From Escherichia coli (GTDB lineage Bacteria > Pseudomonadota > Gammaproteobacteria > Enterobacterales > Enterobacteriaceae): a DNA stretch of 64,000 nucleotides. The position numbers were made by a program, and so were the translations under genes. The notes below the pieces were generated by a model that had not been told where the DNA came from, made no database searches, and saw only the letters and a program-made list of their open reading frames with translations. How positions within the stretch are numbered: position 1 is the first letter of the stretch; each line of letters starts with the position of its first letter. Shown piece after piece: positions 1-64,000 of this stretch. The stretch is taken from NCBI RefSeq assembly GCF_036507355.1, contig NZ_AP027877.1. One strand, 5' to 3'.

Positions 1-643
1 CGCTGGGTACGCCAGTCGCGTTTAGTGGTTTTTCCGAGTCAGGGTCACGCATACGTAGTGCCAGCGCCAGTTTGTTCAGCGGCGCGAGTTCACGACCCAG
101 TAGTACCATCATGATGATTAACATAATCGGCAGTGCGACCAACCACGGGATCAATTGCCCGGCAACAATCGCCAGCGCCATGTCTTCACGGTATTCCCAT
201 TCCTGACCAACAACGATGCGATATTTGCCATCAGGTGAGGTCATCCAGACAAAACGCCATTGATCTTTATCGCCCACCAGTTGCCCGTCAGCAAAACCTT
301 CCCGTTGATAGCTATAGGGAATATCTTCTCCGTTATCGCCATCGTTAAGGACCATTCTGCCGTCGTGGGTAAAGATGGCAAAGGTCAGCGCATCGTCATC
401 AACATGACCGTGTTTTAATTTATTTGGCGTCTGTGCCATGCGATCCGCCGCGTTGATTTCGTTGAGATCGAGCGTACTTAACCGCTTGGCAAACAGCATC
501 AGTTGGGTGTCGAACAATTCATCGACGTTATCCGTTGTTTGTTTCCAGGCGACAAAGCTGGAAAGCAGCCAGGTCACCGAGGCCAGAATTAAAAAGATTA
601 GCGTCAGCCTGACGCGCAGACTAAGACGTTGGGTAAATTTCAT
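1..643 (-). CDS. qseC: Sensor histidine kinase QseC, N-terminal part (gene continues beyond window start)
   Basis: Reverse-strand reading begins [13 protein letters not shown]... from the ATG at 641-643, overlapping the qseB stop (ATGA); matches the QseC N-terminus from memory. Confidence 0.9.
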
Positions 644-1299
644 TTCTCACCTAATGTGTAGCCAATACCATGCACGGTACGAATAAAATCACTACCGAGT
701 TTGCGTCGCAGATGATGCACATGCACTTCAACGGCATTACTGGTGACCTCTTCGTCCCAGGTATACAGTTTCTCTTCAATCAGTTTGCGCGGCAGTACCC
801 GACCAGCGTTACGCATCAGTAATTCCAGCAGGGCAAATTCTTTTGGTTTCAGTGTTAAGGGTTCGCCAGCCAGCGTGGCGATACGTTTGCCGGGGTCGAG
901 CATGACGTTACCGTGGCGCAGCTCGTTGCTGGCCTGGCCGTTGGTTCGGCGCATCAGAGCTTCCAGCCTGGCGGCGACTTCTATCAACGCAAAAGGTTTA
1001 CACAGATAATCGTCAGCTCCCAGACGCAGCCCTTCTACACGTTCCTCCAGCGCATCGCGCGCGGTCAGGATCAGTACCGGCTCACGCTGACCTTTTTCTC
1101 GCCATTCGCGCAAAATATCGCGACCATCCATGCCTGGTAAGGTTAAATCCAGGATCACCGCATCATAAGGTGCGCTATAAAGCGCCTCTTTTCCCTGACG
1201 ACCTTGTGTAAACCAGTCGACGCTAAAACCCATTTTACTAAGGCCCGTTTTGATGCCGTCGCCAATCAGCATGTCATCTTCTATCAGTAAAATTCGCAT
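640..1299 (-). CDS. qseB: Two-component response regulator QseB (OmpR family)
   Basis: 219-aa [18 protein letters not shown]... with receiver-domain aspartates and a winged-helix C-terminus; recognised as QseB. Confidence 0.95.
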
Positions 1300-1450
1300 T
1301 TTTTCATCCCTGCGATAACCGTATTTGCTGCCAGTAAACCGTGTTGTAACGCGCTCTGTACAGCACTAAATTTTATTTTTTTCCCTTAAGAAGTTGTTAA
1401 GGACTATCTTGTTAAATGCTCGGAAACAGACATTAAAGGGAGTAATAAAC

Positions 1451-1843
1451 ATGAAAAAATTCGCAGCAGTAATCGCAGTAATGGCCCTGTGCAGCGCACC
1501 GGTGATGGCAGCAGAGCAGGGCGGTTTTTCTGGCCCATCGGCAACGCAAAGTCAGGCCGGAGGATTCCAGGGGCCGAACGGCAGCGTAACGACTGTAGAA
1601 AGCGCAAAATCCCTGCGTGACGACACCTGGGTAACCCTGCGCGGCAATATCGTTGAACGCATCTCTGACGATCTCTACGTGTTCAAAGATGCCAGCGGTA
1701 CTATCAATGTTGATATCGACCACAAACGCTGGAACGGCGTGACGGTGACGCCGAAAGATACGGTTGAGATTCAGGGTGAAGTCGATAAAGACTGGAATTC
1801 TGTTGAAATTGACGTCAAACAGATCCGCAAAGTAAATCCGTAA
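1451..1843 (+). CDS. ygiW: BOF/YgiW-family periplasmic stress protein
   Basis: ORF 1394-1843 trimmed to internal ATG giving MKKFAAVIAVMALCSAPVMA signal peptide; recognised as YgiW. Confidence 0.9.
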   Translation: MKKFAAVIAVMALCSAPVMAAEQGGFSGPSATQSQAGGFQGPNGSVTTVESAKSLRDDTWVTLRGNIVERISDDLYVFKDASGTINVDIDHKRWNGVTVTPKDTVEIQGEVDKDWNSVEIDVKQIRKVNP

Positions 1844-1895
1844 TTGTTACCGCTCCCGGGATGCGTTCCCGGGAATAATTTCGCAGGGAGGCAAA

Positions 1896-2378
1896 ATGAC
1901 AAACCTGACACTGGATGTAAACATTATCGATTTCCCATCAATCCCTGTGGCGATGTTGCCGCACCGCTGTAGCCCTGAGTTGCTCAACTACAGTGTGGCG
2001 AAATTTATCATGTGGCGTAAAGAGACGGGGCTTTCTCCTGTTAACCAAAGCCAGACTTTTGGCGTCGCCTGGGACGACCCTGCCACCACCGCACCGGAAG
2101 CGTTTCGCTTTGATATCTGCGGCAGCGTTAGCGAACCGATTCCCGATAATCGTTATGGTGTGAGCAATGGTGAACTTACCGGTGGACGTTATGCCGTGGC
2201 CCGCCACGTTGGCGAGCTGGACGATATTTCACACACGATATGGGGCATTATTCGCCACTGGCTGCCTGCAAGCGGCGAGAAAATGCGTAAAGCACCGATT
2301 CTGTTTCACTACACCAATCTTGCCGAAGGGGTGACGGAGCAGCGACTGGAAACGAATGTTTATGTGCCGTTAGCGTGA
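1896..2378 (+). CDS. ygiV: GyrI-like small-molecule-binding domain protein YgiV
   Basis: 160-aa ORF MTNLTLDVNIIDFPSIPVAMLPHR...; recognised as YgiV. Confidence 0.85.
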   Translation: MTNLTLDVNIIDFPSIPVAMLPHRCSPELLNYSVAKFIMWRKETGLSPVNQSQTFGVAWDDPATTAPEAFRFDICGSVSEPIPDNRYGVSNGELTGGRYAVARHVGELDDISHTIWGIIRHWLPASGEKMRKAPILFHYTNLAEGVTEQRLETNVYVPLA

Positions 2379-2486
2379 TGGGGAATCTTTACCGGAGTGT
2401 GAGCCAAATCACTCGCGATAAGTTTGAGCGAACAATGCCACAGGCGTATTGTTGTTGGGCTTATAATTTCTCCGGTAAGGAATACC

Positions 2487-4094
2487 ATGTATACGCGAAA
2501 TTTATTATGGCTGGTCAGCCTGGTAAGTGCGGCTCCTCTCTACGCTGCTGACGTTCCCGCCAACACACAGCTCGCCCCGCAACAAGTCTTTCGTTACAAC
2601 AATCATAGCGACCCAGGTACGCTCGACCCGCAAAAGGTGGAGGAGAATACTGCTGCGCAGATTGTGCTGGATCTGTTTGAAGGTCTGGTATGGATGGACG
2701 GTGAAGGCCAGGTGCAGCCCGCTCAGGCTGAACGCTGGGAGATACTGGACGGCGGCAAGCGCTATATTTTCCATCTGCGTAGCGGTTTGCAGTGGTCCGA
2801 CGGTCAGCCTCTGACGGCAGAGGATTTTGTCCTCGGCTGGCAGCGCGCGGTTGACCCGAAAACGGCAAGCCCTTTTGCTGGCTATCTGGCACAGGCGCAC
2901 ATTAACAATGCCGCGGCTATTGTTGCGGGTAAAGCAGATGTTACATCGCAGGGTGTCAAAGCGACGGATGATCGTACTCTTGAAGTTACGCTTGAGCAGC
3001 CGGTTCCTTGGTTCACGACGATGCTCGCCTGGCCGACGCTGTTCCCGGTTCCTCATCATGTCATCGCTAAACATGGCGATAGCTGGAGTAAGCCAGAGAA
3101 CATGGTTTACAACGGTGCCTTTGTGCTTGATCAGTGGGTAGTTAACGAAAAGATTACTGCACGCAAAAATCCAAAGTACCGCGATGCGCAACATACAGTA
3201 TTGCAACAGGTTGAGTATCTGGCGCTGGATAATTCGGTCACCGGCTATAACCGCTATCGCGCGGGAGAGGTCGATCTCACCTGGGTTCCGGCGCAGCAAA
3301 TTCCCGCCATTGAAAAATCACTGCCTGGCGAGCTACGAATTATTCCGCGTCTGAACAGCGAATATTACAACTTCAACCTTGAGAAACCGCCATTTAACGA
3401 TGTGCGAGTGCGTCGGGCGCTATATCTTACGGTTGATCGACAGCTTATTGCGCAAAAGGTACTGGGGTTGAGAACGCCCGCAACCACGCTGACGCCGCCA
3501 GAGGTAAAAGGCTTTAGCGCGACGAGGTTCGATGAACTGCAAAAGCCAATGAGTGAGCGCGTCGCGATGGCAAAAGCCTTGCTGAAACAGGCGGGATACG
3601 ACGCCTCTCATCCGCTACGCTTTGAGCTGTTCTACAACAAGTACGATCTGCATGAAAAGACCGCGATAGCGTTGTCTTCCGAATGGAAAAAATGGCTGGG
3701 TGCACAGGTGACGCTGCGCACAATGGAGTGGAAAACCTATCTTGATGCCCGACGAGCCGGTGATTTCATGCTGTCTCGGCAGTCGTGGGATGCGACGTAC
3801 AATGATGCTTCCAGCTTCCTGAACACGCTCAAAAGCGATAGTGAAGAAAACGTCGGTCACTGGAAAAATGCGCAGTATGACGCCTTACTAAACCAGGCCA
3901 CGCAGATCACTGATGCGACAAAGCGTAATGCGTTGTATCAGCAGGCAGAAGTGATCATCAACCAGCAGGCACCGCTGATTCCTATCTACTATCAGCCGTT
4001 AATCAAACTGCTTAAACCCTACGTTGGCGGTTTTCCGCTGCATAATCCCCAGGATTATGTCTACAGCAAAGAGTTGTATATCAAGGCACATTGA
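2487..4094 (+). CDS. ygiS: Periplasmic solute-binding protein YgiS (oligopeptide-binding family)
   Basis: ORF 2424-4094 trimmed to ATG at 2487 (MYTRNLLWLVSLVSAAPLYA signal peptide, AAGGA RBS upstream); 535 aa family 5 SBP. Confidence 0.9.
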   Translation: MYTRNLLWLVSLVSAAPLYAADVPANTQLAPQQVFRYNNHSDPGTLDPQKVEENTAAQIVLDLFEGLVWMDGEGQVQPAQAERWEILDGGKRYIFHLRSGLQWSDGQPLTAEDFVLGWQRAVDPKTASPFAGYLAQAHINNAAAIVAGKADVTSQGVKATDDRTLEVTLEQPVPWFTTMLAWPTLFPVPHHVIAKHGDSWSKPENMVYNGAFVLDQWVVNEKITARKNPKYRDAQHTVLQQVEYLALDNSVTGYNRYRAGEVDLTWVPAQQIPAIEKSLPGELRIIPRLNSEYYNFNLEKPPFNDVRVRRALYLTVDRQLIAQKVLGLRTPATTLTPPEVKGFSATRFDELQKPMSERVAMAKALLKQAGYDASHPLRFELFYNKYDLHEKTAIALSSEWKKWLGAQVTLRTMEWKTYLDARRAGDFMLSRQSWDATYNDASSFLNTLKSDSEENVGHWKNAQYDALLNQATQITDATKRNALYQQAEVIINQQAPLIPIYYQPLIKLLKPYVGGFPLHNPQDYVYSKELYIKAH

Positions 4095-4231
4095 TGCCTT
4101 TATCGCCGTCGGAGCACGTCCGGCGGCGCTATTCACGCTGATCTCCTGTGACTCGACGCGGCAGATAATGTAGTATCTCCGGCAATATTGCCCCTTTGAA
4201 GGCTGGCGAATAAGTTGAGGAATCAGAATTA

Positions 4232-6490
4232 ATGAGCGATATGGCAGAGCGCCTTGCGCTACATGAATTTACGGAAAACGCCTACTTAAACTACTCCATG
4301 TACGTGATCATGGACCGTGCGTTGCCGTTTATTGGTGATGGTCTGAAACCTGTTCAGCGCCGCATTGTGTATGCGATGTCTGAACTGGGCCTGAATGCCA
4401 GCGCCAAATTTAAAAAATCGGCCCGTACCGTCGGTGACGTACTGGGTAAATACCATCCGCACGGCGATAGCGCCTGTTATGAAGCGATGGTCCTGATGGC
4501 GCAGCCGTTCTCTTACCGTTATCCGCTGGTTGATGGTCAGGGGAACTGGGGCGCGCCGGACGATCCGAAATCGTTCGCGGCAATGCGTTACACCGAATCC
4601 CGGTTGTCGAAATATTCCGAGCTGCTATTGAGCGAGCTGGGGCAGGGGACGGCTGACTGGGTGCCAAACTTTGACGGCACTTTGCAGGAGCCGAAAATGC
4701 TACCTGCCCGTCTGCCAAACATTTTGCTTAACGGCACCACCGGTATTGCCGTCGGCATGGCGACCGATATTCCACCGCATAACCTGCGTGAAGTGGCTCA
4801 GGCGGCAATCGCATTAATCGACCAGCCGAAAACCACGCTCGATCAGCTGCTGGATATCGTGCAGGGGCCGGATTATCCGACTGAAGCGGAAATTATCACT
4901 TCGCGCGCCGAGATCCGTAAAATCTACGAGAACGGACGTGGTTCAGTGCGTATGCGCGCGGTGTGGAAGAAAGAAGATGGCGCGGTGGTTATCAGCGCAT
5001 TGCCGCATCAGGTTTCAGGTGCGCGCGTACTGGAGCAAATTGCTGCGCAAATGCGCAACAAAAAGCTGCCGATGGTTGACGATCTGCGCGATGAATCTGA
5101 CCACGAGAACCCGACCCGTCTGGTGATTGTGCCGCGTTCCAACCGCGTGGATATGGATCAGGTGATGAACCACCTCTTCGCTACCACCGATCTGGAAAAG
5201 AGCTATCGCATTAACCTCAATATGATCGGTCTGGATGGTCGTCCGGCGGTGAAAAACCTGCTGGAAATCCTCTCCGAATGGCTGGTGTTCCGCCGCGATA
5301 CCGTGCGCCGCCGACTGAACTATCGTCTGGAGAAAGTCCTCAAGCGCCTGCATATCCTCGAAGGTTTGCTGGTGGCGTTTCTCAATATCGACGAAGTGAT
5401 TGAGATCATTCGTAATGAAGATGAACCGAAACCGGCGCTGATGTCGCGGTTTGGCCTTACGGAAACCCAGGCGGAAGCGATCCTCGAACTGAAACTCCGT
5501 CATCTTGCCAAACTGGAAGAGATGAAGATTCGCGGTGAGCAGAGTGAGCTGGAAAAAGAGCGCGACCAGTTGCAGGGCATTTTGGCTTCCGAGCGTAAAA
5601 TGAATAACCTGCTGAAGAAAGAACTGCAGGCAGACGCGCAAGCCTACGGTGACGATCGTCGTTCGCCGTTGCAGGAACGCGAAGAAGCGAAAGCGATGAG
5701 CGAGCACGACATGCTGCCGTCTGAACCTGTCACCATTGTGCTGTCGCAGATGGGCTGGGTACGCAGCGCTAAAGGCCATGATATCGACGCGCCGGGCCTG
5801 AATTATAAAGCGGGTGATAGCTTCAAAGCGGCGGTGAAAGGTAAGAGCAACCAACCGGTAGTGTTTGTTGATTCCACCGGTCGTAGCTATGCCATCGACC
5901 CGATTACGCTGCCGTCGGCGCGTGGTCAGGGCGAGCCGCTCACCGGCAAATTAACGTTGCCGCCTGGGGCGACCGTTGACCATATGCTGATGGAAAGCGA
6001 CGATCAGAAACTGCTGATGGCTTCCGATGCGGGTTACGGTTTCGTCTGCACCTTTAACGATCTGGTGGCGCGTAACCGTGCAGGTAAGGCTTTGATCACC
6101 TTACCGGAAAATGCCCATGTTATGCCGCCGGTGGTGATTGAAGATGCTTCCGATATGCTGCTGGCAATCACTCAGGCAGGCCGTATGTTGATGTTCCCGG
6201 TAAGTGATCTGCCGCAGCTGTCGAAGGGCAAAGGCAACAAGATTATCAACATTCCATCGGCAGAAGCCGCGCGTGGCGAGGATGGTCTGGCGCAACTGTA
6301 CGTTCTGCCGCCGCAAAGCACGCTGACCATTCATGTTGGGAAACGCAAAATTAAACTGCGTCCGGAAGAGCTACAGAAAGTCACTGGCGAACGTGGACGC
6401 CGCGGTACGTTGATGCGCGGTTTGCAGCGTATCGATCGTGTTGAGATCGACTCTCCTCGCCGTGCCAGCAGCGGTGATAGCGAAGAGTAA
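4232..6490 (+). CDS. parC: DNA topoisomerase IV subunit A
   Basis: 752-aa [35 protein letters not shown]... recognised as ParC; GyrA-like fold with catalytic Tyr region. Confidence 0.97.
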
Positions 6491-6723
6491 TATGCCGGGG
6501 AGGGCGCTGTTTCCTCCCGCTTGCAAGGAACGCCGGATGAAACGTTAAGTCGTCATCCGGCAGCGTATTCAACCCCCGGAAACGATAAAAATTCCCTTGA
6601 AACCGTTGTTTATTCATGCGTTGCGATTAACAATACGCTTTTCCAGAGAGCGGCTTTTAACAATGCCCTAACCTGATTTCAGGTGACGTACAATGCCAGT
6701 CTCTCAGACCTTCAGAGGGTGTT

Positions 6724-7461
6724 ATGCTATATATCTTTCGTCTTATTATTACCGTGATTTACAGCATCTTAGTCTGTGTATTCGGCTCCATTTACTGCCT
6801 TTTTAGCCCGCGTAACCCGAAACATGTGGCCACCTTTGGGCATATGTTTGGTCGTCTTGCGCCGCTGTTCGGCCTGAAAGTTGAGTGCCGCAAACCTGCA
6901 GATGCTGAAAGCTACGGCAATGCTATCTATATCGCTAACCACCAGAACAACTATGACATGGTGACAGCATCGAACATTGTGCAACCGCCGACGGTGACGG
7001 TAGGTAAAAAGAGCTTGCTGTGGATCCCCTTCTTCGGGCAGTTGTACTGGTTAACCGGCAACTTATTGATCGACAGAAACAATCGCACTAAAGCTCACGG
7101 CACTATTGCGGAAGTAGTGAATCATTTCAAAAAACGCCGTATTTCCATTTGGATGTTCCCGGAAGGAACCCGCAGCCGTGGTCGCGGCCTGCTACCGTTC
7201 AAGACTGGAGCATTTCACGCGGCAATTGCAGCAGGCGTCCCGATTATTCCCGTGTGCGTCTCTACAACTTCGAATAAGATTAATCTTAATCGACTGCACA
7301 ACGGTCTGGTGATTGTCGAAATGCTGCCGCCAATTGACGTCAGTCAGTATGGCAAAGATCAGGTTCGTGAGCTGGCTGCCCATTGTCGTTCGATAATGGA
7401 ACAAAAAATCGCCGAGCTCGATAAAGAAGTCGCAGAACGCGAAGCCGCCGGAAAAGTTTAA
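6724..7461 (+). CDS. plsC: 1-acyl-sn-glycerol-3-phosphate acyltransferase
   Basis: 245-aa ORF with NHQNNYD (HX4D acyltransferase motif) and FPEGTRS motif; recognised as PlsC. Confidence 0.95.
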   Translation: MLYIFRLIITVIYSILVCVFGSIYCLFSPRNPKHVATFGHMFGRLAPLFGLKVECRKPADAESYGNAIYIANHQNNYDMVTASNIVQPPTVTVGKKSLLWIPFFGQLYWLTGNLLIDRNNRTKAHGTIAEVVNHFKKRRISIWMFPEGTRSRGRGLLPFKTGAFHAAIAAGVPIIPVCVSTTSNKINLNRLHNGLVIVEMLPPIDVSQYGKDQVRELAAHCRSIMEQKIAELDKEVAEREAAGKV

Positions 7462-7535
7462 GTCGGCAATCTGTATTTTTGCGGGGAACACTTTCCTGCA
7501 CGGTATTACTTTAGCCAGTTTTACATGGAGCAAAT

Positions 7536-8948
7536 ATGTCACTCAGTCGGCGTCAGTTCATTCAGGCATCGGGGATTGCACTTTGTGCAGGCGCTGTTCC
7601 CCTGAAGGCCAGCGCAGCCGGGCAACAGCAACCGCTACCCGTTCCGCCGCTGCTTGAATCTCGCCGTGGGCAACCGCTGTTTATGACTGTACAACGTGCG
7701 CACTGGTCATTTACGCCAGGGACACGCGCGTCGGTCTGGGGAATCAATGGTCGTTACCTGGGGCCGACTATCCGCGTCTGGAAGGGCGACGATGTTAAGC
7801 TTATTTACAGCAACCGCCTGACAGAAAATGTCTCAATGACGGTGGCCGGGCTACAGGTACCAGGTCCGCTGATGGGCGGTCCGGCACGGATGATGTCGCC
7901 AAACGCTGACTGGGCACCCGTACTGCCTATTCGCCAGAACGCAGCTACTCTGTGGTATCACGCCAATACTCCCAACCGCACGGCTCAGCAGGTCTATAAC
8001 GGCCTTGCCGGAATGTGGCTGGTGGAAGATGAAGTCAGCAAGTCGCTGCCTATCCCCAACCATTATGGTGTGGATGATTTTCCGGTCATTATCCAGGATA
8101 AACGGCTGGATAACTTTGGTACGCCAGAATACAACGAACCGGGAAGCGGCGGCTTTGTTGGTGATACGCTGCTGGTTAACGGTGTACAAAGCCCGTACGT
8201 TGAAGTCTCGCGTGGCTGGGTGCGCTTGCGACTGCTGAACGCGTCGAACTCTCGTCGCTATCAACTACAGATGAGCGATGGTCGCCCGTTACATGTGATT
8301 TCTGGCGATCAGGGATTCCTGCCTGCTCCTGTATCGGTGAAGCAACTTTCGTTGGCACCGGGCGAGCGCCGCGAGATTCTGGTGGATATGAGCAACGGTG
8401 ATGAAGTGTCGATCACCTGTGGCGAAGCGGCGAGCATTGTTGATCGTATTCGTGGCTTCTTTGAGCCATCCAGCATTCTGGTTTCTACCCTGGTGCTAAC
8501 GCTGCGCCCAACCGGCCTTCTGCCGCTGGTCACAGACAGTCTTCCGATGCGCCTGCTGCCAACTGAAATCATGGCCGGTTCGCCGATTCGCAGTCGCGAT
8601 ATCAGTCTGGGTGATGACCCGGGTATTAATGGACAACTGTGGGACGTCAACCGTATTGATGTCACCGCGCAGCAAGGAACGTGGGAACGCTGGACGGTAC
8701 GCGCGGACGAGCCGCAAGCGTTCCATATTGAAGGCGTGATGTTCCAGATCCGTAACGTGAATGGTGCGATGCCGTTCCCGGAAGACAGAGGCTGGAAAGA
8801 TACCGTTTGGGTTGACGGACAAGTGGAGCTGCTTGTTTATTTCGGTCAGCCTTCCTGGGCGCACTTCCCGTTCTACTTCAACAGTCAGACGCTGGAAATG
8901 GCGGACCGTGGCTCGATTGGGCAACTGTTAGTCAATCCGGTACCGTAA
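7536..8948 (+). CDS. ftsP: Cell division protein FtsP (SufI), Tat-exported multicopper-oxidase-like
   Basis: 470-aa ORF starting MSLSRRQFIQASGIALCAGA (twin-arginine signal); recognised as FtsP/SufI. Confidence 0.95.
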   Translation: MSLSRRQFIQASGIALCAGAVPLKASAAGQQQPLPVPPLLESRRGQPLFMTVQRAHWSFTPGTRASVWGINGRYLGPTIRVWKGDDVKLIYSNRLTENVSMTVAGLQVPGPLMGGPARMMSPNADWAPVLPIRQNAATLWYHANTPNRTAQQVYNGLAGMWLVEDEVSKSLPIPNHYGVDDFPVIIQDKRLDNFGTPEYNEPGSGGFVGDTLLVNGVQSPYVEVSRGWVRLRLLNASNSRRYQLQMSDGRPLHVISGDQGFLPAPVSVKQLSLAPGERREILVDMSNGDEVSITCGEAASIVDRIRGFFEPSSILVSTLVLTLRPTGLLPLVTDSLPMRLLPTEIMAGSPIRSRDISLGDDPGINGQLWDVNRIDVTAQQGTWERWTVRADEPQAFHIEGVMFQIRNVNGAMPFPEDRGWKDTVWVDGQVELLVYFGQPSWAHFPFYFNSQTLEMADRGSIGQLLVNPVP

Positions 8949-8952
8949 TCTT

Positions 8953-8990
8953 CATACTCGCCCGAGGAGGGCGAGTATGGAATACTTTTC
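8953..8990 (+). terminator. Hairpin downstream of ftsP (putative intrinsic terminator)
   Basis: Inverted repeat CATACTCGCCC-GAGGAG-GGCGAGTATG followed by a moderately T-rich tract. Confidence 0.45.
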
Positions 8991-9058
8991 GATTTCTCTT
9001 TCGTTCCGGCTTATAATCCCCGGCCTTTGATTATTTTTTTATCATTTCTGGAAGCAAA

Positions 9059-11278
9059 ATGAGCTCTATCTCCCTGATCCAACCGGATCGCGACCTGTTC
9101 TCCTGGCCGCAGTACTGGGCCGCCTGTTTTGGACCGGCACCGTTTTTGCCGATGTCTCGTGAAGAGATGGATCAACTTGGCTGGGATAGCTGCGACATCA
9201 TTTTGGTTACTGGCGACGCGTATGTCGATCACCCAAGCTTCGGGATGGCGATTTGCGGTCGTATGCTGGAAGCGCAGGGCTTTCGCGTTGGGATCATCGC
9301 TCAGCCAGACTGGAGCAGCAAAGACGACTTTATGCGTCTGGGTAAACCGAATCTGTTTTTCGGTGTTACTGCTGGCAACATGGATTCGATGATCAACCGT
9401 TATACCGCCGATCGCCGTTTACGTCATGACGATGCCTACACGCCGGATAACGTCGCGGGTAAGCGCCCGGATCGCGCCACACTGGTTTATACCCAGCGTT
9501 GTAAAGAGGCGTGGAAAGATGTACCGGTGATCCTCGGTGGTATTGAGGCTAGTCTGCGCCGTACCGCGCATTATGATTACTGGTCCGATACCGTGCGCCG
9601 TTCCGTGCTGGTGGATTCGAAAGCCGACATGCTGATGTTTGGTAACGGTGAGCGTCCGCTGGTGGAGGTGGCGCACCGTCTGGCGATGGGCGAGCCAATT
9701 AGCGAAATCCGCGATGTGCGTAATACTGCGATTATCGTAAAAGAGGCGTTGCCAGGCTGGAGCGGTGTGGATTCTACTCGTCTTGATACCCCTGGGAAAA
9801 TCGACCCGATCCCGCATCCGTATGGCGAAGATTTGCCGTGTGCGGATAACAAACCGTTGGCCCCGAAAAAGCAGGAAGCTAAAGCTGTAACTGTGCAGCC
9901 GCCGCGCCCGAAACCGTGGGAAAAAACCTACGTATTGCTGCCTTCTTTCGAGAAAGTGAAGGGCGATAAAGTCCTGTACGCTCATGCTTCGCGCATTCTG
10001 CACCACGAAACCAACCCAGGCTGCGCCCGCGCATTGATGCAAAAACACGGTGACCGCTATGTGTGGATCAACCCGCCTGCTATCCCGCTTTCTACCGAAG
10101 AGATGGACTGCGTTTTTGCGCTGCCGTACAAGCGCGTGCCACATCCGGCCTATGGCAATGCCCGTATTCCGGCTTACGAAATGATCCGTTTTTCGGTCAA
10201 CATTATGCGCGGCTGCTTTGGCGGCTGCTCTTTCTGTTCTATCACCGAGCACGAAGGGCGCATTATTCAGAGCCGTTCCGAAGATTCGATCATTAATGAG
10301 ATCGAAGCGATCCGCGACACCGTTCCAGGTTTTACGGGCGTAATTTCCGATCTCGGTGGGCCAACTGCCAACATGTATATGTTGCGCTGCAAATCGCCAC
10401 GCGCTGAACAAACCTGCCGTCGTTTGTCCTGCGTTTACCCGGATATTTGTCCGCATATGGACACTAACCACGAACCGACGATCAACCTCTATCGCCGCGC
10501 TCGCGATCTGAAAGGCATTAAAAAGATTCTGATTGCCTCAGGCGTACGTTATGACATCGCCGTGGAAGATCCGCGCTATATCAAAGAACTGGCGACCCAT
10601 CACGTCGGCGGTTATCTGAAGATTGCTCCGGAACATACCGAAGAAGGGCCGTTGTCGAAGATGATGAAGCCGGGCATGGGCAGTTATGACCGCTTTAAAG
10701 AGCTGTTCGATACCTACTCGAAACAGGCAGGTAAAGAGCAGTATCTGATCCCGTATTTCATCTCTGCGCACCCCGGTACGCGTGATGAAGATATGGTGAA
10801 TTTGGCGCTGTGGCTGAAAAAGCATCGTTTCCGTCTCGACCAGGTACAGAACTTCTACCCATCGCCACTGGCTAACTCGACCACCATGTATTACACCGGG
10901 AAAAACCCGCTGGCGAAGATTGGTTATAAGAGTGAAGACGTCTTCGTACCGAAGGGCGACAAACAGCGTCGTTTGCATAAAGCGTTGTTGCGTTACCACG
11001 ATCCGGCAAACTGGCCGTTAATCCGTCAGGCGCTGGAAGCAATGGGTAAAAAGCATCTGATTGGCAGCCGTCGCGATTGCTTAGTGCCTGCGCCAACCAT
11101 TGAAGAGATGCGTGAGGCTCGTCGTCAGAACCGCAATACTCGTCCAGCGTTGACGAAACATACGCCGATGGCGACCCAGCGTCAGACGCCTGCTACGGCA
11201 AAAAAAGCGTCGTCTACGCAATCTCGTCCGGTGAATGCTGGGGCGAAGAAACGCCCTAAAGCGGCGGTTGGACGTTAA
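9059..11278 (+). CDS. ygiQ: Radical SAM protein YgiQ (UPF0313)
   Basis: 739-aa [23 protein letters not shown]...; contains CFGGCSFC radical-SAM cysteine cluster; lysine/alanine-rich C-terminal tail. Confidence 0.95.
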
Positions 11279-11320
11279 AAAAAATCCCCGGCAACTGACA
11301 TACTGCCGGGGATTTTTTTA
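11279..11320. terminator. Bidirectional rho-independent terminator between ygiQ and yqhH
   Basis: A-run, perfect hairpin ATCCCCGGCA...TGCCGGGGAT, then T-run (AAAAAAAATCCCCGGCAACTGACATACTGCCGGGGATTTTTTT). Confidence 0.65.
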
Positions 11321-11578
11321 TCATTCTGCGTACATACGCAAGCAGCGCAGGCAATCAAAATAGTCCTGTGCATCAAGACGCGTATTGGCTCTGTTAGCTT
11401 CGGATTTGGCAGCATAGATTTGTGGGCGTAGTGCTTTCATATCCTGCTCAAGCCGGGCGATTTTGGCATTTAATGTTTGTACATTGCTCGCCAGTTGATT
11501 GACCTTTTGCTCATTGACGCAGCCACTGAGCAAGCAGGTTGCCAGAACAACAGCTCCCACGGTGAAAATCGTTTTCAT
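11321..11578 (-). CDS. yqhH: Lipoprotein YqhH (Lpp-like)
   Basis: 85-aa [23 protein letters not shown] with lipobox LSGC; coiled-coil region; recognised as YqhH. Confidence 0.85.
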
Positions 11579-11628
11579 ATAGTGTTCCCTTTTATTTATT
11601 GTTCCGGCTAATTGTTATTTAATTCAGC

Positions 11629-12555
11629 TCATTGCTTTAATCTGGCGGCGGTTTTTGCCTCAATCTGCTTAAGTAGGCTGCCGCTGTTCGGGCGGATAAA
11701 ATCAGCGATTTCCCACTTACCTTCGCGCCGCTGTAAAACCAGTTCTTGTTCTTCGTTGTTGCCATTGGTCAGCGTAAAACGAACATGAATGCGGGCGGAA
11801 TCGGCGGTTTTCTCCAGGACACGAATTTCATCAACGCGTGAAAATAGCGACTCTTCGCCAAAACAGATCGGATTGTCGTAAATAAATTGCCGTTCTATTT
11901 GCATATCTTCTTCGGGATTGTTGGCCGTCTTGAAGGTGGTTTTATAGAAGGCGTTAACCGCCTGGCGGTAAGAGTCGGAAACCACCCACGTCCACGGCCA
12001 GCTATAATCGGCAATATGTTCAAAGAGTTCGGCAACAAAGGCTTCCGGCTGTTCTTTTTGCAACGAAGCTAAAGCGGCCAGCGTTTTTTCATTCTCGTTA
12101 TTAACTGCTTGTAAGACGCTGCCATGATTGCTGACAATATCGTCAATGACCCAACGACCATTTTCCGCCACCATTTTCAGTGTCTGCGTGGTCTTTTCTT
12201 TATCATCTTTAAAGATACGAAAGCGCACAACGGCATCGGCATGATCGGCGTCAGTTTGAGTTATCGCTACGCTTTCTAGCACCAGATCGCCAAAATCCTG
12301 ACAATCACAAACCGGATCATAATCCAGCCAGCCAATATTGCCCGGCAGCGTAAGATTGTCGTTCAGGGTAAGCGCCTGTTGAATACGCACAGAAGTTATC
12401 GCCCGCTCTCCGGTTTCACCAAAATAAGGGGCAGTGGCATCTGATTTATAGTTCTGATAAATATGCCGGACTGTTTGTTCTACGGTCTGTGAGGGGGGCT
12501 GTGCGTGTACGGTAAAACTTGCCAGGGCTGCTAAAAACAGAAGTATTATTTTCAT
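11629..12555 (-). CDS. yqhG: Periplasmic protein YqhG (DUF3828)
   Basis: 308-aa ORF with signal peptide MKIILLFLAALASFTVHA; recognised as YqhG. Confidence 0.85.
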   Translation of the reverse strand: MKIILLFLAALASFTVHAQPPSQTVEQTVRHIYQNYKSDATAPYFGETGERAITSVRIQQALTLNDNLTLPGNIGWLDYDPVCDCQDFGDLVLESVAITQTDADHADAVVRFRIFKDDKEKTTQTLKMVAENGRWVIDDIVSNHGSVLQAVNNENEKTLAALASLQKEQPEAFVAELFEHIADYSWPWTWVVSDSYRQAVNAFYKTTFKTANNPEEDMQIERQFIYDNPICFGEESLFSRVDEIRVLEKTADSARIHVRFTLTNGNNEEQELVLQRREGKWEIADFIRPNSGSLLKQIEAKTAARLKQ

Positions 12556-12754
12556 CTGTTTTTCACCTCTCCGTTGCGTTTATCCCGGATATAGATGAGT
12601 TGTTCTTTTAAGAGCTTCCGGCTCTGCATGATGATGTCCTTATATTTGGTATTCCTGAACAAGGAAGAGTAACAACGGGCGGGACGCGAGGGGAATAAAT
12701 GATTTCTGAAAAGTCCGGTAGCGGAACATTACCGCCACCGGGAGAATTTGCACG

Positions 12755-13582
12755 TTAGCCGCCGAACTGGTCAGGATCGGGACCGAGACGCTTGCCCTGA
12801 TCGAGTTTTGCAATTTCGCCGAGTTCGTCTTTGTCGAGACGGAAATCCCAGACATCAAAGTTTTCGGCAATACGTGAAGGTGTGACCGATTTCGGGATCA
12901 CCACCAGGCCGCTATCCAGATGCCAGCGGATAACAATCTGCGCCGGGGTTTTGCCGTATTTATCTGCCAGATCGCGAATGACTTTCTGATCGAAAACGCC
13001 TTTCCCTCCTTGCGCTAATGGGCTCCAGGATTCGGTCTGGATTTTGTGTGTCGCGTTCCAGGCGTGTAGCTGGCGTTGTTGCATCAGCGGATGAAGTTCG
13101 ATCTGGTTTATCACAGGCGTCACGCCAGTTTCATCAATCAGGCGTTGCAGGTGATGGATCTGGAAGTTGCACACGCCGATGCTTTTGATTAATCCCTCTT
13201 TTTGCAATTCGATCATGCCTTTCCATGCTTCGACATAATGGTCGATAGCGGGAACGGGCCAGTGCATTAAGTAGAGGTCGATATAATCAAGCTGTAGTTT
13301 TTTCAGGCTGTCGAGCAGGGCTTCGCGGGGGCGCTTGTGGTCGTCGTTCCACAGCTTAGTGGTGATGAACAGTTCTTCTCTGTTGACTGAGGCATTTTTC
13401 AGGGCTTTGCCGACACCTTCTTCGTTCTTATAGGCCGCGGCGGTATCAATCGAGCGATAACCCACTTCTAACGCTTTTTGAATGGCGGTGATTACTTCCT
13501 CATTACTTGCTTGCCAGACGCCCAGTCCCAACTGGGGCATGACATTGCCATCCTGTAGCTTAATAACGGTTGGATTAGCCAT
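12755..13582 (-). CDS. dkgA: 2,5-diketo-D-gluconate / methylglyoxal reductase A (aldo-keto reductase)
   Basis: 275-aa ORF MANPTVIKLQDGNVMPQLGLGVWQ...; recognised as DkgA. Confidence 0.95.
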   Translation of the reverse strand: MANPTVIKLQDGNVMPQLGLGVWQASNEEVITAIQKALEVGYRSIDTAAAYKNEEGVGKALKNASVNREELFITTKLWNDDHKRPREALLDSLKKLQLDYIDLYLMHWPVPAIDHYVEAWKGMIELQKEGLIKSIGVCNFQIHHLQRLIDETGVTPVINQIELHPLMQQRQLHAWNATHKIQTESWSPLAQGGKGVFDQKVIRDLADKYGKTPAQIVIRWHLDSGLVVIPKSVTPSRIAENFDVWDFRLDKDELGEIAKLDQGKRLGPDPDQFGG

Positions 13583-13686
13583 ACGTTCCTCCTTTATATG
13601 AACTCACCGGAGCAGGCTCCGGTGAGGTGTTGTGAACTTAAGTCTGGACGAAATGCCCGAAAACGAAAGTTTGAGGCGTAAAAAGC

Positions 13687-14850
13687 TTAGCGGGCGGCTT
13701 CGTATATACGGCGGCTGACATCCAGCGTAATGTCATGATTTTCGCCCAGTTGGGTCATGCCGTGCTCTTCCAGTTTTTTCAGCAAAGCCGGGATGGAGCT
13801 GCCGTCCAGACCGTAGTCGGAGAGGTGGGTCGGCACGCCTAATTGCTCAAAGAAATTGCGGGTTGCGGCAATCGCGGCGTCAATACGCTCATCGTCGGAA
13901 CCTTCAGTGATGTTCCAGACGCGTTCAGCATATTGCAGCAGCTTAGCGCGCTTGGTATCGCGTTTTTCATTCCACAGTGCAGGCAGGACGATAGCCAGTG
14001 TTTGCGCGTGATCCAGACCGTGCATCGCAGTCAGTTCGTGGCCCAGCATATGCGTTGCCCAGTCCTGCGGTACGCCAGCGCCAATCAAACCGTTCAGCGC
14101 CTGAGTCGCCGCCCACATGACGTTGGCGCGCACATCGTAGTTTTCTGGCTCTTTCAGGGCTTTCGGACCATCTTCGATCAGCGTCAGCAAAATGCCTTCT
14201 GCGAAACGGTCCTGAATTTTGGCATCAACCGGTTTGGTAACATACTGTTCCACGGTGTGTACAAAGGCGTCCACTACGCCGTTAGCCACCTGACGCGGCG
14301 GCAGGGTGTAGGTATAAACCGGATCGAGCACGGCAAATACGGGCTGAACATGGGCAGAATGGAACGCCTGCTTATCGCCTGTGGTTTTACGGGAGATCAC
14401 CGCACCGGCGTTGGATTCTGAACCGGTTGCTGGCAGCGTCAGCACACAGCCCATCGGGATGGCGCTTTTAATCTCTTTACCACCCGTTTGCAGAATGTGC
14501 CACGGATCGATATTTTCCGGATAGTTAGCCGCTGCGGCGATAAATTTGGTGCCGTCCAGTACAGAACCGCCGCCAACCGCCAGCAGGAAAGTCACTTTCT
14601 GTTCGCGAACCAGTTTCACGGCGTTCATCAGCGTTTCATAAGCCGGGTTTGGCTCAATACCGCCAAATTCCAGCACGTCCATGCCTTTCAGGGCATCCAG
14701 AACTTGATCGAGAACGCCGGTTTTTTTCACGCTGCCGCCACCGTAGGTAATCAATACGCGAGCATCGTGAGGAATTTGTTCGCGTAAACCAGCGATTGCG
14801 CCTTTACCAAACAGAATGCGGGTTGGGGTGTGCAGATTAAAGTTGTTCAT
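13687..14850 (-). CDS. yqhD: NADPH-dependent aldehyde reductase YqhD (iron-containing ADH family)
   Basis: ORF 13687-14874 trimmed to ATG at 14848-14850 giving [17 protein letters not shown]... (387 aa); recognised as YqhD. Confidence 0.95.
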
Positions 14851-14986
14851 TACTTGCTCCCTTTGCTGGGCCAATATGAGGGCAGAGAACGATCTGCCTG
14901 ATGTTTTTCATTGTGATCGCCAGCGCCCTGGCTCTCAATGCTCATTTCTGCCAATGTCTTGCCTATTTCTCCAGAGTGCTGGAGAA

Positions 14987-15943
14987 ATGCTACAAAATTG
15001 CGCACAATCAAATTGCCGCATTATTCCTAAGAAATTACGCGATATGAAACGTGAAGAGATTTGCCGCTTGCTGGCGGATAAAGTTAATAAACTGAAAAAT
15101 AAAGAAAATAGTTTGTCAGAACTGTTGCCCGATGTGCGTTTGTTGTATGGCGAGACGCCTTTCGCACGTACACCGGTGATGTACGAGCCTGGCATCATAA
15201 TTCTCTTTTCCGGACATAAAATCGGTTATATCAATGAACGCGTGTTTCGTTATGATGCCAATGAATACCTGCTGCTGACGGTGCCGTTGCCGTTTGAGTG
15301 CGAAACCTATGCCACGTCAGAGGTGCCGCTGGCAGGGTTGCGTCTCAATGTCGATATTTTGCAGTTACAGGAACTGTTGATGGACATTGGCGAAGATGAG
15401 CATTTCCAGCCGTCGATGGCAGCCAGCGGGATTAACTCCGCCACGTTATCAGAAGAGATTTTATGCGCGGCGGAGCGGTTACTCGACGTGATGGAGCGAC
15501 CACTGGATGCGCGTATTCTCGGCAAACAGATCATCCGCGAAATTCTGTACTACGTGCTGACCGGACCTTGCGGCGGCGCGTTACTGGCGCTGGTCAGTCG
15601 CCAGACTCACTTCAGTCTGATTAGCCGCGTGCTGAAACGGATTGAGAATAAATACACCGAAAACCTGAGCGTCGAGCAACTGGCGGCAGAAGCCAATATG
15701 AGCGTATCGGCGTTCCACCATAATTTTAAGTCTGTCACCAGCACCTCGCCGTTGCAGTATTTGAAGAATTACCGTCTGCATAAGGCGCGGATGATGATCA
15801 TCCATGACGGCATGAAGGCCAGCGCAGCAGCGATGCGCGTCGGCTATGAAAGCGCATCGCAATTTAGCCGTGAGTTTAAACGTTACTTCGGTGTGACGCC
15901 GGGGGAAGATGCGGCAAGAATGCGGGCGATGCAGGGGAATTAA
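14987..15943 (+). CDS. yqhC: AraC-family transcriptional activator YqhC
   Basis: ORF 14816-15943 trimmed to ATG 14987 ([13 protein letters not shown]..., 318 aa) to avoid overlap with divergent yqhD; C-terminal AraC HTH. Confidence 0.9.
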
Positions 15944-15982
15944 ATACGTTCCCGGTACAGCAGCCGGGAACGGGGAAAATCG

Positions 15983-16642
15983 TCAGGCGTTACAGTATTT
16001 TTTTTTAATCACCACAAACAGCGTGCCTAACAAGCCAGCGGTTAACAAGGCAATTGGCAGGATCATCAGGAACGTCATTACCTGATCTTCATGGCGTTTA
16101 ACGAACGGAATCATACTTAAGGCATAGCCGAAACTGGTTACCACGCTGACCCACAGCAATCCGCTTAACCAGTTGAAAAACTGGAAACGGCGGTTTGGCA
16201 GACCGGAAATTCCCGCCATGGTTGGCAGCAGCGTACGGACAAATGCAAGAAAACGTCCAGCCAGCAGCGCCAGCAGACCGTGGCGGTCAAACATGCAGGT
16301 GGCGCGCTGATGATATTTAGCAGGAAGCTGTGCCAGCCAGCCTTTCACCGTTTTGGTATTCCCTAACCAGCGCCCCTGAATATAACTTAGCCAGCAGCCC
16401 AGACTTGCTGCGGCGGTCAGAATCGCAATCGTAGGCAGAAAATCCATAACCCCCTGGGCAATCAATGCGCCTGCCAGTATCAACAAGCTGTCGCCTGGCA
16501 AAAATGAGGCGGGCAGCAGGCCGTTTTCTAAAAACAGCGTGGCAAACATGACAAAGTAAACAACGCTAACAATATGAGGATCCGCCAGCGCGGCAAAGTC
16601 GTGTTGCCAGAGAGCAGCGATGATATCTTGAATAACAGCCAT
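15983..16642 (-). CDS. yghB: DedA-family inner membrane protein YghB
   Basis: 219-aa hydrophobic [26 protein letters not shown]...; recognised as YghB. Confidence 0.9.
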
Positions 16643-16781
16643 GGACTTTCCTGTGGAACAGCGTTTAAGCCTTTATCTGCCTATTGTACTCCTGAATCGT
16701 CCGGGACGCCTTGATCCCGGACGCAACAATTTAAGACTTTTCACAATAAAATGTCTGCAAAATTGTCCAAAAGTGGCAATG

Positions 16782-17969
16782 TTATACAATCCGCGCAAAA
16801 CCGGCGTCCAGATCGGCAATCAGATCGTCGACATCTTCCAGACCAATATGCAGGCGAATCAAGGTCCCGCTAAAATCGATCTCGCCTTGTGGGCGAATGG
16901 CGGCGATATGTTCTGGTTGATTTGCCAGGATCAACGATTCATACCCGCCCCACGAGTAGGCCATGCTGAATAAACTGAAGTTATCCAGATAGTTCGCCAG
17001 CTCTTCATCATTGAGTTTTTTCTTAAGCACAAAGGAAAATAGCCCGCTGCTGCCTGTAAAGTCTCGTTTCCAGAATTCGTGTCCTTTACTGCCTGGCAGG
17101 GCAGGGTGGTTAACTCGCGCAACTTGCGGATGTTCTGCCAGCCATTCGGCCACTTTCAGACTGCTTTCATGATGTTGACGCAAACGCACACCTAATGTGC
17201 GCAGGCCACGGCTGGTTATATAGGCGGTATCAGCATCGACCATTTGGCCCATCAGATAGGCATTTTCCCGTAGCTGCTCCCAGCAACGGGCATTGCACAC
17301 CGCAGTGCCAATCATCGCATCTGAATGCCCAACCAGATATTTGGTGGCGGCCTGAATAGAAACATCGATGCCAAAATCCAGCGCCTTAAACAGCACACCG
17401 GCTGCCCAGGTGTTGTCGATCATAATGATGGCATCCGGCACCACACTGCGCACGGCGGCAACAATCGCCGGAACGTCGTGGACTTCCATAGTGATGGAAC
17501 CCGGCGATTCCAGAAATACGATTTTAGTGTTTGGCTGCAGATGCTTAACGATATCGGCACCAATCAGCGGATCAAACCATGATGTCGTTACGCCCAGTTT
17601 GCTGAGGATTTTGCTACAGAAATCCTGACTCGGTTCATAGGCGGTGTTGGTCATCAACACATGATCGCCCTGTTCGACAAAAGCAAGAATCGAATTAGCA
17701 ACCGCTGCCGCCCCGCAGGGAAATAGCGCGCAGCCTGCGCCACCTTCCAGTTCACACATCGCTTGTTGTAAGGAAAAATGGGTTAACGTTCCGCGCCGTC
17801 CATAGAACAACTCGCCATTGGCGCGATTGCGCGTCGCGTGCTTTTTGGCTTCCATACTGTCAAATACCAGCGAAGAAGCGCGCTGAATCACGCTATTTAC
17901 CGCGCCGAGAGTGTATTTTTTGCTGCGTCCTGCATTCACCAGTTGAGTATCAAGCTTTTTGTCCGCCAT
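16782..17969 (-). CDS. metC: Cystathionine beta-lyase
   Basis: ORF 16782-18104 trimmed to ATG 17967-17969 ([22 protein letters not shown]..., 395 aa); PLP-dependent fold; recognised as MetC. Confidence 0.95.
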
Positions 17970-18134
17970 GTCGGGATTCCTGTTTTTATACGTCTGGATG
18001 TCTAAACTAGCATGAATATTCGCGGGCGCATCCTGAAGAATTGGCATAAAGCAGAAAATTTTCGCAAATGGCGTGCTGGTGACTTTTTTACTGCGTAAAC
18101 GCAAGGAAAAGAAAGCAAAGGTACGGCAGTATGC

Positions 18135-18160
18135 AAATAGTAATGAGAACGACTATCAAT
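18135..18160 (+). promoter_or_regulatory. Fur-box-like sequence upstream of exbB
   Basis: AATAGTAATGAGAACGACTATCAATT resembles the GATAATGATAATCATTATC Fur consensus; exbBD is known to be iron-regulated. Confidence 0.35.
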
Positions 18161-18220
18161 TCGACGTCGTTTTGATATTATTATGCGCAGATTTTGTGAC
18201 TTGCGTCCTGGAGATACACA

Positions 18221-18955
18221 GTGGGTAATAATTTAATGCAGACGGACCTTTCCGTCTGGGGTATGTATCAGCACGCCGATATTGTCGTTAAGTGCGTGAT
18301 GATTGGGCTTATTTTGGCCTCCGTAGTCACCTGGGCAATCTTCTTCAGTAAGAGCGTAGAGTTCTTCAATCAGAAGCGTCGCCTTAAGCGCGAGCAGCAA
18401 CTGCTGGCTAAAGCGCGTTCCTTAAACCAGGCCAACGATATCGCCGCTGATTTTGGTAGCAAAAGCTTAAGCCTGCATTTGCTCAATGAAGCGCAGAATG
18501 AGCTGGAACTGTCAGAAGGCAGCGACGATAACGAAGGTATTAAAGAACGTACCAGCTTCCGTCTGGAGCGTCGGGTCGCCGCAGTAGGTCGTCAAATGGG
18601 CCGCGGTAACGGCTATCTGGCAACCATCGGCGCGATTTCGCCGTTCGTTGGGCTGTTTGGTACGGTCTGGGGCATCATGAACAGCTTTATTGGTATCGCG
18701 CAAACGCAGACCACTAACCTGGCAGTCGTTGCGCCGGGTATCGCAGAAGCTCTGTTAGCAACGGCAATCGGTCTGGTGGCAGCGATTCCGGCGGTCGTTA
18801 TCTATAACGTATTTGCACGCCAGATTGGCGGCTTTAAAGCGATGCTGGGTGATGTTGCAGCGCAGGTATTGTTGCTGCAAAGCCGTGACCTGGATCTGGA
18901 AGCCAGCGCCGCTGCGCATCCGGTTCGTGTCGCACAAAAATTACGCGCAGGATAA
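18221..18955 (+). CDS. exbB: TonB-system proton-channel protein ExbB
   Basis: 244-aa ORF from a GTG start, MGNNLMQTDLSVWGMYQHADIVV...; recognised as ExbB. Confidence 0.95.
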   Translation: MGNNLMQTDLSVWGMYQHADIVVKCVMIGLILASVVTWAIFFSKSVEFFNQKRRLKREQQLLAKARSLNQANDIAADFGSKSLSLHLLNEAQNELELSEGSDDNEGIKERTSFRLERRVAAVGRQMGRGNGYLATIGAISPFVGLFGTVWGIMNSFIGIAQTQTTNLAVVAPGIAEALLATAIGLVAAIPAVVIYNVFARQIGGFKAMLGDVAAQVLLLQSRDLDLEASAAAHPVRVAQKLRAG

Positions 18956-18961
18956 TGTCCG

Positions 18962-19387
18962 ATGGCAATGCATCTTAACGAAAACCTCGACGATAACGGC
19001 GAAATGCATGATATCAACGTGACGCCGTTTATCGACGTGATGTTGGTTCTGCTGATTATCTTTATGGTGGCGGCACCGTTAGCGACGGTAGATGTGAAGG
19101 TTAACTTGCCTGCTTCTACCAGCACGCCGCAGCCGCGCCCGGAAAAACCGGTTTATCTGTCGGTGAAGGCAGACAACTCGATGTTTATCGGTAACGATCC
19201 GGTCACCGATGAAACAATGATTACGGCGTTGAATGCGTTAACCGAAGGTAAGAAAGACACCACCATCTTCTTCCGAGCGGACAAAACCGTCGATTACGAG
19301 ACGTTGATGAAGGTAATGGATACGCTGCATCAGGCGGGTTATCTGAAGATAGGCCTGGTCGGCGAAGAAACCGCTAAAGCGAAGTAA
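18962..19387 (+). CDS. exbD: TonB-system protein ExbD
   Basis: 141-aa ORF MAMHLNENLDDNGEMHDINVTPFIDVMLVLLIIF...; recognised as ExbD. Confidence 0.95.
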   Translation: MAMHLNENLDDNGEMHDINVTPFIDVMLVLLIIFMVAAPLATVDVKVNLPASTSTPQPRPEKPVYLSVKADNSMFIGNDPVTDETMITALNALTEGKKDTTIFFRADKTVDYETLMKVMDTLHQAGYLKIGLVGEETAKAK

Positions 19388-19394
19388 AGTAGAA

Positions 19395-19610
19395 TTGCCT
19401 GATGCGCTACGCTCATCAGGCCTACAAAATCTATTGCAACATGTTGAATCTTCGTGCGTTTGTAGGCCGGATAAGGCGTTCACGCCGCATCCGGCATTAG
19501 GTGCTCAATGCCTGATGCGCTACGCTTATCAGGCCTACAAAATCTATTGCAACATGTTGAATCTTCATGCGTTTGTAGGCGGATAAGGCGTTTTCGCCAC
19601 ATCAGGTAAG
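19395..19610. repeat. Tandem REP (BIME-type) elements, two near-identical ~80-bp units
   Basis: GCCTGATGCGCTACGCT(C/T)ATCAGGCCTACAAAATCTATTGCAACATGTTGAATCTTC(G/A)TGCGTTTGTAGGC(C)GGATAAGGCG occurs twice (about 19397-19478 and 19510-19590); REP consensus palindromes. Confidence 0.8.
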
Positions 19611-19627
19611 AGTGAATTCACAATGAT

Positions 19628-19660
19628 GCCCGGTTGCTTTTCACAACCGGGCATTTTTTT
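19628..19660 (+). terminator. Rho-independent terminator (exbBD side) abutting the yghA stop
   Basis: Hairpin GCCCGGTTG-CTTTTCA-CAACCGGGC followed by TTTTTTT. Confidence 0.6.
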
Positions 19661-20543
19661 AACCTAAATGCTCGCCGCCGCACACGCCGTGCACTTCTGC
19701 GGTGACGTAGCTCGACTCCTGACTTGCCAGATAAACATATACAGGGGCCAGTTCCGCCGGTTGCCCCGCACGCTTCATCGGCGTTTTCTGACCAAACTGC
19801 GGGATCTTATCCTGCGTTTGTCCGCCGGAAATTTGCAGTGCTGTCCAGATCGGGCCTGGCGCGACAATATTCACCCGAATACCTTTCTCTGCGACCTGTT
19901 TTGCCAGGCCACGGCTGTAGTTCAGAATTGCCGCCTTCGTAGCTGCATAGTCCAGTAAATGCGGGCTTGGCTGGTATGCCTGGATTGACGAAGTGGTGAT
20001 GATACTTGCACCTTTCGGTAGCAGGGGTATCGCTTCCTGGGTTAGCCAGAACAGTGCGAAAACGTTAATGGCAAAGGTCTTTTGAAACTGTTCGCTGGTG
20101 AGGTCTGCAATATCAGGAATGGCAACCTGTTTCCCGGCGACCAGCGCCATAATATCCAGCCCACCTAAGGCCTTATGCGCTTCGTGAACCAGCGAACGGG
20201 CAAATTTCTCATCGCTTAAATCGCCTGGCAGCAGAACGGCTTTGCGTCCGCATTCTTCAATGATCTTTTTCACATCCTGAGCGTCTTCTTCTTCTACGGG
20301 AAGATAACTGATCGCCACGTCAGCCCCTTCACGCGCGTAAGCGATGGCGGCAGCGCGACCGATTCCGGAATCGCCCCCTGTCACCAGGGCTTTACGATCT
20401 TTCAGGCGACCGCTACCAACATAGGTTTTCTCGCCGCAATCCGGTACCGGTGTCATCTTCGCCTGGATGCCTGGCGTCGGTTGTTTCTGTTTGGGATATT
20501 CACCAGTGTAATACTGCGTGGTCGGGTCTTTTAAATGAGACAT
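19659..20543 (-). CDS. yghA: NADP-dependent short-chain dehydrogenase/reductase YghA
   Basis: 294-aa ORF with [10 protein letters not shown] Rossmann motif; recognised as YghA. Confidence 0.9.
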
Positions 20544-20664
20544 CGTTTTTCTCCCTTCAGGTTCAACGTCCTTTAAGGGTAGACGCTCTCGATGCGTTGA
20601 TAAGGGAACCAGGAAGATCCCTAACCCTCAGAATTATGCGACAAAGATTTAACGGATATGTTGA

Positions 20665-21228
<564 letters not shown>

Positions 21229-21267
21229 TCTGATTCGGGCGCGGTTCTCGCGCCCGTTATTAACAGG

Positions 21268-22308
21268 TCATTTATCGGAAGACGCCTGCCACAGATTCAG
21301 CTCGCCATCGGCGATATGCTGATCGATCTGCGCCAGCTCCTCGGTGCTAAATGTCAGATTATTCAGCGCCTGCACGTTCTCCTCAAGTTGCTCCGCGCGG
21401 CTGGCACCAACCAATACCGACGTCACTCGCTCATCTTTCAGCAACCAGCTTAACGCCATTTGCGCCATTGATTGTCCACGCTGCTGTGCCATGTCATTCA
21501 ATAATCGCAGGCTGTTGAGGTTGGCTTCGGTGAGCATTTTCGGCGTCAGACCACGAACTTTATTCCCTTCACGATGCATCCGTGAATCTTGCGGAATGCC
21601 GTTGAGATATTTTCCGGTCAGCAATCCCTGAGCCAGAGGAGTAAAGGCAATGCAGCCCACGCCGTTATTTTGCAGGGTATCCAGCAGGCCGCTTTTATCC
21701 ACCCAGCGGTTCAGTAAATTGTACGAAGGTTGATGAATTAACAGCGGAATTTTCCACTCGCGCAGTAACTCGACCATTTTTTGCGTCCGCTCTGGCGAGT
21801 AAGAGGAGATCCCGACATACAGCGCCTTACCGCTTTGTACCGCATGAGCCAGCGCAGAGGCGGTTTCTTCCATCGGCGTATTTTCATCGACGCGATGAGA
21901 GTAAAAGATATCGACATACTCAAGCCCCATACGCTTCAGGCTTTGGTCGAGGCTGGCGAGCAGGTATTTACGTGAACCGCCAGAGCCGTAAGGGCCGGGC
22001 CACATATCGTAGCCAGCCTTGGTAGAGATAATCAGTTCATCGCGATAAGCGGCAAAATCCTCCCGCAGCAGGCGACCAAAGTTCTCTTCTGCGCTTCCTG
22101 GAGGCGGCCCGTAATTGTTGGCTAAATCAAAGTGCGTAATGCCCAAATCAAACGCTTTGCGCAGGATCGCACGCTGTGGTTCCAGCGCGTTAACGTGACC
22201 GAAATTGTGCCATAAACCGAGCGATAACGCGGGCAGGCGTAAACCGCTTTTTCCGCAATAGCGGTATTGCATCTGCCCGTAACGTTCGGGATTCGCTAAC
22301 CAGACCAT
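21268..22308 (-). CDS. gpr: L-glyceraldehyde-3-phosphate reductase (aldo-keto reductase YghZ)
   Basis: 346-aa ORF MVWLANPERYGQMQYRYCGKSGLRLPALSLGLW...; recognised as Gpr/YghZ. Confidence 0.9.
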   Translation of the reverse strand: MVWLANPERYGQMQYRYCGKSGLRLPALSLGLWHNFGHVNALEPQRAILRKAFDLGITHFDLANNYGPPPGSAEENFGRLLREDFAAYRDELIISTKAGYDMWPGPYGSGGSRKYLLASLDQSLKRMGLEYVDIFYSHRVDENTPMEETASALAHAVQSGKALYVGISSYSPERTQKMVELLREWKIPLLIHQPSYNLLNRWVDKSGLLDTLQNNGVGCIAFTPLAQGLLTGKYLNGIPQDSRMHREGNKVRGLTPKMLTEANLNSLRLLNDMAQQRGQSMAQMALSWLLKDERVTSVLVGASRAEQLEENVQALNNLTFSTEELAQIDQHIADGELNLWQASSDK

Positions 22309-22464
22309 GACCTCTCCTTTCCACCGTTCAATTTCGAAACAATGTTTCTAGTTTAGCGATTCGCCAGCGCGTATCCCGTAGTCTGGCTCACAGAGTGACG
22401 AAAAACTGGGCAAAAACACGTGCTTATGCTTTGCTTAAAAAAACACCAACTGAGGAGTGCAACG

Positions 22465-23352
22465 ATGCCGCGTTTAACCGCCAAAGATTTCCCACAAGAG
22501 TTGTTGGATTACTACGACTATTACGCTCACGGGAAAATCTCGAAACGTGAGTTCCTCAACCTGGCGGCGAAGTATGCGGTGGGCGGGATGACGGCATTAG
22601 CGTTGTTTGATTTGCTCAAGCCAAATTATGCGCTGGCGACTCAGGTAGAGTTTACCGACCCGGAGATTGTTGCTGAGTACATCACGTATCCTTCGCCAAA
22701 TGGTCACGGCGAGGTACGGGGTTATCTGGTGAAACCCGCAAGGATGAGCGGCAAAACGCCAGCCGTGGTGGTGGTGCATGAGAATCGTGGACTGAATCCG
22801 TATATCGAAGATGTGGCACGGCGAGTGGCGAAGGCGGGGTATATCGCCCTGGCACCTGACGGCTTAAGTTCCGTTGGAGGTTATCCGGGAAATGATGATA
22901 AAGGTCGTGAGCTGCAACAGCAGGTTGATCCAACCAAACTGATGAATGATTTTTTTGCCGCAATTGAGTTTATGCAACGCTATCCGCAAGCGACAGGCAA
23001 AGTGGGTATTACCGGATTTTGCTATGGCGGTGGCGTATCGAACGCGGCGGCTGTCGCGTATCCGGAACTGGCCTGCGCGGTGCCGTTTTATGGTCGTCAG
23101 GCACCCACTGCCGATGTGGCGAAGATTGAAGCGCCTTTACTACTCCACTTCGCGGAACTGGACACCCGAATCAACGAGGGCTGGCCTGCTTACGAGGCGG
23201 CGTTGAAAGCCAATAATAAGGTTTATGAGGCGTATATCTATCCGGGGGTTAATCACGGATTCCATAATGATTCCACGCCCCGTTATGACAAATCTGCCGC
23301 CGATCTTGCCTGGCAAAGGACACTGAAATGGTTCGATAAATATCTCTCCTGA
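22465..23352 (+). CDS. yghX: Dienelactone-hydrolase-family protein YghX, apparently intact
   Basis: Uninterrupted ORF 22420-23352 (310 aa); likely start MPRLTAKDF at 22465; alpha/beta hydrolase with GFCYGG nucleophile-elbow-like motif. Confidence 0.8.
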   Translation: MPRLTAKDFPQELLDYYDYYAHGKISKREFLNLAAKYAVGGMTALALFDLLKPNYALATQVEFTDPEIVAEYITYPSPNGHGEVRGYLVKPARMSGKTPAVVVVHENRGLNPYIEDVARRVAKAGYIALAPDGLSSVGGYPGNDDKGRELQQQVDPTKLMNDFFAAIEFMQRYPQATGKVGITGFCYGGGVSNAAAVAYPELACAVPFYGRQAPTADVAKIEAPLLLHFAELDTRINEGWPAYEAALKANNKVYEAYIYPGVNHGFHNDSTPRYDKSAADLAWQRTLKWFDKYLS

Positions 23353-23470
23353 TAGGTTTATCTCTTACGGGATTACGTCTTAAACAAGCATGAAAAAATA
23401 GCGTGCGCAAAAGTCGTTCTTTGCCTAAAATATCGCTATATATGACAATATATAGTGAATGAGGTGAACG

Positions 23471-23758
23471 ATGAATAACCATTTTGGTAAAGGCTTAATG
23501 GCGGGATTAAAAGCAACGCATGCCGACAGTGCGGTTAATGTGACAAAATTCTGTGCCGATTATAAACGCGGTTTTGTATTAGGCTACTCACACCGGATGT
23601 ACGAAAAGACCGGAGATCGCCAGCTTAGCGCCTGGGAAGCGGGTATTCTGACGCGCCGCTATGGACTGGATAAAGAGATGGTAATGGATTTCTTTCGTGA
23701 GAATAATTCCTGTTCTACGTTGCGCTTTTTTATGGCCGGTTATCGCCTCGAAAATTGA
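23471..23758 (+). CDS. yghW: DUF2623 protein YghW
   Basis: 95-aa [30 protein letters not shown]...; recognised as YghW. Confidence 0.85.
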
Positions 23759-23946
23759 TCAAACATACGTATTATCTTGCTTTAATTAATTACACTAATG
23801 CTTCTTCCCTTCGTTTTAGCGCCCCGCCGCAGTATCATGATATCGATAACCATAATAAATGTGTGGTAAATGGCGCATCGATCGCATTATTGATTTTGCG
23901 ATTGAGGCAAAATATATGCCAGGTCTTCGCAACGGAATAACTATAA

Positions 23947-25065
23947 ATGACTGGAGATAACACCCTCATCCATTCTCACGGCATTAACCGTCGTGATTTC
24001 ATGAAGCTTTGTGCAGCATTAGCCGCCACCATGGGGTTAAGTAGCAAAGCCGCTGCAGAGATGGCCGAATCGGTTACTAACCCGCAGCGTCCGCCAGTTA
24101 TCTGGATTGGCGCTCAGGAGTGCACCGGTTGTACGGAATCTCTGCTTCGTGCAACGCATCCAACGGTAGAAAATCTCGTGCTGGAGACTATCTCTCTGGA
24201 ATATCACGAAGTGCTTTCCGCCGCCTTCGGTCATCAGGTCGAAGAGAACAAACATAACGCTCTCGAGAAGTACAAAGGGCAGTATGTGTTAGTGGTGGAT
24301 GGTTCCATCCCATTAAAAGATAACGGTATTTATTGCATGGTTGCCGGTGAGCCGATTGTGGATCACATCCGCAAAGCGGCGGAAGGCGCAGCAGCCATTA
24401 TCGCTATCGGTTCCTGCTCCGCGTGGGGCGGTGTTGCCGCAGCTGGAGTTAACCCAACTGGCGCAGTCAGCCTGCAAGAAGTTCTGCCAGGCAAAACCGT
24501 TATCAATATTCCGGGCTGCCCGCCGAACCCGCACAACTTCCTCGCGACCGTTGCGCACATCATCACTTACGGCAAACCGCCGAAACTGGATGACAAAAAC
24601 CGTCCGACCTTCGCCTATGGCCGTCTGATTCACGAACACTGCGAACGTCGCCCGCACTTCGATGCTGGTCGTTTTGCCAAAGAGTTCGGTGATGAAGGCC
24701 ACCGCGAAGGCTGGTGCCTGTACCACCTCGGCTGTAAAGGGCCAGAAACTTACGGCAACTGCTCAACGCTGCAATTCTGCGATGTTGGCGGTGTGTGGCC
24801 GGTGGCGATTGGTCACCCGTGCTATGGCTGTAACGAAGAAGGTATCGGCTTCCATAAAGGCATCCATCAGCTTGCCAACGTCGAAAATCAGACTCCGCGT
24901 TCACAGAAACCGGATGTTAACGCTAAAGAGGGCGGCAACGTCTCTGCAGGCGCTATTGGTTTGCTCGGCGGTGTGGTTGGGCTGGTTGCCGGTGTCAGCG
25001 TGATGGCGGTGCGTGAACTGGGTCGTCAGCAAAAGAAAGATAACGCTGACTCACGGGGAGAATAA
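23947..25065 (+). CDS. hybO: Hydrogenase 2 small subunit (Tat signal)
   Basis: 372-aa ORF with RRDFMK twin-arginine motif and Fe-S cysteine ligands; recognised as HybO. Confidence 0.95.
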
Positions 25066-25067
25066 CC

Positions 25068-26054
25068 GTGAACAGACGTAATTTTATTAAAGCAGCCTCC
25101 TGCGGGGCATTGCTGACGGGCGCGCTGCCGTCTGTCAGTCATGCGGCTGCTGAAAACCGCCCGCCAATTCCGGGATCGCTGGGGATGTTGTACGACTCGA
25201 CCTTGTGCGTAGGCTGCCAGGCTTGCGTCACCAAGTGTCAGGATATCAACTTCCCTGAACGTAACCCGCAAGGGGAACAGACCTGGTCGAACAACGACAA
25301 ACTGTCGCCGTATACCAATAACATCATTCAGGTGTGGACCAGCGGCACAGGGGTCAACAAAGACCAGGAGGAGAACGGCTACGCGTACATTAAGAAACAG
25401 TGTATGCACTGCGTCGATCCGAACTGTGTCTCTGTGTGCCCGGTCTCTGCACTGAAAAAAGATCCGAAAACCGGCATTGTCCATTACGACAAAGACGTGT
25501 GCACCGGTTGCCGTTACTGCATGGTCGCCTGTCCGTACAACGTGCCGAAGTACGACTACAACAACCCGTTTGGTGCGCTGCATAAGTGCGAGCTGTGCAA
25601 CCAGAAAGGTGTGGAACGTCTCGATAAAGGCGGTCTGCCTGGCTGCGTAGAAGTGTGCCCGGCGGGCGCGGTGATTTTCGGTACGCGTGAAGAGCTGATG
25701 GCGGAGGCGAAAAAACGTCTGGCGCTGAAGCCTGGCAGCGAATACCACTATCCGCGTCAGACGCTGAAATCTGGCGACACTTACCTGCATACGGTGCCGA
25801 AATATTATCCGCATCTGTACGGCGAGAAAGAGGGCGGCGGTACTCAGGTTCTGGTACTGACGGGTGTGCCTTATGAAAATCTCGACCTGCCGAAACTGGA
25901 CGATCTTTCTACCGGTGCGCGTTCCGAAAATATTCAACACACCCTGTATAAAGGCATGATGCTACCACTGGCTGTGCTGGCGGGCTTAACCGTGCTGGTT
26001 CGTCGCAACACCAAAAACGACCATCACGACGGAGGAGACGATCATGAGTCATGA
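25068..26054 (+). CDS. hybA: Hydrogenase 2 ferredoxin-type Fe-S subunit
   Basis: 328-aa ORF from GTG; RRNFIK Tat motif; multiple CxxCxxCxxxCP 4Fe-4S motifs; recognised as HybA. Confidence 0.95.
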
Positions 26055-27222
26055 TCCACAACCGCTGGGCGGCAAAATCATCAGTAAACCGGTCATGATT
26101 TTTGGACCGTTAATCGTCATCTGTATGCTCCTGATTGTGAAGCGTCTGGTGTTCGGTCTGGGCTCTGTCTCCGACCTGAACGGCGGCTTTCCGTGGGGCG
26201 TGTGGATCGCGTTTGACCTGCTGATCGGCACCGGCTTTGCCTGTGGCGGCTGGGCGCTGGCGTGGGCGGTATACGTCTTTAACCGTGGGCAATACCATCC
26301 GCTGGTGCGTCCGGCGCTGTTGGCGAGTCTGTTTGGTTACTCACTGGGTGGCTTGTCGATCACTATCGACGTGGGTCGCTACTGGAACCTGCCGTACTTC
26401 TACATTCCGGGTCACTTCAACGTGAACTCGGTACTGTTCGAGACGGCGGTCTGTATGACCATCTACATCGGCGTGATGGCTCTGGAGTTTGCTCCGGCAC
26501 TGTTTGAACGTCTGGGCTGGAAGGTGTCGCTACAGCGTCTGAACAAGGTGATGTTCTTCATCATCGCGCTCGGTGCGCTGCTGCCGACCATGCACCAGTC
26601 TTCAATGGGGTCGCTGATGATCTCGGCGGGCTACAAGGTGCATCCGCTGTGGCAGAGCTATGAAATGTTGCCGCTGTTCTCGCTGCTGACGGCGTTCATC
26701 ATGGGCTTCTCGATTGTCATCTTTGAAGGTTCACTGGTGCAGGCGGGTCTGCGTGGCAACGGTCCGGATGAAAAGAGCCTGTTCGTCAAGCTGACCAACA
26801 CCATCAGTGTGTTGCTGGCGATTTTCATCGTGCTGCGCTTTGGCGAGCTTATCTATCGCGACAAGCTGTCGTTAGCGTTTGCCGGTGACTTCTACTCCGT
26901 GATGTTCTGGATTGAAGTCCTGCTGATGCTCTTCCCGCTGGTCGTTCTGCGTGTGGCGAAGCTGCGTAATGATTCCCGCATGCTGTTCCTGTCAGCACTG
27001 AGCGCACTGTTAGGTTGTGCAACCTGGCGTCTGACCTATTCGCTGGTGGCATTCAACCCGGGCGGCGGTTACGCCTACTTCCCGACCTGGGAAGAACTGT
27101 TGATTTCTATTGGTTTTGTGGCTATTGAGATTTGCGCTTACATCGTACTCATTCGTCTACTGCCGATACTTCCTCCTTTAAAACAAAACGATCATAATCG
27201 TCATGAGGCGAGCAAAGCATGA
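26044..27222 (+). CDS. hybB: Hydrogenase 2 integral membrane subunit
   Basis: 392-aa polytopic membrane ORF overlapping the hybA end; recognised as HybB. Confidence 0.95.
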
Positions 27223-28922
27223 GCCAGAGAATTACTATTGATCCGGTAACCCGTATTGAGGGGCATTTACGCATCGATTGCGAAATCGAAAATGGCGTCG
27301 TTTCGAAAGCATGGGCTTCCGGTACCATGTGGCGCGGCATGGAAGAGATCGTGAAAAACCGCGATCCGCGCGATGCATGGATGATTGTGCAACGTATCTG
27401 TGGCGTATGTACTACCACTCACGCGCTGTCTTCCGTTCGTGCGGCAGAAAGTGCGCTGAATATCAACGTTCCGGTTAACGCGCAATACATCCGTAACATC
27501 ATTCTGGCTGCGCACACCACGCATGACCATATCGTTCATTTCTATCAGCTTTCGGCGCTGGACTGGGTGGACATCACTTCTGCACTGCAAGCTGACCCAA
27601 CCAAAGCCTCCGAAATGCTGAAAGGCGTTTCGACCTGGCATCTGAACAGTCCGGAAGAGTTCACTAAAGTTCAGAACAAGATCAAAGATCTGGTTGCCAG
27701 CGGTCAGTTGGGTATTTTCGCCAATGGCTACTGGGGTCACCCGGCGATGAAACTGCCGCCGGAAGTGAACCTGATTGCGGTAGCGCACTACCTGCAGGCG
27801 CTGGAGTGCCAGCGTGACGCTAACCGCGTCGTGGCGCTGCTGGGCGGTAAAACGCCGCACATTCAGAACCTGGCGGTAGGTGGTGTCGCGAACCCGATCA
27901 ACCTCGACGGTTTGGGCGTGCTGAACCTTGAGCGCCTGATGTACATCAAGTCTTTCATCGACAAGCTGAGCGACTTTGTTGAACAGGTTTATAAGGTTGA
28001 TACCGCAGTTATTGCCGCGTTCTACCCGGAATGGCTGACGCGCGGTAAAGGTGCGGTGAACTACCTGAGCGTGCCGGAATTCCCGACCGACAGTAAAAAC
28101 GGCAGCTTCCTGTTCCCGGGCGGCTACATTGAGAATGCGGATCTGTCCTCGTATCGTCCGATCACTTCTCATTCCGATGAATACCTGATCAAAGGCATTC
28201 AGGAAAGCGCGAAGCACTCCTGGTATAAAGACGAAGCGCCGCAGGCACCGTGGGAAGGTACCACCATTCCGGCTTATGATGGTTGGTCTGACGACGGGAA
28301 ATATTCCTGGGTGAAATCACCGACTTTCTACGGCAAAACGGTAGAAGTGGGTCCGCTGGCTAATATGCTGGTGAAACTGGCGGCAGGTCGCGAATCTACC
28401 CAGAACAAACTGAATGAAATCGTTGCGATTTATCAGAAACTGACTGGTAACACGCTGGAAGTGGAGCAACTGCACTCTACGCTGGGCCGTATTATTGGTC
28501 GTACCGTTCACTGCTGTGAATTGCAGGATATCCTGCAAAACCAATACAGTGCACTGATCACCAATATCGGCAAAGGCGATCACACCACCTTTGTGAAGCC
28601 GAACATTCCGGCAACGGGTGAGTTCAAAGGTGTTGGCTTCCTCGAAGCGCCGCGCGGTATGCTCTCTCACTGGATGGTTATTAAAGACGGTATCATCAGC
28701 AACTACCAGGCGGTTGTTCCATCAACCTGGAACTCTGGTCCGCGTAACTTCAATGATGACGTCGGTCCTTACGAGCAGTCGCTGGTGGGTACACCGGTTG
28801 CCGATCCGAATAAACCGCTGGAAGTGGTGCGTACCATTCACTCCTTCGACCCGTGCATGGCCTGTGCGGTACACGTAGTGGATGCTGACGGCAACGAAGT
28901 GGTTTCAGTGAAGGTTCTGTAA
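27219..28922 (+). CDS. hybC: Hydrogenase 2 large subunit ([NiFe])
   Basis: 567-aa ORF; N-terminal RICGVCTTTH and C-terminal DPCMACAVH Ni-binding motifs; start overlaps hybB stop (ATGA). Confidence 0.97.
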   Translation: MSQRITIDPVTRIEGHLRIDCEIENGVVSKAWASGTMWRGMEEIVKNRDPRDAWMIVQRICGVCTTTHALSSVRAAESALNINVPVNAQYIRNIILAAHTTHDHIVHFYQLSALDWVDITSALQADPTKASEMLKGVSTWHLNSPEEFTKVQNKIKDLVASGQLGIFANGYWGHPAMKLPPEVNLIAVAHYLQALECQRDANRVVALLGGKTPHIQNLAVGGVANPINLDGLGVLNLERLMYIKSFIDKLSDFVEQVYKVDTAVIAAFYPEWLTRGKGAVNYLSVPEFPTDSKNGSFLFPGGYIENADLSSYRPITSHSDEYLIKGIQESAKHSWYKDEAPQAPWEGTTIPAYDGWSDDGKYSWVKSPTFYGKTVEVGPLANMLVKLAAGRESTQNKLNEIVAIYQKLTGNTLEVEQLHSTLGRIIGRTVHCCELQDILQNQYSALITNIGKGDHTTFVKPNIPATGEFKGVGFLEAPRGMLSHWMVIKDGIISNYQAVVPSTWNSGPRNFNDDVGPYEQSLVGTPVADPNKPLEVVRTIHSFDPCMACAVHVVDADGNEVVSVKVL

Positions 28923-29416
28923 TGCGTATTTTAGTCTTAGGGGTCGGCAATATTTTGCTGACCGATGAAGCCATCGGTGTGCGGATTGTCGAAGCGTTAG
29001 AGCAACGATACATTCTGCCGGATTATGTTGAGATCCTCGATGGCGGCACGGCGGGAATGGAGCTGCTTGGCGACATGGCAAATCGCGATCATCTGATTAT
29101 TGCGGATGCCATTGTGTCGAAGAAGAGCGCGCCGGGAACGATGATGATCCTGCGGGATGAAGAAGTTCCGGCGTTGTTTACCAACAAAATCTCTCCGCAT
29201 CAGCTTGGCCTGGCCGACGTCTTGTCGGCCCTGCGCTTCACCGGCGAGTTTCCGAAAAAGCTGACCCTGGTCGGCGTAATTCCGGAATCGCTGGAGCCAC
29301 ACATCGGCTTAACGCCGACGGTTGAAGCAATGATTGAACCTGCGCTTGAGCAGGTTCTGGCTGCGCTGCGCGAATCAGGCGTGGAAGCCATCCCACGGGA
29401 GGAAGCTCATGACTGA
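28922..29416 (+). CDS. hybD: Hydrogenase 2 maturation endopeptidase
   Basis: 164-aa ORF MRILVLGVGNILLTDEAIGVRIVE...; recognised as HybD. Confidence 0.95.
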   Translation: MRILVLGVGNILLTDEAIGVRIVEALEQRYILPDYVEILDGGTAGMELLGDMANRDHLIIADAIVSKKSAPGTMMILRDEEVPALFTNKISPHQLGLADVLSALRFTGEFPKKLTLVGVIPESLEPHIGLTPTVEAMIEPALEQVLAALRESGVEAIPREEAHD

Positions 29417-29897
29417 AGAGATAGCAGGCTTCCAGACCTCCCCGAAGGCGCAAGTACAGGCAGCATTTGAAGAAATTGCCCGGCGTTCGATGCACGATCT
29501 CTCTTTTCTGCATCCTTCAATGCCGGTGTATGTTTCTGATTTTACGCTGTTCGAAGGTCAGTGGACGGGGTGTGTGATCACCCCGTGGATGCTGAGTGCG
29601 GTTATCTTCCCCGGCCCGGATCAACTCTGGCCGCTGCGCAAAGTGAGTGAAAAAATTGGTCTGCAACTGCCGTATGGCACCATGACCTTTACCGTTGGCG
29701 AACTGGACGGTGTTTCGCAATACCTCTCCTGTTCGCTGATGTCACCGCTTTCGCACAGTATGTCGATTGAAGAGGGCCAACGCCTGACGGATGACTGCGC
29801 ACGAATGATCCTTTCACTGCCAGTCACGAATCCGGATGTACCACACGCAGGGCGTCGCGCCCTGCTGTTTGGTCGCAGGAGTGGCGAAAATGCATGA
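29409..29897 (+). CDS. hybE: Hydrogenase 2-specific chaperone
   Basis: ORF 29334-29897 trimmed to ATG 29409 (MTEEIAGFQTSPKAQ..., 162 aa); recognised as HybE. Confidence 0.9.
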   Translation: MTEEIAGFQTSPKAQVQAAFEEIARRSMHDLSFLHPSMPVYVSDFTLFEGQWTGCVITPWMLSAVIFPGPDQLWPLRKVSEKIGLQLPYGTMTFTVGELDGVSQYLSCSLMSPLSHSMSIEEGQRLTDDCARMILSLPVTNPDVPHAGRRALLFGRRSGENA

Positions 29898-30231
29898 GTT
29901 GTCGCTTTGCCAGAGTGCCGTTGAAATTATCCAACGGCAGGCGGAGCAGCACGATGTTAAGCGCGTCACCGCCGTGTGGCTGGAAATTGGCGCGCTCTCC
30001 TGCGTTGAGGAGAGCGCCGTCCGTTTTAGTTTTGAAATTGTCTGCCACGGAACGGTGGCGCAAGGGTGCGATTTACATATCGTCTATAAACCCGCCCAGG
30101 CCTGGTGCTGGGATTGCAGCCAGGTGGTGGAGATTCATCAGCACGATGCGCAGTGTCCGCTCTGTCACGGCGAGCGGTTGCGTGTCGATACCGGCGATTC
30201 GCTGATCGTCAAAAGTATTGAAGTTGAATAA
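29890..30231 (+). CDS. hybF: Hydrogenase nickel-incorporation protein (HypA paralog)
   Basis: ORF 29836-30231 trimmed to ATG 29890 (MHELSLCQSAVEII..., 113 aa); CxxC...CxxC zinc motif. Confidence 0.9.
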   Translation: MHELSLCQSAVEIIQRQAEQHDVKRVTAVWLEIGALSCVEESAVRFSFEIVCHGTVAQGCDLHIVYKPAQAWCWDCSQVVEIHQHDAQCPLCHGERLRVDTGDSLIVKSIEVE

Positions 30232-30243
30232 CCGGAGTTAACA

Positions 30244-30492
30244 ATGTGTATTGGCGTTCCAGGCCAGGTGCTGGCTGTCGGTGAAGATATTCACCAGCTT
30301 GCGCAGGTTGAAGTATGTGGTATCAAGCGCGACGTGAATATCGCCCTGATTTGTGAAGGTAACCCTGCCGATCTACTGGGCCAGTGGGTGCTGGTACACG
30401 TCGGATTTGCCATGAGCATCATCGACGAAGATGAAGCCAAAGCCACATTAGACGCACTGCGCCAAATGGATTACGACATTACCAGCGCGTGA
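30244..30492 (+). CDS. hybG: Hydrogenase maturation factor (HypC paralog)
   Basis: 82-aa [35 protein letters not shown]...; N-terminal MC motif typical of HypC/HybG. Confidence 0.9.
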
Positions 30493-30494
30493 TG

Positions 30495-30612
30495 ATTAGC
30501 TTTCGTAGGTCTGATAAGACGCGGCAGCGTCGCATCAGGCATTGTGCTCGATTGCCGGATGCGGCGTGAACGCCTTATCCGGCCTGGATGGCTTGCTGCG
30601 ACGAACGCTAAC
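30495..30612. repeat. REP element pair between hybG and yghU
   Basis: GTAGGTCTGATAAGACGCGGCAGCGTCGCATCAGGC ... GCCGGATGCGGCGTGAACGCCTTATCCGGCCTGGA are REP-consensus palindromes. Confidence 0.7.
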
Positions 30613-30614
30613 CC

Positions 30615-31481
30615 TTACCCCTGACGCTTATCTTCCGTATTCGTCTCAAAATCACTGGCGTCATGGCGCTCATGCAACTGCTCGTTCAGCGGCCCGTTGG
30701 TGCGGTTAACAATACGCCCACGTTTCACCGCCGGACGTTCGCCCACTTCTTTTGCCCAGCGTTGCACATGCTTATAACTGCCCGCATCAAGAAACTCTGC
30801 GGCATCATATACGCCGCCTAATACCACATTGCCAAACCACGGCCAAATCGCCATATCCGCAATGGTGTACTCATCGCCCGCAACAAACTTATGCTGCGCC
30901 AGTTGCTTATCCAGCACGTCGAGCAGACGTTTGGCTTCCATGGTAAAGCGATTGATGGCGTACTCAATTTTCACCGGCGCGTAATGGTAAAAGTGACCAA
31001 AACCACCGCCGAGGAACGGCGCGGCACCCTGTAGCCAGAACAGCCAGTTCATTGCTTCAGTACGTTTAGCCAGATCCTGCGGCAAGAAGTAGCCAAATTT
31101 TTCTGCCAGATAAAGCAGGATCGAACCAGACTCAAACACGCGGATCGGCGGATTATGCGTATGATCGCGCAGCGCCGGGATCTTCGAGTTTGGGTTCACT
31201 TCGACAAAGCCGCTGGAGAATTGATCGCCATCGCCTATGCGTATCAGCCAGGCGTCGTACTCTGCACCAGTAACGCCCAGCGCCAGCAGCTCCTCAAGCA
31301 TAATCGTTACTTTCTGACCGTTCGGCGTTCCCAGCGAATAAAGTTGCAATGGATGTTTGCCAACGGGCAGCGTTTTTTCATGCGTCGGACCAGAAACCGG
31401 GCGATTGATATTGGCGAACGCGCCGCCAGCGGATTTATCCCACGTCCAGACTTTCGCGGGCTGATAAGTATTGTCTGTCAT
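30615..31481 (-). CDS. yghU: Glutathione S-transferase-like protein YghU
   Basis: ORF 30615-31529 trimmed to ATG 31479-31481 (MTDNTYQPAKVWTWDKS..., 288 aa); recognised as YghU. Confidence 0.9.
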   Translation of the reverse strand: MTDNTYQPAKVWTWDKSAGGAFANINRPVSGPTHEKTLPVGKHPLQLYSLGTPNGQKVTIMLEELLALGVTGAEYDAWLIRIGDGDQFSSGFVEVNPNSKIPALRDHTHNPPIRVFESGSILLYLAEKFGYFLPQDLAKRTEAMNWLFWLQGAAPFLGGGFGHFYHYAPVKIEYAINRFTMEAKRLLDVLDKQLAQHKFVAGDEYTIADMAIWPWFGNVVLGGVYDAAEFLDAGSYKHVQRWAKEVGERPAVKRGRIVNRTNGPLNEQLHERHDASDFETNTEDKRQG

Positions 31482-31685
31482 AGTGAGTTGCCTTCTGAGT
31501 GGTAGTGTTGAAGCAGTGTAGCAGGTCACTTGCTGTACAGAATGTGAATTTTTTAACCCTTTGCGCCAGCCGCTGCGATGAGGTGTATGATTAGTCTGAC
31601 CTCTGTCCGGTTAATGTCGCTGAGCAGGTAATCAGAGCACAACAATTACGCCAACTGCTTAGGTTGTATTGTTAAAGGTAAAGTG

Positions 31686-33545
31686 ATGAGCAAAGGAACG
31701 ACCAGCCAGGATGCCCCGTTCGGGACATTATTGGGCTACGCCCCAGGTGGGGTAGCAATCTACTCTTCAGATTACAGTTCTCTCGATCCGCAGGAATACG
31801 AAGATGACGCCGTATTCCGTAGCTATATCGACGACGAATATATGGGCCACAAATGGCAATGCGTTGAATTTGCTCGCCGTTTTCTCTTTCTGAACTACGG
31901 TGTGGTCTTTACTGACGTGGGTATGGCGTGGGAGATTTTCTCGCTGCGCTTCCTGCGTGAAGTGGTTAATGACAACATCCTGCCATTGCAGGCATTTCCT
32001 AACGGCTCGCCGCGTGCGCCGGTCGCGGGTGCGCTTCTTATCTGGGATAAAGGCGGTGAATTTAAAGACACTGGCCATGTCGCCATCATTACCCAATTAC
32101 ATGGCAACAAAGTCCGTATTGCGGAACAGAACGTGATTCATTCCCCGTTGCCGCAAGGGCAACAGTGGACGCGCGAACTGGAGATGGTGGTCGAAAACGG
32201 CTGCTATACCCTTAAAGATACTTTTGATGATACCACCATTCTGGGCTGGATGATCCAGACGGAAGATACTGAATACAGCTTACCGCAGCCGGAAATTGCA
32301 GGCGAGCTGCTGAAAATCAGCGGAGCGCGCCTGGAAAACAAAGGCCAGTTTGACGGTAAATGGCTGGATGAAAAAGATCCGCTACAAAACGCCTATGTGC
32401 AGGCCAACGGTCAGGTGATCAATCAGGATCCGTATCATTATTACACCATTACCGAGAGCGCCGAGCAGGAGCTGATTAAAGCCACCAACGAGCTGCACCT
32501 GATGTATCTTCACGCAACCGACAAGGTGCTGAAAGATGACAACCTGCTGGCGCTGTTCGACATTCCGAAAATCCTCTGGCCACGTTTGCGTCTCTCCTGG
32601 CAGCGTCGCCGTCACCATATGATCACCGGTCGTATGGATTTCTGCATGGATGAGCGTGGTCTGAAGGTTTACGAGTACAACGCCGACTCCGCCTCATGTC
32701 ATACCGAAGCGGGCTTGATCCTCGAACGTTGGGCGGAGCAGGGCTATAAAGGCAACGGCTTCAATCCGGCGGAAGGGCTGATTAACGAACTGGCTGGTGC
32801 CTGGAAACACAGTCGTGCACGTCCGTTTGTCCATATCATGCAGGACAAAGATATCGAGGAAAACTATCACGCGCAGTTTATGGAGCAGGCGCTGCACCAG
32901 GCGGGCTTTGAAACGCGTATCTTGCGCGGGCTGGATGAACTGGGCTGGGATGCTGCCGGGCAACTGATTGATGGGGAAGGGCGACTGGTTAACTGCGTGT
33001 GGAAAACCTGGGCGTGGGAAACCGCGTTTGATCAGATTCGTGAAGTTAGCGACCGTGAGTTTGCTGCGGTGCCAATCCGTACCGGTCATCCGCAAAACGA
33101 AGTGCGTCTTATCGACGTATTGCTGCGCCCGGAAGTGCTGGTCTTTGAGCCGCTGTGGACGGTGATCCCCGGCAACAAAGCGATTCTGCCGATCCTCTGG
33201 TCGCTGTTCCCGCACCATCGTTACCTGCTGGATACCGATTTCACTGTTAATGATGAATTGGTGAAAACAGGTTACGCAGTGAAACCGATTGCCGGTCGCT
33301 GTGGTAGCAATATCGACCTGGTCAGCCATCATGAAGAGGTGCTGGACAAAACCAGCGGTAAATTTGCCGAGCAGAAAAACATCTATCAGCAACTGTGGTG
33401 TTTGCCGAAAGTGGACGGGAAATACATTCAGGTATGTACCTTCACCGTTGGCGGCAACTACGGTGGGACGTGTTTGCGCGGTGATGAATCACTGGTTATT
33501 AAAAAAGAGAGTGATATTGAACCGTTAATTGTGGTGAAAGAGTAA
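31686..33545 (+). CDS. gss: Bifunctional glutathionylspermidine synthetase/amidase
   Basis: ORF 31683-33545; ATG at 31686 gives MSKGTTSQDAPFGTLLGYAP... (619 aa); CHAP amidase N-domain with Cys, ATP-grasp C-domain. Confidence 0.95.
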   Translation: MSKGTTSQDAPFGTLLGYAPGGVAIYSSDYSSLDPQEYEDDAVFRSYIDDEYMGHKWQCVEFARRFLFLNYGVVFTDVGMAWEIFSLRFLREVVNDNILPLQAFPNGSPRAPVAGALLIWDKGGEFKDTGHVAIITQLHGNKVRIAEQNVIHSPLPQGQQWTRELEMVVENGCYTLKDTFDDTTILGWMIQTEDTEYSLPQPEIAGELLKISGARLENKGQFDGKWLDEKDPLQNAYVQANGQVINQDPYHYYTITESAEQELIKATNELHLMYLHATDKVLKDDNLLALFDIPKILWPRLRLSWQRRRHHMITGRMDFCMDERGLKVYEYNADSASCHTEAGLILERWAEQGYKGNGFNPAEGLINELAGAWKHSRARPFVHIMQDKDIEENYHAQFMEQALHQAGFETRILRGLDELGWDAAGQLIDGEGRLVNCVWKTWAWETAFDQIREVSDREFAAVPIRTGHPQNEVRLIDVLLRPEVLVFEPLWTVIPGNKAILPILWSLFPHHRYLLDTDFTVNDELVKTGYAVKPIAGRCGSNIDLVSHHEEVLDKTSGKFAEQKNIYQQLWCLPKVDGKYIQVCTFTVGGNYGGTCLRGDESLVIKKESDIEPLIVVKE

Positions 33546-33558
33546 TACATGTTGTAGC

Positions 33559-33598
33559 AATCCCGTACTGATTATGAAGAATAGTCAGTACGGGGATT
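33559..33598. terminator. Stem-loop downstream of gss
   Basis: Near-perfect inverted repeat AATCCCGTACTGA ... TCAGTACGGGGATT; no strong T-run, so terminator function is uncertain. Confidence 0.35.
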
Positions 33599-33836
33599 AA
33601 TCAAAATATTCAATATTTATATATTCAAATATTTATTCATTTCATATGTGAATACATTAACCAGCAGAATGCCTGTGTTCTAATTATTTCTAAAGATTTT
33701 TAATGAATGCTTATTGTCTGATACACAAGAAATAACACTCTTTTTATCGTTAAAAAATGATATTTCACTTTGCCCACACCGTTAAAGTCACTGATAATGC
33801 GTCCGTTCGTAAATTCAAAATGGCGTAATCTAATAT

Positions 33837-35336
33837 ATGCTAAATTTATTTGTTGGCCTTGATATATACACAGGGCTTTTGTTATTACTTGCTCTGGCAT
33901 TTGTGTTGTTCTACGAAGCAATCAATGGTTTTCATGACACGGCGAATGCGGTGGCAACCGTTATTTATACTCGTGCCATGCAGCCACAGCTTGCCGTGGT
34001 GATGGCGGCATTTTTTAACTTTTTTGGCGTGTTATTGGGCGGACTTAGCGTTGCCTATGCCATTGTCCATATGTTGCCAACCGATTTGTTGCTGAATATG
34101 GGGTCAACCCACGGCCTGGCGATGGTCTTTTCCATGCTGCTGGCGGCGATTATCTGGAACCTGGGAACGTGGTTCTTCGGTTTACCGGCCTCCAGTTCGC
34201 ACACCTTGATTGGTGCGATTATCGGCATCGGTTTAACCAACGCGCTGTTAACCGGCTCATCGGTGATGGATGCGTTAAACCTGCGTGAAGTGACCAAAAT
34301 TTTCTCCTCGCTGATTGTTTCCCCTATCATCGGCCTGGTCATTGCGGGAGGCCTGATATTCCTGCTGCGCCGTTTCTGGAGCGGAACGAAAAAGCGTGAC
34401 CGTATTCACCGCATTCCGGAAGATCGCAAAAAGAAAAAAGGCAAACGTAAGCCGCCATTCTGGACGCGTATTGCGCTGATTGTTTCCGCTGCGGGCGTGG
34501 CGTTTTCGCACGGCGCTAACGACGGGCAGAAAGGGATCGGCCTGGTGATGCTGGTACTGGTGGGGATTGCCCCTGCTGGCTTCGTCGTCAATATGAACGC
34601 GTCCGGCTATGAAATTACCCGTACCCGCGATGCCGTTACCAACTTCGAACACTACCTGCAACAGCATCCTGAACTGCCGCAGAAGTTGATTGCGATGGAA
34701 CCTCCATTGCCTGCGGCATCGTCTGATGGCATGCAAGTAACGGAGTTTCACTGTCATCCGGCAAATACCTTTGATGCGATTGCGCGCGTTAAAACGATGC
34801 TGCCAGGCAATATGGAAAGTTACGAGCCGTTAAGCGTGAGTCAGCGCAGCCAGCTGCGCCGCATTATGCTGTGCATCTCTGATACCTCCGCGAAGCTGGC
34901 GAAACTGCCAGGCGTCAGTAAAGAAGACCAGAACCTGCTGAAAAAACTTCGCAGCGATATGTTAAGCACCATTGAGTACGCTCCGGTGTGGATCATCATG
35001 GCAGTAGCACTGGCGCTCGGCATTGGCACCATGATTGGCTGGCGTCGTGTTGCGATGACCATCGGTGAGAAGATTGGTAAGCGCGGCATGACGTATGCGC
35101 AAGGCATGGCGGCACAAATGACGGCGGCAGTGTCTATCGGTCTTGCCAGTTATATTGGGATGCCCGTCTCCACAACACACGTCCTCTCGTCTGCAGTTGC
35201 AGGGACGATGGTGGTGGACGGCGGTGGGTTACAGCGTAAAACGGTAACCAGCATCCTGATGGCGTGGGTATTTACTTTACCGGCGGCGATTTTTCTTTCT
35301 GGTGGGCTGTACTGGATAGCATTGCAGTTGATTTAA
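33837..35336 (+). CDS. pitB: Low-affinity inorganic phosphate transporter PitB
   Basis: 499-aa polytopic [42 protein letters not shown]...; recognised as PitB. Confidence 0.95.
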
Positions 35337-35384
35337 CCTTCCTGAAAATGCCCGGTCCTGGCGATCGGGCATTTCCATTTTTGG

Positions 35385-36077
35385 CTAGTGATAACCACGC
35401 GCGGTCATAAAATCCGTAATCGCTTTTTCTGCATCAACCAACACCTGTTCCAGTGGCTGATTGGCATCGATATCAACCAGTTGTGCACCACCAAAGGTTA
35501 ACTGTGGCGTTATGGCAATCTTCCTCGCCAGCGATTCCCGTTTATGGTCGGGTTTACGCATGCAGGCAACTTCAAGGTCAACATTGAGTTTGATGACCAG
35601 ATCAGGCTTATGGCTCGCCATCCAGTGAAACGCTTTACGTTCCTGGCTTGCCAGCCATGAGACAAAACGACCACCTTCAACGTTAGGTGGGAACACCGTA
35701 CCATCGTAAGCGCCAGGAATTTGGTCCTGAGGATAACGGTCGGTTAGAACAATTAACCCGCGACGACGACAGGCAAGCATATGACGAAAGCGCAGTAAGC
35801 GACGGGCGACAAACGCTGTAATTACCAGCGCCGGAACTGGTCCAGGCAATTTTTTTGCTGTTTTCACCTGATTTCGTTCAATTGTTTTATGTAAGGATTT
35901 TCCCATCAACGGTAATTTTGTCACTGCACGACCGACATTTCCGGCCTGTTTTCCTAAATGAACTCTTTCGGCAGCACCATATTTTTCGACAACGGTAATG
36001 AGATGTTCACACACCGTTGACTTGCCTGAACCATCGCTACCAATAACGGCAATTAATGGAGGTGTTATTGACTGCAT
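35385..36077 (-). CDS. yghT: P-loop kinase-like protein YghT (thymidylate/nucleoside-kinase-like fold)
   Basis: 230-aa ORF; Walker [13 protein letters not shown]-type motif LTDRYPQ, C-terminal RKPDH motif shared with YghS/YghR. Confidence 0.85.
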
Positions 36078-36155
36078 GAATATATCCTTTAATTTAAATA
36101 TCCATTAAAAATATTTATTTGGTTAATATGTTTTTATGAAAGCGTAATTCAGGTC

Positions 36156-36183
36156 AATGTCACAATTAACCATTGTCACAATA
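36156..36183. promoter_or_regulatory. Candidate operator in the yghT/yghS divergent promoter region
   Basis: AATGTCACAATT and the perfect 11-bp palindrome ATTGT-C-ACAAT lie 16 bp apart in an AT-rich 173-bp divergent intergenic region. Confidence 0.3.
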
Positions 36184-36250
36184 AGGTTGAACGGATATTC
36201 TGAGCACGGACCACGTAATATTCAATACATTATTTGCTGCCGGGTTTTTC

Positions 36251-36964
36251 GTGAATCAACGTAATATGTCAATAATTAATTCCACGCCAGTGCGTGTTAT
36301 TGCCATTGTAGGATGTGATGGTTCAGGTAAATCGACCCTCACGGCAAGCCTGGTAAATGAACTGGCAGCAAGAATACCAGCAGAACACATTTATCTCGGG
36401 CAATCGTCCGGGCGAATTGGCGAATGGATTTCACAGCTCCCTGTTATTGGCGCACCTTTTGGGCGTTATCTGCGAAGTAAAGCGGCACATGTGCACGAAA
36501 AGCCCTCAACACCGCCTGGCAATATTACTGCGCTGGTTATCTATCTGCTTTCCTGCTGGCGGGCGTACAAGTTTCGCAAAATGTTGTGTAGAAGCCAGCA
36601 AGGCCATCTGCTCATCACCGACCGCTACCCGCAGGTTGAAGTGCCGGGTTTTCGCTTTGATGGCCCGCAATTGGCAAAAACCACGGGCGGTAACGGTTGG
36701 ATAAAAATGTTAAGGCAGCGCGAGTTGAAGCTGTACCAATGGATGGCGTCTTATTTACCCGTATTGTTGATTCGTCTTGGCATTGATGAACAAACCGCGT
36801 TTGCGCGTAAACCTGACCACCAACTGGCAGCGTTACAGGAAAAAATCGCCGTTACGCCGCAACTGACATTCAATGGCGCAAAGATCCTTGAACTGGATGG
36901 TCGGCAACCAGCCGATGAAATTCTGCAAGCGTCACTACGCGCAATTCACGCCGCGCTTTCCTGA
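36251..36964 (+). CDS. yghS: P-loop kinase-like protein YghS (paralog of YghT/YghR)
   Basis: 237-aa ORF; Walker A GCDGSGKST, ITDRYPQ, ARKPDH motifs. Confidence 0.85.
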   Translation: MNQRNMSIINSTPVRVIAIVGCDGSGKSTLTASLVNELAARIPAEHIYLGQSSGRIGEWISQLPVIGAPFGRYLRSKAAHVHEKPSTPPGNITALVIYLLSCWRAYKFRKMLCRSQQGHLLITDRYPQVEVPGFRFDGPQLAKTTGGNGWIKMLRQRELKLYQWMASYLPVLLIRLGIDEQTAFARKPDHQLAALQEKIAVTPQLTFNGAKILELDGRQPADEILQASLRAIHAALS

Positions 36965-36995
36965 TCACCAAAATGGATAGGGGATGATTTAACGA

Positions 36996-37754
36996 ATGGA
37001 TGCACTACAAACACAAACTGTTATTAGTACAACCGCGCCGCAGCCCAACTACATTCCGGGGCTGATTGCGGTGGTCGGGTGTGATGGCACCGGTAAATCC
37101 ACACTGACCACCGACCTGGTGAAATCGCTGCAACAACACTGGCAAACCGAGCGGCGCTATCTGGGGCTGCTCTCCGGCGAAGACGGCGACAAAATCAAAC
37201 GATTGCCGTTGGTTGGCGTCTGGCTGGAACGGCGACTGGCGGCCAAATCCTCGAAAACCCAAAGCATGAAAACCAAATCTCCGGCGCTATGGGCGGCGGT
37301 GATTATGTACTGCTTCTCGCTGCGAAGAATGGCGAATCTACGCAAGGTTCAGCGACTGGCGCAAAGTGGCGTTCTGGTGGTCAGCGATCGCTTCCCGCAG
37401 GCTGAAATTTCGGGCTTTTATTATGATGGACCGGGGATTGGCGTCGAACGTGCGACCGGGAAAATAAGCATGTTTCTGGCGCAGCGCGAACGGCGTTTAT
37501 ACCAACAAATGGCGCAATATCGCCCGGAATTAATTATTCGCTTGGGCATTGATATTGAGACTGCCATCTCCCGCAAGCCTGACCATGACTATGCCGAGCT
37601 GCAGGACAAAATCGGTGTTATGTCGACGATTGGCTATAACGGCACAAAAATTCTTGAGATTGATTCCAGAGCGCCCTACAGCGAAGTGCTGGAACAGGCA
37701 CAGAAGGCGGTTTCTCTGGTTGCCATCGTTTCTGACCGCCGAAGTTTAACTTAA
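36996..37754 (+). CDS. yghR: P-loop kinase-like protein YghR (paralog of YghT/YghS)
   Basis: 252-aa ORF; Walker A GCDGTGKST, VSDRFPQ, SRKPDH motifs. Confidence 0.85.
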   Translation: MDALQTQTVISTTAPQPNYIPGLIAVVGCDGTGKSTLTTDLVKSLQQHWQTERRYLGLLSGEDGDKIKRLPLVGVWLERRLAAKSSKTQSMKTKSPALWAAVIMYCFSLRRMANLRKVQRLAQSGVLVVSDRFPQAEISGFYYDGPGIGVERATGKISMFLAQRERRLYQQMAQYRPELIIRLGIDIETAISRKPDHDYAELQDKIGVMSTIGYNGTKILEIDSRAPYSEVLEQAQKAVSLVAIVSDRRSLT

Positions 37755-37799
37755 GGCTGGCGGGATACTTTTTACTATCAACGATAAGGTCAGGCTGAA

Positions 37800-39149
37800 T
37801 TGGCGGGTTTTAACATCAAACATTGGTTTGCAGATGGCGCGTTTCGCACCATTATTCGCAATAGCGCCTGGTTAGGCTCCAGTAATGTCGTGAGCGCCTT
37901 GCTGGGTCTGTTGGCGCTCTCGTGTGCCGGTAAAGGGATGACGCCCGCCATGTTTGGCGTACTGGTGATTGTGCAATCGTACGCCAAGTCGATCAGCGAT
38001 TTTATTAAGTTTCAGACATGGCAGCTGGTGGTTCAGTACGGAACACCAGCATTAACCAACAATAATCCGCAGCAATTTCGCAATGTCGTCTCATTTTCCT
38101 TCTCGCTGGATATCGTCAGCGGCGCGGTGGCGATTGTCGGCGGCATTGCCTTACTGCCATTCCTTTCCCATTCATTAGGTCTGGATGACCAAAGCTTTTG
38201 GCTGGCGGCGCTGTATTGCACGTTCATTCCTTCAATGGCTTCCTCCACGCCGACCGGCATTCTGCGTGCGGTAGATCGCTTTGATTTGATTGCTGTACAG
38301 CAGGCGACGAAACCTTTTCTGCGCGCAGCGGGGAGCGTCGCAGCCTGGTATTTTGACTTTGGTTTTGCGGGTTTTGTTATTGCCTGGTACGTGTCGAATC
38401 TGGTTGGCGGCACCATGTACTGGTGGTTTGCCGCGCACGAATTACGCCGCAGAAATATCCATAACGCCTTCAAATTGAATCTGTTTGAGTCTGCCCGACA
38501 CATTAAAGGCGCGTGGAGTTTTGTCTGGTCAACCAACATTGCCCACTCCATCTGGTCGGCGCGTAACTCGTGCAGCACAGTGTTGGTGGGGATCGTGTTA
38601 GGACCCGCTGCCGCCGGGTTATTTAAAATCGCCATGACATTCTTCGATGCCGCCGGAACGCCAGCGGGTTTGCTGGGTAAAAGTTTTTACCCAGAGGTGA
38701 TGCGTTTAGATCCGCGCACCACCAGACCGTGGTTGTTAGGCGTGAAGTCCGGTTTACTGGCGGGCGGAATCGGTATTCTGGTGGCGCTCGCGGTGTTGAT
38801 CGTCGGCAAGCCGCTCATTTCGCTGGTGTTTGGCGTTAAGTATCTCGAAGCGTATGACCTGATTCAGGTGATGCTGGGCGCAATTGTGATCTCGATGCTG
38901 GGTTTCCCGCAGGAGTCATTGCTATTGATGGCGGGAAAACAGCGCGCTTTTCTCGTGGCGCAAACCATCGCCTCAATCGGCTACATCGTATTGCTGTTCA
39001 TGTTCTGTCATCTGTTTGGTGTGCTGGGAGCAGCGTTTGCTTACTTCGGTGGGCAATGTCTGGACGTGGCGCTCTCGTTAATTCCAACCTTAAAGGCATT
39101 TTTTCAGCGCCATTCCTTGCTTTATAACGCAGCCGGAGAGAAATCCTGA
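37800..39149 (+). CDS. yghQ: Polysaccharide-biosynthesis/MOP-flippase-family inner membrane protein YghQ (apparently full length)
   Basis: 449-codon ORF from a TTG at 37800 (true start may be an internal ATG); highly hydrophobic multi-TM protein; I recall K-12 YghQ as shorter. Confidence 0.8.
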   Translation: MAGFNIKHWFADGAFRTIIRNSAWLGSSNVVSALLGLLALSCAGKGMTPAMFGVLVIVQSYAKSISDFIKFQTWQLVVQYGTPALTNNNPQQFRNVVSFSFSLDIVSGAVAIVGGIALLPFLSHSLGLDDQSFWLAALYCTFIPSMASSTPTGILRAVDRFDLIAVQQATKPFLRAAGSVAAWYFDFGFAGFVIAWYVSNLVGGTMYWWFAAHELRRRNIHNAFKLNLFESARHIKGAWSFVWSTNIAHSIWSARNSCSTVLVGIVLGPAAAGLFKIAMTFFDAAGTPAGLLGKSFYPEVMRLDPRTTRPWLLGVKSGLLAGGIGILVALAVLIVGKPLISLVFGVKYLEAYDLIQVMLGAIVISMLGFPQESLLLMAGKQRAFLVAQTIASIGYIVLLFMFCHLFGVLGAAFAYFGGQCLDVALSLIPTLKAFFQRHSLLYNAAGEKS

Positions 39150-39973
39150 TGATGAGAAAATATTTCCCGCTTGAGGCGAGCGAGCATCTATTTGTTGCGA
39201 TTGAGGAAGATGATGTTGTTGATGCCCAGGTCAGTTTGCCGCCGACTATCGCACTAAGTTGTACCACCGAAATCATCCATGATAATTACGCGTTATGCCT
39301 GCAATTCTGGCTCAATGGCGTTGATCGTCAGGAATTACTTCGTTTAATTCGCAAACAAGCCAAAGGCGATGAGCTGACGACAGACGAGCGTAAACAGTTT
39401 AAATACATGCGAGCGCGCTACAAGCATCTACGTTTTGCACAACGGCTGTATTTAAAAAAGCATCAGGCCAGATTTTTATTCGGCAAAACGACCGTTTTTC
39501 TGGGACGTTTTCAGGACGGATTTCGTAACGGTAAGAAAAATATTGTGTCGTATTACGGCAACCTGTTACGAATTTATTTAAGCTCTCCGGTCTGGTCGTT
39601 GGTGAACTATTCATTACGCCATAGCCAGTTAGAAAGCGTAAGCGGTTTTATTGCCTATCGGCAAAAGCAAATGCATACCCTGAAAGAGATTATTGCCAAA
39701 CCGCGACTAACCGGCAGGGAATTTCATGATGTGCGAAAAATCATCAGCCAGCAGGTTTCTTATTACGACACCTTAAGATCGCTTGATCCTGAAAATAAAG
39801 AGGCGTTACAGATTTCCCGTTTCCTCGCCGCCATTAATGGCCTGATGGGGGATCAACACGACGACATGGTGGCGGATGATATGGAAAACCGCCAGTCGTA
39901 TGATGCACCGGTGGCGCTGGATAGCGATATTCGCCAGCGCTTAGAGCTGCTGATTTCGCGTTTTCCGCTATAA
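39149..39973 (+). CDS. Hypothetical basic protein (274 aa), no family recognised
   Basis: ATG overlaps the yghQ stop (TGATG), implying translational coupling; ORF MMRKYFPLEASEHLFVAIEEDDVV...; within a same-strand gene array. Confidence 0.65.
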   Translation: MMRKYFPLEASEHLFVAIEEDDVVDAQVSLPPTIALSCTTEIIHDNYALCLQFWLNGVDRQELLRLIRKQAKGDELTTDERKQFKYMRARYKHLRFAQRLYLKKHQARFLFGKTTVFLGRFQDGFRNGKKNIVSYYGNLLRIYLSSPVWSLVNYSLRHSQLESVSGFIAYRQKQMHTLKEIIAKPRLTGREFHDVRKIISQQVSYYDTLRSLDPENKEALQISRFLAAINGLMGDQHDDMVADDMENRQSYDAPVALDSDIRQRLELLISRFPL

Positions 39974-39981
39974 CCGGAGCA

Positions 39982-40545
39982 ATGATGTCATCTCGTTTGA
40001 TTATTGCGCTGATTATCATGCTCTTAGCCCCGGGTGTGCAGGCACACAATTTCGTCACTGGCAAAACGGTTACCCCTGTTTATATTCAGGAAGGCGGCGA
40101 GCTGCTTCTGAATAGCGACGACGAAATTCACTACCAAAAGTGGAACAGCACACAATTGGCGGGAAAAGTCCGAATTATCCAGTATATCGCCGGGCGTAAG
40201 TCGGCGAAGAAAAAGAACTCACTGTTAATTAAAGCGGTTGAAGCGGCAAACTTTCCGCAGGATCGTTTTCAGCCCACCACCATTGTGAACACCGATGATG
40301 CCATCTTTGGTACTGGCTATTTTGTTGTTGGCAAAATCGAAAAAAATAAACGCCACTATCCGTGGGCGCAATTCGTTATTGACGGCAATGGACAGGGACG
40401 CGTTGCCTGGCGCTTGCCGGAGCAGAGTTCAACCATTCTGGTGCTGAATAAAGCCGGGCAAATTCAGTGGGCAAAGGACGGCAGCCTGACGCCGGAAGAG
40501 GTAGATCATGTTATTGCGCTGGCGCAGAAACTGATCAATGAATAA
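39982..40545 (+). CDS. YtfJ-family periplasmic protein (paralog of E. coli YtfJ)
   Basis: 187-aa ORF with signal peptide; HNFVTGKTVTPVYIQEGGELLLNSDDEIHYQKWNSTQLAGKVRIIQYIAGR closely parallels my recollection of the YtfJ sequence. Confidence 0.7.
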   Translation: MMSSRLIIALIIMLLAPGVQAHNFVTGKTVTPVYIQEGGELLLNSDDEIHYQKWNSTQLAGKVRIIQYIAGRKSAKKKNSLLIKAVEAANFPQDRFQPTTIVNTDDAIFGTGYFVVGKIEKNKRHYPWAQFVIDGNGQGRVAWRLPEQSSTILVLNKAGQIQWAKDGSLTPEEVDHVIALAQKLINE

Positions 40546-40575
40546 AAAATTCAAAGGATTGAGGGCGTTAGTGAG

Positions 40576-41646
40576 ATGAAGCTGGTTGAACACTACATCA
40601 TGCGTGGTACGCGCCGTCTGGTGCTGATTATCGTCGGTTTTCTGATCTTTATTTTCGCCAGCTACTCCGCACAGCGTTATCTGACCGAAGCGGCAAATGG
40701 GACATTAGCTCTTGATGTTGTGCTGGATATCGTTTTCTACAAAGTGCTGATTGCACTGGAGATGTTGTTACCTGTTGGTCTGTATGTGTCAGTTGGCGTG
40801 ACGCTAGGGCAGATGTATACCGACTCGGAAATTACCGCTATCTCTGCGGCGGGGGGCAGTCCGGGACGCTTGTACAAAGCCGTTCTTTATCTGGCGATAC
40901 CGCTAAGTATTTTTGTCACCCTTCTGTCGATGTATGGTCGTCCGTGGGCTTATGCGCAGATTTATCAACTGGAGCAGCAGTCGCAGTCGGAGCTGGATGT
41001 TCGCCAGTTGCGGGCAAAGAAATTTAACACTAACGATAACGGACGAATGATCCTTTCGCAGACGGTTGATCAGGATAATAATCGCCTGACTGACGCGCTG
41101 ATTTATACTTCTACTGCCAATCGAACCCGCATTTTCCGCGCCCGTTCGGTTGATGTGGTTGACCCATCACCCGAGAAACCGACCGTTATGTTGCACAACG
41201 GCACTGCCTATCTTCTCGATCATCAGGGGCGTGACGACAACGAACAGATCTACCGTAATCTGCAATTACATCTGAATCCGCTGGATCAAAGCCCTAACGT
41301 CAAACGCAAAGCGAAATCGGTCACGGAGCTGGCGCGCTCCGTCTTTCCAGCCGATCATGCCGAACTGCAATGGCGACAAAGCCGTGGCCTGACCGCATTG
41401 TTGATGGCGCTGCTGGCCATTTCATTAAGTCGGGTAAAACCGCGGCAAGGGCGATTTTCAACATTATTGCCACTGACGTTGCTGTTTATTGCCATTTTTT
41501 ATGGCGGCGACGTCTGCCGTACGCTGGTGGCTAACGGCGCGATTCCCCTCATTCCTGGTTTGTGGTTAGTACCCGGACTCATGCTAATGGGCCTGCTGAT
41601 GCTGGTCGCACGCGACTTCTCTTTGCTGCAGAAATTTTCCCGATGA
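40576..41646 (+). CDS. LptF/LptG-family (YjgP/YjgQ) permease paralog 1
   Basis: 356-aa ORF; N-terminal TM segments; region LEMLLPVGLYVSVGVTLGQMYTDSEITAISAAG parallels the LptF motif [29 protein letters not shown] recalled from memory. Confidence 0.8.
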   Translation: MKLVEHYIMRGTRRLVLIIVGFLIFIFASYSAQRYLTEAANGTLALDVVLDIVFYKVLIALEMLLPVGLYVSVGVTLGQMYTDSEITAISAAGGSPGRLYKAVLYLAIPLSIFVTLLSMYGRPWAYAQIYQLEQQSQSELDVRQLRAKKFNTNDNGRMILSQTVDQDNNRLTDALIYTSTANRTRIFRARSVDVVDPSPEKPTVMLHNGTAYLLDHQGRDDNEQIYRNLQLHLNPLDQSPNVKRKAKSVTELARSVFPADHAELQWRQSRGLTALLMALLAISLSRVKPRQGRFSTLLPLTLLFIAIFYGGDVCRTLVANGAIPLIPGLWLVPGLMLMGLLMLVARDFSLLQKFSR

Positions 41647-42722
41647 ATGTTTTCAGTCGCTATTTAATCCGTCATCTCTTTCTCGGTTTTGCCGCCGCCG
41701 CAGGGCTATTGCTGCCGCTTTTTACCACCTTCAACCTGATTAACGAACTGGATGATGTCAGCCCGGGCGGTTATCGCTGGACTCAGGCGGTGCTGGTGGT
41801 GCTAATGACCTTACCGCGCACACTTGTCGAACTTTCGCCATTTATCGCCTTATTGGGAGGGATTGTCGGCCTGGGGCAGCTATCGAAAAACAGTGAGCTT
41901 ACCGCCATTCGCAGCACGGGGTTTTCTATCTTCCGTATTGCACTGGTGGCGCTGGTTGCCGGGATATTGTGGACTGTTTCGTTAGGCGCGATAGATGAGC
42001 GGGTAGCGTCGCCATTGCAGCAACAGGCGCTGCAAATCAAATCGACCGCCACCGCGTTGGGGGAGGACGATGACATTACCGGCAATATGCTGTGGGCCAG
42101 GCGCGGCAATGAATTTGTGACGGTGAAATCGCTGAATGAGCAGGGCCAGCCTGTGGGCGTGGAGATTTTTCATTATCGTGACGATCTCTCGCTCGAATCC
42201 TACATTTATGCACGCAGTGCCACCATTGAAGACGACAAAACGTGGATCCTGCATGGTGTGAATCATAAAAAATGGCTGAATGGCAAAGAAACGCTGGAAA
42301 CATTAGATAATCTTGCCTGGCAATCGGCCTTCACCAGTATGGATCTTGAAGAGCTATCGATGCCGGGGAATACTTTTTCTGTCCGTCAGCTTAATCATTA
42401 CATCCATTATTTGCAGGAAACCGGGCAACCCAGCAGCGAATACCGCCTTGCACTGTGGGAAAAACTGGGGCAACCCATCCTGACCCTGGCGATGATTTTG
42501 CTGGCTGTGCCGTTTACCTTTAGCGCCCCGCGCTCGCCAGGGATGGGTAGCCGTCTCGCTGTAGGCGTCATCGTTGGCTTACTCACCTGGATCAGCTATC
42601 AAATCATGGTCAATTTGGGATTGCTATTTGCGTTAAGCGCACCTGTTACCGCGCTCGGTTTACCGATAGCGTTTGTGCTGGTGGCGTTGAGCCTGGTGTA
42701 TTGGTATGACAGACAACATTAA
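41643..42722 (+). CDS. LptF/LptG-family (YjgP/YjgQ) permease paralog 2
   Basis: ORF 41562-42722 trimmed to ATG 41643 (MNVFSRYLIRHLFLGF..., 359 aa) overlapping the upstream stop (ATGA); same architecture as paralog 1. Confidence 0.8.
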   Translation: MNVFSRYLIRHLFLGFAAAAGLLLPLFTTFNLINELDDVSPGGYRWTQAVLVVLMTLPRTLVELSPFIALLGGIVGLGQLSKNSELTAIRSTGFSIFRIALVALVAGILWTVSLGAIDERVASPLQQQALQIKSTATALGEDDDITGNMLWARRGNEFVTVKSLNEQGQPVGVEIFHYRDDLSLESYIYARSATIEDDKTWILHGVNHKKWLNGKETLETLDNLAWQSAFTSMDLEELSMPGNTFSVRQLNHYIHYLQETGQPSSEYRLALWEKLGQPILTLAMILLAVPFTFSAPRSPGMGSRLAVGVIVGLLTWISYQIMVNLGLLFALSAPVTALGLPIAFVLVALSLVYWYDRQH

Positions 42723-42723
42723 A

Positions 42724-42750
42724 CCCGCCGTGGCGCAACACCACGGCGGG
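42724..42750. terminator. Hairpin between convergent operons (putative bidirectional terminator)
   Basis: CCCGCCGTGG-CGCAACA-CCACGGCGGG perfect 10-bp stem in the 34-bp gap between the two convergent stops. Confidence 0.5.
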
Positions 42751-42756
42751 CTCACA

Positions 42757-43929
42757 TTACTGCTTCAGAGTAGCAAATGCCTGAATGATGGCATCGATTT
42801 GCTCACGACTGTGGGCAGCGTTTACGCTACAGCGCAGCAGCGTGATGCCTGCAGGCGCGGCAGGTGGCAGGATAAGATTCACATAAACGCCCAGCGAAAT
42901 AAGCTCGCGCCAGATGCGTAAACCTTCCTCTTTCGAACCGATTATTACCGGCACTACCGGACTAATATGTGAACTTAACTCATAACTCAGCTTTTGCAGC
43001 CCGTCATACAGATGGTTGGCATTATCCATCAGTTTTTGCCGCAACTCTGGTTGAGTGGCAATGGTTCTTAACGACGAGCGCACGGTTGCAATGCAGGAAG
43101 GAGAAGGGGAGGCGGTAAAAATATACGGACGACTGCCGTAGCGCAGCACTTCCATCGCTTCCGAACCCACGGCAAAACCACCAATAGAAGCCAGGCTTTT
43201 ACTGAAGGTGCCAACGATAATATCCACATCATCTTCAACGCCAACGGCTTCAACCAGCCCGCGCCCCGTTGCGCCTAACACGCCAAACGAGTGAGCTTCA
43301 TCGACAATTAAATATCCGCCGAGACGACGTTTGATATCAACAATTTCCGCCAGCGGCGCAACGTCACCGAGCATACTGTAGATGCCCTCAACGATGATAA
43401 TCGCCTCTTTCGCCCGTTCACCGAGGCGAACCATGCGCCGTTCCAGATCTTTAGCATCGTTATGGCGGAAACGAATAATTTCCGCGCCACCGAGAGAACA
43501 GGCGTCATAAATACTGGCGTGGCTGTCAGCATCCAGTAACACCACGGCGTTATGGTCGGCAAGTGCGCTGATGACGCCTAAATTAGCGGTATAACCGGTT
43601 GAAAAAACGATAGCGGTAGGGCGATTGAAAAACTCAGCAATCTCTTTCTCTAACGCCAGATGCGGCGCATAACTGCCGTTTGCCATACGAGAACCGGTGG
43701 TGCCGGTGCCTTGGGCCGCTAACGCTGCCTGACCTTCGGCGATGGCATCATGATTGAAGGTTAATCCGAGATAATTATTGGTCCCGGCCAGAATCACTTT
43801 TTTATTGCCGATCCGGCCTTCGGTGGCGGAATACACTTCATCAATACAGGTGCCAAACGGTGTTAACCCGTTGTCACTAAATTGCAGACGCTCGCCAGCA
43901 AGGCGCGCATATTTATCGTATAGCCCCAT
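42757..43929 (-). CDS. PLP-dependent alpha-oxoamine synthase, serine-palmitoyltransferase-like
   Basis: 390-aa ORF; DEAHSFGVLG and GTFSKSLASIGGF (PLP-lysine motif of the AONS/SPT/KBL family); ATG overlaps the stop of the upstream ACP gene. Confidence 0.85.
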   Translation of the reverse strand: MGLYDKYARLAGERLQFSDNGLTPFGTCIDEVYSATEGRIGNKKVILAGTNNYLGLTFNHDAIAEGQAALAAQGTGTTGSRMANGSYAPHLALEKEIAEFFNRPTAIVFSTGYTANLGVISALADHNAVVLLDADSHASIYDACSLGGAEIIRFRHNDAKDLERRMVRLGERAKEAIIIVEGIYSMLGDVAPLAEIVDIKRRLGGYLIVDEAHSFGVLGATGRGLVEAVGVEDDVDIIVGTFSKSLASIGGFAVGSEAMEVLRYGSRPYIFTASPSPSCIATVRSSLRTIATQPELRQKLMDNANHLYDGLQKLSYELSSHISPVVPVIIGSKEEGLRIWRELISLGVYVNLILPPAAPAGITLLRCSVNAAHSREQIDAIIQAFATLKQ

Positions 43930-44177
43930 TATTTATTCTCCAGCCATGGAAGTAGAGTTTCCATTAATTGCGCAGGGGTTTTGACATCCAGCAGAATATT
44001 AATAGGAATGGAAATATCGAATCTGTCTTCCAGCATCATTAAGAGATCCATCACTTTGATCGACTCCAGGCCAAGATCGTTGACGAGATCGCTGTCGGGC
44101 TTAATTTCCACACCGTTTTCGACCAAATCCTGTAAACAGGAAAGGATGTAATCCATTACTATTTCACGATTTACCAT
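43929..44177 (-). CDS. Acyl carrier protein (dedicated, non-AcpP)
   Basis: 82-aa acidic ORF with DLGLESIKVMDL phosphopantetheine-attachment-type serine motif. Confidence 0.8.
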   Translation of the reverse strand: MVNREIVMDYILSCLQDLVENGVEIKPDSDLVNDLGLESIKVMDLLMMLEDRFDISIPINILLDVKTPAQLMETLLPWLENK

Positions 44178-44208
44178 AGAAACGTTAACACACCTTTAAA
44201 CAAGACAA

Positions 44209-45123
44209 TCAAAATAGCCCGTTGCGTAATGCGTGTTCCAGGCTAATCCCGGGAAACCAATTAATATCTTCAGAAATACGGTTATTACTTGCCGACCAGT
44301 CGGCGTGGGTTAATTCACGAATTTTCGAGCGGGTCAGCATAGGTTCTTTACCTGCCAGGCGACTCAACGCGGTACTGATATCCGCAAGGCAGGTGAGTAC
44401 CGGCAGAGGAATGCCAACCATTCGCACGGAACCACAACGGGCGTCGGCGGCAAGTTGCTGTACGCGTTGCCAGTCATAGCCGCCAGCGACGCCATCGCAT
44501 AATTCATAGGTTTGCGTCTGTACAGTTTCGGCGCTTAACCACTGACCCACTGCTTGCGCAAAATCGGTGACATGCAGGAAAGAGAGCTGTGTATCTGGTG
44601 CACCAAGTCGTGGCAGCAGGCCGCGCAGCATCCAGTCAAACAGCGGTTTTAACTCTTTATCGCCGGGACCATACACGGCTGTCGGGCGAAAAACGCCCAG
44701 CGTAATTTCGTCAGCCATTGCCGTCAGCCGTTGTTCGGCGACGTGTTTGGAATTTGCGTACCAGGAGAGCTCGGGATGGCGCGCCGCCAGCGAAGAGATA
44801 AACAGAAAACGTTGGCAAAAGCCGCTCTCTTTTGCTGCTTGCATCAGGCGCAGGCTGCCGTCAACGTTACAGTGGGTAAAAATCTCTTCTTTGTGTCCGC
44901 GCACTTGCCCGGCGCAATGGACCACCGCGCTGGCTCCGGCAACCAGTTCGCTAAGCGAATGTGTATCTTCCAGCGAACCGCGCACCCAAGTAAGATTATC
45001 ATTGACGTGAGCGCGGGCAGTACGCGTCAATGCGCGAACGTGAAAGCCGCGGGCGAGCAGGTTATCGATAATATATTTACCGATAAAACCGGTAGCGCCC
45101 GTCACCGCGACAGTTTGATTCAT
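44209..45123 (-). CDS. NAD(P)-dependent epimerase/dehydratase-family (extended SDR) reductase
   Basis: 304-aa ORF; N-terminal VTGATGFIGKYI Rossmann motif; YANSK (YxxxK) catalytic motif; start overlaps the upstream stop (ATGA). Confidence 0.8.
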   Translation of the reverse strand: MNQTVAVTGATGFIGKYIIDNLLARGFHVRALTRTARAHVNDNLTWVRGSLEDTHSLSELVAGASAVVHCAGQVRGHKEEIFTHCNVDGSLRLMQAAKESGFCQRFLFISSLAARHPELSWYANSKHVAEQRLTAMADEITLGVFRPTAVYGPGDKELKPLFDWMLRGLLPRLGAPDTQLSFLHVTDFAQAVGQWLSAETVQTQTYELCDGVAGGYDWQRVQQLAADARCGSVRMVGIPLPVLTCLADISTALSRLAGKEPMLTRSKIRELTHADWSASNNRISEDINWFPGISLEHALRNGLF

Positions 45124-46841
45124 GCCAGGGATTCCTGCACATGAAGGCTTGCAGCATAAGCCTTCTGATAACGTTTTTTCGCTTCCGCACGGGCAGGCTT
45201 GCCGGAGGACGTTCGGGGAATGCTGTGGGGCGGCAACAGATCGATAGCCGCGGTCACGCCAAATTCGCTTTGGATCCGTGCTGCCAGCGCGTGGATAAGC
45301 TGCCCGCGACGTTCTTCATCGCTGATCCGACACTGGATCTGCAAAATGATTTTTTCCTGGACGGTAACAAAAGCAATCGCATCGCCAGAATGAATTTCCG
45401 GTTCCTGTTCCGCTATATATTCAATATCCTGCGGCCAGATATTACGGCCACGAATAATAATCAGATCTTTAATGCGTCCGGTGACATACAGATAACCATC
45501 CAGCAGATAACCGAGGTCGCCAGTGTCTAACCAGCCCGTCGCGGCAATCTCGTCTTGCGAAGCCTGGTCGCCAAAGTAACCGCTCATCAGACTGGGACCG
45601 GAGATGCAAATATGGCCTACCACACGTTCCGCGACCGGCATACCTGCTTGATTGCGGATTTCAATACCATGTTCCGGCAACGCTTTGCCGCAGTTGACGA
45701 AAGTCGATACGGCGCGTGTCTCTGCACCCGGCGCGACGGCTTTACCCTGATATTCGAGGATGTCGCGATCCACTTCGTTAACTACAACCCCGGAGGCTTC
45801 ATCAGAGAAGCTGACAGCCAGCGCATTTTCTGCCAGGCCGTAGCACGGCATGAAAGTTTTATCGTCAAAGTTAACCTGACGGAAACATTCAGCGAATTGA
45901 TGGAGTTGTTCTGCGGAGATGGGTTCTGCACCAATACCAGCGACGCGCCAGCAGGAAAGATCCAGTTCAGCGAGATCTTTTTCATTCACGCGGCGCTGGC
46001 ACAATTCATAGCCAAACGGCGGCGCAACGGAAACGGTGCCGCGATTTTTACTGATCAATTTAAGCCATTGCAGAGGACGCATGGCAAAATCCTGAGTGCG
46101 CAAATAATCTACTGAAAGTTGCGTGGCGACGGGGGTCAGGAGAAAGCCGACCAGTCCCATATCATGGTAGAAAGGCAGCCAGGAGACGCAGCGGTCGCCA
46201 GGGCGTAATTTAATGCCGTCGTGGCTTATAGCACGTAGATTAGCCATCACTTCGCGATGGGTGATAATGACGCCACGGGGAAAACGGGTGCTGCCGGAGG
46301 TGTACTGGAGGTAGGCGATATCGTTCGGAACTGGACGCTGGAGCGCAACATCGGCTTCCGGTAATGCCTTAAACCAGGCGTGGCTTAAAACATGTAATTC
46401 GGGGTTGTCATGCGTCGCGGCATTGACCAGTGGCAACCACTCATCACCAGTGATAATGGCTGCGGGCTGGCAACTTGTCAGTAAACCCTGCAATTTGGCG
46501 CTCCAGGAATCCCGCTGACCAACGCCCATTGGAATCGCCAACGGGACGGCGACTAAGCCGGCATACTGGCAGGCAAAAAAAGCCTCTACGAACCCGCTAC
46601 TTGTTTCGGCAATCAGTGCCACGCGATCGCCTTTTTTCAGGTTCAGCGATAACAACCGCTTCGCACCAGCTTCGGCACGCGCTTTTAACGTCTGATATTC
46701 CAGTTGATCTTCAAGTTGGCAACGTCTGTCATAAAAATTCATTCCAGCGCTACTCAGAGCGGCGTAGTCCAAAGCATCAACCAGCGTTGGAAAATCGGCA
46801 TAGCGTATAGGTAGGGAATGCGTAAAGATTTTATTAGACAT
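45120..46841 (-). CDS. Fatty acyl-AMP ligase / acyl-ACP synthetase (adenylate-forming enzyme)
   Basis: ORF 45120-46850 (GTG) trimmed to ATG 46839-46841 (MSNKIFTHSL...); AMP-binding core motifs YTSGSTRFPRGV and TGDLGY...GRIKDLIIIRGRNI. Confidence 0.85.
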   Translation of the reverse strand: MSNKIFTHSLPIRYADFPTLVDALDYAALSSAGMNFYDRRCQLEDQLEYQTLKARAEAGAKRLLSLNLKKGDRVALIAETSSGFVEAFFACQYAGLVAVPLAIPMGVGQRDSWSAKLQGLLTSCQPAAIITGDEWLPLVNAATHDNPELHVLSHAWFKALPEADVALQRPVPNDIAYLQYTSGSTRFPRGVIITHREVMANLRAISHDGIKLRPGDRCVSWLPFYHDMGLVGFLLTPVATQLSVDYLRTQDFAMRPLQWLKLISKNRGTVSVAPPFGYELCQRRVNEKDLAELDLSCWRVAGIGAEPISAEQLHQFAECFRQVNFDDKTFMPCYGLAENALAVSFSDEASGVVVNEVDRDILEYQGKAVAPGAETRAVSTFVNCGKALPEHGIEIRNQAGMPVAERVVGHICISGPSLMSGYFGDQASQDEIAATGWLDTGDLGYLLDGYLYVTGRIKDLIIIRGRNIWPQDIEYIAEQEPEIHSGDAIAFVTVQEKIILQIQCRISDEERRGQLIHALAARIQSEFGVTAAIDLLPPHSIPRTSSGKPARAEAKKRYQKAYAASLHVQESLA

Positions 46842-46850
46842 ATACACCAC

Positions 46851-47211
46851 GAAAAAATTGGATATCCAAAATAAAATGACAATAATGCGGTGGATTATAT
46901 AGGCATAAAAGATAAATGAGATAGTATTTTCATCGGTGTGAAAATGAACATTGATTTAAATAATGAGTTTAAGTTTTTTGTTTTTATTGTGAATGATATT
47001 TAATTTATGAATATATTAAGAAGAAGCCTTGTCCGGTCGCCTTAAATCGACAAAAGGCATTGTGGCGCTTCTGCGTAGTCGCTGACCCTATCGTAATCAT
47101 TAATAAATACTATTTATTCGTCGTTTGTATTCATTGGGTTGATTATTAAGATGCCGTTCGTTGCTGTTGCAACCTGTTTTTCACCGTTAATTATTTGTTA
47201 TCCACAGAACT
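46851..47211. promoter_or_regulatory. AT-rich divergent promoter region between the FAAL operon and yghO
   Basis: 361-bp noncoding stretch, visibly AT-rich with A/T tracts (e.g. TTTAAATAATGAGTTTAAGTTTTTTGTTTTTATTGTGAATGATATTTAATTTATGAATATATTAAG), flanked by divergent starts. Confidence 0.4.
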
Positions 47212-48354
47212 ATGGAATGCGATCTGCTGATGATCAAAATTGAAAAAGTAATTAATAAAAATGACCTTAAGGCATTTATTGCTTTTCCGTCATCACTTTA
47301 TCCCGATGATCCAAACTGGATACCCCCTTTATTCATTGAACGCAGCGAGCATTTGTCTGCGAAGAATCCGGGGACGGACCATATCATCTGGCAGGCGTGG
47401 GTGGCAAAAAAAGCGGGGCAGATAGTTGGGCGTATTACCGCGCAAATAGATACCTTACACCGCGAGTGTTACGGCGAAGATACCGGTCATTTCGGCATGA
47501 TTGACGCCATTGATGATCCGCAGGTTTTTGCCGCGTTGTTTGGCGCAGCGGAAGCGTGGTTGAAGTCACAAGGTGCAAGTAAGATCAGCGGGCCTTTCAG
47601 CCTGAATATCAATCAGGAAAGCGGATTACTGATTGAAGGTTTTGACACACCACCCTGTGCGATGATGCCACACGGCAAACCGTGGTATGCCGCGCATATT
47701 GAACAACTGGGTTATCACAAAGGCATTGATTTACTGGCGTGGTGGATGCAGCGAACCGATCTCACTTTCTCTCCGGCGCTAAAAAAACTGATGGTTCAGG
47801 TGCGCAAAAAGGTGACCATTCGCTGCATCAATCGCCAGCGGTTTGCCGAAGAGATGCAGATCCTGCGTGAGATTTTCAACTCTGGCTGGCAGCACAACTG
47901 GGGATTTGTGCCGTTTACCGAACATGAATTCGCGACCATGGGCGACCAACTTAAATATCTGGTGCCGGACGATATGATCTACATCGCTGAGATTGATTCT
48001 GCACCTTGCGCGTTTATTGTCGGCTTGCCAAACATCAACGAGGCGATTGCCGATCTGAACGGATCGCTCTTTCCCTTCGGCTGGGCAAAATTGCTGTGGC
48101 GTTTGAAAGTCAGCGGTGTGCGAACTGCGCGAGTACCGCTGATGGGCGTGCGCGACGAGTATCAGTTCAGCCGCATCGGCCCGGTGATTGCGCTGTTATT
48201 GATTGAAGCCTTACGCGATCCGTTTGCCCGCCGGAAGATCGATGCGCTGGAGATGTCATGGATCCTCGAAACCAATACAGGCATGAATAACATGCTGGAA
48301 CGCATTGGGGCGGAGCCGTACAAGCGTTACCGATTGTATGAAAAGCAGATTTAA
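47212..48354 (+). CDS. yghO: YghO-family protein, putative GNAT-like N-acyltransferase, intact
   Basis: 380-aa ORF MECDLLMIKIEKVINKNDLKAFIAFPSSLYPDDPNWIPPLF...; recognised as YghO family, which I recall as a disrupted pseudogene in K-12; acyltransferase assignment is from family knowledge, not from motifs I can verify. Confidence 0.7.
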   Translation: MECDLLMIKIEKVINKNDLKAFIAFPSSLYPDDPNWIPPLFIERSEHLSAKNPGTDHIIWQAWVAKKAGQIVGRITAQIDTLHRECYGEDTGHFGMIDAIDDPQVFAALFGAAEAWLKSQGASKISGPFSLNINQESGLLIEGFDTPPCAMMPHGKPWYAAHIEQLGYHKGIDLLAWWMQRTDLTFSPALKKLMVQVRKKVTIRCINRQRFAEEMQILREIFNSGWQHNWGFVPFTEHEFATMGDQLKYLVPDDMIYIAEIDSAPCAFIVGLPNINEAIADLNGSLFPFGWAKLLWRLKVSGVRTARVPLMGVRDEYQFSRIGPVIALLLIEALRDPFARRKIDALEMSWILETNTGMNNMLERIGAEPYKRYRLYEKQI

Positions 48355-48360
48355 TACCAG

Positions 48361-49125
48361 CTAACTCAGGTTCATCTCCAGCGGCACCGCCGAGCGAATC
48401 AAATGGTGGCCTTCCAGCTCGATATCGTGGAGATTCTTTTTCACGGTCCGCACATGATCGCGTGCTGCGCGCTGGGCGACGTGCGGCAGCCGCTGCAACA
48501 CCGCGTTGTAGATCCGCGCATGCTGGCGATCGATCTGCTTTTTTTGCTGTGGTCGATGGTAGAGATTATTTACGCTGGCAAACACTGAATTAAACATCAG
48601 ATCGGTCAATGATTGCAGCGTAAACACCAACACCTGATTGTGAGAAGCCTGACAAATGGCGAGATGGAAAGCGTGATCCAACTGCGCATGTTCGATCAGC
48701 GAAATCTCTTTGTTGTTCTCACTGGCGGCGAGCATTTTTTCATAACAGCGGGTTATCACAACAAAATCAGCCTGGGTTCCCAGCGTTGCCGCAAGCCTTG
48801 CCGATTCGCCCTCCAGCAATGCGCGAACGTCGAGCAGATCATACAGCGTTCGCGGCTGCGTACTGAACAGATGGATCAGCGGGCTGGTGTCCTGCACCCG
48901 ATTAAGCCGTGCGACACGAGAATCGCGACCCTGCGCCGTTTCAATAATCCCGCGCCCGCGCAGCACGGTCAGCCCTTCACGCAGTGCGGAGCGTGAGAAC
49001 CCGAGCTTTTCACACAGTCGACGTTCCGAGGGAAGCGGCTGACCGACCTTCAGTACGCCGTCGATAATTAACCGTTCGATACTCTCTGCAACCACTTCGC
49101 AAATAGGGCGACGTTCATCTTTCAT
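48361..49125 (-). CDS. glcC: GntR/FadR-family transcriptional activator of the glc operon
   Basis: ORF 48361-49185 trimmed to ATG (MKDERRPICEVVAESIERLIIDG..., 254 aa); recognised as GlcC. Confidence 0.9.
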   Translation of the reverse strand: MKDERRPICEVVAESIERLIIDGVLKVGQPLPSERRLCEKLGFSRSALREGLTVLRGRGIIETAQGRDSRVARLNRVQDTSPLIHLFSTQPRTLYDLLDVRALLEGESARLAATLGTQADFVVITRCYEKMLAASENNKEISLIEHAQLDHAFHLAICQASHNQVLVFTLQSLTDLMFNSVFASVNNLYHRPQQKKQIDRQHARIYNAVLQRLPHVAQRAARDHVRTVKKNLHDIELEGHHLIRSAVPLEMNLS

Positions 49126-49375
49126 TCCCGGACCTCGTGCACAGGTAGGACCAATTTTTCTGTTCTTAACTCGCAAAACACGCACATCACGTAAGTGATT
49201 ATGTTACATCAATTTAACATTAAGTTAACCAAGACAAGGTCACAGAGCTGGAAAAAAAATGGTCTGACCGGTAGCTAAAGAGATAGACGAAAACGAAAAG
49301 CCCGCTTAATAACTGTTCACAGAAGCAGCGCGCAAAAATCAGCTGCCACACAACACAACAAAGCGAAGCCTACTC

Positions 49376-50875
49376 ATGAGCATCTTGTACGAAGAGCGTC
49401 TTGATGGCGCTTTACCCGATGTCGACCGCACATCGGTACTGATGGCACTGCGTGAGCATGTCCCTGGACTTGAGATCCTGCATACCGATGAGGAGATCAT
49501 TCCTTACGAGTGTGACGGGTTGAGCGCGTATCGCACGCGTCCATTACTGGTTGTTCTGCCTAAGCAAATGGAACAGGTGACAGCGATTCTGGCTGTCTGC
49601 CATCGCCTGCGTGTACCGGTGGTGACCCGTGGTGCAGGCACCGGGCTTTCTGGTGGCGCGCTGCCGCTGGAAAAAGGTGTGTTGTTGGTGATGGCGCGCT
49701 TTAAAGAGATCCTCGACATTAATCCCGTTGGTCGCCGCGCGCGCGTGCAGCCAGGCGTGCGTAACCTGGCGATCTCCCAGGCCGTTGCACCGCATAATCT
49801 CTACTACGCACCGGATCCTTCCTCACAAATCGCCTGTTCCATTGGCGGCAACGTGGCGGAAAATGCCGGTGGCGTCCACTGCCTGAAATATGGTCTGACC
49901 GTACATAACCTGCTGAAAATTGAAGTGCAAACGCTGGATGGCGAGGCACTGACGCTGGGATCGGATGCGCTGGATTCGCCTGGTTTTGACCTGCTGGCGT
50001 TGTTCACCGGATCGGAAGGTATGCTCGGCGTGACCACCGAAGTGACGGTAAAACTGCTGCCGAAGCCGCCCGTGGCGCGGGTTCTGTTAGCAAGCTTTGA
50101 CTCGGTAGAAAAAGCCGGACTTGCGGTTGGTGACATCATCGCCAATGGCATTATCCCCGGCGGGCTGGAGATGATGGATAACCTGTCGATCCGCGCGGCG
50201 GAAGATTTTATTCATGCCGGTTATCCCGTCGACGCCGAAGCGATTTTGTTATGCGAGCTGGACGGCGTGGAGTCTGACGTACAGGAAGACTGCGAGCGGG
50301 TTAACGACATCTTGTTGAAAGCGGGCGCGACTGACGTCCGTCTGGCACAGGACGAAGCAGAGCGCGTACGTTTCTGGGCCGGTCGCAAAAATGCGTTCCC
50401 GGCGGTAGGACGTATCTCCCCGGATTACTACTGCATGGATGGCACCATCCCGCGTCGCGCCCTGCCTGGCGTACTGGAAGGCATTGCTCGTTTATCGCAG
50501 CAATATGATTTACGTGTTGCCAACGTCTTTCATGCCGGAGATGGCAACATGCACCCGTTAATCCTTTTCGATGCCAACGAACCCGGTGAATTTGCCCGCG
50601 CGGAAGAGCTGGGCGGGAAGATCCTCGAACTCTGCGTTGAAGTTGGCGGCAGCATCAGTGGGGAACATGGCATCGGGCGAGAAAAAATCAATCAAATGTG
50701 CGCCCAGTTCAATAGCGATGAAATCACGACCTTCCATGCGGTCAAGGCGGCGTTTGACCCCGATGGTTTGCTGAACCCTGGGAAAAACATTCCCACGCTA
50801 CACCGCTGTGCTGAATTTGGTGCCATGCATGTGCATCACGGTCATTTACCTTTTCCTGAACTGGAGCGCTTCTGA
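49376..50875 (+). CDS. glcD: Glycolate oxidase FAD-binding subunit
   Basis: 499-aa ORF MSILYEERLDGALPDVDRTSVLMALREH...; recognised as GlcD. Confidence 0.95.
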   Translation: MSILYEERLDGALPDVDRTSVLMALREHVPGLEILHTDEEIIPYECDGLSAYRTRPLLVVLPKQMEQVTAILAVCHRLRVPVVTRGAGTGLSGGALPLEKGVLLVMARFKEILDINPVGRRARVQPGVRNLAISQAVAPHNLYYAPDPSSQIACSIGGNVAENAGGVHCLKYGLTVHNLLKIEVQTLDGEALTLGSDALDSPGFDLLALFTGSEGMLGVTTEVTVKLLPKPPVARVLLASFDSVEKAGLAVGDIIANGIIPGGLEMMDNLSIRAAEDFIHAGYPVDAEAILLCELDGVESDVQEDCERVNDILLKAGATDVRLAQDEAERVRFWAGRKNAFPAVGRISPDYYCMDGTIPRRALPGVLEGIARLSQQYDLRVANVFHAGDGNMHPLILFDANEPGEFARAEELGGKILELCVEVGGSISGEHGIGREKINQMCAQFNSDEITTFHAVKAAFDPDGLLNPGKNIPTLHRCAEFGAMHVHHGHLPFPELERF

Positions 50876-51927
50876 TGCTACGCGAGTGTGATTACAGTCA
50901 GGCGCTGCTGGAGCAGGTGAATCAGGCAATTAGCGATAAAACGCCGCTGGTGATTCAGGGCAGCAATAGCAAAGCCTTTTTAGGTCGCCCAGTCACCGGG
51001 CAAACGCTGGATGTGCGTTGTCATCGCGGCATTGTTAATTACGACCCGACCGAGCTGGTGATAACCGCTCGTGCCGGAACGCCGCTGGTGGCGATTGAAG
51101 CGGCGCTGGAGAGCGCCGGGCAAATGCTTCCCTGCGAGCCGCCGCATTATGGTGAAGAAGCCACCTGGGGCGGGATGGTCGCCTGCGGGCTGGCGGGGCC
51201 GCGTCGCCCGTGGAGCGGTTCGGTCCGCGATTTTGTCCTCGGCACGCGCATCATTACCGGCGCTGGAAAACATCTGCGTTTTGGTGGTGAAGTGATGAAA
51301 AACGTTGCCGGATACGATCTCTCACGGTTAATGGCCGGAAGCTACGGTTGTCTTGGCGTGCTCACTGAAATCTCAATGAAAGTGTTACCGCGACCGCGCG
51401 CCTCCCTGAGCCTGCGTCGGGAAATCAGCCTGCAAGAAGCCATGAGTGAAATCGCCGAGTGGCAACTCCAGCCATTACCCATTAGTGGCTTATGTTACTT
51501 CGACAATGCGTTGTGGATCCGCCTTGAGGGCGGCGAAGGATCGGTAAAAGCAGCGCGTGAACTGCTGGGTGGCGAAGAGGTTGCGGGTCAGTTCTGGCAG
51601 CAATTGCGTGAACAACAACTGCCGTTCTTCTCGTTACCAGGTACCTTATGGCGCATTTCATTACCCAGCGATGCGCCGATGATGGATTTACCCGGCGAGC
51701 AACTGATCGACTGGGGCGGGGCGTTACGCTGGCTGAAATCGACAGCCGAGGACAATCAAATCCATCGCATCGCCCGCAACGCTGGCGGTCATGCGACCCG
51801 CTTTAGTGCCGGAGATGGTGGCTTTGCCCCGCTATCGGCTCCTTTATTCCGCTATCACCAGCAGCTTAAACAGCAGCTCGACCCTTGCGGCGTGTTTAAC
51901 CCCGGTCGCATGTACGCGGAACTTTGA
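50875..51927 (+). CDS. glcE: Glycolate oxidase FAD-binding subunit GlcE
   Basis: 350-aa ORF MLRECDYSQALLEQVNQAISDK...; start overlaps the glcD stop. Confidence 0.95.
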   Translation: MLRECDYSQALLEQVNQAISDKTPLVIQGSNSKAFLGRPVTGQTLDVRCHRGIVNYDPTELVITARAGTPLVAIEAALESAGQMLPCEPPHYGEEATWGGMVACGLAGPRRPWSGSVRDFVLGTRIITGAGKHLRFGGEVMKNVAGYDLSRLMAGSYGCLGVLTEISMKVLPRPRASLSLRREISLQEAMSEIAEWQLQPLPISGLCYFDNALWIRLEGGEGSVKAARELLGGEEVAGQFWQQLREQQLPFFSLPGTLWRISLPSDAPMMDLPGEQLIDWGGALRWLKSTAEDNQIHRIARNAGGHATRFSAGDGGFAPLSAPLFRYHQQLKQQLDPCGVFNPGRMYAEL

Positions 51928-51937
51928 GGAGCAGGCT

Positions 51938-53161
51938 ATGCAAACCCAATTAACTGAAGAGATGCGGCAGAACGCGCGCGCGCTGGAAGCCGACAGCATC
52001 CTGCGCGCCTGTGTTCACTGCGGATTTTGTACCGCAACCTGCCCAACCTATCAGCTTCTGGGCGATGAACTGGACGGGCCGCGCGGGCGCATCTATCTGA
52101 TTAAACAGGTGCTGGAAGGCAACGAAGTCACGCTTAAAACACAGGAGCATCTCGATCGCTGCCTCACTTGCCGCAATTGTGAAACCACCTGTCCTTCTGG
52201 TGTGCGCTATCACAATTTGCTGGATATCGGGCGTGATATTGTCGAGCAGAAAGTGAAACGCCCACTGCCGGAGCGAATACTGCGCGAAGGATTGCGCCAG
52301 GTAGTGCCGCGTCCGGCGGTCTTCCGTGCGCTGACGCAGGTAGGGCTGGTGCTGCGACCGTTTTTACCGGAACAGGTCAGAGCAAAACTGCCTGCTGAAA
52401 CGGTGAAAGCTAAACCGCGTCCGCCGCTGCGCCATAAGCGTCGGGTTTTAATGCTGGAAGGCTGCGCCCAGCCTACGCTTTCGCCCAACACCAACGCGGC
52501 AACTGCGCGAGTGCTGGATCGTCTGGGGATCAGCGTCATGCCAGCTAACGAAGCAGGCTGTTGTGGCGCGGTAGACTATCACCTTAATGCGCAGGAGAAA
52601 GGGCTGGCACGGGCGCGCAATAATATTGATGCCTGGTGGCCCGCGATTGAAGCAGGTGCCGAGGCAATTTTGCAAACCGCCAGCGGTTGCGGCGCGTTTG
52701 TCAAAGAGTATGGGCAGATGCTGAAAAACGATGCGTTATATGCCGATAAAGCGCGTCAGGTCAGTGAACTGGCGGTCGATTTAGTCGAACTTCTGCGCAA
52801 GGAACCGCTGGAAAAACTGGCAATTCGCGGGGATAAAAAACTGGCCTTCCACTGCCCGTGTACCCTACAACATGCGCAAAAGCTGAACGGCGAAGTGGAA
52901 AAAGTGTTGCTTCGTCTTGGATTTACCTTAACGGACGTTCCCGACAGCCATCTGTGCTGCGGTTCAGCGGGAACATATGCGTTAACGCATCCCGATCTGG
53001 CACGCCAGCTGCGGGATAACAAAATGAATGCGCTGGAAAGCGGCAAACCGGAAATGATCGTCACCGCCAACATTGGTTGCCAGACGCATCTGGCGAGCGC
53101 CGGTCGTACCTCTGTGCGCCACTGGATTGAAATTGTAGAACAAGCCCTTGAAAAGGAATAA
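51938..53161 (+). CDS. glcF: Glycolate oxidase iron-sulfur subunit
   Basis: ORF 51791-53161 trimmed to ATG 51938 (MQTQLTEEMRQNARALEADSILRACVHCGFCTATCP, 407 aa); two CxxCxxCxxxCP clusters. Confidence 0.95.
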   Translation: MQTQLTEEMRQNARALEADSILRACVHCGFCTATCPTYQLLGDELDGPRGRIYLIKQVLEGNEVTLKTQEHLDRCLTCRNCETTCPSGVRYHNLLDIGRDIVEQKVKRPLPERILREGLRQVVPRPAVFRALTQVGLVLRPFLPEQVRAKLPAETVKAKPRPPLRHKRRVLMLEGCAQPTLSPNTNAATARVLDRLGISVMPANEAGCCGAVDYHLNAQEKGLARARNNIDAWWPAIEAGAEAILQTASGCGAFVKEYGQMLKNDALYADKARQVSELAVDLVELLRKEPLEKLAIRGDKKLAFHCPCTLQHAQKLNGEVEKVLLRLGFTLTDVPDSHLCCGSAGTYALTHPDLARQLRDNKMNALESGKPEMIVTANIGCQTHLASAGRTSVRHWIEIVEQALEKE

Positions 53162-53165
53162 AAAA

Positions 53166-53570
53166 ATGAAAACTAAAGTCATTCTTAGCCAGCAAATGGC
53201 GAGTGCAATTATTGCCGCAGGTCAGGAAGAGGCGCAGAAAAATAACTGGTCTGTTTCCATTGCTGTTGCCGATGACGGCGGTCATCTGCTGGCGTTAAGT
53301 CGCATGGACGATTGCGCGCCGATTGCGGCTTACATCTCCCAGGAGAAAGCGCGTACCGCCGCGCTGGGGCGTCGTGAAACTAAGGGCTATGAAGAGATGG
53401 TGAACAACGGACGTACCGCGTTCGTGACTGCGCCGTTATTAACGTCGCTGGAAGGCGGCGTACCGGTTGTTGTTGATGGGCAAATTATTGGTGCCGTGGG
53501 CGTTTCTGGTTTAACCGGAGCACAGGATGCGCAGGTCGCGAAAGCGGCAGCAGCGGTGTTGGCGAAATAA
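53166..53570 (+). CDS. glcG: GlcG (heme-degrading-like domain protein of the glc operon)
   Basis: ORF 53148-53570 trimmed to ATG 53166 (MKTKVILSQQMASAIIAAG..., 134 aa). Confidence 0.9.
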   Translation: MKTKVILSQQMASAIIAAGQEEAQKNNWSVSIAVADDGGHLLALSRMDDCAPIAAYISQEKARTAALGRRETKGYEEMVNNGRTAFVTAPLLTSLEGGVPVVVDGQIIGAVGVSGLTGAQDAQVAKAAAAVLAK

Positions 53571-53591
53571 GCGAAAACGAGGAGATAAACA

Positions 53592-55763
53592 ATGAGTCAA
53601 ACCATAACCCAGGGCCGTTTACGCATTGACGCCAATTTTAAACGTTTTGTGGATGAAGAAGTTTTGCCGGGAACAGGGCTGGACGCTGCGGCGTTCTGGC
53701 GCAATTTTGATGAGATCGTTCACGATCTGGCGCCAGAAAATCGTCAATTACTGGCAGAACGCGATCGCATTCAGGCGGCGCTGGACGATTGGCATCGCAG
53801 CAATCCGGGTCCGGTAAAAGACAAAGCGGCCTATAAATCTTTCCTGCGTGAACTGGGCTACCTGGTGCCGCAACCGGAGCGCGTGACGGTGGAAACCACG
53901 GGCATTGACAGCGAAATCACCAGTCAGGCGGGGCCACAGCTGGTGGTTCCGGCAATGAACGCCCGCTACGCGCTGAACGCGGCGAACGCTCGCTGGGGCT
54001 CACTGTACGATGCGTTATACGGCAGCGACATCATTCCGCAGGAAGGGGCGATGGTCAGCGGCTACGATCCGCAGCGCGGTGAGCAGGTTATCGCCTGGGT
54101 TCGGCGTTTCCTCGATGAATCACTACCGCTGGAAAACGGCAGCTATCAGGATGTGGTGGCGTTTAAGGTAGTTGATAAACAATTACGCATCCAGTTGAAA
54201 AATGGTAAAGAAACCACGTTACGTACCCCGGCGCAGTTTGTCGGTTACCGTGGCAATGCCGCTGCGCCGTCCTGCATTTTGCTGAAAAATAACGGCCTGC
54301 ATATTGAGCTGCAAATCGATGCCAACGGGCGGATTGGCAAAGACGATCCGGCGCACATCAACGATGTTATCGTCGAAGCGGCCATCAGTACCATTCTCGA
54401 CTGCGAAGATTCGGTCGCGGCGGTTGATGCGGAAGATAAAATCCTGCTGTACCGCAATCTGCTGGGCCTGATGCAGGGGACTCTGCAAGAGAAAATGGAG
54501 AAAAACGGTCGACAAATCGTGCGTAAACTGAATGACGATCGTCATTACACCGCCGCCGATGGCTCTGAAATTTCTCTGCACGGACGCTCGCTGCTGTTTA
54601 TCCGCAACGTGGGTCATTTGATGACCATTCCTGTGATTTGGGACAGCGAAGGCAATGAAATCCCGGAAGGCATTCTTGATGGCGTCATGACTGGCGCGAT
54701 TGCCCTCTATGATTTAAAAGTGCAGAAAAACTCGCGCACTGGCAGCGTCTATATTGTGAAACCGAAAATGCACGGTCCGCAGGAAGTGGCGTTCGCCAAC
54801 AAACTGTTTACCCGCATTGAGACAATGCTCGGTATGGCACCGAATACCCTGAAAATGGGCATTATGGATGAAGAACGTCGGACCTCGCTGAACTTGCGTA
54901 GCTGTATCGCTCAGGCGCGCAACCGCGTGGCGTTCATCAATACAGGTTTCCTCGACCGTACCGGCGATGAAATGCATTCGGTGATGGAAGCTGGCCCGAT
55001 GCTGCGTAAAAAACAGATGAAATCGACGCCGTGGATCAAAGCCTACGAGCGCAATAACGTGCTTTCCGGTCTGTTCTGTGGGCTGCGCGGTAAAGCGCAA
55101 ATCGGCAAAGGCATGTGGGCAATGCCGGATCTGATGGCGGACATGTACAGCCAGAAGGGCGATCAGTTGCGTGCCGGGGCGAACACGGCCTGGGTTCCGT
55201 CACCAACCGCCGCCACGCTGCATGCGCTGCATTACCACCAAACCAACGTACAGAGCGTGCAAGCTAACATTGCTCAGACCGAGTTCAATGCTGAATTTGA
55301 ACCGCTGCTGGACGATCTGCTGACCATTCCGGTTGCTGAAAACGCTAACTGGTCGGCGCAAGAGATCCAACAAGAGCTGGATAACAACGTGCAGGGGATT
55401 CTGGGTTACGTAGTGCGTTGGGTAGAGCAGGGGATTGGTTGTTCAAAAGTGCCGGACATTCACAACGTGGCGCTGATGGAAGACCGCGCAACGCTGCGCA
55501 TCTCCAGCCAGCATATCGCCAACTGGTTACGCCACGGCATTCTGACCAAAGAACAGGTGCAGGCATCGCTGGAGAACATGGCGAAAGTGGTTGATCAGCA
55601 AAACGCTGGCGATCCGGCTTATCGTCCAATGGTGGGGAATTTCGCTAACTCGTGTGCCTTTAAAGCTGCCAGTGATTTAATCTTCCTCGGTGTGAAACAG
55701 CCAAACGGCTATACCGAACCGTTATTACACGCCTGGCGTTTACGCGAAAAAGAAAGTCATTAA
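53592..55763 (+). CDS. glcB: Malate synthase G
   Basis: 723-aa [34 protein letters not shown]...; recognised as GlcB. Confidence 0.97.
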
Positions 55764-56118
55764 TAGCGTCAAAAAAAGCCCCGGCAAGTTTTATTGTCGG
55801 GGCTATTATAGTAACTGCGGTAGTACATTTATCCCGGAAATAACCGGAGCGATTATCAGGGTTTAACAATATTAAATACCCGTAGCGCATCACTAGCGGG
55901 ATTAAAACAATAATATGGACATCTTAACGATACTCTGCGCCTGCGTGTGCGGAACAGAAACCCTTACCCGATATACTTGTTATGCCAAAGGTAGCAATTG
56001 CGTTAGCAGCGTACTGTTGCTGTAAAGTATAACGCCTATATTTTACAGTTCAGTCCTCTTTTGCTTATTACAACCTTAATCATATCAAGCATATAAAGAT
56101 AATAAGAGACTGAACAAT

Positions 56119-57801
56119 ATGGTTACCTGGACCCAAATGTATATGCCGATGGGAGGACTGGGGCTATCCGCTCTGGTTGCCCTGATCCCAATAATATTCT
56201 TCTTCGTTGCACTTGCGGTATTACGTCTGAAAGGACATGTCGCCGGAGCGATAACCCTTATATTATCTATCCTGATTGCGATATTCGCCTTTAAAATGCC
56301 GATTGATATGGCATTTGCTGCTGCGGGCTATGGCTTTATTTATGGTTTATGGCCAATTGCGTGGATTATTGTCGCGGCGGTGTTCCTGTATAAATTAACC
56401 GTTGCCAGCGGACAGTTCGATATTATCCGCAGCTCGGTTATCTCCATCACCGACGATCAGCGTTTGCAGGTGTTACTGATTGGTTTCTCCTTTGGTGCGT
56501 TGCTGGAAGGAGCGGCTGGCTTTGGTGCGCCGGTGGCGATTACCGGTGCGCTGCTGGTGGGCCTGGGCTTCAAACCGTTATACGCGGCGGGGCTGTGTCT
56601 GATTGCCAATACTGCGCCGGTGGCGTTTGGTGCGTTGGGCGTGCCGATTCTGGTCGCCGGTCAGGTAACGGGAATCGATCCGTTCCACATTGGCGCAATG
56701 GCGGGACGTCAGTTACCGTTCCTGTCGGTTCTTGTGCCGTTCTGGCTGGTAGCAATGATGGACGGCTGGAAAGGGGTGAAAGAGACGTGGCCAGCGGCGC
56801 TGGTTGCTGGGGGAAGCTTCGCTGTCACTCAGTTCTTTACCTCTAATTATATTGGTCCGGAACTGCCGGATATTACTTCGGCGCTGGTGAGTATCGTCTC
56901 ACTCGCTTTATTCCTTAAAGTCTGGCGGCCGAAAAATACCGAAACGGCAATCAGCATGGGACAATCCGCAGGTGCGATGGTGGTAAATAAGCCATCTTCT
57001 GGCGGTCCCGTACCTTCAGAATATAGTCTGGGGCAAATCATTCGAGCGTGGTCACCGTTTTTAATCTTAACGGTGCTGGTCACCATCTGGACCATGAAGC
57101 CGTTTAAAGCGTTATTTGCTCCGGGCGGCGTGTTTTATTCACTGGTGATTAATTTCCAGATCCCTCATTTGCATCAACAAGTGTTGAAAGCGGCACCCAT
57201 TGTCGCCCAACCAACGCCAATGGATGCGGTGTTTAAATTCGACCCCCTCTCGGCTGGCGGCACCGCTATTTTTATTGCGGCGATTATCTCTATCTTCATC
57301 CTCGGCGTGGGCATCAAGAAAGGGATTGGCGTCTTTGCCGAAACGCTAATTAGTCTGAAGTGGCCGATATTGTCGATTGGCATGGTGCTGGCGTTCGCCT
57401 TCGTCACCAACTATTCCGGCATGTCCACCACGCTGGCGCTGGTACTGGCAGGTACAGGCGTGATGTTCCCGTTCTTCTCACCGTTCCTCGGTTGGCTGGG
57501 GGTATTCCTTACCGGCTCGGACACTTCTTCAAACGCCCTGTTTGGTTCACTGCAATCGACCACGGCGCAGCAAATCAACGTCTCTGACACTCTGCTGGTG
57601 GCAGCAAATACCAGCGGCGGCGTAACTGGCAAGATGATCTCCCCGCAATCTATCGCCGTGGCCTGCGCCGCGACGGGCATGGTGGGCCGAGAATCTGAAC
57701 TGTTCCGCTACACCGTGAAGCACAGTCTGATTTTTGCCAGCGTTATCGGCATTATCACGCTGCTGCAGGCGTATGTGTTTACTGGAATGTTAGTCTCGTA
57801 A
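56119..57801 (+). CDS. glcA: Glycolate/lactate permease (LctP family)
   Basis: 560-aa polytopic [37 protein letters not shown]...; recognised as GlcA. Confidence 0.95.
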
Positions 57802-57810
57802 GTCAATAAT

Positions 57811-57850
57811 GCCGGATGAAGGTAAATATCATCCGGCTTTCCATTTGTTT
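57811..57850 (+). terminator. Rho-independent terminator after glcA
   Basis: Hairpin GCCGGATGA-AGGTAAATA-TCATCCGGC followed by TTTCCATTTGTTTG. Confidence 0.6.
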
Positions 57851-58170
57851 GTCGTTTATCTCGCCAGGGAACCGTTTTTACGATTGGCTTCTTAATACAT
57901 AGTCTCCGTTTTACAATGCAAATTGTTTAATATTTATACGTCTGAGCTTCTGTGCTGGTTATAAAGCACCCACTTTCATGAGATCAATTTTAGTATGTTA
58001 TTACATTGCTACGTCTGTTCTTTTCATGACGAATGGCGTTTTTTCTCTTGTTTGTATTTTTCACGAGAGCAATGAGCAGATCAAAATTCCCAAAAACATA
58101 AGATTATTCGCAATGAATCGCCACGGGTTTAACAGACACCTCAGAGTCATTTAAGATGGCTTAAAGAGAG

Positions 58171-58455
58171 GTGCCCATGAGCGGTAAGCGTTATCCCGAA
58201 GAGTTTAAAATTGAAGCAGTCAAACAGGTTGTTGATCGCGGTTATTCTGTTGCCAGCGTTGCAACACGTCTCGATATCACCACCCACAGCCTTTACGCCT
58301 GGATAAAGAAGTACGGTCCGGATTCTTCCGCTAATAAAGAACAGTCAGATGCTCAGGCCGAGATCCGCCGTCTCCAGAAAGAGCTGAAGCGGGTTACCGA
58401 CGAACGGGACATATTAAAAAAAGCCGCGGCGTACTTCGCAAAGCTGTCCGACTGA
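58171..58455 (+). CDS. IS3-family transposase OrfA (HTH domain)
   Basis: 94-aa ORF MPMSGKRYPEEFKIEAVKQVVDRGYSVASVATRLDITTHSLYAWIKKYG... with leucine-zipper-like C-terminus typical of IS3 OrfA. Confidence 0.9.
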   Translation: MPMSGKRYPEEFKIEAVKQVVDRGYSVASVATRLDITTHSLYAWIKKYGPDSSANKEQSDAQAEIRRLQKELKRVTDERDILKKAAAYFAKLSD

Positions 58456-59324
58456 GGTACGCCTTTATCCGTGACAACACCTGTTGCTGGCCTGTTCGCC
58501 TGCTCTGTCGGGTGCTGGATGTTCATCCCAGTGGTTTTTACGCCTGGCTTCAGCAGCCGCATTCACAACGCCATCAGGCAGACCTGAGGCTGACAGGGCA
58601 GATTAAACAGTTCTGGCTGGAATCGGGATGCGTCTATGGTTATCGCAAAATCCATCTGGATCTGCGGGACAGCGGGCAACAGTGCGGAGTGAACAGAGTC
58701 TGGCGACTGATGAAACGTGTCGGGATAAAGGCTCAGGTCGGATACCGGAGCCCGCGGGCACGTAAAGGCGAGGCCAGTATCGTGTCGCCCAACAGGCTCC
58801 AGCGACAGTTCAATCCGGATGCTCCGGATAAGCGTTGGGTAACGGACATAACCTACATCAGGACCCACGAAGGCTGGCTGTATCTTGCCGTGGTTGTTGA
58901 TCTGTTCTCACGCAAAATTATCGGCTGGTCCATGCAATCCCGGATGACAAAGGACATTGTCCTGAACGCACTGCTGATGGCTGTATGGCGCCGTAATCCC
59001 CAAAAACAGGTGCTGGTTCATTCGGATCAGGGCAGTCAGTACACAAGCCATGAGTGGCAGTCGTTCCTGAAATCACACGGCCTGGAGGGCAGCATGAGCC
59101 GTCGCGGTAACTGCCATGATAATGCGGTTGCAGAAAGCTTTTTCCAGTTGTTGAAACGCGAACGGATAAAGAAAAAGATCTACGGAACGCGGGAAGAAGC
59201 CCGCAGCGATATTTTTGATTACATCGAAATGTTTTATAACAGTAAGCGTCGGCATGGTTCCAGCGATCAGATGTCACCGACAGAATATGAAAACCAGTAT
59301 TATCAACGGCTCGGAAGTGTCTAG
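58416..59324 (+). CDS. IS3-family transposase OrfB (DDE integrase core), expressed as OrfAB fusion by -1 frameshift
   Basis: -1 frame is open from the slippery site; contains WVTDITYIRTHEGWLYLAVVVDLFSRKIIGWSM, HSDQGSQYTS and CHDNAVAESFF DDE-core motifs; the first in-frame ATG is at 58512. Confidence 0.85.
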   Translation, partial: KKSRGVLRKAVRLRYAFIRDNTCCWPVRLLCRVLDVHPSGFYAWLQQPHSQRHQADLRLTGQIKQFWLESGCVYGYRKIHLDLRDSGQQCGVNRVWRLMKRVGIKAQVGYRSPRARKGEASIVSPNRLQRQFNPDAPDKRWVTDITYIRTHEGWLYLAVVVDLFSRKIIGWSMQSRMTKDIVLNALLMAVWRRNPQKQVLVHSDQGSQYTSHEWQSFLKSHGLEGSMSRRGNCHDNAVAESFFQLLKRERIKKKIYGTREEARSDIFDYIEMFYNSKRRHGSSDQMSPTEYENQYYQRLGSV

Positions 59325-59339
59325 ATTACCCGTGGCGAT

Positions 59340-59555
59340 TCAGTCATCAGTAATTACGCTGTCATCCAGTTTCGCATAACAGATACTGTCATCACCGGCT
59401 TCAATATAGCTGGAAAAATTCTCACTGATGAAGCGGTAGAAAAGGGCACCGAGTACATACTGTTTAAAATCCCATCCATCTACGGAGCCTCTGACATCAT
59501 TGGCAATGGCCCAGATTTGGCGGTGTAGCTCTGCACGCTGCTGAAGGCTTGTCAT
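59340..59555 (-). pseudogene. hsdM: Truncated type I restriction-modification methyltransferase (hsdM) N-terminal remnant
   Basis: 71-codon ORF MTSLQQRAELHRQIWAIANDVRGSVDGWDFKQYVLGALFYRFISENFSSYIEAGDDSI... matches the N-terminus of type IC HsdM (EcoR124-like) as I recall it, then runs directly into the IS right end. Confidence 0.7.
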
Positions 59556-59758
59556 TTTGTATCCTGTTGTATGATTCTTAAGTACTGTTATTGGCCCGAT
59601 TTTATCGTAATTTCATATTGATGACAGGCTTTGTATGTCATACGTTGCACTGAGAGTTCGTTTGCCCGGTTGTGTAGGCAGCGCTCTTTCAGCCAGGTCA
59701 GTAGAAACGTTGCGCTGACGATAAATACTGAAGCCCCAATACCATCGGGGCTGAACGT

Positions 59759-61636
59759 TCAGTCGGTGAGAATTTCTTCATCCGTATCCATTGTGGATGG
59801 TGATGAATCTATTTTTGTTGTAAGAAATACCCGATTCAGTAGTCTTTGCTTCAGGGCGTTTCTTCGCTCATTGTAGAACTCCGGGAAGCGACTGAACTCA
59901 ATATTTTCATCTGAAACTAACAGCATTGATGGCGAATAGTTGTTTGATGGCTGAGATAGCCATTGTTTCAGGGAAGTATCCTGTTTACTTATATTCTGAG
60001 AGTGATTCAGTAAATGAAGATTAGGTATGGTGTCCCAGTGCTCCGGATTTTCATAAAAGCTGAGGTTCTCTGGTGTATTCGCAACATAATCTAATTTTTC
60101 AAGATATTTCTTTGAAAAATGATTTCTTGGGTGAAGGTGATCAATATGAAACACCTCGGTCGGATTCATTTCAGGGAACAGAAGATGCAATAGTGCGCGG
60201 CAACGACCTTCGCCATATCTGATATTGAGAAGGCTTTCGATGTATTCGTCGTCAAATCTGAGGTCTTTATTCGAGCCTTTATATCTGTCAATAATCTTCT
60301 CAAGAGGAAAGTGAATATCTGAAAGACTATTTTTCATTACATCTCTGATACTCGTGAGTAGCGCATCTGCCTGGCTTCCAAAGATCCCTTTCAGAAGTAC
60401 CATGTAAAACCACTGGCTAATTACTGAGCGTTCATTGTGGTTTTTATTCAGGAGATTAATCGTTGTATATAATGGATGTCCACTGGTTTGCTTTTTGTAA
60501 AGCCAGTAGACCACAGGAATGACTGCATTTTTAGATATCAAAGACTGTGGATTGATGCCGAATCGCCTGATAAGAATAAAGGTCTCCTTGATACAGGATT
60601 TTATTTCAGACCATTGTTGTTGTATCTTACCGACCTCCTCTGAAGTGAAGTTTTTTACTTTGAACCGGACGTCAGAGTCAATAAGCATCAGGCTGGTTTT
60701 TAAGAACCAGTCTCTTTCAATATAAAAACCCATTTCATTATTCTGATAAATGTTTTTTGTCAGTTCATCCAGTTCTTTTCTGAAATCACCCTGCCAGTGC
60801 GCTACCGCTATTGACATCAGTAAGTCTGAAAACTCAAGTTTTGTCCCCCCGCTGTTCGTGCGGATGAAAACATCCAGCACATGATCAATGTCCTGACTGC
60901 TCTCATTGAAGTAGTGGATAAGATTCTCAGTTCTTATCTTGGTATAAAGTTTAAGCAGAGTTTTTCTGGAAAATTCACTGGAAATGAGATCTCTTTTTTC
61001 AAGTTCTGGTACGACAACGTTAAATAAAATATCATCAGGCGAATCATGTTGCTCGTATTTGAATATTTCGTGCAGGCAGAACCAGTGATGTTTGTTATCG
61101 GCAAGTGAATCAGTATATTGCTTCTCGGTCAGGAACCTGAAGTTATACTTCATCATGAGCTCATCGTCTGACTTAAGTGGCGCGGTTAAATCGACGTAAA
61201 GCTTTCTGGGTGGCAGGATGCGATCATCCTGTGCCGAAGGCCACCACATCCGGGGCTGTTTATACGCATACGTTCCACACAATCCAATATATAATGATGT
61301 GAGACGCTGCTGACCATCAATCACGGCCTTGAAATCATGAAACCCAGCATTTGTTGCTACGCAGGGGTTTTCTTCATTAAATCGCTGACAGTATTCTTTC
61401 AGGAACTCATAGAATTTGTAATCATTTTTAATACTGGCACTACGGATATCCCACATCATGAAAGAGTTTATCGGGTAGTCTCGCATGATGGAATCAAACA
61501 GCAAACATATCTGACTGCTGCTCCAGACGAACTTCCTCTGAATTGCAGGCAGAAGATAGTGGCGTAAATTAATTGAATCTATCGCTTGTTTTATCGTTAT
61601 TGCTTTTTCATACTGGCCAGCCATCATAAACCTCAT
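59759..61636 (-). CDS. DUF262/DUF1524 (GmrSD-like) putative type IV restriction / defence nuclease
   Basis: 625-aa ORF; N-terminal DUF262 signatures (LPAIQRKFVW, LFDSIMRDYPINSF, VIDGQQRLTSLYIGL); C-terminal His-Me/HNH-like DUF1524 region (HIDHLHPRNHF ... NLHLLNHSQN). Confidence 0.8.
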   Translation of the reverse strand: MRFMMAGQYEKAITIKQAIDSINLRHYLLPAIQRKFVWSSSQICLLFDSIMRDYPINSFMMWDIRSASIKNDYKFYEFLKEYCQRFNEENPCVATNAGFHDFKAVIDGQQRLTSLYIGLCGTYAYKQPRMWWPSAQDDRILPPRKLYVDLTAPLKSDDELMMKYNFRFLTEKQYTDSLADNKHHWFCLHEIFKYEQHDSPDDILFNVVVPELEKRDLISSEFSRKTLLKLYTKIRTENLIHYFNESSQDIDHVLDVFIRTNSGGTKLEFSDLLMSIAVAHWQGDFRKELDELTKNIYQNNEMGFYIERDWFLKTSLMLIDSDVRFKVKNFTSEEVGKIQQQWSEIKSCIKETFILIRRFGINPQSLISKNAVIPVVYWLYKKQTSGHPLYTTINLLNKNHNERSVISQWFYMVLLKGIFGSQADALLTSIRDVMKNSLSDIHFPLEKIIDRYKGSNKDLRFDDEYIESLLNIRYGEGRCRALLHLLFPEMNPTEVFHIDHLHPRNHFSKKYLEKLDYVANTPENLSFYENPEHWDTIPNLHLLNHSQNISKQDTSLKQWLSQPSNNYSPSMLLVSDENIEFSRFPEFYNERRNALKQRLLNRVFLTTKIDSSPSTMDTDEEILTD

Positions 61637-61697
61637 ATGTTATATTAGCTGGCCTATTTTAATTTATTGCGTGTCGGTAGTACAGTCTTTGCACAAA

Positions 61698-62027
61698 CTA
61701 ATTTATGCAATGGAAAAGCTGACGGCTCGGTTTGTGTTTTTCATTCGGGTAGACTCGCATTGCGGATGCACAAAGTGATGAAACCTGTCTTGCTATATTT
61801 TTACCGAAGTTAACAAGTAGGCCGTGCTTTATTTTTTCACCCTCTGCCCTGATGCTGATGACAAAGCTGAACTGATATACGATTACCTCAATGAGGTCAT
61901 TGCCAAATGTTATGATGGCGGCGTTGTTTATTTCATATTCATAATCCCTCAGGTCAGTGTTAAGTCTTGCTGTTGCATTTACAAGTGCGTATTCTTTATC
62001 GATAATCATAACTTTCTCACTTATCAT
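61698..62027 (-). CDS. Hypothetical small protein (109 aa)
   Basis: ORF with ATG start between the WYL regulator and the DUF262/DUF1524 gene on the same strand; no recognisable motif. Confidence 0.45.
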   Translation of the reverse strand: MISEKVMIIDKEYALVNATARLNTDLRDYEYEINNAAIITFGNDLIEVIVYQFSFVISIRAEGEKIKHGLLVNFGKNIARQVSSLCASAMRVYPNEKHKPSRQLFHCIN

Positions 62028-62067
62028 GTTAATGTGATTTAATCATCACTAATAATATGTTGTGATT

Positions 62068-62781
62068 TTAATTACGATTATTCGTCTGTTTACTCCCGTA
62101 ATGCATTATCTGATGAATAATGTTCATGTGGGGTAAGGCTTCCATAAAGTCAGACTGTTCAATCAGCGAAATGAGTGTGTTATCGATCTCAAACGTTGTA
62201 TCCGGTAATACCTCAACCAGCCTGATTCGGGACAGGGAAATAACGAACACGCCCGATGACGTACATCCGGCAAGAAACCACTCCGCATGGCTGCAAAGCA
62301 GACGATAGGGATGAACGGTATGGCTGACGTTTTCGTCGGTTCTGATACGCACCTTGGTCTGGTTAAGTATGGCGAGCGTTAGTCTGCTGAAATCACCGAA
62401 CAGCGTGGGTTTCTGGCGCGGCTCCGGGAGCATAATCCGGTAGGGTGAAGGGTGCTCCCCGTCAAGCAGAAGGCTCAGCAGTTTGGCATCCATCGCGGGT
62501 AACAGACGGTCAAGATGCAGCAGTCTCGCCAGTATCTTCATATCTCGTTCCGTGCGGCGACGAAAGTAATGTGAGGCAAGCTGATACACGCCGTTGCTCT
62601 GTTCAATATCAAGGTAGGTCAGACGGACGTTGAAATCCCGCCGCAGCGTTCGCGTTGTCACTCCAAATTCTTCTGCCAGCGTCCCGATATGCAGCTTTTC
62701 ACCCTGAAACAAACGGCTCAGGATGATGGAAAGGCGGGTTGCCAGTCTGTCATGTTCGTTTTCTTGTGTTATCAGCGTCAT
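62068..62781 (-). CDS. WYL-domain transcriptional regulator (HTH + WYL), BrxR/CapW-like
   Basis: 237-aa ORF; N-terminal HTH (IGTLAEEFGVTTRTLRRDF); central W[YF]L-type region (HPYRLLCSHAEWFLAGCTSSGVFVISLSRIRLVEVL). Confidence 0.7.
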   Translation of the reverse strand: MTLITQENEHDRLATRLSIILSRLFQGEKLHIGTLAEEFGVTTRTLRRDFNVRLTYLDIEQSNGVYQLASHYFRRRTERDMKILARLLHLDRLLPAMDAKLLSLLLDGEHPSPYRIMLPEPRQKPTLFGDFSRLTLAILNQTKVRIRTDENVSHTVHPYRLLCSHAEWFLAGCTSSGVFVISLSRIRLVEVLPDTTFEIDNTLISLIEQSDFMEALPHMNIIHQIMHYGSKQTNNRN

Positions 62782-62883
62782 ACATCATTTCCGAATTTAG
62801 CCGGGAAATGATGCCAGCAGTAGCGGACAGGATTTGTCCACCCTCTGAAGTTTTTTAAAGTCTGAATACCTTAAATGTAAGTG

Positions 62884-63633
62884 CTAAACGTCAGTATTCT
62901 CAGGTGAATAAAGATGCTTCTGGCGCATGTAGGCAATAAAAATGCAGGATGGTAGCGTCACCCGGTATGCGGGACCGGCTAAATCAATCAGCAGCCAGAG
63001 AGAACTGAGCACCCAGCCCACAGGACCGGCAAAAGCGCCCATGGTACGCGTCAGCATGGCATTTCCTGCAACGGTCAGCCCTCTGCCTAACAGGGCTTTC
63101 GCCACACCATTTGTGACAACAAGTGCCATCTGATAGGCCGCAAACCCGGATGTTTTTATCCCCGCCTGGATTGCCATGGTCAGCAACTCCGGCGTGGGGT
63201 TGCTGTAGCCTGTCTGCAATTCTTCCGCCACGGTCTTTAACTGATCGGGCGTCATCTTCTCAAGGCTTTTCTCCAGGATCTTCATCAGCAGATTCATTTC
63301 AATGGTTTCAACACTGGATTTGTTGTTGTAGTTCACCTTCATTTTATCGCAGGCATCGGTGAGAATTTCCCGGTACGGCACCCCTTTACCCCAGCGGAGC
63401 AGCGTGGCAAAGCTGTTCGCCCCAAACGTCTGAACCTCGGCGGCAATGGCATCCCAGTAGCGCGGGTGGTTGGGCTTGTGTTTTTTATACTGAGGATCAT
63501 AGGTCAGCGTTTCCGTGATGCGTGCCAGTCCGTCTTTCGGATCGCAGATAAGCACAGAAACCAGTAAATCCAGATCGTCACGATGGCAGTGGCGCAGAAA
63601 CTCAAGGTCGGGGTCGTGTCGGTAGGTAGCCAT
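62884..63633 (-). CDS. Hypothetical protein, possibly YaaW-like (UPF0174/DUF3944)
   Basis: 249-aa ORF; acidic N-terminal DDLDLLVSVL region and glycine-rich hydrophobic C-terminus (GAFAGPVGWVLSSLWLLIDLAGPAY); family assignment from memory, low certainty. Confidence 0.4.
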   Translation of the reverse strand: MATYRHDPDLEFLRHCHRDDLDLLVSVLICDPKDGLARITETLTYDPQYKKHKPNHPRYWDAIAAEVQTFGANSFATLLRWGKGVPYREILTDACDKMKVNYNNKSSVETIEMNLLMKILEKSLEKMTPDQLKTVAEELQTGYSNPTPELLTMAIQAGIKTSGFAAYQMALVVTNGVAKALLGRGLTVAGNAMLTRTMGAFAGPVGWVLSSLWLLIDLAGPAYRVTLPSCIFIAYMRQKHLYSPENTDV

Positions 63634-63707
63634 ATTTCACCTCATTGCAGATATTGGACCTGACAGTTTAAGGAAGCCACCGGACAGGGCTTGTCCGCCT
63701 GAAAAAC

Positions 63708-63745
63708 AAAAAAGTAAAAAAAACCTGCCGAAAGCAGGTTTCTGT
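63708..63745 (-). terminator. Rho-independent terminator for the partial minus-strand gene at the window end
   Basis: Hairpin AACCTGC-CGAAA-GCAGGTT; on the minus strand it is followed by a T-rich run (plus-strand AAAAAACAAAAAAGTAAAAAAA). Confidence 0.55.
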
Positions 63746-63776
63746 TCACCGGATGGAGGTATAACGCGTCGGGATT

Positions 63777-64000
63777 ACTTTCCGCGCCATTCCTTTTCCA
63801 CTTTATCCGCAAAAGCATCGCACTGCCGGGCATATTCCGGGTTATAGAGCAGCTCCGACTGCGAAAGCTGCATGGCGGTCATGCTGCCGTTACGGGCATT
63901 TGATTCGAGCCAGGTTCTGCCATAGGTTTTGTTCATCACCTGAAGTACCCGGTTGAATACCGGTCCGTTGAAGCGGGCATTGAGATTAACGCCTTTTACC
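63777..64000 (-). CDS. Partial CDS (C-terminal 74 codons), unknown product; gene continues beyond window end
   Basis: Open minus-strand frame ending ...VLQVMNKTYGRTWLESNARNGSMTAMQLSQSELLYNPEYARQCDAFADKVEKEWRGK then TAA at 63777-63779, followed by the terminator. Confidence 0.55.

Follow-up and report, generated by a model that had tools for sequence, protein, structure and literature searches.

The ceramide gene cluster and its divergent spacer

The window, which is the whole 64-kb stretch of E. coli chromosomal DNA that was analysed, contained a complete ceramide synthesis cluster, with all five gene types present in the published order (Table 1). The product of aasR (573-576 aa), which the original prediction had called FAAL, matched the Pfam AMP-binding family and the NCBIfam fatty acyl-AMP ligase model (873 bits), and spt matched the NCBIfam model SerpalmtaseBetaP at 595.6 bits (cutoff 500). 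YghO matched neither Pfam nor NCBIfam models, and a PDB profile search with this protein returned no relatives. By literature listing, yghO is a homologue of the Caulobacter N-acyltransferase bCerS (CC_1154), as ECD_02850 is placed together with CC_1154 under "aca" in the legend of Figure 9 of Padilla-Gomez 2022 (PMC9386255). The CerS orthologues of Azotobacter and Pseudomonas were located close to aasR, as were the yghO homologues. The upstream neighbours of the cluster included paralogous lptF/lptG genes, a YtfJ-family gene, the flippase-like yghQ, and yghR/S/T.

The BL21 locus shared the gene order and architecture of the window, and 380 of the 388 positions of its spacer were identical. 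The BL21(DE3) copies, ECD_02851-02854, were characterised by Padilla-Gomez 2022 (PMC9386255), whose available text reports that AasR-Ec acylates AcpR-Ec, that SPT-Ec yields 3-oxo-sphinganine, and that all three proteins are active upon over-expression. The "lipid operon" of the original prediction is an already published system; the promoter region, its composition and its regulation were not addressed in the available portions of Olea-Ozuna 2021, Stankeviciute 2022, and Padilla-Gomez 2022.

Table 1. Positions of genes and spacer features in the window.
Feature	Position	Strand	Remarks
yghT/yghS divergent spacer (comparator, same lipid cluster)	36078..36250		GC 0.30
spt, serine palmitoyltransferase	42757..43929	-	=ECD_02854; NCBIfam equivalog
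acpR, specialised acyl carrier protein	43929..44177	-	=ECD_02853; Pfam/NCBIfam
cerR/epi, NAD-dependent epimerase/dehydratase-family reductase	44209..45123	-	=ECD_02852; Pfam/NCBIfam
aasR, specialised acyl-ACP synthetase, first operon gene	45120..46841	-	=ECD_02851 in BL21
aasR/yghO divergent intergenic control region	46842..47229		388 bp, GC 0.327; starts fixed by cross-genus conservation
Constrained core, likely aasR promoter and 5' leader	46842..46930	-	Divergence SSGw2 1.1%, SCPM 3.4%
Candidate aasR -10 hexamer TATAAT	46894..46899	-	Perfect consensus; read from sequence
Putative degenerate TGTTTA-N5-TGTTTA remnant	46901..46925	-	Half-sites ~7/12 by eye
Fast-evolving middle	46931..47100		Divergence 15-16% and 35-39%; GC 0.29-0.35
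yghO-proximal part	47101..47229	+	Divergence SSGw2 7.0%, SCPM 23.5%
yghO	47230..48354	+	=ECD_02850; PGAP calls ATG 47212 instead

The original prediction described 46851-47211 as a strongly AT-rich divergent control region. Its divergent character was borne out by the conservation of leftward aasR and rightward yghO as a divergently oriented pair at all 67 loci examined, and its AT-richness was confirmed by windowed GC content. The GC content of this 361-bp stretch was 0.316, compared with 0.513 for the whole window. Just 0.32% of the 361-bp windows were equally poor in GC; in BL21 (50 kb) and K-12 (16 kb) DNA the corresponding fraction was 0.5-0.8%. The ends of the region, on the other hand, had to be corrected. 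Cross-genus conservation supported the start codons ATG 46841 for aasR and ATG 47230 for yghO, the latter being chosen because the homologues are 374 aa in length, and the true spacer therefore extends from 46842 to 47229. The coding DNA on either side had a GC content of 0.50-0.58. Among the approximately 22 spacers of at least 100 bp in the window (median GC ~0.44), this spacer ranked third lowest, after gss/pitB (0.29) and yghT/yghS (0.30), and it is thus low in GC even for intergenic DNA, although not unique. The contiguous tract with a GC content below 0.42 measured 328 bp and the overall AT-rich tract ~580 bp; a GC-richer island at ~47020-47095 interrupts the AT-rich DNA.

The original prediction also called the region consistent with xenogeneic silencing, and the distribution of the cluster did not support the label "xenogeneic". 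Of 5426 complete E. coli genomes, 4547 contained a 701-bp query around the spacer (99.7% identity to E. coli O145 RM9872), and 4132 (~76% of the 5426) had it with at least 80% coverage at the same chromosomal site. A syntenic cluster was identified in Citrobacter amalonaticus. The distribution was not sporadic in the manner of an island, and the absences traced to deletions: an IS5-associated deletion in K-12 removed yghQ' through the first ~22 nt of yghO, and in O157 Sakai a deletion beside SpLE3 took away everything between pheV/SpLE3 and a truncated pitB, including the ceramide locus. In RM9872, yghO is a pseudogene. YghO homologues showed ~80% identity across Enterobacterales and 48-70% identity in Pseudomonas, Azotobacter, nitrifiers, Gemmatimonadota, and delta-proteobacterial MAGs. 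An aasR homologue was directly divergent from yghO in the 67 loci examined, with spacers of 232-2360 bp (median 594 bp; those of Enterobacterales reached 1.1 kb), and the spacer was GC-poorer than its flanks in 67/67 loci, with a median gap of 11 points. A long AT-rich spacer is therefore ancestral to the gene pair, judged across these loci, and is neither a peculiarity of E. coli nor a sign of recent acquisition. The flanking genes lacked a foreign composition (GC 0.50-0.58), and at four-fold sites the operon and yghO had a GC content of 0.63-0.67. The recurrence in 67 loci, the host-like GC content of the genes and the fixed chromosomal site together argue against the term "xenogeneic".

Constraint, predicted promoters and motifs within the spacer

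Six E. coli variants of the spacer were compared, including two divergent lineages (SSGw2 and SCPM) whose divergence from the window at four-fold sites was 9.3% and 34.3% in aasR, and 3.9% and 21.3% in yghO, which served as the reference. The segment adjoining aasR was strongly conserved, with weaker conservation beyond it up to ~46967. No open frame could extend aasR through 46842-46930. The middle of the spacer (46931-47100) diverged at a rate equal to or above that of four-fold sites, reaching 15.8% (SSGw2) and 39.4% (SCPM) in 46968-47100, and no conserved elements were found within it. The yghO-proximal part evolved at a roughly neutral rate with short conserved islands, and included a weak promoter-like pair (TTGCAA-16-AATTAT). 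Upstream of yghO, E. coli lacks the AAGG ribosome-binding site that is conserved in other genera. On this comparison, clear selection within E. coli is seen only on the 90-125 bp adjoining aasR. The GC content stayed at 0.26-0.37 in each segment and lineage compared. This retention of AT-richness despite the turnover of the spacer sequence was counted in favour of H-NS.

The core contained a perfect TATAAT that was unchanged in the six E. coli variants, and no -35-like hexamer was found 16-18 bp upstream of it. A consensus scan for sigma-70 promoters and terminators recovered three promoter-like sites in the spacer, compared with 3.2 in shuffled sequences; the TATAAT was not among them because the scan requires a -35 element. 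We infer that this hexamer is the -10 element of the aasR promoter, with a predicted start near 46887 and a leader of ~45 nt, and the absence of a -35 element predicts that this promoter is activator-dependent.

The phased A/T tracts of the original prediction were not recovered. The spacer contained 20 A/T tracts of at least 4 nt, a number that matched the expectation from dinucleotide composition, and the power spectrum of the tract positions had no peak at 10-11.5 bp when compared with dinucleotide shuffles (0.56 observed vs. a shuffle mean of 1.11; p = 0.89), nor was there a peak in any sub-segment of the spacer. Curvature from phased A-tracts, as described for H-NS regions, was thus not found. 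The motif TCGATAAATT (tCGATAAATT), which we take to be the consensus of the high-affinity H-NS nucleation motif, had a single match in the spacer, with two mismatches (47002-47011), which falls short of a high-affinity nucleation site, and across the window it was not enriched (83 matches vs. 66 expected). TpA steps in the spacer were not in excess (0.096 vs. 0.113 expected from base composition).

Consensuses of 16 transcription factors (PhoP, PmrA, Fur, CRP, FNR, ArcA, PhoB, CpxR, IHF, FadR, FabR, RcsB, SlyA, Lrp/LeuO-like, OmpR, and Fis) were scanned in the E. coli spacer. None exceeded chance save a marginal ArcA-like repeat, CGTTAATTATTTGTTA, at 47185-47200 just upstream of yghO (13/16), which may be regarded only as a lead (P about 0.05, uncorrected over the 16 motifs). 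The best SlyA-like site in the spacer (8/12) was at chance level. A 7-bp inverted repeat, ATTTTCA-N6-TGAAAAT (46927-46946), was spotted by eye and rejected as a conserved operator, since neither SSGw2 nor SCPM keeps it intact. At a permissive threshold, Rfam yielded only a meaningless miRNA match over the spacer (E = 0.64). No small ORF in the spacer was credible or conserved; the sole ATG ORF in its middle, of 31 aa on the minus strand (47005-47100), lay within the unconserved stretch.

In other Enterobacterales, a direct repeat, TGTTTA-N5-TGTTTA, was identified on the aasR strand at the homologous position of the spacer. It was perfect (12/12) in nine loci, from Serratia (four loci, three species), Kosakonia, Erwinia billingiae, Rahnella, Tatumella, and Klebsiella indica, and matched at 11/12 in three others, from Citrobacter amalonaticus, Pantoea cypripedii, and Mangrovibacter. 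Its chance expectation was 0.01-0.05 per spacer. At five of those loci it was the only match of at least 11/12 within 13-19 kb, and the 64-kb E. coli window contained a single such match, which was unrelated. This repeat has the form of the PhoP-box consensus, (T/G)GTTTA-N5-(T/G)GTTTA, a likeness that serves as a lead only. An apparent ORF of 19-23 aa covers the repeat in Serratia, Rahnella, and Pantoea; it has no start codon in Erwinia and K. indica, its frame is not the same from one species to the next, and the sequence differences show no periodicity of three, so it was rejected as a coding sequence. The hexamers of the repeat are invariant and the 5-nt gap varies, and together with the unconserved ORF this makes a putative binding site the better reading.

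Two conserved blocks, AAAAGTGAAT and GCATTAAGTGGTAAAA, follow the repeat in the other genera, and the cross-genus spacer alignment showed little conservation past the first ~100 columns. The homologous stretch in E. coli (46901-46967) was recognisable by its AGTAT, AAAATGAAC, and ATTTAA, and no PhoP box was found in the E. coli spacer, where the best match to the PhoP pattern (9/12) was at chance level. The ~250-330 bp that separate the module from aasR in the other genera are absent from E. coli. As judged from these alignments, the repeat, AAAAGTGAAT and GCATTAAGTGGTAAAA might form an ancestral response-regulator module that governs the ceramide genes of Enterobacterales and ties them to PhoPQ-type envelope signalling; E. 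coli, without the repeat, would then carry a cryptic, H-NS-damped cluster that is shed lineage by lineage. We advance this scenario tentatively and consider it unlikely as a whole.

H-NS, expression in culture and competing explanations

The spacer exceeded the genome average in AT content (GC 0.316-0.327 vs. 0.513 for the window), as H-NS regions do. A precedent is available in the same lipid cluster: the yghT/yghS spacer, located 10.6 kb from the aasR/yghO spacer and comparable to it in size and GC content, lies in an AT-rich tract of ~340 bp and is identical to K-12 at 172 of 173 positions. Two K-12 ChIP studies list yghS as bound by H-NS, and the gene was up 3.1-fold on over-expression of the anti-silencer SlyA (PMC5797941, Table 2). 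From composition and this precedent, H-NS probably occupies the aasR/yghO spacer, and a substantial effect of H-NS on aasR/yghO expression is conceivable but falls somewhat short of an even prospect. Of the H-NS regions in K-12, the ones above 1 kb show an enrichment of acquired genes and are tied to silencing, whereas those shorter than 1 kb are found upstream of operons and were described as "gentler modulators," with 40% of the target genes of short regions being differentially expressed in an hns mutant (PMC3064808). The AT-rich tract of the spacer (328 to ~580 bp) did not reach the ~1 kb of the long (LH-NS) class; being shorter than 0.6 kb, it would belong to the short "modulator" class if H-NS is bound. 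No H-NS ChIP or hns-mutant results for strains carrying the locus were found in the literature searched, and the supplements of the hns transcriptome of EAEC 042 contained no recognisable entry for these genes.

The original prediction that the operon may be silent under laboratory conditions received indirect support from published work on BL21(DE3), whose spacer is 98% identical to that of the window. According to the available text of PMC9386255, neither empty vectors nor SPT-Ec on its own altered the lipid profile of this strain, and 3-oxo-sphinganine was formed on co-expression of AcpR, AasR and an SPT from plasmids; the cells were grown in complex medium at 30 °C to the transition from exponential to stationary phase. 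As no product was formed without plasmid-borne AcpR and AasR, chromosomal aasR and acpR appear not to have been effectively expressed there, which suggests that the chromosomal ceramide operon of BL21 is effectively off in rich medium. The same text attributes sphinganine- and ceramide-like bands "possibly" to chromosomal ECD_02852 and ECD_02850 (PMC9386255); if this is true, both the operon and yghO would be expressed at some basal level. A BL21 transcriptome paper did not mention the ceramide locus, and nothing on the timing of expression of the E. coli ceramide set was reported in the literature searched.

The explanation that we prefer, and to which we would give an even chance, is a composite of an activator-dependent aasR promoter, a short H-NS modulator patch and a lost activator site. 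The spacer would serve as a shared two-way promoter region, for aasR-cerR-acpR-spt leftward and for yghO rightward. The core adjoining aasR would provide a consensus -10 element without a -35 element, followed by the short leader, and would need an activator, while the remaining ~270 bp would drift nearly neutrally with the GC content held at 29-37%. H-NS/StpA would be drawn to the AT-rich DNA and form a short patch close to the promoters, damping both of them; this would place the spacer in the modulator class, as distinct from xenogeneic silencing of foreign DNA. The ancestral PhoP-box-like response-regulator site would have eroded in E. coli, and we propose that the operon is for this reason essentially off in standard culture. 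AT-biased mutation alone could also make a near-neutral spacer AT-rich, a point that we counted against the composite. Of the parts of this account, the composition, the identities of the genes, the pattern of conservation and the spread across taxa are observed, and the promoter assignment, the H-NS occupancy and the want of an activator are inferred.

A possible, though doubtful, alternative is that this is an ordinary promoter spacer in which H-NS has no meaningful role, made up of promoter or UP-type sequence plus AT-biased drift, and that the operon is quiet only for want of its activator, in a cluster that is decaying. Approximately 70% of the spacer evolving at or above the four-fold-site rate is what this alternative predicts, and it agrees with the lack of phasing, of H-NS motif enrichment and of TpA excess. 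Decay would fit the loss of the PhoP-like repeat and of the AAGG site of yghO in E. coli, the deletion of the locus in K-12 (IS5) and O157 Sakai, and the yghO pseudogene in RM9872. However, a GC content of 0.29-0.37 is low against the median of ~0.44 for spacers of the window, and it has been held across lineages that are 39% divergent and across 67 loci from many phyla, which is more like a retained composition. The equally AT-rich sister spacer yghT/yghS is, moreover, H-NS-bound in K-12.

Alternatively, a horizontally acquired operon could be under xenogeneic silencing by H-NS/StpA nucleated at curved, phased A-tracts, and would require a dedicated anti-silencer. We consider this improbable. 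The AT-rich spacer, the indirect evidence for laboratory silence of BL21 in the available text of PMC9386255 and the response of yghS, a gene of the same cluster, to the anti-silencer SlyA in K-12 (PMC5797941) are all in its favour, but the coding DNA is host-like in GC (0.50-0.58; 0.63-0.67 at four-fold sites), and the locus, which has a syntenic counterpart in Citrobacter, keeps one chromosomal position in 76% of the complete E. coli genomes. Furthermore, the tract is shorter than 1 kb, compared with more than 1 kb for regions of the silencing type (PMC3064808), its A-tracts are not phased, and its SlyA-like match (8/12) is at chance level. The length of the spacer could also be explained, without silencing, by something unannotated within it: an sRNA, a small protein, or a riboswitch or structured leader serving yghO. 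The spacer is of unusual length in all groups (median 594 bp, Enterobacterales to 1.1 kb), and the distance of ~385 nt from the conserved module to yghO is fixed in several genera. Nevertheless, this explanation is very improbable, given that Rfam returned no match, that no small ORF was credible and conserved, that the cross-genus alignment was poorly conserved past its first ~100 columns, and that the middle segment is the least conserved part in E. coli.

Divergent spacers rich in AT are common in themselves, and the link of this one to H-NS is a hypothesis. The complete ceramide gene set is present in most E. coli strains, including BL21(DE3), and was lost from K-12. A control region of this build, short, AT-rich and with a single small core under constraint, provides a concrete handle on the control of the pathway. 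Whether E. coli ever makes sphingolipids bears on outer-membrane biology, polymyxin responses, and host interaction.

Comparison with known regulatory systems and ceramide clusters

In PhoP-activated promoters, the box reportedly replaces the -35 element. The locus of C. amalonaticus resembles this arrangement, with a putative promoter lacking a -35 element beside the 11/12 repeat, 75 nt from the aasR ATG. In the genera with long spacers, in contrast, 240-440 nt separate the repeat from aasR and ~385 nt separate it from yghO, and a good -10 element is missing at the canonical ~12 bp beyond the repeat. The E. coli locus differs in that its repeat is degenerate.

Xenogeneic silencing is said to act on long AT-rich islands that were horizontally acquired. 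The aasR/yghO spacer is similar to such islands in its low GC content relative to the genome and in its apparent laboratory silence. It differs in that only the spacer, and not the genes, is AT-rich, in that the locus is widespread and syntenic, and in that the tract falls well below 1 kb. The short (SH-NS) regions of Kahramanoglou et al. 2011 are likewise AT-rich and located upstream of operons, and the spacer, at less than 0.6 kb with flanks of normal GC content, resembles them. The sister spacer yghT/yghS is a listed H-NS target in K-12; the aasR/yghO spacer has been deleted from K-12 and is a candidate member of the class.

The operon itself has a counterpart in Caulobacter crescentus, in which CC_1165-CC_1162 correspond to aasR-cerR-acpR-spt in the order shared with E. 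coli (PMC11324152). The Caulobacter cluster also contains LptF2/G2 and flippase genes, which are paralleled in E. coli by lptF/lptG and yghQ (PMC11324152). The two clusters differ in the position of cerS: in E. coli this gene, yghO, is the immediate divergent neighbour of aasR, whereas CC_1154 is located approximately 10 genes away in Caulobacter.

Conserved elements of the aasR/yghO spacer

The divergent spacer between aasR and yghO contained a direct repeat, TGTTTA-N5-TGTTTA, that was conserved in Serratia, Kosakonia, Erwinia, Rahnella, Citrobacter amalonaticus, Pantoea, and others, and that we take to be PhoP-box-like. Its distance to yghO was fixed at approximately 385 nt in several genera, and its E. 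coli counterpart was degenerate. Further conserved blocks (AAAAGTGAAT, CATTTAA, and GCATTAAGTGGTAAAAAATAGC) adjoined the repeat in columns 1-100 of the cross-genus spacer alignment, in which GCATTAAGTGGTAAAA was the most highly conserved non-coding element across genera. A separate direct repeat, CGTTAATTATTTGTTA, was common to the E. coli variants and was located just upstream of yghO; it is presumably ArcA-box-like, with a statistically marginal match (13/16) to the consensus.

Coordinates of the features in the window and in the compared loci (L-numbers)
Feature	Locus	Coordinates	Remark
TGTTTA-N5-TGTTTA repeat	L002	8595-8611	
	L003	8693-8709	
	L005	5379-5395	
	L006	5601-5617	
	L007	5605-5621	
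	L008	5601-5617	
	Window	46901-46925	Degenerate counterpart
Conserved blocks beside repeat	L006	5595-5700	Example
	Window	about 46926-46967	
CGTTAATTATTTGTTA repeat	Window	47185-47200	
yghO ribosome-binding region	Window	47195-47232	Missing
yghT/yghS spacer	Window	36078-36250	GC 0.30
gss/pitB spacer	Window	33546-33836	GC 0.29
AT-rich run downstream of glcA	Window	57.7-62.3 kb	GC 0.35-0.37
	L001	about 31-36 kb	
Genes immediately upstream of spt	Window	37.8-42.7 kb	
	L001	11101-16023	
DAGK_prokar gene	L002	10354-10716	
	L005	7308-7667	
	L006	7323-7682	
	L007	7242-7604	
	L008	7323-7682	
Cluster loss, K-12 MG1655	L096	3,130,146-3,131,340	IS5 and deletion, yghQ' to start of yghO
Cluster loss, O157:H7 Sakai	L089	3,852,167-3,876,852	All between pheV/SpLE3 and truncated pitB gone, including the glc operon

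Start of yghO and losses of the ceramide cluster

The ribosome-binding region of yghO, TAAGG(C/T)T(G/A)TTT-ATG, was kept in all other Enterobacterales examined and was missing in E. coli, and the start annotated by PGAP (47212, 18 nt upstream) was not preceded by an obvious Shine-Dalgarno sequence either. The annotation of the related E. coli O145 strain RM9872 gives yghO as a pseudogene interrupted by an internal stop. Taken together, these sequence features suggest that yghO may be decaying in E. coli. Independent losses of the ceramide cluster were found in two strains, K-12 and O157:H7 Sakai.

Other AT-rich stretches

The yghT/yghS divergent spacer was as AT-rich as the aasR/yghO spacer, and it headed an operon on the plus strand (yghS-yghR-yghQ-hypothetical-ytfJ-like-lptF-lptG paralogues), which runs convergently toward spt. 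Published K-12 data list this spacer as associated with H-NS and show a response of yghS to SlyA (PMC5797941). Nowhere in the window was the AT content higher than in the gss/pitB spacer, and the minimum GC content over 361-bp windows (0.288) was found at 33491. Downstream of glcA, AT-rich windows occurred in a run, the RM9872 counterpart of which carried a cluster of Flp/Tad-type pilus genes and, after it, IS3 copies. The better candidate for a long AT-rich island is this run rather than the aasR/yghO spacer.

Lipid genes around the cluster

A DAGK_prokar (DgkA-like) gene was located downstream of yghO in Serratia, Kosakonia, Erwinia, Pantoea, and Rahnella, but was absent downstream of E. coli yghO; it may encode a lipid kinase with the ceramide product as its substrate. 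Immediately upstream of spt were a second lptF/lptG copy, a YtfJ-family gene, a hypothetical gene, and the flippase-like yghQ. This gene set mirrors the LptF2/LptG2/flippase genes of Caulobacter, for which a role in sphingolipid export has been proposed (PMC11324152).

Follow-up and report, generated by a model that had tools for sequence, protein, structure and literature searches.

We conclude that YghO, encoded by an intact ORF at nt 47212..48354 on the + strand of the 64,000-nt stretch of Escherichia coli DNA analysed here (the window), is very probably orthologous to the bacterial ceramide synthase bCerS. This assignment is based on the fold of the YghO model, full-length homology, conserved gene order, and purifying selection. 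The orthology of YghO and bCerS was already published in 2022 and is not a discovery of this analysis; Fig. 9 of Padilla-Gomez et al. (2022, Front Microbiol, PMC9386255) gives the pair as 'aca: CC_1154, yghO ECD_02850'. N-acylation activity has been demonstrated for Caulobacter bCerS, whereas that of YghO is assigned by homology, and searches of the literature turned up no description of YghO activity and none of a sphingolipid native to E. coli. Specialist papers have recognised the gene cluster since 2022, while genome annotation is still behind, so that the practical value of the assignment lies in correcting the annotation.

Reading frame and start codon of yghO

The yghO ORF begins with ATG, encodes 380 amino acids, has no internal stops, and aligns with its homologues across 98-100% of its length, which bears out the original prediction of a full-length, intact gene. 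The orthologues of other Enterobacterales are ~80% identical to YghO and nearly all are 374 aa long. The N-termini of the Serratia (MIHIEQV) and Pluralibacter (MIRIEKV) proteins line up with Met7 of the ORF described here, and Met7, at nt 47230, is therefore probably the functional start of YghO. RefSeq keeps the longer form of the protein.

The sphingolipid gene cluster in the window

Upstream of yghO, and divergent from it, lies a four-gene operon on the - strand in the order FAAL-SDR-ACP-Spt. The fatty acyl-AMP ligase (FAAL) gene at 45120..46850 encodes AasR, a specialised acyl-ACP synthetase and orthologue of ECD_02851 (NF006624, 873.5 bits, cutoff 600); RefSeq begins this CDS at about nt 46808. 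It is followed by the gene for an NAD-dependent epimerase/dehydratase-type SDR (44209..45123), which by family match and RefSeq annotation is a CerR-like 3-oxo reductase (ECD_02852 orthologue), and by that for AcpR (43929..44177), an 82-aa specialised acyl carrier protein with ACP family matches (ECD_02853 orthologue). The last gene (42757..43929) encodes Spt, a serine palmitoyltransferase of the alpha-oxoamine synthase class (ECD_02854 orthologue; NCBIfam NF047599, 595.6 bits, cutoff 500). Further upstream, on the + strand, lptF2 (40576-41646) and lptG2 (41643-42722), both given in RefSeq coordinates, were assigned as an LptF2/G2 pair by TIGR04407/TIGR04408 matches; these second-copy permeases are candidate sphingolipid exporters.

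Accessory genes of mixed strand occupy 35385..40545 and comprise yghT (- strand), yghS, yghR, yghQ, a gene for a 274-aa hypothetical protein with no family assigned, and a YtfJ-family gene. YghQ is similar to MOP/Polysacc_synt flippases, and YghR, YghS, and YghT are three P-loop paralogues, in a group whose members are labelled 'dTMP kinase'. The accessory proteins may act in flipping of the lipid or modification of its head group, and their genes accompany the cluster not only in Serratia and Pluralibacter but also in a MAG of betaproteobacterial origin (L041). Equivalence of YghR, YghS, and YghT to the Caulobacter ceramide kinase was considered and rejected, since CC_1160 is of the DAG-kinase type and has transmembrane helices, unlike a P-loop, thymidylate-kinase-like protein, and the three paralogues had no tblastn match in the Caulobacteraceae locus L076. 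The RefSeq record of a 99.2%-identical O145 strain shows the identical gene order and already names spt. The GC content of the cluster is ordinary for E. coli and thus gives no hint of a recent island.

The FAAL operon and yghO are separated by a 361-nt intergenic region (46851..47211) with ~38-39% GC, compared to ~52% in the genes, and this region presumably holds both divergent promoters. The original prediction had read the shared promoter region as a sign of co-regulation, and of these two elements the divergent geometry stands. A consensus promoter/terminator scan of the region gave nothing above background, with 3 promoter sites compared to 3.5 expected in shuffled sequence, and a repeat search found no notable repeats there. 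Since promoter-like sites are no commoner than in shuffled sequence, the scan lends co-regulation no support beyond that of the geometry and the conserved divergence of the two transcription units.

YghO is a predicted tandem GNAT

An AlphaFold (AF2) model of YghO was built from an 83-sequence alignment. The model (mean pLDDT 96.5, pTM 0.93) is that of a soluble alpha/beta protein with no transmembrane segments, in which two GNAT domains, at approximately residues 1-175 and 195-374, cover the whole chain. Comparison of the model with the PDB by Foldseek returned 284 matches at E<=1e-3, of which the best are all tandem GNATs, namely 2wpw/2wpx (1.5e-15), 5kf1, 7q3a, MshD 1ozp/2c27, VipF, Eis, and FemX. 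These matches support the assignment of YghO as a tandem GNAT of two fused domains, in line with the GNAT fold suspected in the original prediction.

Several solved tandem GNATs, namely the clavulanate-pathway protein 2WPW/2WPX, MshD (1OZP/2C27), MAB_4324 (7Q3A), the GlcN N-acetyltransferase 5KF1, Eis, and FemX, consist like YghO of a two-domain chain and match its model with Foldseek E values of 1e-15 to 1e-9 and TM scores of 0.5-0.7, at just 9-13% sequence identity and an rmsd of 5-8 A. They N-acylate amines from an acyl thioester, as predicted for YghO. However, the groups that they transfer are acetyl or aminoacyl and their acceptors small and polar, where YghO would handle a long acyl chain and a lipid base.

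At the level of sequence, YghO itself had no Pfam match even at E<=10, and neither NCBIfam nor a phmmer search of PDB sequences returned anything usable for it. PF00583 was matched by 6 of the 83 family members at E<=1e-3 and by 29 of them at E<=0.1. Because YghO lacks Pfam and NCBIfam matches of its own, its membership of the GNAT superfamily rests on the fold and on this family-level signal. In the family profile, the conserved segment R301-V-P-L-M-G306-V-R aligns with motif A (the beta4-alpha3 loop, which in GNATs binds the acyl-CoA pyrophosphate) of the GNAT chains 3TT2 and 2GE3, although weakly (E ~0.02-0.03), and the C-terminal domain holds a cluster of invariant or near-invariant residues, namely G306, E341, W344, N349, K365, and Y367. 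This distribution of residues, together with the analogy to other tandem GNATs, suggests that the C-terminal half is probably catalytic and binds the acyl thioester; on the same grounds, the N-terminal domain may help to form the lipid site. An exhaustive HMMER search recovered 6449 clusters (50% identity) at E<=1e-3 and 1113 at E<=1e-30, and the relatives of YghO are full-length proteins of ~370-400 aa.

The model also bears on quite different functions for YghO. Database names within the family point to a DNA-binding transcriptional regulator (the legacy annotation of yghO), a DNA-binding protein, or a dATP pyrophosphohydrolase, and YghO was among the putative E. coli GNATs that have been screened for lysine acetyltransferase activity, as would fit a generic acetyltransferase for proteins or small molecules that has no tie to the lipid operon. 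However, the confident model is GNAT alpha/beta throughout; comparison with the PDB revealed no HTH or other regulator fold, and the model contains no Nudix element. Likewise, YghO had no Pfam match to DNA-binding, Nudix, TLC, or Lag1 families and no NCBIfam match to a DNA-binding domain. In the acetylation screen, YghO is not listed as one of the producers of acetylated bands, although the K-12 clone used there encodes a chimeric N-terminus. Moreover, each of these functions leaves the synteny with sphingolipid genes unexplained. Judged by the predicted fold, they are close to refuted, and we consider them highly improbable.

Homology and gene order shared with Caulobacter bCerS

The Caulobacter enzyme, called bCerS, CerS, or 'Aca' (CC_1154 = CCNA_01212), and YghO fall into a common length class of about 375-385 aa. 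We compared YghO directly with a syntenic orthologue from a Caulobacteraceae MAG (P0271, in the CC_1154 position) and took the figures for CC_1154 itself from a published table. YghO and the MAG protein align end to end over 375 positions with 44% identity (E=2e-108), and Table S2 of PMC9386255 gives 44% identity, 1e-107, and 98% coverage for CC_1154 compared to yghO ECD_02850. The same table gives 34% identity and 7e-38 for CC_1164 compared to ECD_02852. The ceramide-synthase-like function proposed in the original prediction is thus supported by similarity to the protein that occupies the bCerS position.

In the Caulobacteraceae locus L076, the gene order is FAAL, SDR, ACP, Spt, a fused LptF2/G2 ORF, and the YghO homologue. 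This order equals that from CCNA_01223 to CCNA_01212 in C. crescentus, which is CCNA_01223 (acps), 01222 (cerR), 01221 (acp), 01220 (spt), 01214/01213 (lptF2/G2), and 01212 (bcerS) (PMC9393093; PMC11324152; 10.64898/2026.04.12.717747). bCerS and YghO have spt, acpR, aasR, cerR, and lptF2/G2 as common neighbours, and each is encoded on a separate transcription unit; in Caulobacter, cerS is in an operon separate from the de novo genes (PMC11324152). The clusters differ in their remaining genes. The E. coli cluster lacks the genes for the Caulobacter ceramide-phosphoglycerate head group (CC_1159 to CC_1161) and instead contains yghQRST, the gene for the 274-aa hypothetical protein, and the YtfJ-like gene.

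Both 3-oxo-sphinganine and sphinganine are reported acceptors for N-acylation by Caulobacter bCerS, and localisation data reported for Caulobacter favour acylation before reduction. By analogy, the preferred acceptor of YghO is probably 3-ketosphinganine, acylated before it is reduced. The eukaryotic ceramide synthases (Lag1p/CerS) carry out the same overall reaction, the acyl-CoA-dependent N-acylation of a sphingoid base. In contrast to YghO, which is predicted to be a soluble GNAT, they are TLC-domain, polytopic ER membrane proteins of unrelated fold and topology, and the order of steps likely differs as well, with acylation preceding reduction in bacteria. The relation between the bacterial and eukaryotic enzymes is described as convergent evolution in the title of a 2022 Nat Chem Biol paper.

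Conservation of the yghO neighbourhood across Proteobacteria

The divergent arrangement of yghO and FAAL-SDR-ACP-Spt recurs with the orthologues of Serratia liquefaciens and Pluralibacter gergoviae. The neighbour on the outer side of yghO varies; it is dgkA or usp in these two species and glcC, located 3' of yghO and convergent with it, in E. coli. For a wider comparison, a context scan with one genome per species and a profile made from a 12-sequence subset yielded 80 loci from alpha-, beta-, gamma-, and deltaproteobacteria, which were searched by tblastn with the proteins of the window; full 10-kb flanks were available for 53 of them. One or more of Spt, FAAL, SDR, and LptF2/G2 lay within 10 kb in 49 of the 53 full-flank loci, and Spt in 24; in the other 4 (L028, L036, L051, and L062) no sphingolipid gene was found within that distance. 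A divergent FAAL neighbour was retained in 15 of the 80 loci. These fractions are descriptive and not independent statistics, because all 80 loci came up as top matches to a single Nitrosomonas-like query and lie close together in phylogeny, with about a third from Nitrosomonadaceae. The link to the lipid operon made in the original prediction is strengthened by the divergent yghO/FAAL pairing, which is kept in Serratia, in Pluralibacter, and in these 15 distant loci. In Nitrosomonas-type loci, LptF2/G2 lies directly downstream and spt elsewhere, an arrangement already published for N. eutropha.

This gene arrangement also enters into a second reading, in which YghO acts in the same pathway with other chemistry, either by using an acyl-AcpR donor or by acylating a modified long-chain base or head-group amine specific to the enterobacterial cluster with yghQRST. 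The tightest conserved adjacency of yghO is with the FAAL gene, both in Enterobacterales and in the 15 other loci, and the E. coli-type cluster contains other accessory genes in place of the Caulobacter head-group genes. In addition, a YghO-like module and a FAAL are fused in a 940-aa protein (P0190). We downgraded this fusion as Rosetta-stone evidence, since its sole contig is full of split genes and the fusion may be a frameshift artefact. By contrast, the 44% identity that YghO shares with the bCerS orthologue along its full length and the single copy of yghO per genome argue for the same reaction as that of bCerS, as do the acceptors reported for the Caulobacter enzyme. We therefore favour orthology with retention of the bCerS reaction, and consider different chemistry unlikely.

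Distribution, selection, and loss of yghO in E. coli

Among 5426 complete E. coli genomes, megablast found yghO in 4548, at 95-99% identity and in one copy per genome. The spt gene was found in 4134 of these genomes, with ~24% lacking it, and the locus as a whole is carried by 76-84%. The dN/dS of yghO is 0.06-0.10 among E. coli alleles and ~0.06 compared to Pluralibacter; the O145 allele was left out of this calculation, since its internal stop distorts the codon alignment. Prevalence and dN/dS together place the ORF well outside what chance would give.

K-12 genomes match the yghO ORF from nt 41 onward only, with the first 40 nt gone, and an IS5 transposase gene lies directly upstream of the residual yghO. 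These genomes lack the 3' end of yghQ, all of the LptF2/G2-Spt-AcpR-SDR-FAAL block, and the 5' end of yghO. An IS5-associated deletion has thus removed the operon and the yghO 5' end from K-12, and the N-terminus of K-12 YghO is IS5-derived (MISYQGLVRTF...). The original prediction took K-12 to have only a disrupted yghO pseudogene; the disruption is real, but the chimeric gene is annotated as an ordinary CDS and not as a pseudogene in the RefSeq record examined. In O145 RM9872, yghO is a pseudogene with an internal stop. The locus is near-core and maintained, though lost (K-12) or stop-carrying (O145 RM9872) in individual strains.

These losses could be taken to mean that E. coli has a cryptic pathway or one that it can dispense with, silent under most conditions and being lost in some lineages, so that YghO has no practical role. 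K-12 lost the cluster without obvious defect, the O145 allele and the ~24% of complete genomes that lack spt fit the same pattern, and the AT-rich intergenic region could be silenced. In addition, BL21 controls yielded no extra lipid on TLC: strains with empty vectors or single genes had identical lipid profiles (PMC9386255), so that the chromosomal BL21 cluster had no visible product in those conditions. However, the prevalence of the locus and its 95-99% identity, the low dN/dS, the ~80% identity of YghO across Enterobacterales genera, and the conserved synteny together imply a function under selection. We consider a cryptic pathway less likely still than altered chemistry, and return to YghO as the probable ceramide synthase of a maintained cluster.

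Proposed pathway

The early steps of the pathway have been shown by others for E. coli proteins. Five dihydroceramide genes are clustered in both C. crescentus and E. coli BL21, AcpR of BL21(DE3) (ECD_02853) carries 4'-phosphopantetheine, and overexpression of AasR(Ec), AcpR(Ec), and SPT(Ec) together leads to 3-oxo-sphinganine (PMC9386255), which establishes the AasR, AcpR, and Spt steps. The transport end of the pathway has been studied in Caulobacter, where a 2026 preprint demonstrates that sphingolipid transport depends on LptF2/G2/C2; its Fig. 2B shows 'sphingolipid operons' of E. coli UTI89 beside those of Caulobacter and Sphingomonas (10.64898/2026.04.12.717747).

In the pathway that we infer, which extends to the N-acylation activity of YghO, the order of its step, its acyl donor, its catalytic half, and export, AasR would adenylate a fatty acid and load it onto AcpR, and Spt would form 3-ketosphinganine from acyl-AcpR and serine. 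YghO, predicted to be a cytoplasmic protein of two GNAT domains that is soluble or peripherally bound to the membrane, would then attach a further fatty acyl chain, supplied by an acyl thioester, to the C2 amine, as its orthology suggests. The donor would be acyl-CoA by analogy with Caulobacter bCerS; in a narrower variant, YghO may take the acyl chain from acyl-AcpR, the product of the adjacent FAAL, instead. The SDR (CerR) would reduce the 3-oxo group to give dihydroceramide, after which YghQ would probably flip the lipid and LptF2/G2 extract it from the inner membrane.

E. coli is the textbook bacterium with three major phospholipids plus LPS only. Most non-K-12 strains nevertheless carry a complete and selectively maintained cluster for sphingolipid synthesis and export, in which YghO is the predicted missing acylation step. 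We tentatively propose, as a possibility that we hold with some reserve, that most natural E. coli (~3/4 of complete genomes) and many Enterobacterales make a ceramide-based envelope lipid in non-laboratory conditions, with YghO as its ceramide synthase, LptF2/G2 as its exporter, and yghQRST providing a non-Caulobacter head group. If this is true, the IS5 deletion in K-12 kept an entire class of lipids out of sight in the study of E. coli.

Annotation of the YghO family

The names given to members of the YghO family in databases are 'protein YghO', 'N-acetyltransferase', 'DNA-binding transcriptional regulator', 'DNA-binding protein', and 'dATP pyrophosphohydrolase'. Among the best 120 matches to the Caulobacteraceae orthologue, there was no C. 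vibrioides name, and the only name was 'dATP pyrophosphohydrolase [Caulobacteraceae]'. RefSeq uses 'protein YghO', and UniProt/AFDB entries are named 'DNA-binding regulator' or 'dATP pyrophosphohydrolase'.

Lesions at the locus in K-12 and O145

Compared with window 37800-47251, the corresponding K-12 locus (L002 4738-8103) contains a single IS5 element, with a truncated yghQ on one side and a yghO lacking its 5' end on the other. This arrangement implies a deletion of ≈8-9 kb in K-12 that took out the entire synthesis and export block. The resulting 378-aa IS5-yghO chimeric ORF is presented as a normal CDS in the RefSeq annotation of K-12. The closest E. coli genome to the window at yghO is that of O145 RM9872 (L001; 99.2%), where yghO (L001 14001-15143) is interrupted by an internal stop and glcF (L001 18727-19948) by a frameshift. 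Unlike in O145 RM9872, both genes are intact ORFs in the window. The yghO and glcC genes are convergent, with stop codons separated by just 6 nt (window 48352-48363), and no terminator-like hairpin was found between them in our scan.

FAAL start codon and a possible YghO-FAAL fusion protein

The longest ORF encoding the fatty acyl-AMP ligase (FAAL; window 45120-46850) begins with GTG and specifies 576 aa. By contrast, RefSeq places the start of the orthologous O145 CDS 14 codons downstream of this GTG (562 aa), and at other positions in O99:H6 (574 aa) and Nissle (573 aa). Given these differing candidate starts, the position of the FAAL start is uncertain, as is the exact length of the spacer between the divergent FAAL and yghO genes, which falls in the range of 361-403 nt. 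In the metagenomic protein P0190 (940 aa; L087 8001-10823), a complete YghO-like module is joined to a FAAL, and its gene adjoins one for an MGDG-synthase-like glycosyltransferase. There are numerous split genes on this contig, so misassembly or a frameshift may have produced the apparent fusion.

Accessory genes of the cluster

With 318 bits (cutoff 230) and 305 bits (cutoff 240), the second-copy LptF and LptG permeases (window 40576-42722) score above the thresholds of the NCBIfam equivalogs for LptF and LptG, which accounts for their plain RefSeq names, 'lptF' and 'lptG'. These proteins are paralogues within the sphingolipid locus, named LptF2/G2 in Caulobacter work, and their RefSeq naming is likely a systematic over-annotation. 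Among the genes of the E. coli cluster, none resembling LptC2 was observed.

Between yghQ and lptF2 lie genes for a 274-aa protein (window 39149-39973), which matches no family in Pfam or NCBIfam, and a secreted YtfJ-family protein (window 39982-40545). In Serratia and Pluralibacter, homologues of the 274-aa protein (50-62% identical) adjoin the cluster, and Luteibacter has one at ≈10 kb from its YghO homologue.

YghT (minus strand), YghS, and YghR (window 35385-37754) are three paralogous P-loop proteins labeled 'dTMP kinase' or 'ATP-binding protein'. We rejected them as counterparts of the DAG-kinase-type ceramide kinase of Caulobacter, to which they are not homologous. Serratia, as well as a betaproteobacterial MAG (L041), carries them alongside the spt cluster, and they could be lipid or head-group kinases particular to the E. 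coli-type cluster.

Follow-up and report, generated by a model that had tools for sequence, protein, structure and literature searches.

In the 64-kb stretch of Escherichia coli DNA analysed here (64,000 nucleotides, termed the window), an intact ISEhe3 copy appears to sit at a novel joint left by a deletion running from a point past glcA into hsdM, a reading to which we assign a probability of about 80%. The event itself is of an already known kind: IS-associated deletions are ordinary, and this region often rearranges. The joint and its surroundings comprise the following features:

56119–57801, plus strand: glcA, last gene of the glc operon, intact, 560 amino acids (open reading frame list; glcA annotation in matching genomes).
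57802–58113, no strand: left flank, of which 57802–57846 is common to most E. coli and the rest is specific to a tad variant, cut at 58113.
58114–59342, plus strand: ISEhe3-type insertion sequence (IS3 family), intact, 1229 bp (copy identity, OrfA name).
59343–59555, minus strand: hsdM fragment, first 71 codons, type I restriction-modification (HsdM_N, TIGR00497).
59759–61636, minus strand: DUF262/GmrSD_N gene, intact, next gene of the island.

The first-pass annotation had placed an IS3-family element between glcA and hsdM, and each item it listed for that element is present at 58114–59342. Full-length E. coli copies share 99.9% identity with the window element, 178 genomes hold one, and 7 of the full-length copies read differ from it by a single base. 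The window OrfA is identical to the UniRef protein ‘ISEhe3 transposase A’. ISEhe3 was first described from the Pantoea agglomerans plasmid pPATH; PMC10425158 cites it under ISfinder accession AF327445 and lists it in the IS51 group of the IS3 family, with direct repeats of 3–4 bp. A duplication length of 3 bp is typical of the IS51 group. The window copy resembles it in its 1229 bp, TG...CA ends, two frames with a -1 frameshift, DDE transposase and 3-bp duplications elsewhere; it differs in having no duplication itself and in a base change at 59329 that gives perfect 15-nt terminal repeats. On this evidence the window element would be an ordinary intact ISEhe3; the name comes from the UniRef OrfA label and from a published table whose values for length, family and size of the duplication it matches. 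Its left end was found in 111 stretches across Enterobacterales species. The parts of the element are:

58114–58128, plus strand: left terminal repeat (IRL), TGAATCGCCACGGGT.
58177–58455, plus strand: orfA, 92 amino acids, HTH_Tnp_1.
58416–58423, plus strand: A7G slippery site for a -1 programmed frameshift (read from the sequence).
58422–59324, plus strand: orfB frame, rve integrase core, D,D(35)E.
58428–58463, plus strand: predicted 11-bp hairpin, 5 nt 3' of the slippery site.
59328–59342, minus strand: right terminal repeat (IRR), TGAATCGCCACGGGT.

The transposase is complete. The A7G run is phased A AAA AAA against the orfA frame and the -1 frame continues without a stop between 58422 and 59324, so that 58177–58422 joined to 58422–59324 yields an intact OrfAB of 382 amino acids; the open reading frame list, the sequence reading and the RefSeq label for the same coding sequence in other genomes (‘IS3 family transposase, programmed frameshift’) all agree with the frameshift arrangement proposed earlier. 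OrfAB matches Pfam rve (1.7e-33), HTH_Tnp_1 (2.2e-22), HTH_21 and rve_2, and the NCBIfam equivalog NF033516, ‘IS3 family transposase’, at 437.7 bits against a cut-off of 160. The catalytic motifs are WVTDITY, HSDQGSQY and AVAESFF, with 35 residues between the second D and the E; together with rve and NF033516, this spacing upholds the DDE core that had been claimed. Fused orfA/orfB frames, a DDE domain with an N-terminal HTH, and TG...CA termini are thus all found, as in the IS3 family, and a target-site duplication is not. The predicted hairpin at 58428–58463 is a possible candidate for a frameshift stimulator, although the z-score for the 91-nt fold was not significant. An Rfam search in and around the element gave no family match, a single sub-threshold snoRNA match being attributable to chance.

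Both ends of the element carry TGAATCGCCACGGGT, which confirms the 15-bp perfect terminal inverted repeats described earlier. The window contains no further match; 0.13 are expected by chance, and two or more occurred in 0 of 100 shuffles. An imperfect repeat reaches 38 nt at 76%. At IS position 1216 (window 59329) the window copy has C, and all 30 other full-length genomic copies read have T, so the usual ISEhe3 repeat consists of 13 perfect bases, 1 mismatch and 1 match. The sole base separating the window copy from the 7 near-identical copies is the terminal-repeat mismatch itself, now in the IRL state; about 18 of 3687 possible substitutions would homogenize the repeat in this way. The C is not unique to the window copy beyond the 30 genomic copies, as 3 metagenome contigs with roughly 95–97% relatives of the element carry it too.

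No direct repeat of 3 or 4 bp flanks the element (...TTATTCGCAA, IS, GTCATCAG...), and none arises from shifting the boundaries. The reported mismatch of the flanking triplets, CAA versus GTC, holds, and a duplication that might have emerged on refining the boundaries was looked for at these ends and not found. Intact references leave no ambiguity about the boundaries, since the left flank is followed there by A and the right flank is preceded by T. Three-base-pair duplications sit at precisely these ends in 5 of 8 near-identical copies from E. coli and, among full-length 1229-bp copies from other species, in 4 of 17; a 90% relative whose insertion site is a homologous hsdM has a GTT duplication. 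The same-end duplications in E. coli and the 90% relative indicate that the window boundaries are correct, and the presence of duplications in other copies implies that their absence here reflects later rearrangement rather than a different kind of element. Copies without a duplication are common for ISEhe3 (3 of 8 in E. coli, 13 of 17 in other species), so the missing repeat signals past rearrangement yet is unsurprising.

On the left, the core glc operon ends as described: glcA stops at 57801, 312 bp before the element. Homology to the window in about 4300 genomes stops at 57839–57846, and the following 267 bp (57847–58113) are 100% identical in 36 genomes that carry a variant leading into the tad/Flp pilus locus. 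Past the left joint, intact genomes continue with AGCTGATTTTGC..., then a winged-helix regulator and the Flp/tad genes. The first-pass annotation had remarked on the absence of the large lipoprotein gene and type II secretion genes that K-12 has beyond glcA; the lost DNA is not this yghJ/type II secretion block, as the retained 267 bp match the tad/Flp variant. A long-range inversion, raised by an ‘lptG’ beside spt upstream of glc in RM9872 and the window, was rejected: an lptF/lptG-like pair adjoins spt in 4087 of 5426 genomes, which makes this the normal arrangement, and K-12 is without the pair.

On the right, hsdM is cut after 71 codons, as first noted, reading from 59555 down to 59343, and the TGA at the end of the element (59342–59340) serves as its stop codon. 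The fragment covers positions 1–66 of the 515 of TIGR00497. In intact hsdM (1557 nt; GPEC1189 and AHM9C68I) the sequence directly before the truncation point is ...CGTCTTTAAT. The window holds no complete hsdRMS system: hsdS and hsdR, which adjoin hsdM in GPEC1189, AHM9C68I and G3/10, are missing and 71 codons of hsdM are left. From 59343 to 64000 the window is colinear with GPEC1189 at 99.83%. That genome, the best right-flank match (99.7–99.8%), carries the island inside frvX; G3/10 carries it at a second tRNA-Phe, beside dicD; and in AHM9C68I it is bounded by the glc side at one end and by tRNA-Phe/yqgA/speC at the other, its hsdM and DUF262 genes being oriented as in the window. Judging from other genomes, the island of the window strain would end at pheV, the window stopping 4.6 kb past the element.

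Compared with intact references at the glcA-distal junction, both flanks stop mid-sequence. Each is an internal fragment that is continuous and colinear elsewhere, and the element between them has validated boundaries and no duplication, which supports the junction of an adjacent deletion or inter-IS recombination proposed in the first-pass annotation. The order glcA ... hsdRMS-DUF262 ... tRNA-Phe, in the same orientations, occurs in AHM9C68I and LR-50. Because the island is thus normally colinear with glcA towards pheV, the event is better read as a local deletion than as a translocation; transfer from another locus, such as the frvX site of GPEC1189 or the dicD site of G3/10, was rejected as less simple. 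Of the earlier ‘synteny break’, the break itself is real, but it reflects the local loss of DNA within the glcA-pheV interval, which is hypervariable, and not a long-range rearrangement.

Similar losses have arisen elsewhere. LR-50 has glcA, 570 bp, IS1, a truncated hsdM (120 codons) and the DUF262 gene. In both LR-50 and AHM9C68I the same island or hsdM is cut, glcA or pitB is brought beside island DNA, and an IS stands at the joint; the IS is IS1, however, and the breakpoints differ, at hsdM codon 120 in LR-50 and from pitB to the far end of the island in AHM9C68I. These deletions are independent of the window event. The window junction, or ISEhe3 at either site, was found in 0 of 5426 complete E. 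coli genomes; the junction was not found in species-representative genomes either, and exact-sequence searches for its two specific products (71 and 58 amino acids) found none on record. The exact DUF262 protein occurred in only one 2.6-kb Logan contig, which has 8 base differences and ends inside hsdM. No relative was found with the same junction but without the IS.

A junction seen in no other assembly raises the question of an artefact, in which two real ISEhe3 copies, one per site, were collapsed and the interval between them dropped; a collapsed repeat would give exactly unrelated flanks and no duplication. We consider this very improbable. The contigs of close relatives read through their own IS and are also without tad at this position, independent deletions of the same interval exist, and the window element shows a distinguishing base of its own, not a consensus sequence.

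Those relatives were identified through the exact GlcB protein, exact GlcA being too common for the purpose. Two genomes, GCA_047852605.1 and GCA_021425525.1, differ from the window by 4 SNPs in 14.5 kb of flank, and both have an ISEhe3 end at the very nucleotide of the window's left junction; that end, however, is IRR, so the element is inverted. In both, the ISEhe3 part belongs to a hybrid ISEhe3::ISEc52-like element. They share with the window the clone, the left junction, the absent tad interval and a truncated hsdM, but their ISEhe3 part is inverted and extends over only 252 bp, and a conserved stretch of 44 nt marks its fusion to a part that is 98.9% identical to ISEc52. Their hsdM is cut at codon 11, in a 92%-identical island allele, compared with codon 71 in the window; against GPEC1189, the right-hand island allele scores 92% in the relatives and 99.8% in the window. 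The junction of the ISEc52-like part with hsdM is also found in 160-11H1. The left joint is older than the strain, given that two relatives at 4 SNPs share it as an ISEhe3 end. With that end inverted, neither plain RecA recombination of direct copies nor an adjacent deletion starting at the ancestral copy would produce the orientation found in the window. The history took more than one step: neither a single adjacent deletion nor plain direct-copy recombination easily explains both lineages.

The most likely course of events, we infer, is an exchange between two ISEhe3 copies. The ancestor would have carried glcA, the spacer, the tad/Flp pilus locus and more variable DNA, followed by the distal end of a pheV-type island (hsdR, hsdS, hsdM, DUF262). 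ISEhe3 would already have been at the left site in the ancestor of the clone, as the junction shared with the relatives suggests; a second copy would then have inserted in hsdM between codons 71 and 72; and exchange between the two would have removed the interval plus both 3-bp duplications. The stretch from 312 bp past glcA to hsdM codon 72 is missing, and the IS stands at the joint. The loss may amount to some 30 kb, of which tad, fimbrial and T6SS-remnant DNA would make up roughly 24 kb and the island 8–9 kb.

A less likely route needs a single copy: ISEhe3 would have inserted in hsdM, with GTC as its duplication, and transposase would have joined its left end to a site 312 bp past glcA, either intramolecularly or with stimulation from the IS-excision enhancer (IEE), so that the interval disappeared along with one GTC. 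The element is by its sequence intact and so potentially active, and copies without duplications are frequent, as given above. IS3-family elements such as IS629 give adjacent deletions when IEE is present. Kusumoto et al. reportedly described such IEE-promoted deletions by IS629, and by the IS3 family, in EHEC in 2011; the likeness, an IS3-family element at a deletion edge without a duplication, is a resemblance only. Classic replicative adjacent deletions are not known to arise from the copy-out-paste-in transposition of the IS3 family. The target would, moreover, have to be the nucleotide at which the relatives already have an ISEhe3 end, which is very unlikely unless resident ends are targeted. 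Targeting of the IS911 type joins 3 nt outside a resident end, and this 3-nt offset is not seen at the window junction. ISEhe3 itself has been linked to an adjacent deletion, its insertion being tied to the loss of 24.5 kb in an IncC plasmid (PMC6872532), a precedent for the main reading as well.

Exchange within the 13-nt TGAATCGCCACGG common to both termini, which we also regard as unlikely, would start from the inverted ancestral left copy and replace the DNA to the right of TGAATCGCCACGG. It could proceed through deletion at short homology, with the IRL of a forward-oriented copy in hsdM as partner, through IRL-IRR flipping in situ, or through import of a foreign island segment anchored at one side on the microhomology. 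The same junction nucleotide in opposite orientation, in relatives separated by 4 SNPs in 14.5 kb, fits such an exchange, as do the different island alleles (92% versus 99.8% to GPEC1189) and the position of the sole IS base difference, which turns the terminal-repeat mismatch to the IRL state. With no obvious target consensus among 10 duplicated sites, a small sample, a hotspot at the left site is unsupported. On the other hand, 13 nt is shorter than RecA normally needs, no one crossover point yields both ends (the left is canonical IRL and only the right is hybrid), and the C variant in diverged metagenome relatives may be mere polymorphism. As a general process, an IS3-family orientation switch or replacement of neighbouring DNA by exchange within 13–15 nt of shared termini, keeping the joint of flank and TGAATCGCCACGG and leaving the T-to-C change at 59329 as a footprint, seems more doubtful still. 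Such a footprint could come from mismatch repair of an IRL-IRR heteroduplex, or from quasi-palindrome template switching at the IRR-IRL junction of a transposition circle. If the shared junction with its inverted IS end and the base change do reflect such an exchange, they would add modestly to the known ways in which the IS3 family reshapes genomes.

For annotation, the region is best labelled as ISEhe3 with a truncated hsdM pseudogene at its flank; the case matters little otherwise. The consequence of the deletion is that a whole type I restriction-modification system and the tad locus are gone from the glcA-pheV interval, with the glc operon and the DUF262 gene intact. Loss of tad/Flp and of type I restriction-modification could affect adhesion and barriers to DNA uptake.

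At the edge of the glc operon, an intact insertion sequence (IS) without a target-site duplication stands at the joint of two truncated, normally colinear sequences. The element (IRL and IRR, its left and right terminal inverted repeats, included) and its surroundings comprise the following features, in window positions.

Up to 57801: glcA, which ends here
58114-59342: IS3-family element of 1229 bp, ends formed by inverted TGAATCGCCACGGGT
58177-58455: orfA, overlapping the -1 frame
58416-58423: A7G run inside the orfA/-1 frame overlap, phased A AAA AAA relative to the orfA frame
58422-59324: open -1 frame
59555-59343, minus strand: hsdM fragment of 71 codons, matching the HsdM N-terminus

By every tested feature the element belongs to the IS3 family, duplication excepted, and other copies do have the duplication. 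The perfect terminal repeats described in the first-pass annotation are present: TGAATCGCCACGGGT was found twice in the window, both times at the element ends (chance expectation 0.13). The orfA/orfB arrangement with its A7G frameshift site and DDE core was likewise recovered. A -1 slip at the run results in a 382-aa OrfAB that matches Pfam HTH_Tnp_1, HTH_21, rve and rve_2, scores 437.7 bits against the NCBIfam equivalog 'IS3 family transposase' (cut-off 160) and holds its D, D and E residues in WVTDITY, HSDQGSQY and AVAESFF, with 35 residues from the second D to the E. An 11-bp hairpin is predicted at 58428-58463, beginning 5 nt 3' of the slippery site, where frameshift stimulators of the IS3 family are usually located; it had no match in Rfam, and folding of the 91-nt stretch gave an energy that was not significant.

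The OrfA sequence is that of a protein recorded under the UniRef name 'ISEhe3 transposase A', and we take the element to be ISEhe3 from this public-source name. ISEhe3 is placed in the IS51 group of the IS3 family, with 3-4 bp direct repeats and TG ends (PMC10425158). The window IS is 99.9% identical to full-length E. coli copies, which occur in 178 of 5426 complete E. coli genomes, both on chromosomes and on plasmids. Its exact 27-nt left end recurs across Enterobacterales, in 111 stretches from species-representative genomes whose hosts include Pantoea, Erwinia, Enterobacter, Klebsiella, Citrobacter and Salmonella arizonae. The same left end lies on two contigs (L074, L075) of the MAG 'Bacillota bacterium OH_SBlB_54', a label that probably reflects mis-binned enterobacterial DNA.

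The three bases outside the IS are CAA on the left and GTC on the right, in line with the claim that no duplication is present. Five of the eight near-identical E. coli copies read have a perfect 3-bp duplication (GGT, TTA, CCG, CGC, AAG) abutting exactly the ends proposed for the window, and three have none; among full-length 1229-bp copies in other species, a 3-bp duplication was seen in 4 of 17 and was absent from 13. E. coli STEC309 (L002, NZ_CP041435.1, 12001-13229) carries a 1229-bp, 90%-identical ISEhe3 relative with a clean GTT duplication in a homologous hsdM. Because chance would give a 3-bp duplication in only 1 in 64 copies, these cases establish that the window boundaries are correct and that ISEhe3 normally produces a 3-bp duplication. 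Copies without one are common. A direct repeat appearing on boundary refinement had been named as evidence against the first reading; the ends were confirmed by the other copies, and CAA versus GTC stands. The STEC309 hsdM is in a leuX-linked island, with the insertion 111 bp from the window's hsdM position, and IS elements seem to strike hsdM genes repeatedly. Four duplication-less copies from different hosts (L012, L094, L109, L110) have right flanks opening TACTTT, TACTTC, TACTGA and TACTTC; the shared TAC suggests that the IS and some neighbouring DNA move jointly in some contexts.

On the left, the glc operon ends with glcA on the IS side, as first described. In ~4300 genomes similarity to the window is lost 38-45 bp past glcA, and the next 267 bp are matched in only 36 genomes, all at 100%. 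Those genomes run on as AGCTGATTTTGC... and reach a winged-helix regulator and a Flp/tad pilus locus of 12 kb; in strain TB06052, fimbrial-type genes and a T6SS remnant come next, with island DNA beyond them. The commoner genome type has a 1519-aa M60-peptidase lipoprotein (YghJ/SslE) and a prepilin peptidase after glcA. The lipoprotein and type II secretion genes named for K-12 beyond glcA in the first-pass annotation belong to this commoner arrangement; the window's left flank is the tad variant. What comes after glcA in E. coli is one of two alternative sets of genes, which diverge from window 57839-57846 (stretches L003, L006, L007 and L139 versus L017-L020): a common set of yghJ/sslE plus type II secretion genes, and the rare regulator and Flp/tad set, present in 36-41 of 5426 complete genomes, many of them O145:H28.

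On the right, hsdM is indeed cut after 71 codons, and the stop of the fragment is a TGA supplied by the final three IS bases. An island bearing hsdR-hsdS-hsdM-DUF262 and further genes is colinear with window 59343-64000 (identity 99.83% in GPEC1189, 98.6% in AHM9C68I, 97.8% in G3/10 and 97.3% in LR-50); its intact copies read ...CGTCTTTAAT directly before the start of the window's right flank. Because intact genomes continue past each joint, with AGCTGATTTTGC on the left and CGTCTTTAAT on the right, both flanks are internal fragments.

The integration site of this island varies by strain, being frvX in GPEC1189 and tRNA-Phe beside dicD in G3/10. AHM9C68I has it flanked by the glc side and by tRNA-Phe/yqgA/speC; hsdM and DUF262 are oriented as in the window, and an IS1-bounded loss runs from pitB to the island's far end. 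There (L004, 2364-5846), two IS1 copies link a truncated pitB straight to the far end, and the entire glc operon and its neighbours are missing. LR-50 (L016, NZ_AP025551.1, 7572-9213) has glcA, ~570 bp, IS1A (IS1), hsdM cut at codon 120 and then the same DUF262 island, a parallel, independent event that involved a different IS. Deletion of the glcA-to-hsdM interval has happened at least twice, each time through a different IS. A local deletion of this interval is the simplest reading of the window sequence, and the DNA lost would be ~24 kb plus 8-9 kb, with TB06052 and the island copies as guides. A large inversion, prompted by RefSeq lptF/lptG labels on two genes upstream of the glc operon, was rejected, as the pair lies beside spt in 4087 genomes and is the normal arrangement. 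This second lptF/lptG-like pair (window 40576-46850), presumably absent from K-12, sits beside a cluster of serine palmitoyltransferase, acyl carrier protein, epimerase and fatty acyl-AMP ligase upstream of yghO-glcC, in 4087 of 5426 genomes.

Only seven contigs encode a GlcB protein identical to the window's. The two that we read, GCA_047852605.1 and GCA_021425525.1, show 4 differences from the window in 14.5 kb, versus ~210 in other tad-variant genomes, and share its left joint, ...TTATTCGCAA meeting TGAATCGCCACGG. Past that joint they carry the right end of ISEhe3, inverted relative to the window IS, within a hybrid IS3-family element (14523-15769 in L140, from GCA_047852605.1; also in L141, from GCA_021425525.1). 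The ISEhe3 part is limited to 252 bp of that right end; the remaining ~1 kb, also inverted, is ISEc52-like (98.9% to ISEc52), fused in a 44-nt conserved stretch around the catalytic E motif. The left end of the ISEc52-like part adjoins hsdM codon 11 of an island allele 92% identical to the window's; complete genomes, 160-11H1 among them, share this ISEc52-like/hsdM-codon-11/DUF262 junction. A single step, recombination of an inverted left-site ISEhe3 with the ISEc52-like element, accounts for the arrangement in the relatives.

The window IS is forward at the same nucleotide where the relatives' ISEhe3 end is inverted. Homologous recombination between IS copies never alters which end faces a given flank. 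Either the left site was struck twice or DNA past the shared 13 terminal nucleotides was swapped; in the latter alternative, exchange in the 13-nt termini would have replaced the window's right-hand DNA. The ten duplicated sites share no visible target consensus, which gives no support for a hotspot at the left site.

Under the local-deletion reading, a second ISEhe3 copy would have entered hsdM, and exchange between it and the left-site copy would have produced the joint. Transposase-driven adjacent deletion from one copy is an alternative for the same duplication-less element. A published plasmid deletion of 24.5 kb has ISEhe3 at its edge (PMC6872532). The left joint is common to the window and its clone's relatives; no other occurrence of the right joint was found among 5426 complete E. 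coli genomes, junction-specific 71-aa/58-aa products or species-representative genomes, and assembly collapse is a further alternative.

The window IS differs from seven near-identical copies only at IS position 1216 (window 59329), where it has C and the 30 other genomic copies read all have T. Over the terminal 15 nt no other position separates the two repeats, and the C converts the right one to the sequence of the left; of 3687 possible substitutions, only about 18 would homogenise the repeats in this way. The C may be a polymorphism, because three metagenome contigs with roughly 95-97% ISEhe3 relatives share it. Base change and orientation difference are both unexplained; they could stem from an exchange inside the termini, from in-situ flipping accompanied by mismatch repair, from template switching at abutted transposition-circle ends, or from chance. 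The event itself is an IS-associated deletion in a variable region beside a tRNA-linked island, a well-known class and already known in kind; the small unexplained feature would deserve a look in complete genomes of this clone.

Follow-up and report, generated by a model that had tools for sequence, protein, structure and literature searches.

An IS-truncated hsdM gene and a BrxU-like nuclease gene at the probable core/cargo boundary of a pipolin-like island in Escherichia coli

The minus strand of positions 59343–63633 of the 64-kb stretch of E. coli DNA analysed here (the window) carries a stump of hsdM, an intact DUF262 nuclease gene, a conserved orphan gene, a gene for an HTH-WYL regulator, and a YaaW/JukA-like gene (Table 1). 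An earlier note on this DNA had listed these five ORFs, and each was found on that strand where the note placed it. The note also described the region as AT-rich; this holds for the nuclease gene and the small ORF (40.1% GC) and for the hsdM stump (46.5%), but not for the WYL (50.3%) and YaaW (53.1%) genes, which are close to the window average of 51.3%. Defence annotation with PADLOC and HMM searches matched the HEC-05, JukA and WYL models within the region.

Table 1. Features of the locus, numbered from the first position of the window.
Feature	Position	Strand	Evidence or remark
IS3-family insertion sequence	58114–59342	+	Terminal inverted repeats TGAATCGCCACGGGT
hsdM 5' remnant, codons 1–71 of 518	59343–59555	-	TIGR00497 match
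hsdM leader/promoter region, 203-bp gap after the nuclease gene	59556–59758	-	Sigma-70-like site at 59627–59599
BrxU-like GmrSD-family type IV restriction endonuclease, 625 aa, intact	59759–61636	-	PADLOC HEC-05, 7P9K, GmrSD_N
Orphan small core protein	61698–62027	-	103 aa from Met7 (62009); 109 aa from 62027
Invariant 14-nt non-coding motif AACATATTATTAGT	62048–62061	-	Between WYL stop and small ORF start
HTH-WYL transcription regulator, 237 aa, core gene	62068–62781	-	Pfam, PADLOC, AF2 model
Inverted repeat CATCATTTCC-N11-GGAAATGATG	62783–62813	-	Spans the WYL ribosome-binding site
Palindrome GGACA-N5-TGTCC, candidate operator	62825–62839		44–58 bp upstream of WYL start codon
YaaW/DUF3944 protein (JukA-like), 249 aa, core gene	62884–63633	-	PADLOC JukA
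Second palindrome GGACA-N5-TGTCC	63682–63696		49–63 bp upstream of YaaW start codon
Intrinsic-terminator-like hairpin, 11-bp stem and T-run	63719–63743	-	Kept in 6 genera
hyp128 3' part (128-aa core gene)	63777–64000	-	Coordinate offset from relative L001

The IS3-family element (orfA, 58171–58455; orfB, 58512–59324), of which 99.8–99.9% identical copies labelled 'IS3 family transposase' occur in many E. coli genomes, truncates hsdM after codon 71 and connects the island with the sequence downstream of glcA. The 71-aa remnant matched positions 1–66 of 515 in TIGR00497 (2e-28) with 99 bits, against a model cutoff of 243 bits, and is 100% identical to residues 1–71 of the intact 518-aa HsdM in relatives L001 and L002; its stop codon (59340–59342) is the terminal TGA of the IS element. 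No target-site duplication was found around the element, whose flanks (caa and gtc) differ, and the IS-hsdM junction was found in no complete E. coli genome of the collection. The hsdM leader contains a single sigma-70-like site. In Hafnia locus L003, a 77-bp stretch (59615–59539) is retained beside a 20-aa hsdM relic, and the nuclease gene is absent. Because hsdM is cut, everything distal to the cut is removed, and the island is fused downstream of glcA, the type I system is dead. The IS-mediated loss of the restriction-modification (RM) system proposed in the earlier note is thus confirmed, and the combination of hsdM stump, IS element and BrxU-like nuclease gene agrees with its description of an eroded defence island; other loci compared show that the same island has been eroded independently elsewhere.

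The nuclease matched the PADLOC HEC-05 model PDLC04151 with an E-value of 5.4e-231 (767 bits), above the HEC-05 sub-model PDLC04150 (435 bits), and is 100% identical to a protein of E. coli GPEC1189. It also matched the solved structure of BrxU (PDB 7P9K; 5e-99, residues 9–600), and is 35% identical to pEFER-type BrxU over 600 columns, consistent with the GmrSD/BrxU class to which it had been assigned. None of the catalytic motifs is missing: the protein has QR, FDS, DGQQR and FxxxN, and a C-terminal D-H...N...N motif that aligns with solved BrxU. As for the DUF262/DUF1524 fusion claimed previously, the N-terminal half stands (Pfam GmrSD_N, 1.9e-33) and the C-terminal nuclease motif is there, but Pfam made no DUF1524 call. 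BrxU biochemistry is documented in the literature, and both BrxU and HEC-05 work as single proteins. By homology, the intact enzyme would act alone as an NTP-dependent endonuclease, with the N-terminal DUF262 NTPase/sensor domain licensing the C-terminal His-Me nuclease; its predicted substrate is DNA with modified cytosines (5mC, 5hmC, glucosyl-5hmC), and the predicted outcome is restriction of T-even-type phages. Given the 35% identity and the change of RLFDS to LLFDS, its substrate range may differ from that of BrxU.

The regulator matched Pfam HTH_DeoR (6e-6) and WYL (5e-4) and the PADLOC WYL model (4e-15), and its AF2 model matched the structures of CapW, BrxR, PafBC and DriD (Foldseek E-values of 5e-8 to 1e-5), in keeping with its earlier classification as an HTH-WYL protein. 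No sequence similarity to BrxR was detectable, and there was no match to Pfam WCX. The protein is 82–88% identical in Hafnia and Limnobaculum. The palindrome GGACA-N5-TGTCC occurs twice in the 64 kb, both times as an exact match, upstream of the YaaW and WYL genes; the same scan found none before the small ORF, the nuclease gene or hsdM. It is present in every island locus whose sequence covers the site, with arms of 8 bp in Hafnia, Limnobaculum and Edwardsiella, and one arm position covaries (T-A in four sequences, C-G in four, T-G in one). Its geometry is that of the BrxR binding site, an 11-bp inverted repeat with a 5-bp spacer. Since the boxes precede only the YaaW and WYL genes, the likely WYL regulon, as judged from sequence, is the JukA-like gene plus the WYL gene. 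We predict that a WYL dimer would bind the two boxes and control both its own gene and the JukA-like one, probably until a nucleic-acid ligand in its WYL domain releases or switches it, by analogy with CapW and DriD. Alternatively, the boxes could be sites for the 79-aa HTH paralogue whose gene lies upstream in the core, or could function as RNA hairpins instead of operators; the hairpins of the inverted repeat and the palindrome, folded jointly as RNA, gave z = -4.0, and the inverted repeat over the WYL ribosome-binding site is not conserved in locus L030.

The YaaW protein matched PADLOC JukA (PDLC04113; 6e-72) and phrog_13238 (1e-74), its homologues bear PF13099 and PF03981, and it is 92–96% identical in Hafnia and Limnobaculum. 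No JukB-like protein was found adjoining it. The terminator-like hairpin upstream sets the YaaW-WYL unit apart from the upstream core genes, and the island extends past the window end. The small ORF is real and conserved, with 76 homologues in Enterobacterales, a conserved start at Met7, and a conserved C-terminal motif, IKHGLLVNFGKNIARQ...QLFRC. Searches against PADLOC, NCBIfam, Pfam and PDB gave no match for it, and its hit in PHROGs was not significant (E-value of 0.093); its AF2 model (pLDDT 79) has a ferredoxin-like fold, for which the best matches are IS200/IS605 TnpA-type proteins. The 14-nt motif that precedes it is unchanged across 9 loci, even in Edwardsiella and L030, whose coding sequence on either side is down to 50–66% amino acid identity; this motif, which includes TATTAT, may be a promoter -10 region.

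Near-identical relatives place these genes in a larger element. Because the integrases, the DUF927 gene and the tRNA lie outside the window, the island type was assigned through such relatives, the best of which (L002) occupies another chromosomal site. Intact relatives have the order YaaW-WYL-small ORF-DUF262-hsdM-hsdS-hsdR in an island with integrases and DUF927, located at tRNA-Phe in L001. Comparison gives a core order of DUF2787, LRAT, small HTH, hyp128, the terminator, YaaW/JukA-like, HTH-WYL and the 103-aa orphan, followed by cargo consisting of the BrxU-like type IV enzyme and then the type I RM operon hsdM-hsdS-hsdR. The core was also found in Enterobacter, Pseudocitrobacter, Mixta, Buttiauxella, Hafnia, Limnobaculum, Morganella, Silvania, Edwardsiella and L030, and at least 11 other genera have the YaaW, WYL and small ORF genes together, ahead of unrelated cargo that is often on the opposite strand. 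In relatives that carry other cargo, the DNA is homologous only as far as the small ORF stop codon (61701–61705), which puts the small ORF last in the core and the start of the cargo at that codon. In comparison with a true pipolin carrying an 864-aa piPolB-like gene, the core proteins show 46–58% identity (30% for the small ORF). The paper on pipolins describes a bimodular organisation, with a core (IntSXT, DUF2787, WYL, orphans) and exchangeable defence cargo, and briefly mentions pipolin-like islands that lack piPolB. We conclude that the region is probably the core/cargo boundary of an integrative island of this kind in Enterobacterales, pipolin-like but without piPolB, with the BrxU-like nuclease gene and the IS-killed RM system as cargo.

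The earlier note had instead suggested that the WYL, small ORF and nuclease genes may form one regulated module, taken here as a three-gene defence operon that the WYL protein would repress and in which the small protein would partner or modulate the nuclease. The three genes are co-directional with gaps of 40–70 bp, the interval from small ORF to nuclease gene showed no terminator-like site, and the adjacency recurs: segment 59300–64000 is covered to at least 80% in 66 of 5426 complete E. coli genomes, Enterobacter, Pseudocitrobacter and Mixta have the same arrangement, and a small ORF fragment accompanies the nuclease gene on Klebsiella plasmids. However, in Hafnia, Limnobaculum, Morganella, Edwardsiella and L030 the WYL and small ORF genes are accompanied by unrelated cargo or by hsdMSR alone, and homology breaks off at the stop codon of the small ORF. 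Of 399 matching plasmid records, 264 are Klebsiella plasmids that encode a ~95%-identical nuclease; the one examined (L027) has a fragment equal to window positions 61846–59409, which lacks WYL and keeps 74 codons of the small ORF. The nuclease gene likewise persists beside an IS-disrupted small ORF in E. coli MB31 and plasmid pEC22-NDM-5. The absence of an operator box upstream of the small ORF and nuclease gene, and the single-protein action of BrxU and HEC-05, also argue against an operon of this kind. The autonomy of the nuclease is indicated by Edwardsiella, where the core trio is followed directly by hsdMSR, by the Hafnia hsdM relic that has no nuclease gene, and by the Klebsiella plasmid fragment with its neighbour stumps. 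Hence, the nuclease gene is island cargo, separable from a YaaW-WYL-small ORF core, and we consider a dedicated WYL-small ORF-nuclease module highly improbable. Because the small ORF-nuclease interval lacks a terminator-like site, transcription of the core might run on into the nuclease gene; WYL control of the nuclease, if any, would be indirect, by such read-through only.

Two further proposals concern the core trio itself. The YaaW, WYL and small ORF genes might constitute a Juk-type defence system fixed in the island core, with JukA sensing early infection by nucleus-forming jumbo phages and the WYL and/or small protein serving as effector or regulator. Besides the strength of the JukA match, the trio stays together at WYL identities as low as 59%, and the identical palindrome precedes the YaaW and WYL genes; moreover, the paper on Juk reports that WYL and RM genes are the most frequent defence-linked neighbours of jukA, and that certain JukA proteins, one of them from Escherichia, are protective without JukB. 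We nevertheless regard this proposal as unlikely, given the lack of an adjoining JukB-like protein and the cross-genus conservation of YaaW, which resembles that of an element backbone. In addition, a small ORF homologue follows DUF2787-LRAT in a true pipolin that has no YaaW or WYL gene there, indicating that the small ORF is not tied to JukA. Rather than host defence, the trio might serve the island life cycle, for example by coupling phage or DNA-damage sensing to excision and replication. Its core position beside integrases, a DUF927 replication-type gene, DUF2787 and LRAT is consistent with such a role, as are the TnpA-type fold matches of the small protein, the response of the WYL regulators DriD and PafBC to ssDNA or DNA damage, and the element maintenance credited to WYL and orphan genes of pipolin cores in the paper on pipolins; this, too, we hold to be a doubtful account of the trio. 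As a junction between a conserved island core and swappable defence cargo, which is how positions 59340–63633 read by comparison with relatives, the locus is an ordinary instance of known biology, an E. coli genomic island of a known kind.

The nuclease resembles BrxU as a full-length collinear homologue with the same motifs, including those of the His-Me nuclease, and as a single polypeptide beside a methylation-based system aimed at unmodified DNA. By contrast, identity is limited to 35%, with LLFDS in place of RLFDS, PDLC04151 is a better fit than PDLC04150, the DUF1524 call is missing from Pfam, and the gene lies upstream of a type I RM operon, whereas BrxU is embedded in BREX. TgvAB of V. 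cholerae VPI-2 and RloF of C. jejuni likewise place a modification-dependent DUF262 nuclease in or beside a type I RM locus and in the orientation of hsdMSR, so that the two activities complement each other on modified and unmodified DNA; however, TgvAB is a two-protein system between hsd genes, whereas here one protein sits between hsdM and the island core, its RM partner having been destroyed. The regulator shares with BrxR, CapW and DriD a location in a defence island and, according to its model, a wHTH and an Sm-like WYL domain, and with BrxR a palindromic box with a 5-bp spacer before its own gene. It differs from BrxR in sequence and in being ~60 residues shorter (237 versus 295 aa); it belongs to the core of a mobile element rather than to a particular defence system, and it has a second box before a jukA-like gene. 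Likeness to Juk consists of the strong JukA HMM match and the WYL and RM neighbours typical of jukA loci; JukB is absent. Intact relatives of the island have a DUF927 protein in place of the piPolB of pipolins, and an extra block (small HTH, hyp128, YaaW, WYL) between LRAT and the small ORF. Nonetheless, island and pipolins have in common an IntSXT-type integrase, two orphans, DUF2787, LRAT, the small ORF and a WYL core gene, and both continue from a conserved core into exchangeable cargo such as type I RM.

Beyond glcB and glcA on this E. coli chromosome lies an IS3-family element, followed by five ORFs on the minus strand (coordinates are collected in the table). The first of these ORFs retains 71 of the 518 residues of HsdM, and over this stretch it matches the N-terminus of the intact protein in related E. 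coli islands with 100% identity. The score of this stump against TIGR00497 is far under the 243-bit equivalog cutoff of that hsdM model, and an intact HsdM N6-methyltransferase is absent. The stop codon of the stump is supplied by the terminal TGA of the IS element. The genes hsdS and hsdR, which occupy the position downstream of hsdM in intact relatives, are missing, the IS element and glcA being found there instead. Hence, the proposal in the earlier note that a type I restriction-modification (RM) system was lost through an IS element is borne out. The IS element is flanked by caa on its left side and gtc on its right, without a target-site duplication, which fits IS-mediated deletion or recombination rather than simple insertion. 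The junction of glcA, IS and hsdM was found in none of 5426 complete E. coli genomes. On its left side, the IS element borders 267 bp that are a natural variant of the sequence downstream of glcA that is present in 41 of the 5426 genomes (O145 and others), placing the chromosomal side of the deletion within the variant region. In the window this stretch lies between the glcA terminator region and the IS element; in those 41 genomes the variant leads to a wHTH gene. The region had also been described as AT-rich; this holds for the nuclease gene and the small ORF (both 40.1% GC) and for the hsdM stump (46.5%), but not for the WYL gene (50.3%) or the YaaW-like gene (53.1%), which resemble the rest of the window (51.3%).

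Features of the glcA-proximal island remnant and its predicted regulatory sites
Feature	Position	Strand	Description
glcB	53592-55763	plus	
glcA	56119-57801	plus	
Variant glcA-downstream sequence	57847-58113		267 bp
IS3-family element	58114-59342		Terminal inverted repeats TGAATCGCCACGGGT
hsdM remnant	59340-59555	minus	71 residues; TIGR00497 positions 1-66, 2e-28, 99 bits
BrxU-like nuclease	59759-61636	minus	625 aa; matches to PADLOC HEC-05, GmrSD_N and 7P9K
Small ORF	61698-62027	minus	
14-nt motif	62061-62048	minus	AACATATTATTAGT; between WYL stop and small ORF start
HTH-WYL regulator	62068-62781	minus	237 aa; Pfam HTH_DeoR 6e-6, WYL 5e-4 (weak)
Candidate operator box	62825-62839		44-58 bp upstream of WYL start
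YaaW/JukA-like gene	62884-63633	minus	
Candidate operator box	63682-63696		49-63 bp upstream of YaaW start
Terminator-like hairpin, conserved	63743-63719		YaaW box just downstream

The nuclease matches the PADLOC HEC-05 model PDLC04151 over residues 4-604 (5.4e-231), the N-terminal GmrSD_N (DUF262) model of Pfam (1.9e-33), and the solved BrxU structure 7P9K over residues 9-600 (5e-99). In a pairwise comparison with a pEFER-type BrxU it showed 35% identity over 600 columns (8e-110). HEC-05 is equated with BrxU in the literature. Aligned with BrxU, the protein has the motifs QR(K/E)FVW (here QRKFVW), FDS, DGQQR and F-I-R-x-N-S-G-G-T (here FIRTNSGG), and a C-terminal His-Me/HNH motif H-x-D-H-x-x-P (HIDHLHP, as opposed to HVDHIYP in BrxU) with conserved downstream asparagines. 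The Pfam DUF1524 model did not match the protein, so the C-terminal assignment rests on the BrxU alignment; of the DUF262-DUF1524 fusion that had been suggested, the DUF262 half and a His-Me motif were recovered, but not DUF1524 as a Pfam domain. The nuclease is 100% identical to the protein of E. coli GPEC1189, and is therefore intact. Consistent with the class named in the earlier note, its sequence places it among the GmrSD/BrxU type IV restriction enzymes, with restriction of DNA containing modified cytosine as its predicted activity. BrxU is a single, NTP-dependent protein that degrades DNA with 5mC, 5hmC or glucosyl-5hmC and spares unmodified DNA, and GmrSD-like genes are frequently located within or beside type I RM loci. 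In a sigma-70 scan, sites were less numerous than in shuffled sequence, and none made a convincing promoter for the nuclease gene.

The nuclease gene is also found without its neighbours. We identified 399 plasmid records with a matching nuclease protein, of which 264 are from Klebsiella and 263 hold a protein at least 90% identical. A ~95%-identical protein is encoded on Klebsiella plasmids and by one Klebsiella phage, vB_KpnS_p4727 (PQ492289.1). The K. pneumoniae plasmid NZ_CP069855.1 shares only positions 7790-10228 with the window (61846-59409), a fragment that comprises the small ORF's final 74 codons, the intact BrxU-like gene and 49 hsdM codons. This plasmid is ~105 kb long, and the fragment adjoins the phage-like nucleotide-metabolism genes nrdAB and thyA. 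A minimal nuclease cassette has apparently spread on Klebsiella phage-plasmids. E. coli MB31 has an intact nuclease and a small ORF interrupted by an IS element, and in pEC22-NDM-5 an intact nuclease lies between an hsdM stump and an IS-disrupted small ORF and WYL gene. In E. coli PigCaeca_1, where the island has the same glcA-side location as in the window, IS1 cuts the nuclease instead. The erosions of these three loci involve independent IS1, IS3 and IS1203 insertions and deletions, with cut points that differ between nuclease, small ORF, WYL gene and hsdM. Independent IS cuts in several strains and plasmids indicate that erosion of the island by IS elements is recurrent, with this junction as a repeated target. 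The label of an eroded defence island given in the earlier note is upheld. Coverage of at least 80% was reached in 114 of the 5426 complete E. coli genomes for the nuclease gene, and in 106 for the WYL gene with the small ORF. As judged from these gene contexts, the nuclease appears to be maintained with no need for the WYL gene or an intact small ORF, and is probably an autonomous cargo gene that outlived the IS-mediated loss of its type I RM neighbour.

The order of genes in intact E. coli relatives is DUF2787, LRAT, a 79-aa HTH gene, hyp128 (a 128-aa core gene), DUF3944/YaaW, WYL, small ORF, DUF262, hsdM, hsdS and hsdR; their island includes two or three tyrosine recombinases and a DUF927 protein, and adjoins tRNA-Phe in strain RCAD0514. 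The same core was found in Hafnia and Limnobaculum by looking up the contexts of small-ORF homologues, and in Enterobacter, Pseudocitrobacter, Morganella, Silvania, Buttiauxella and Mixta by scanning one genome per species; the small ORF is absent from the core of Silvania. Past the small ORF, Enterobacter and Pseudocitrobacter have the BrxU-like gene and hsdMSR, as does E. coli, and the BrxU-like gene is the only one visible on the short contig from Mixta. The cargo of Hafnia, Limnobaculum and Morganella consists of unrelated genes, mostly uncharacterised and on the opposite strand, with PDC-M26A as the one candidate match to PADLOC. DNA homology between the window and these three genera stops at 61701-61705, where the small ORF has its stop codon (61698-61700). 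In Edwardsiella ictaluri (WYL protein 59% identical), the YaaW-like gene, WYL gene and small ORF are followed directly by hsdM, hsdS and hsdR, without the nuclease, and in another genome the same trio is followed by a DUF6708 gene. The Hafnia alvei locus retains 77 bp of hsdM leader and a 20-aa hsdM relic (together at positions 11287-11421) next to unrelated opposite-strand cargo, and lacks the nuclease; the relic is what is left of a former type I RM cargo that has since been replaced. Based on the comparative gene orders and the break in homology, we conclude that the trio belongs to the island core, that the type I RM system is old cargo, and that the BrxU-like gene is a separate unit between the core and hsdM. 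Thus, the regulated module of WYL gene, small ORF and nuclease proposed in the earlier note is not supported by the comparison: the trio precedes other cargo, and elsewhere the nuclease persists without the WYL gene or an intact small ORF. Both the WYL gene and the small ORF belong instead to the core of a pipolin-like island, in which they are linked to the JukA-like gene.

The WYL protein has the wHTH and WYL architecture of the BrxR family. Its AlphaFold model (pLDDT 72, pTM 0.42) best matches the structures of CapW, BrxR, PafBC and DriD (E 5e-8 to 1e-5 over ~200-250 columns), with low global TM scores because the relative orientation of the domains is poorly predicted. Neither phmmer nor a profile search against the PDB matched any solved WYL regulator. 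Homology to BrxR by sequence was ruled out, the best pairwise BLASTP match (E 0.048) falling outside the E < 1e-5 to BrxR that defines the family. Hence, the WYL assignment made earlier holds for the domains and the CapW/BrxR-like fold, but does not extend to BrxR-family membership by sequence. Past the WYL barrel the model has just two helices, and Pfam gave no WCX match; a complete WCX domain is therefore doubtful in the modelled protein. A 300-aa relative (32% identical) carries PF25583 (WCX). The 79-aa "DeoR" gene of the island core, which lies outside the window (19896-20135 in the locus of an intact E. coli relative), encodes a stand-alone HTH that resembles the N-terminal HTH of the WYL regulator, matching the PADLOC WYL model at positions 4-42 (1.8e-6) with 33-43% identity to WYL orthologues.

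The YaaW-like protein matches the PADLOC JukA models at 6e-72 and 8e-70, and its orthologues carry PF13099 and PF03981, the DUF3944 and Cbp3-like domains of JukA. We sought the Juk effector JukB among the WYL protein, small ORF and hyp128, with no match. The YaaW/JukA-like gene, intact in the window, is frameshifted in the window's closest relative, E. coli GPEC1189 (99.8% identity; positions 15545-16290, two HSPs, annotated as 214 aa). The small ORF is a real gene, with 76 homologues across Enterobacterales, a conserved start at Met7 (giving 103 aa) and a strongly conserved C-terminal motif. With no match in PADLOC, NCBIfam, Pfam or the PDB, it could not be tied to a known defence system or toxin, and its match to PHROGs was non-significant (E 0.093). 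A zinc site formed by His68, Cys86, His98 and Cys107 was considered and rejected, these residues being invariant in close homologues and missing from remote ones; likewise, comparison ruled out the 105-aa ORF beside brxR on a pEFER-type plasmid as a homologue. AFDB50 matches to the small-ORF model include domains (24-29% identity) fused to a 506-aa metallo-beta-lactamase-domain protein of Lysinibacillus and to uncharacterised proteins of 437 and 518 aa (the latter from Clostridium), and stand-alone proteins in Cupriavidus and Pseudomonas. The small-ORF domain may have a wider, uncharacterised distribution.

Allowing one mismatch, we found two matches to GGACA-N5-TGTCC in the 64-kb window, both exact, upstream of the WYL and YaaW-like genes; no copy precedes the small ORF, nuclease or hsdM. 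Wherever a related locus spans these intergenic regions, both boxes are found in the same positions. The WYL-proximal box of Hafnia, Limnobaculum, Edwardsiella and a further island locus, L030, has perfect 8-bp arms (GGTGGACA / TGTCCACC), and one arm position covaries (T-A in four sequences, C-G in four and T-G in one). This box has the same geometry as the BrxR R-box, which is likewise a palindrome, spaced by 5 bp, ahead of the regulator gene. The WYL protein would, through these predicted boxes, regulate its own gene and control the JukA-like gene. An alternative or competing binder of the boxes could be the 79-aa HTH paralogue, whose gene lies upstream. The boxes may also have a role at the RNA level, because the leader folds with z = -4.0. 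A second hairpin, over the WYL ribosome-binding site, was discarded as a universal feature since it is not conserved in L030, and the only match to known RNA families in 57500-64000 was a chance one to a snoRNA (E 0.07). The 14-nt motif ahead of the small ORF is invariant in nine island loci even though the flanking genes have diverged to 50-66% amino acid identity; it may be a promoter (-10 region) for the small ORF or a protein-binding site. No terminator-like site was found after the small ORF, so transcription may read through from the core into the cargo.

A more ambitious reading, which we consider improbable, is that the JukA-like protein, the short HTH-WYL protein and the 103-aa orphan together make up a sensor module, fixed and co-regulated in pipolin-like islands, that couples phage detection to expression of downstream cargo or to island mobilisation. 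If so, the trio, with its two identical GGACA-N5-TGTCC operators, would act at the core/cargo junction as a general-purpose "controller", and not as the regulator of a single defence system. All components are of described classes (BrxU/HEC-05 type IV restriction, type I RM, HTH-WYL, JukA and pipolin-type bimodular defence islands), and hence the locus mainly illustrates known principles. Its interest is modest, and lies in the core/cargo boundary of a piPolB-less pipolin-like island, fixed to within a few bases, in the operator pair and regulon predicted for the WYL regulator, and in the repeated survival of a single-gene BrxU-like nuclease that also spreads as a minimal fragment. The locus is a clean natural example of IS elements pruning defence islands, and a caution that gene adjacency in one genome is poor evidence for a functional module.

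In the published description, enterobacterial pipolins consist of two modules: IntSXT, IntP2, DUF2787, WYL and orphan genes make up the core, and the other is an exchangeable defence cargo that includes, for example, type I RM; the authors who described them also mention pipolin-like islands without piPolB. An element with an excisionase, two integrases and a PolB-like gene of 864 aa contains a remote homologue of the small ORF; between this element and the island, identity is 46-58% for the integrase, hyp117, hyp143, DUF2787 and LRAT, but 30% for the small ORF. In a metagenomic element, a 300-aa HTH-WYL-WCX gene (32% identical) lies divergent from a small-ORF homologue (43% identical). Unlike pipolins, the intact relatives carry DUF927 at the piPolB position, without PolB, in the part of the island that lies beyond the window, and they have an extra block of 79-aa HTH, hyp128, YaaW and WYL genes between LRAT and the small ORF. 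Like pipolins, however, they have an IntSXT-type integrase, DUF2787, WYL and orphan genes, followed by variable defence cargo.
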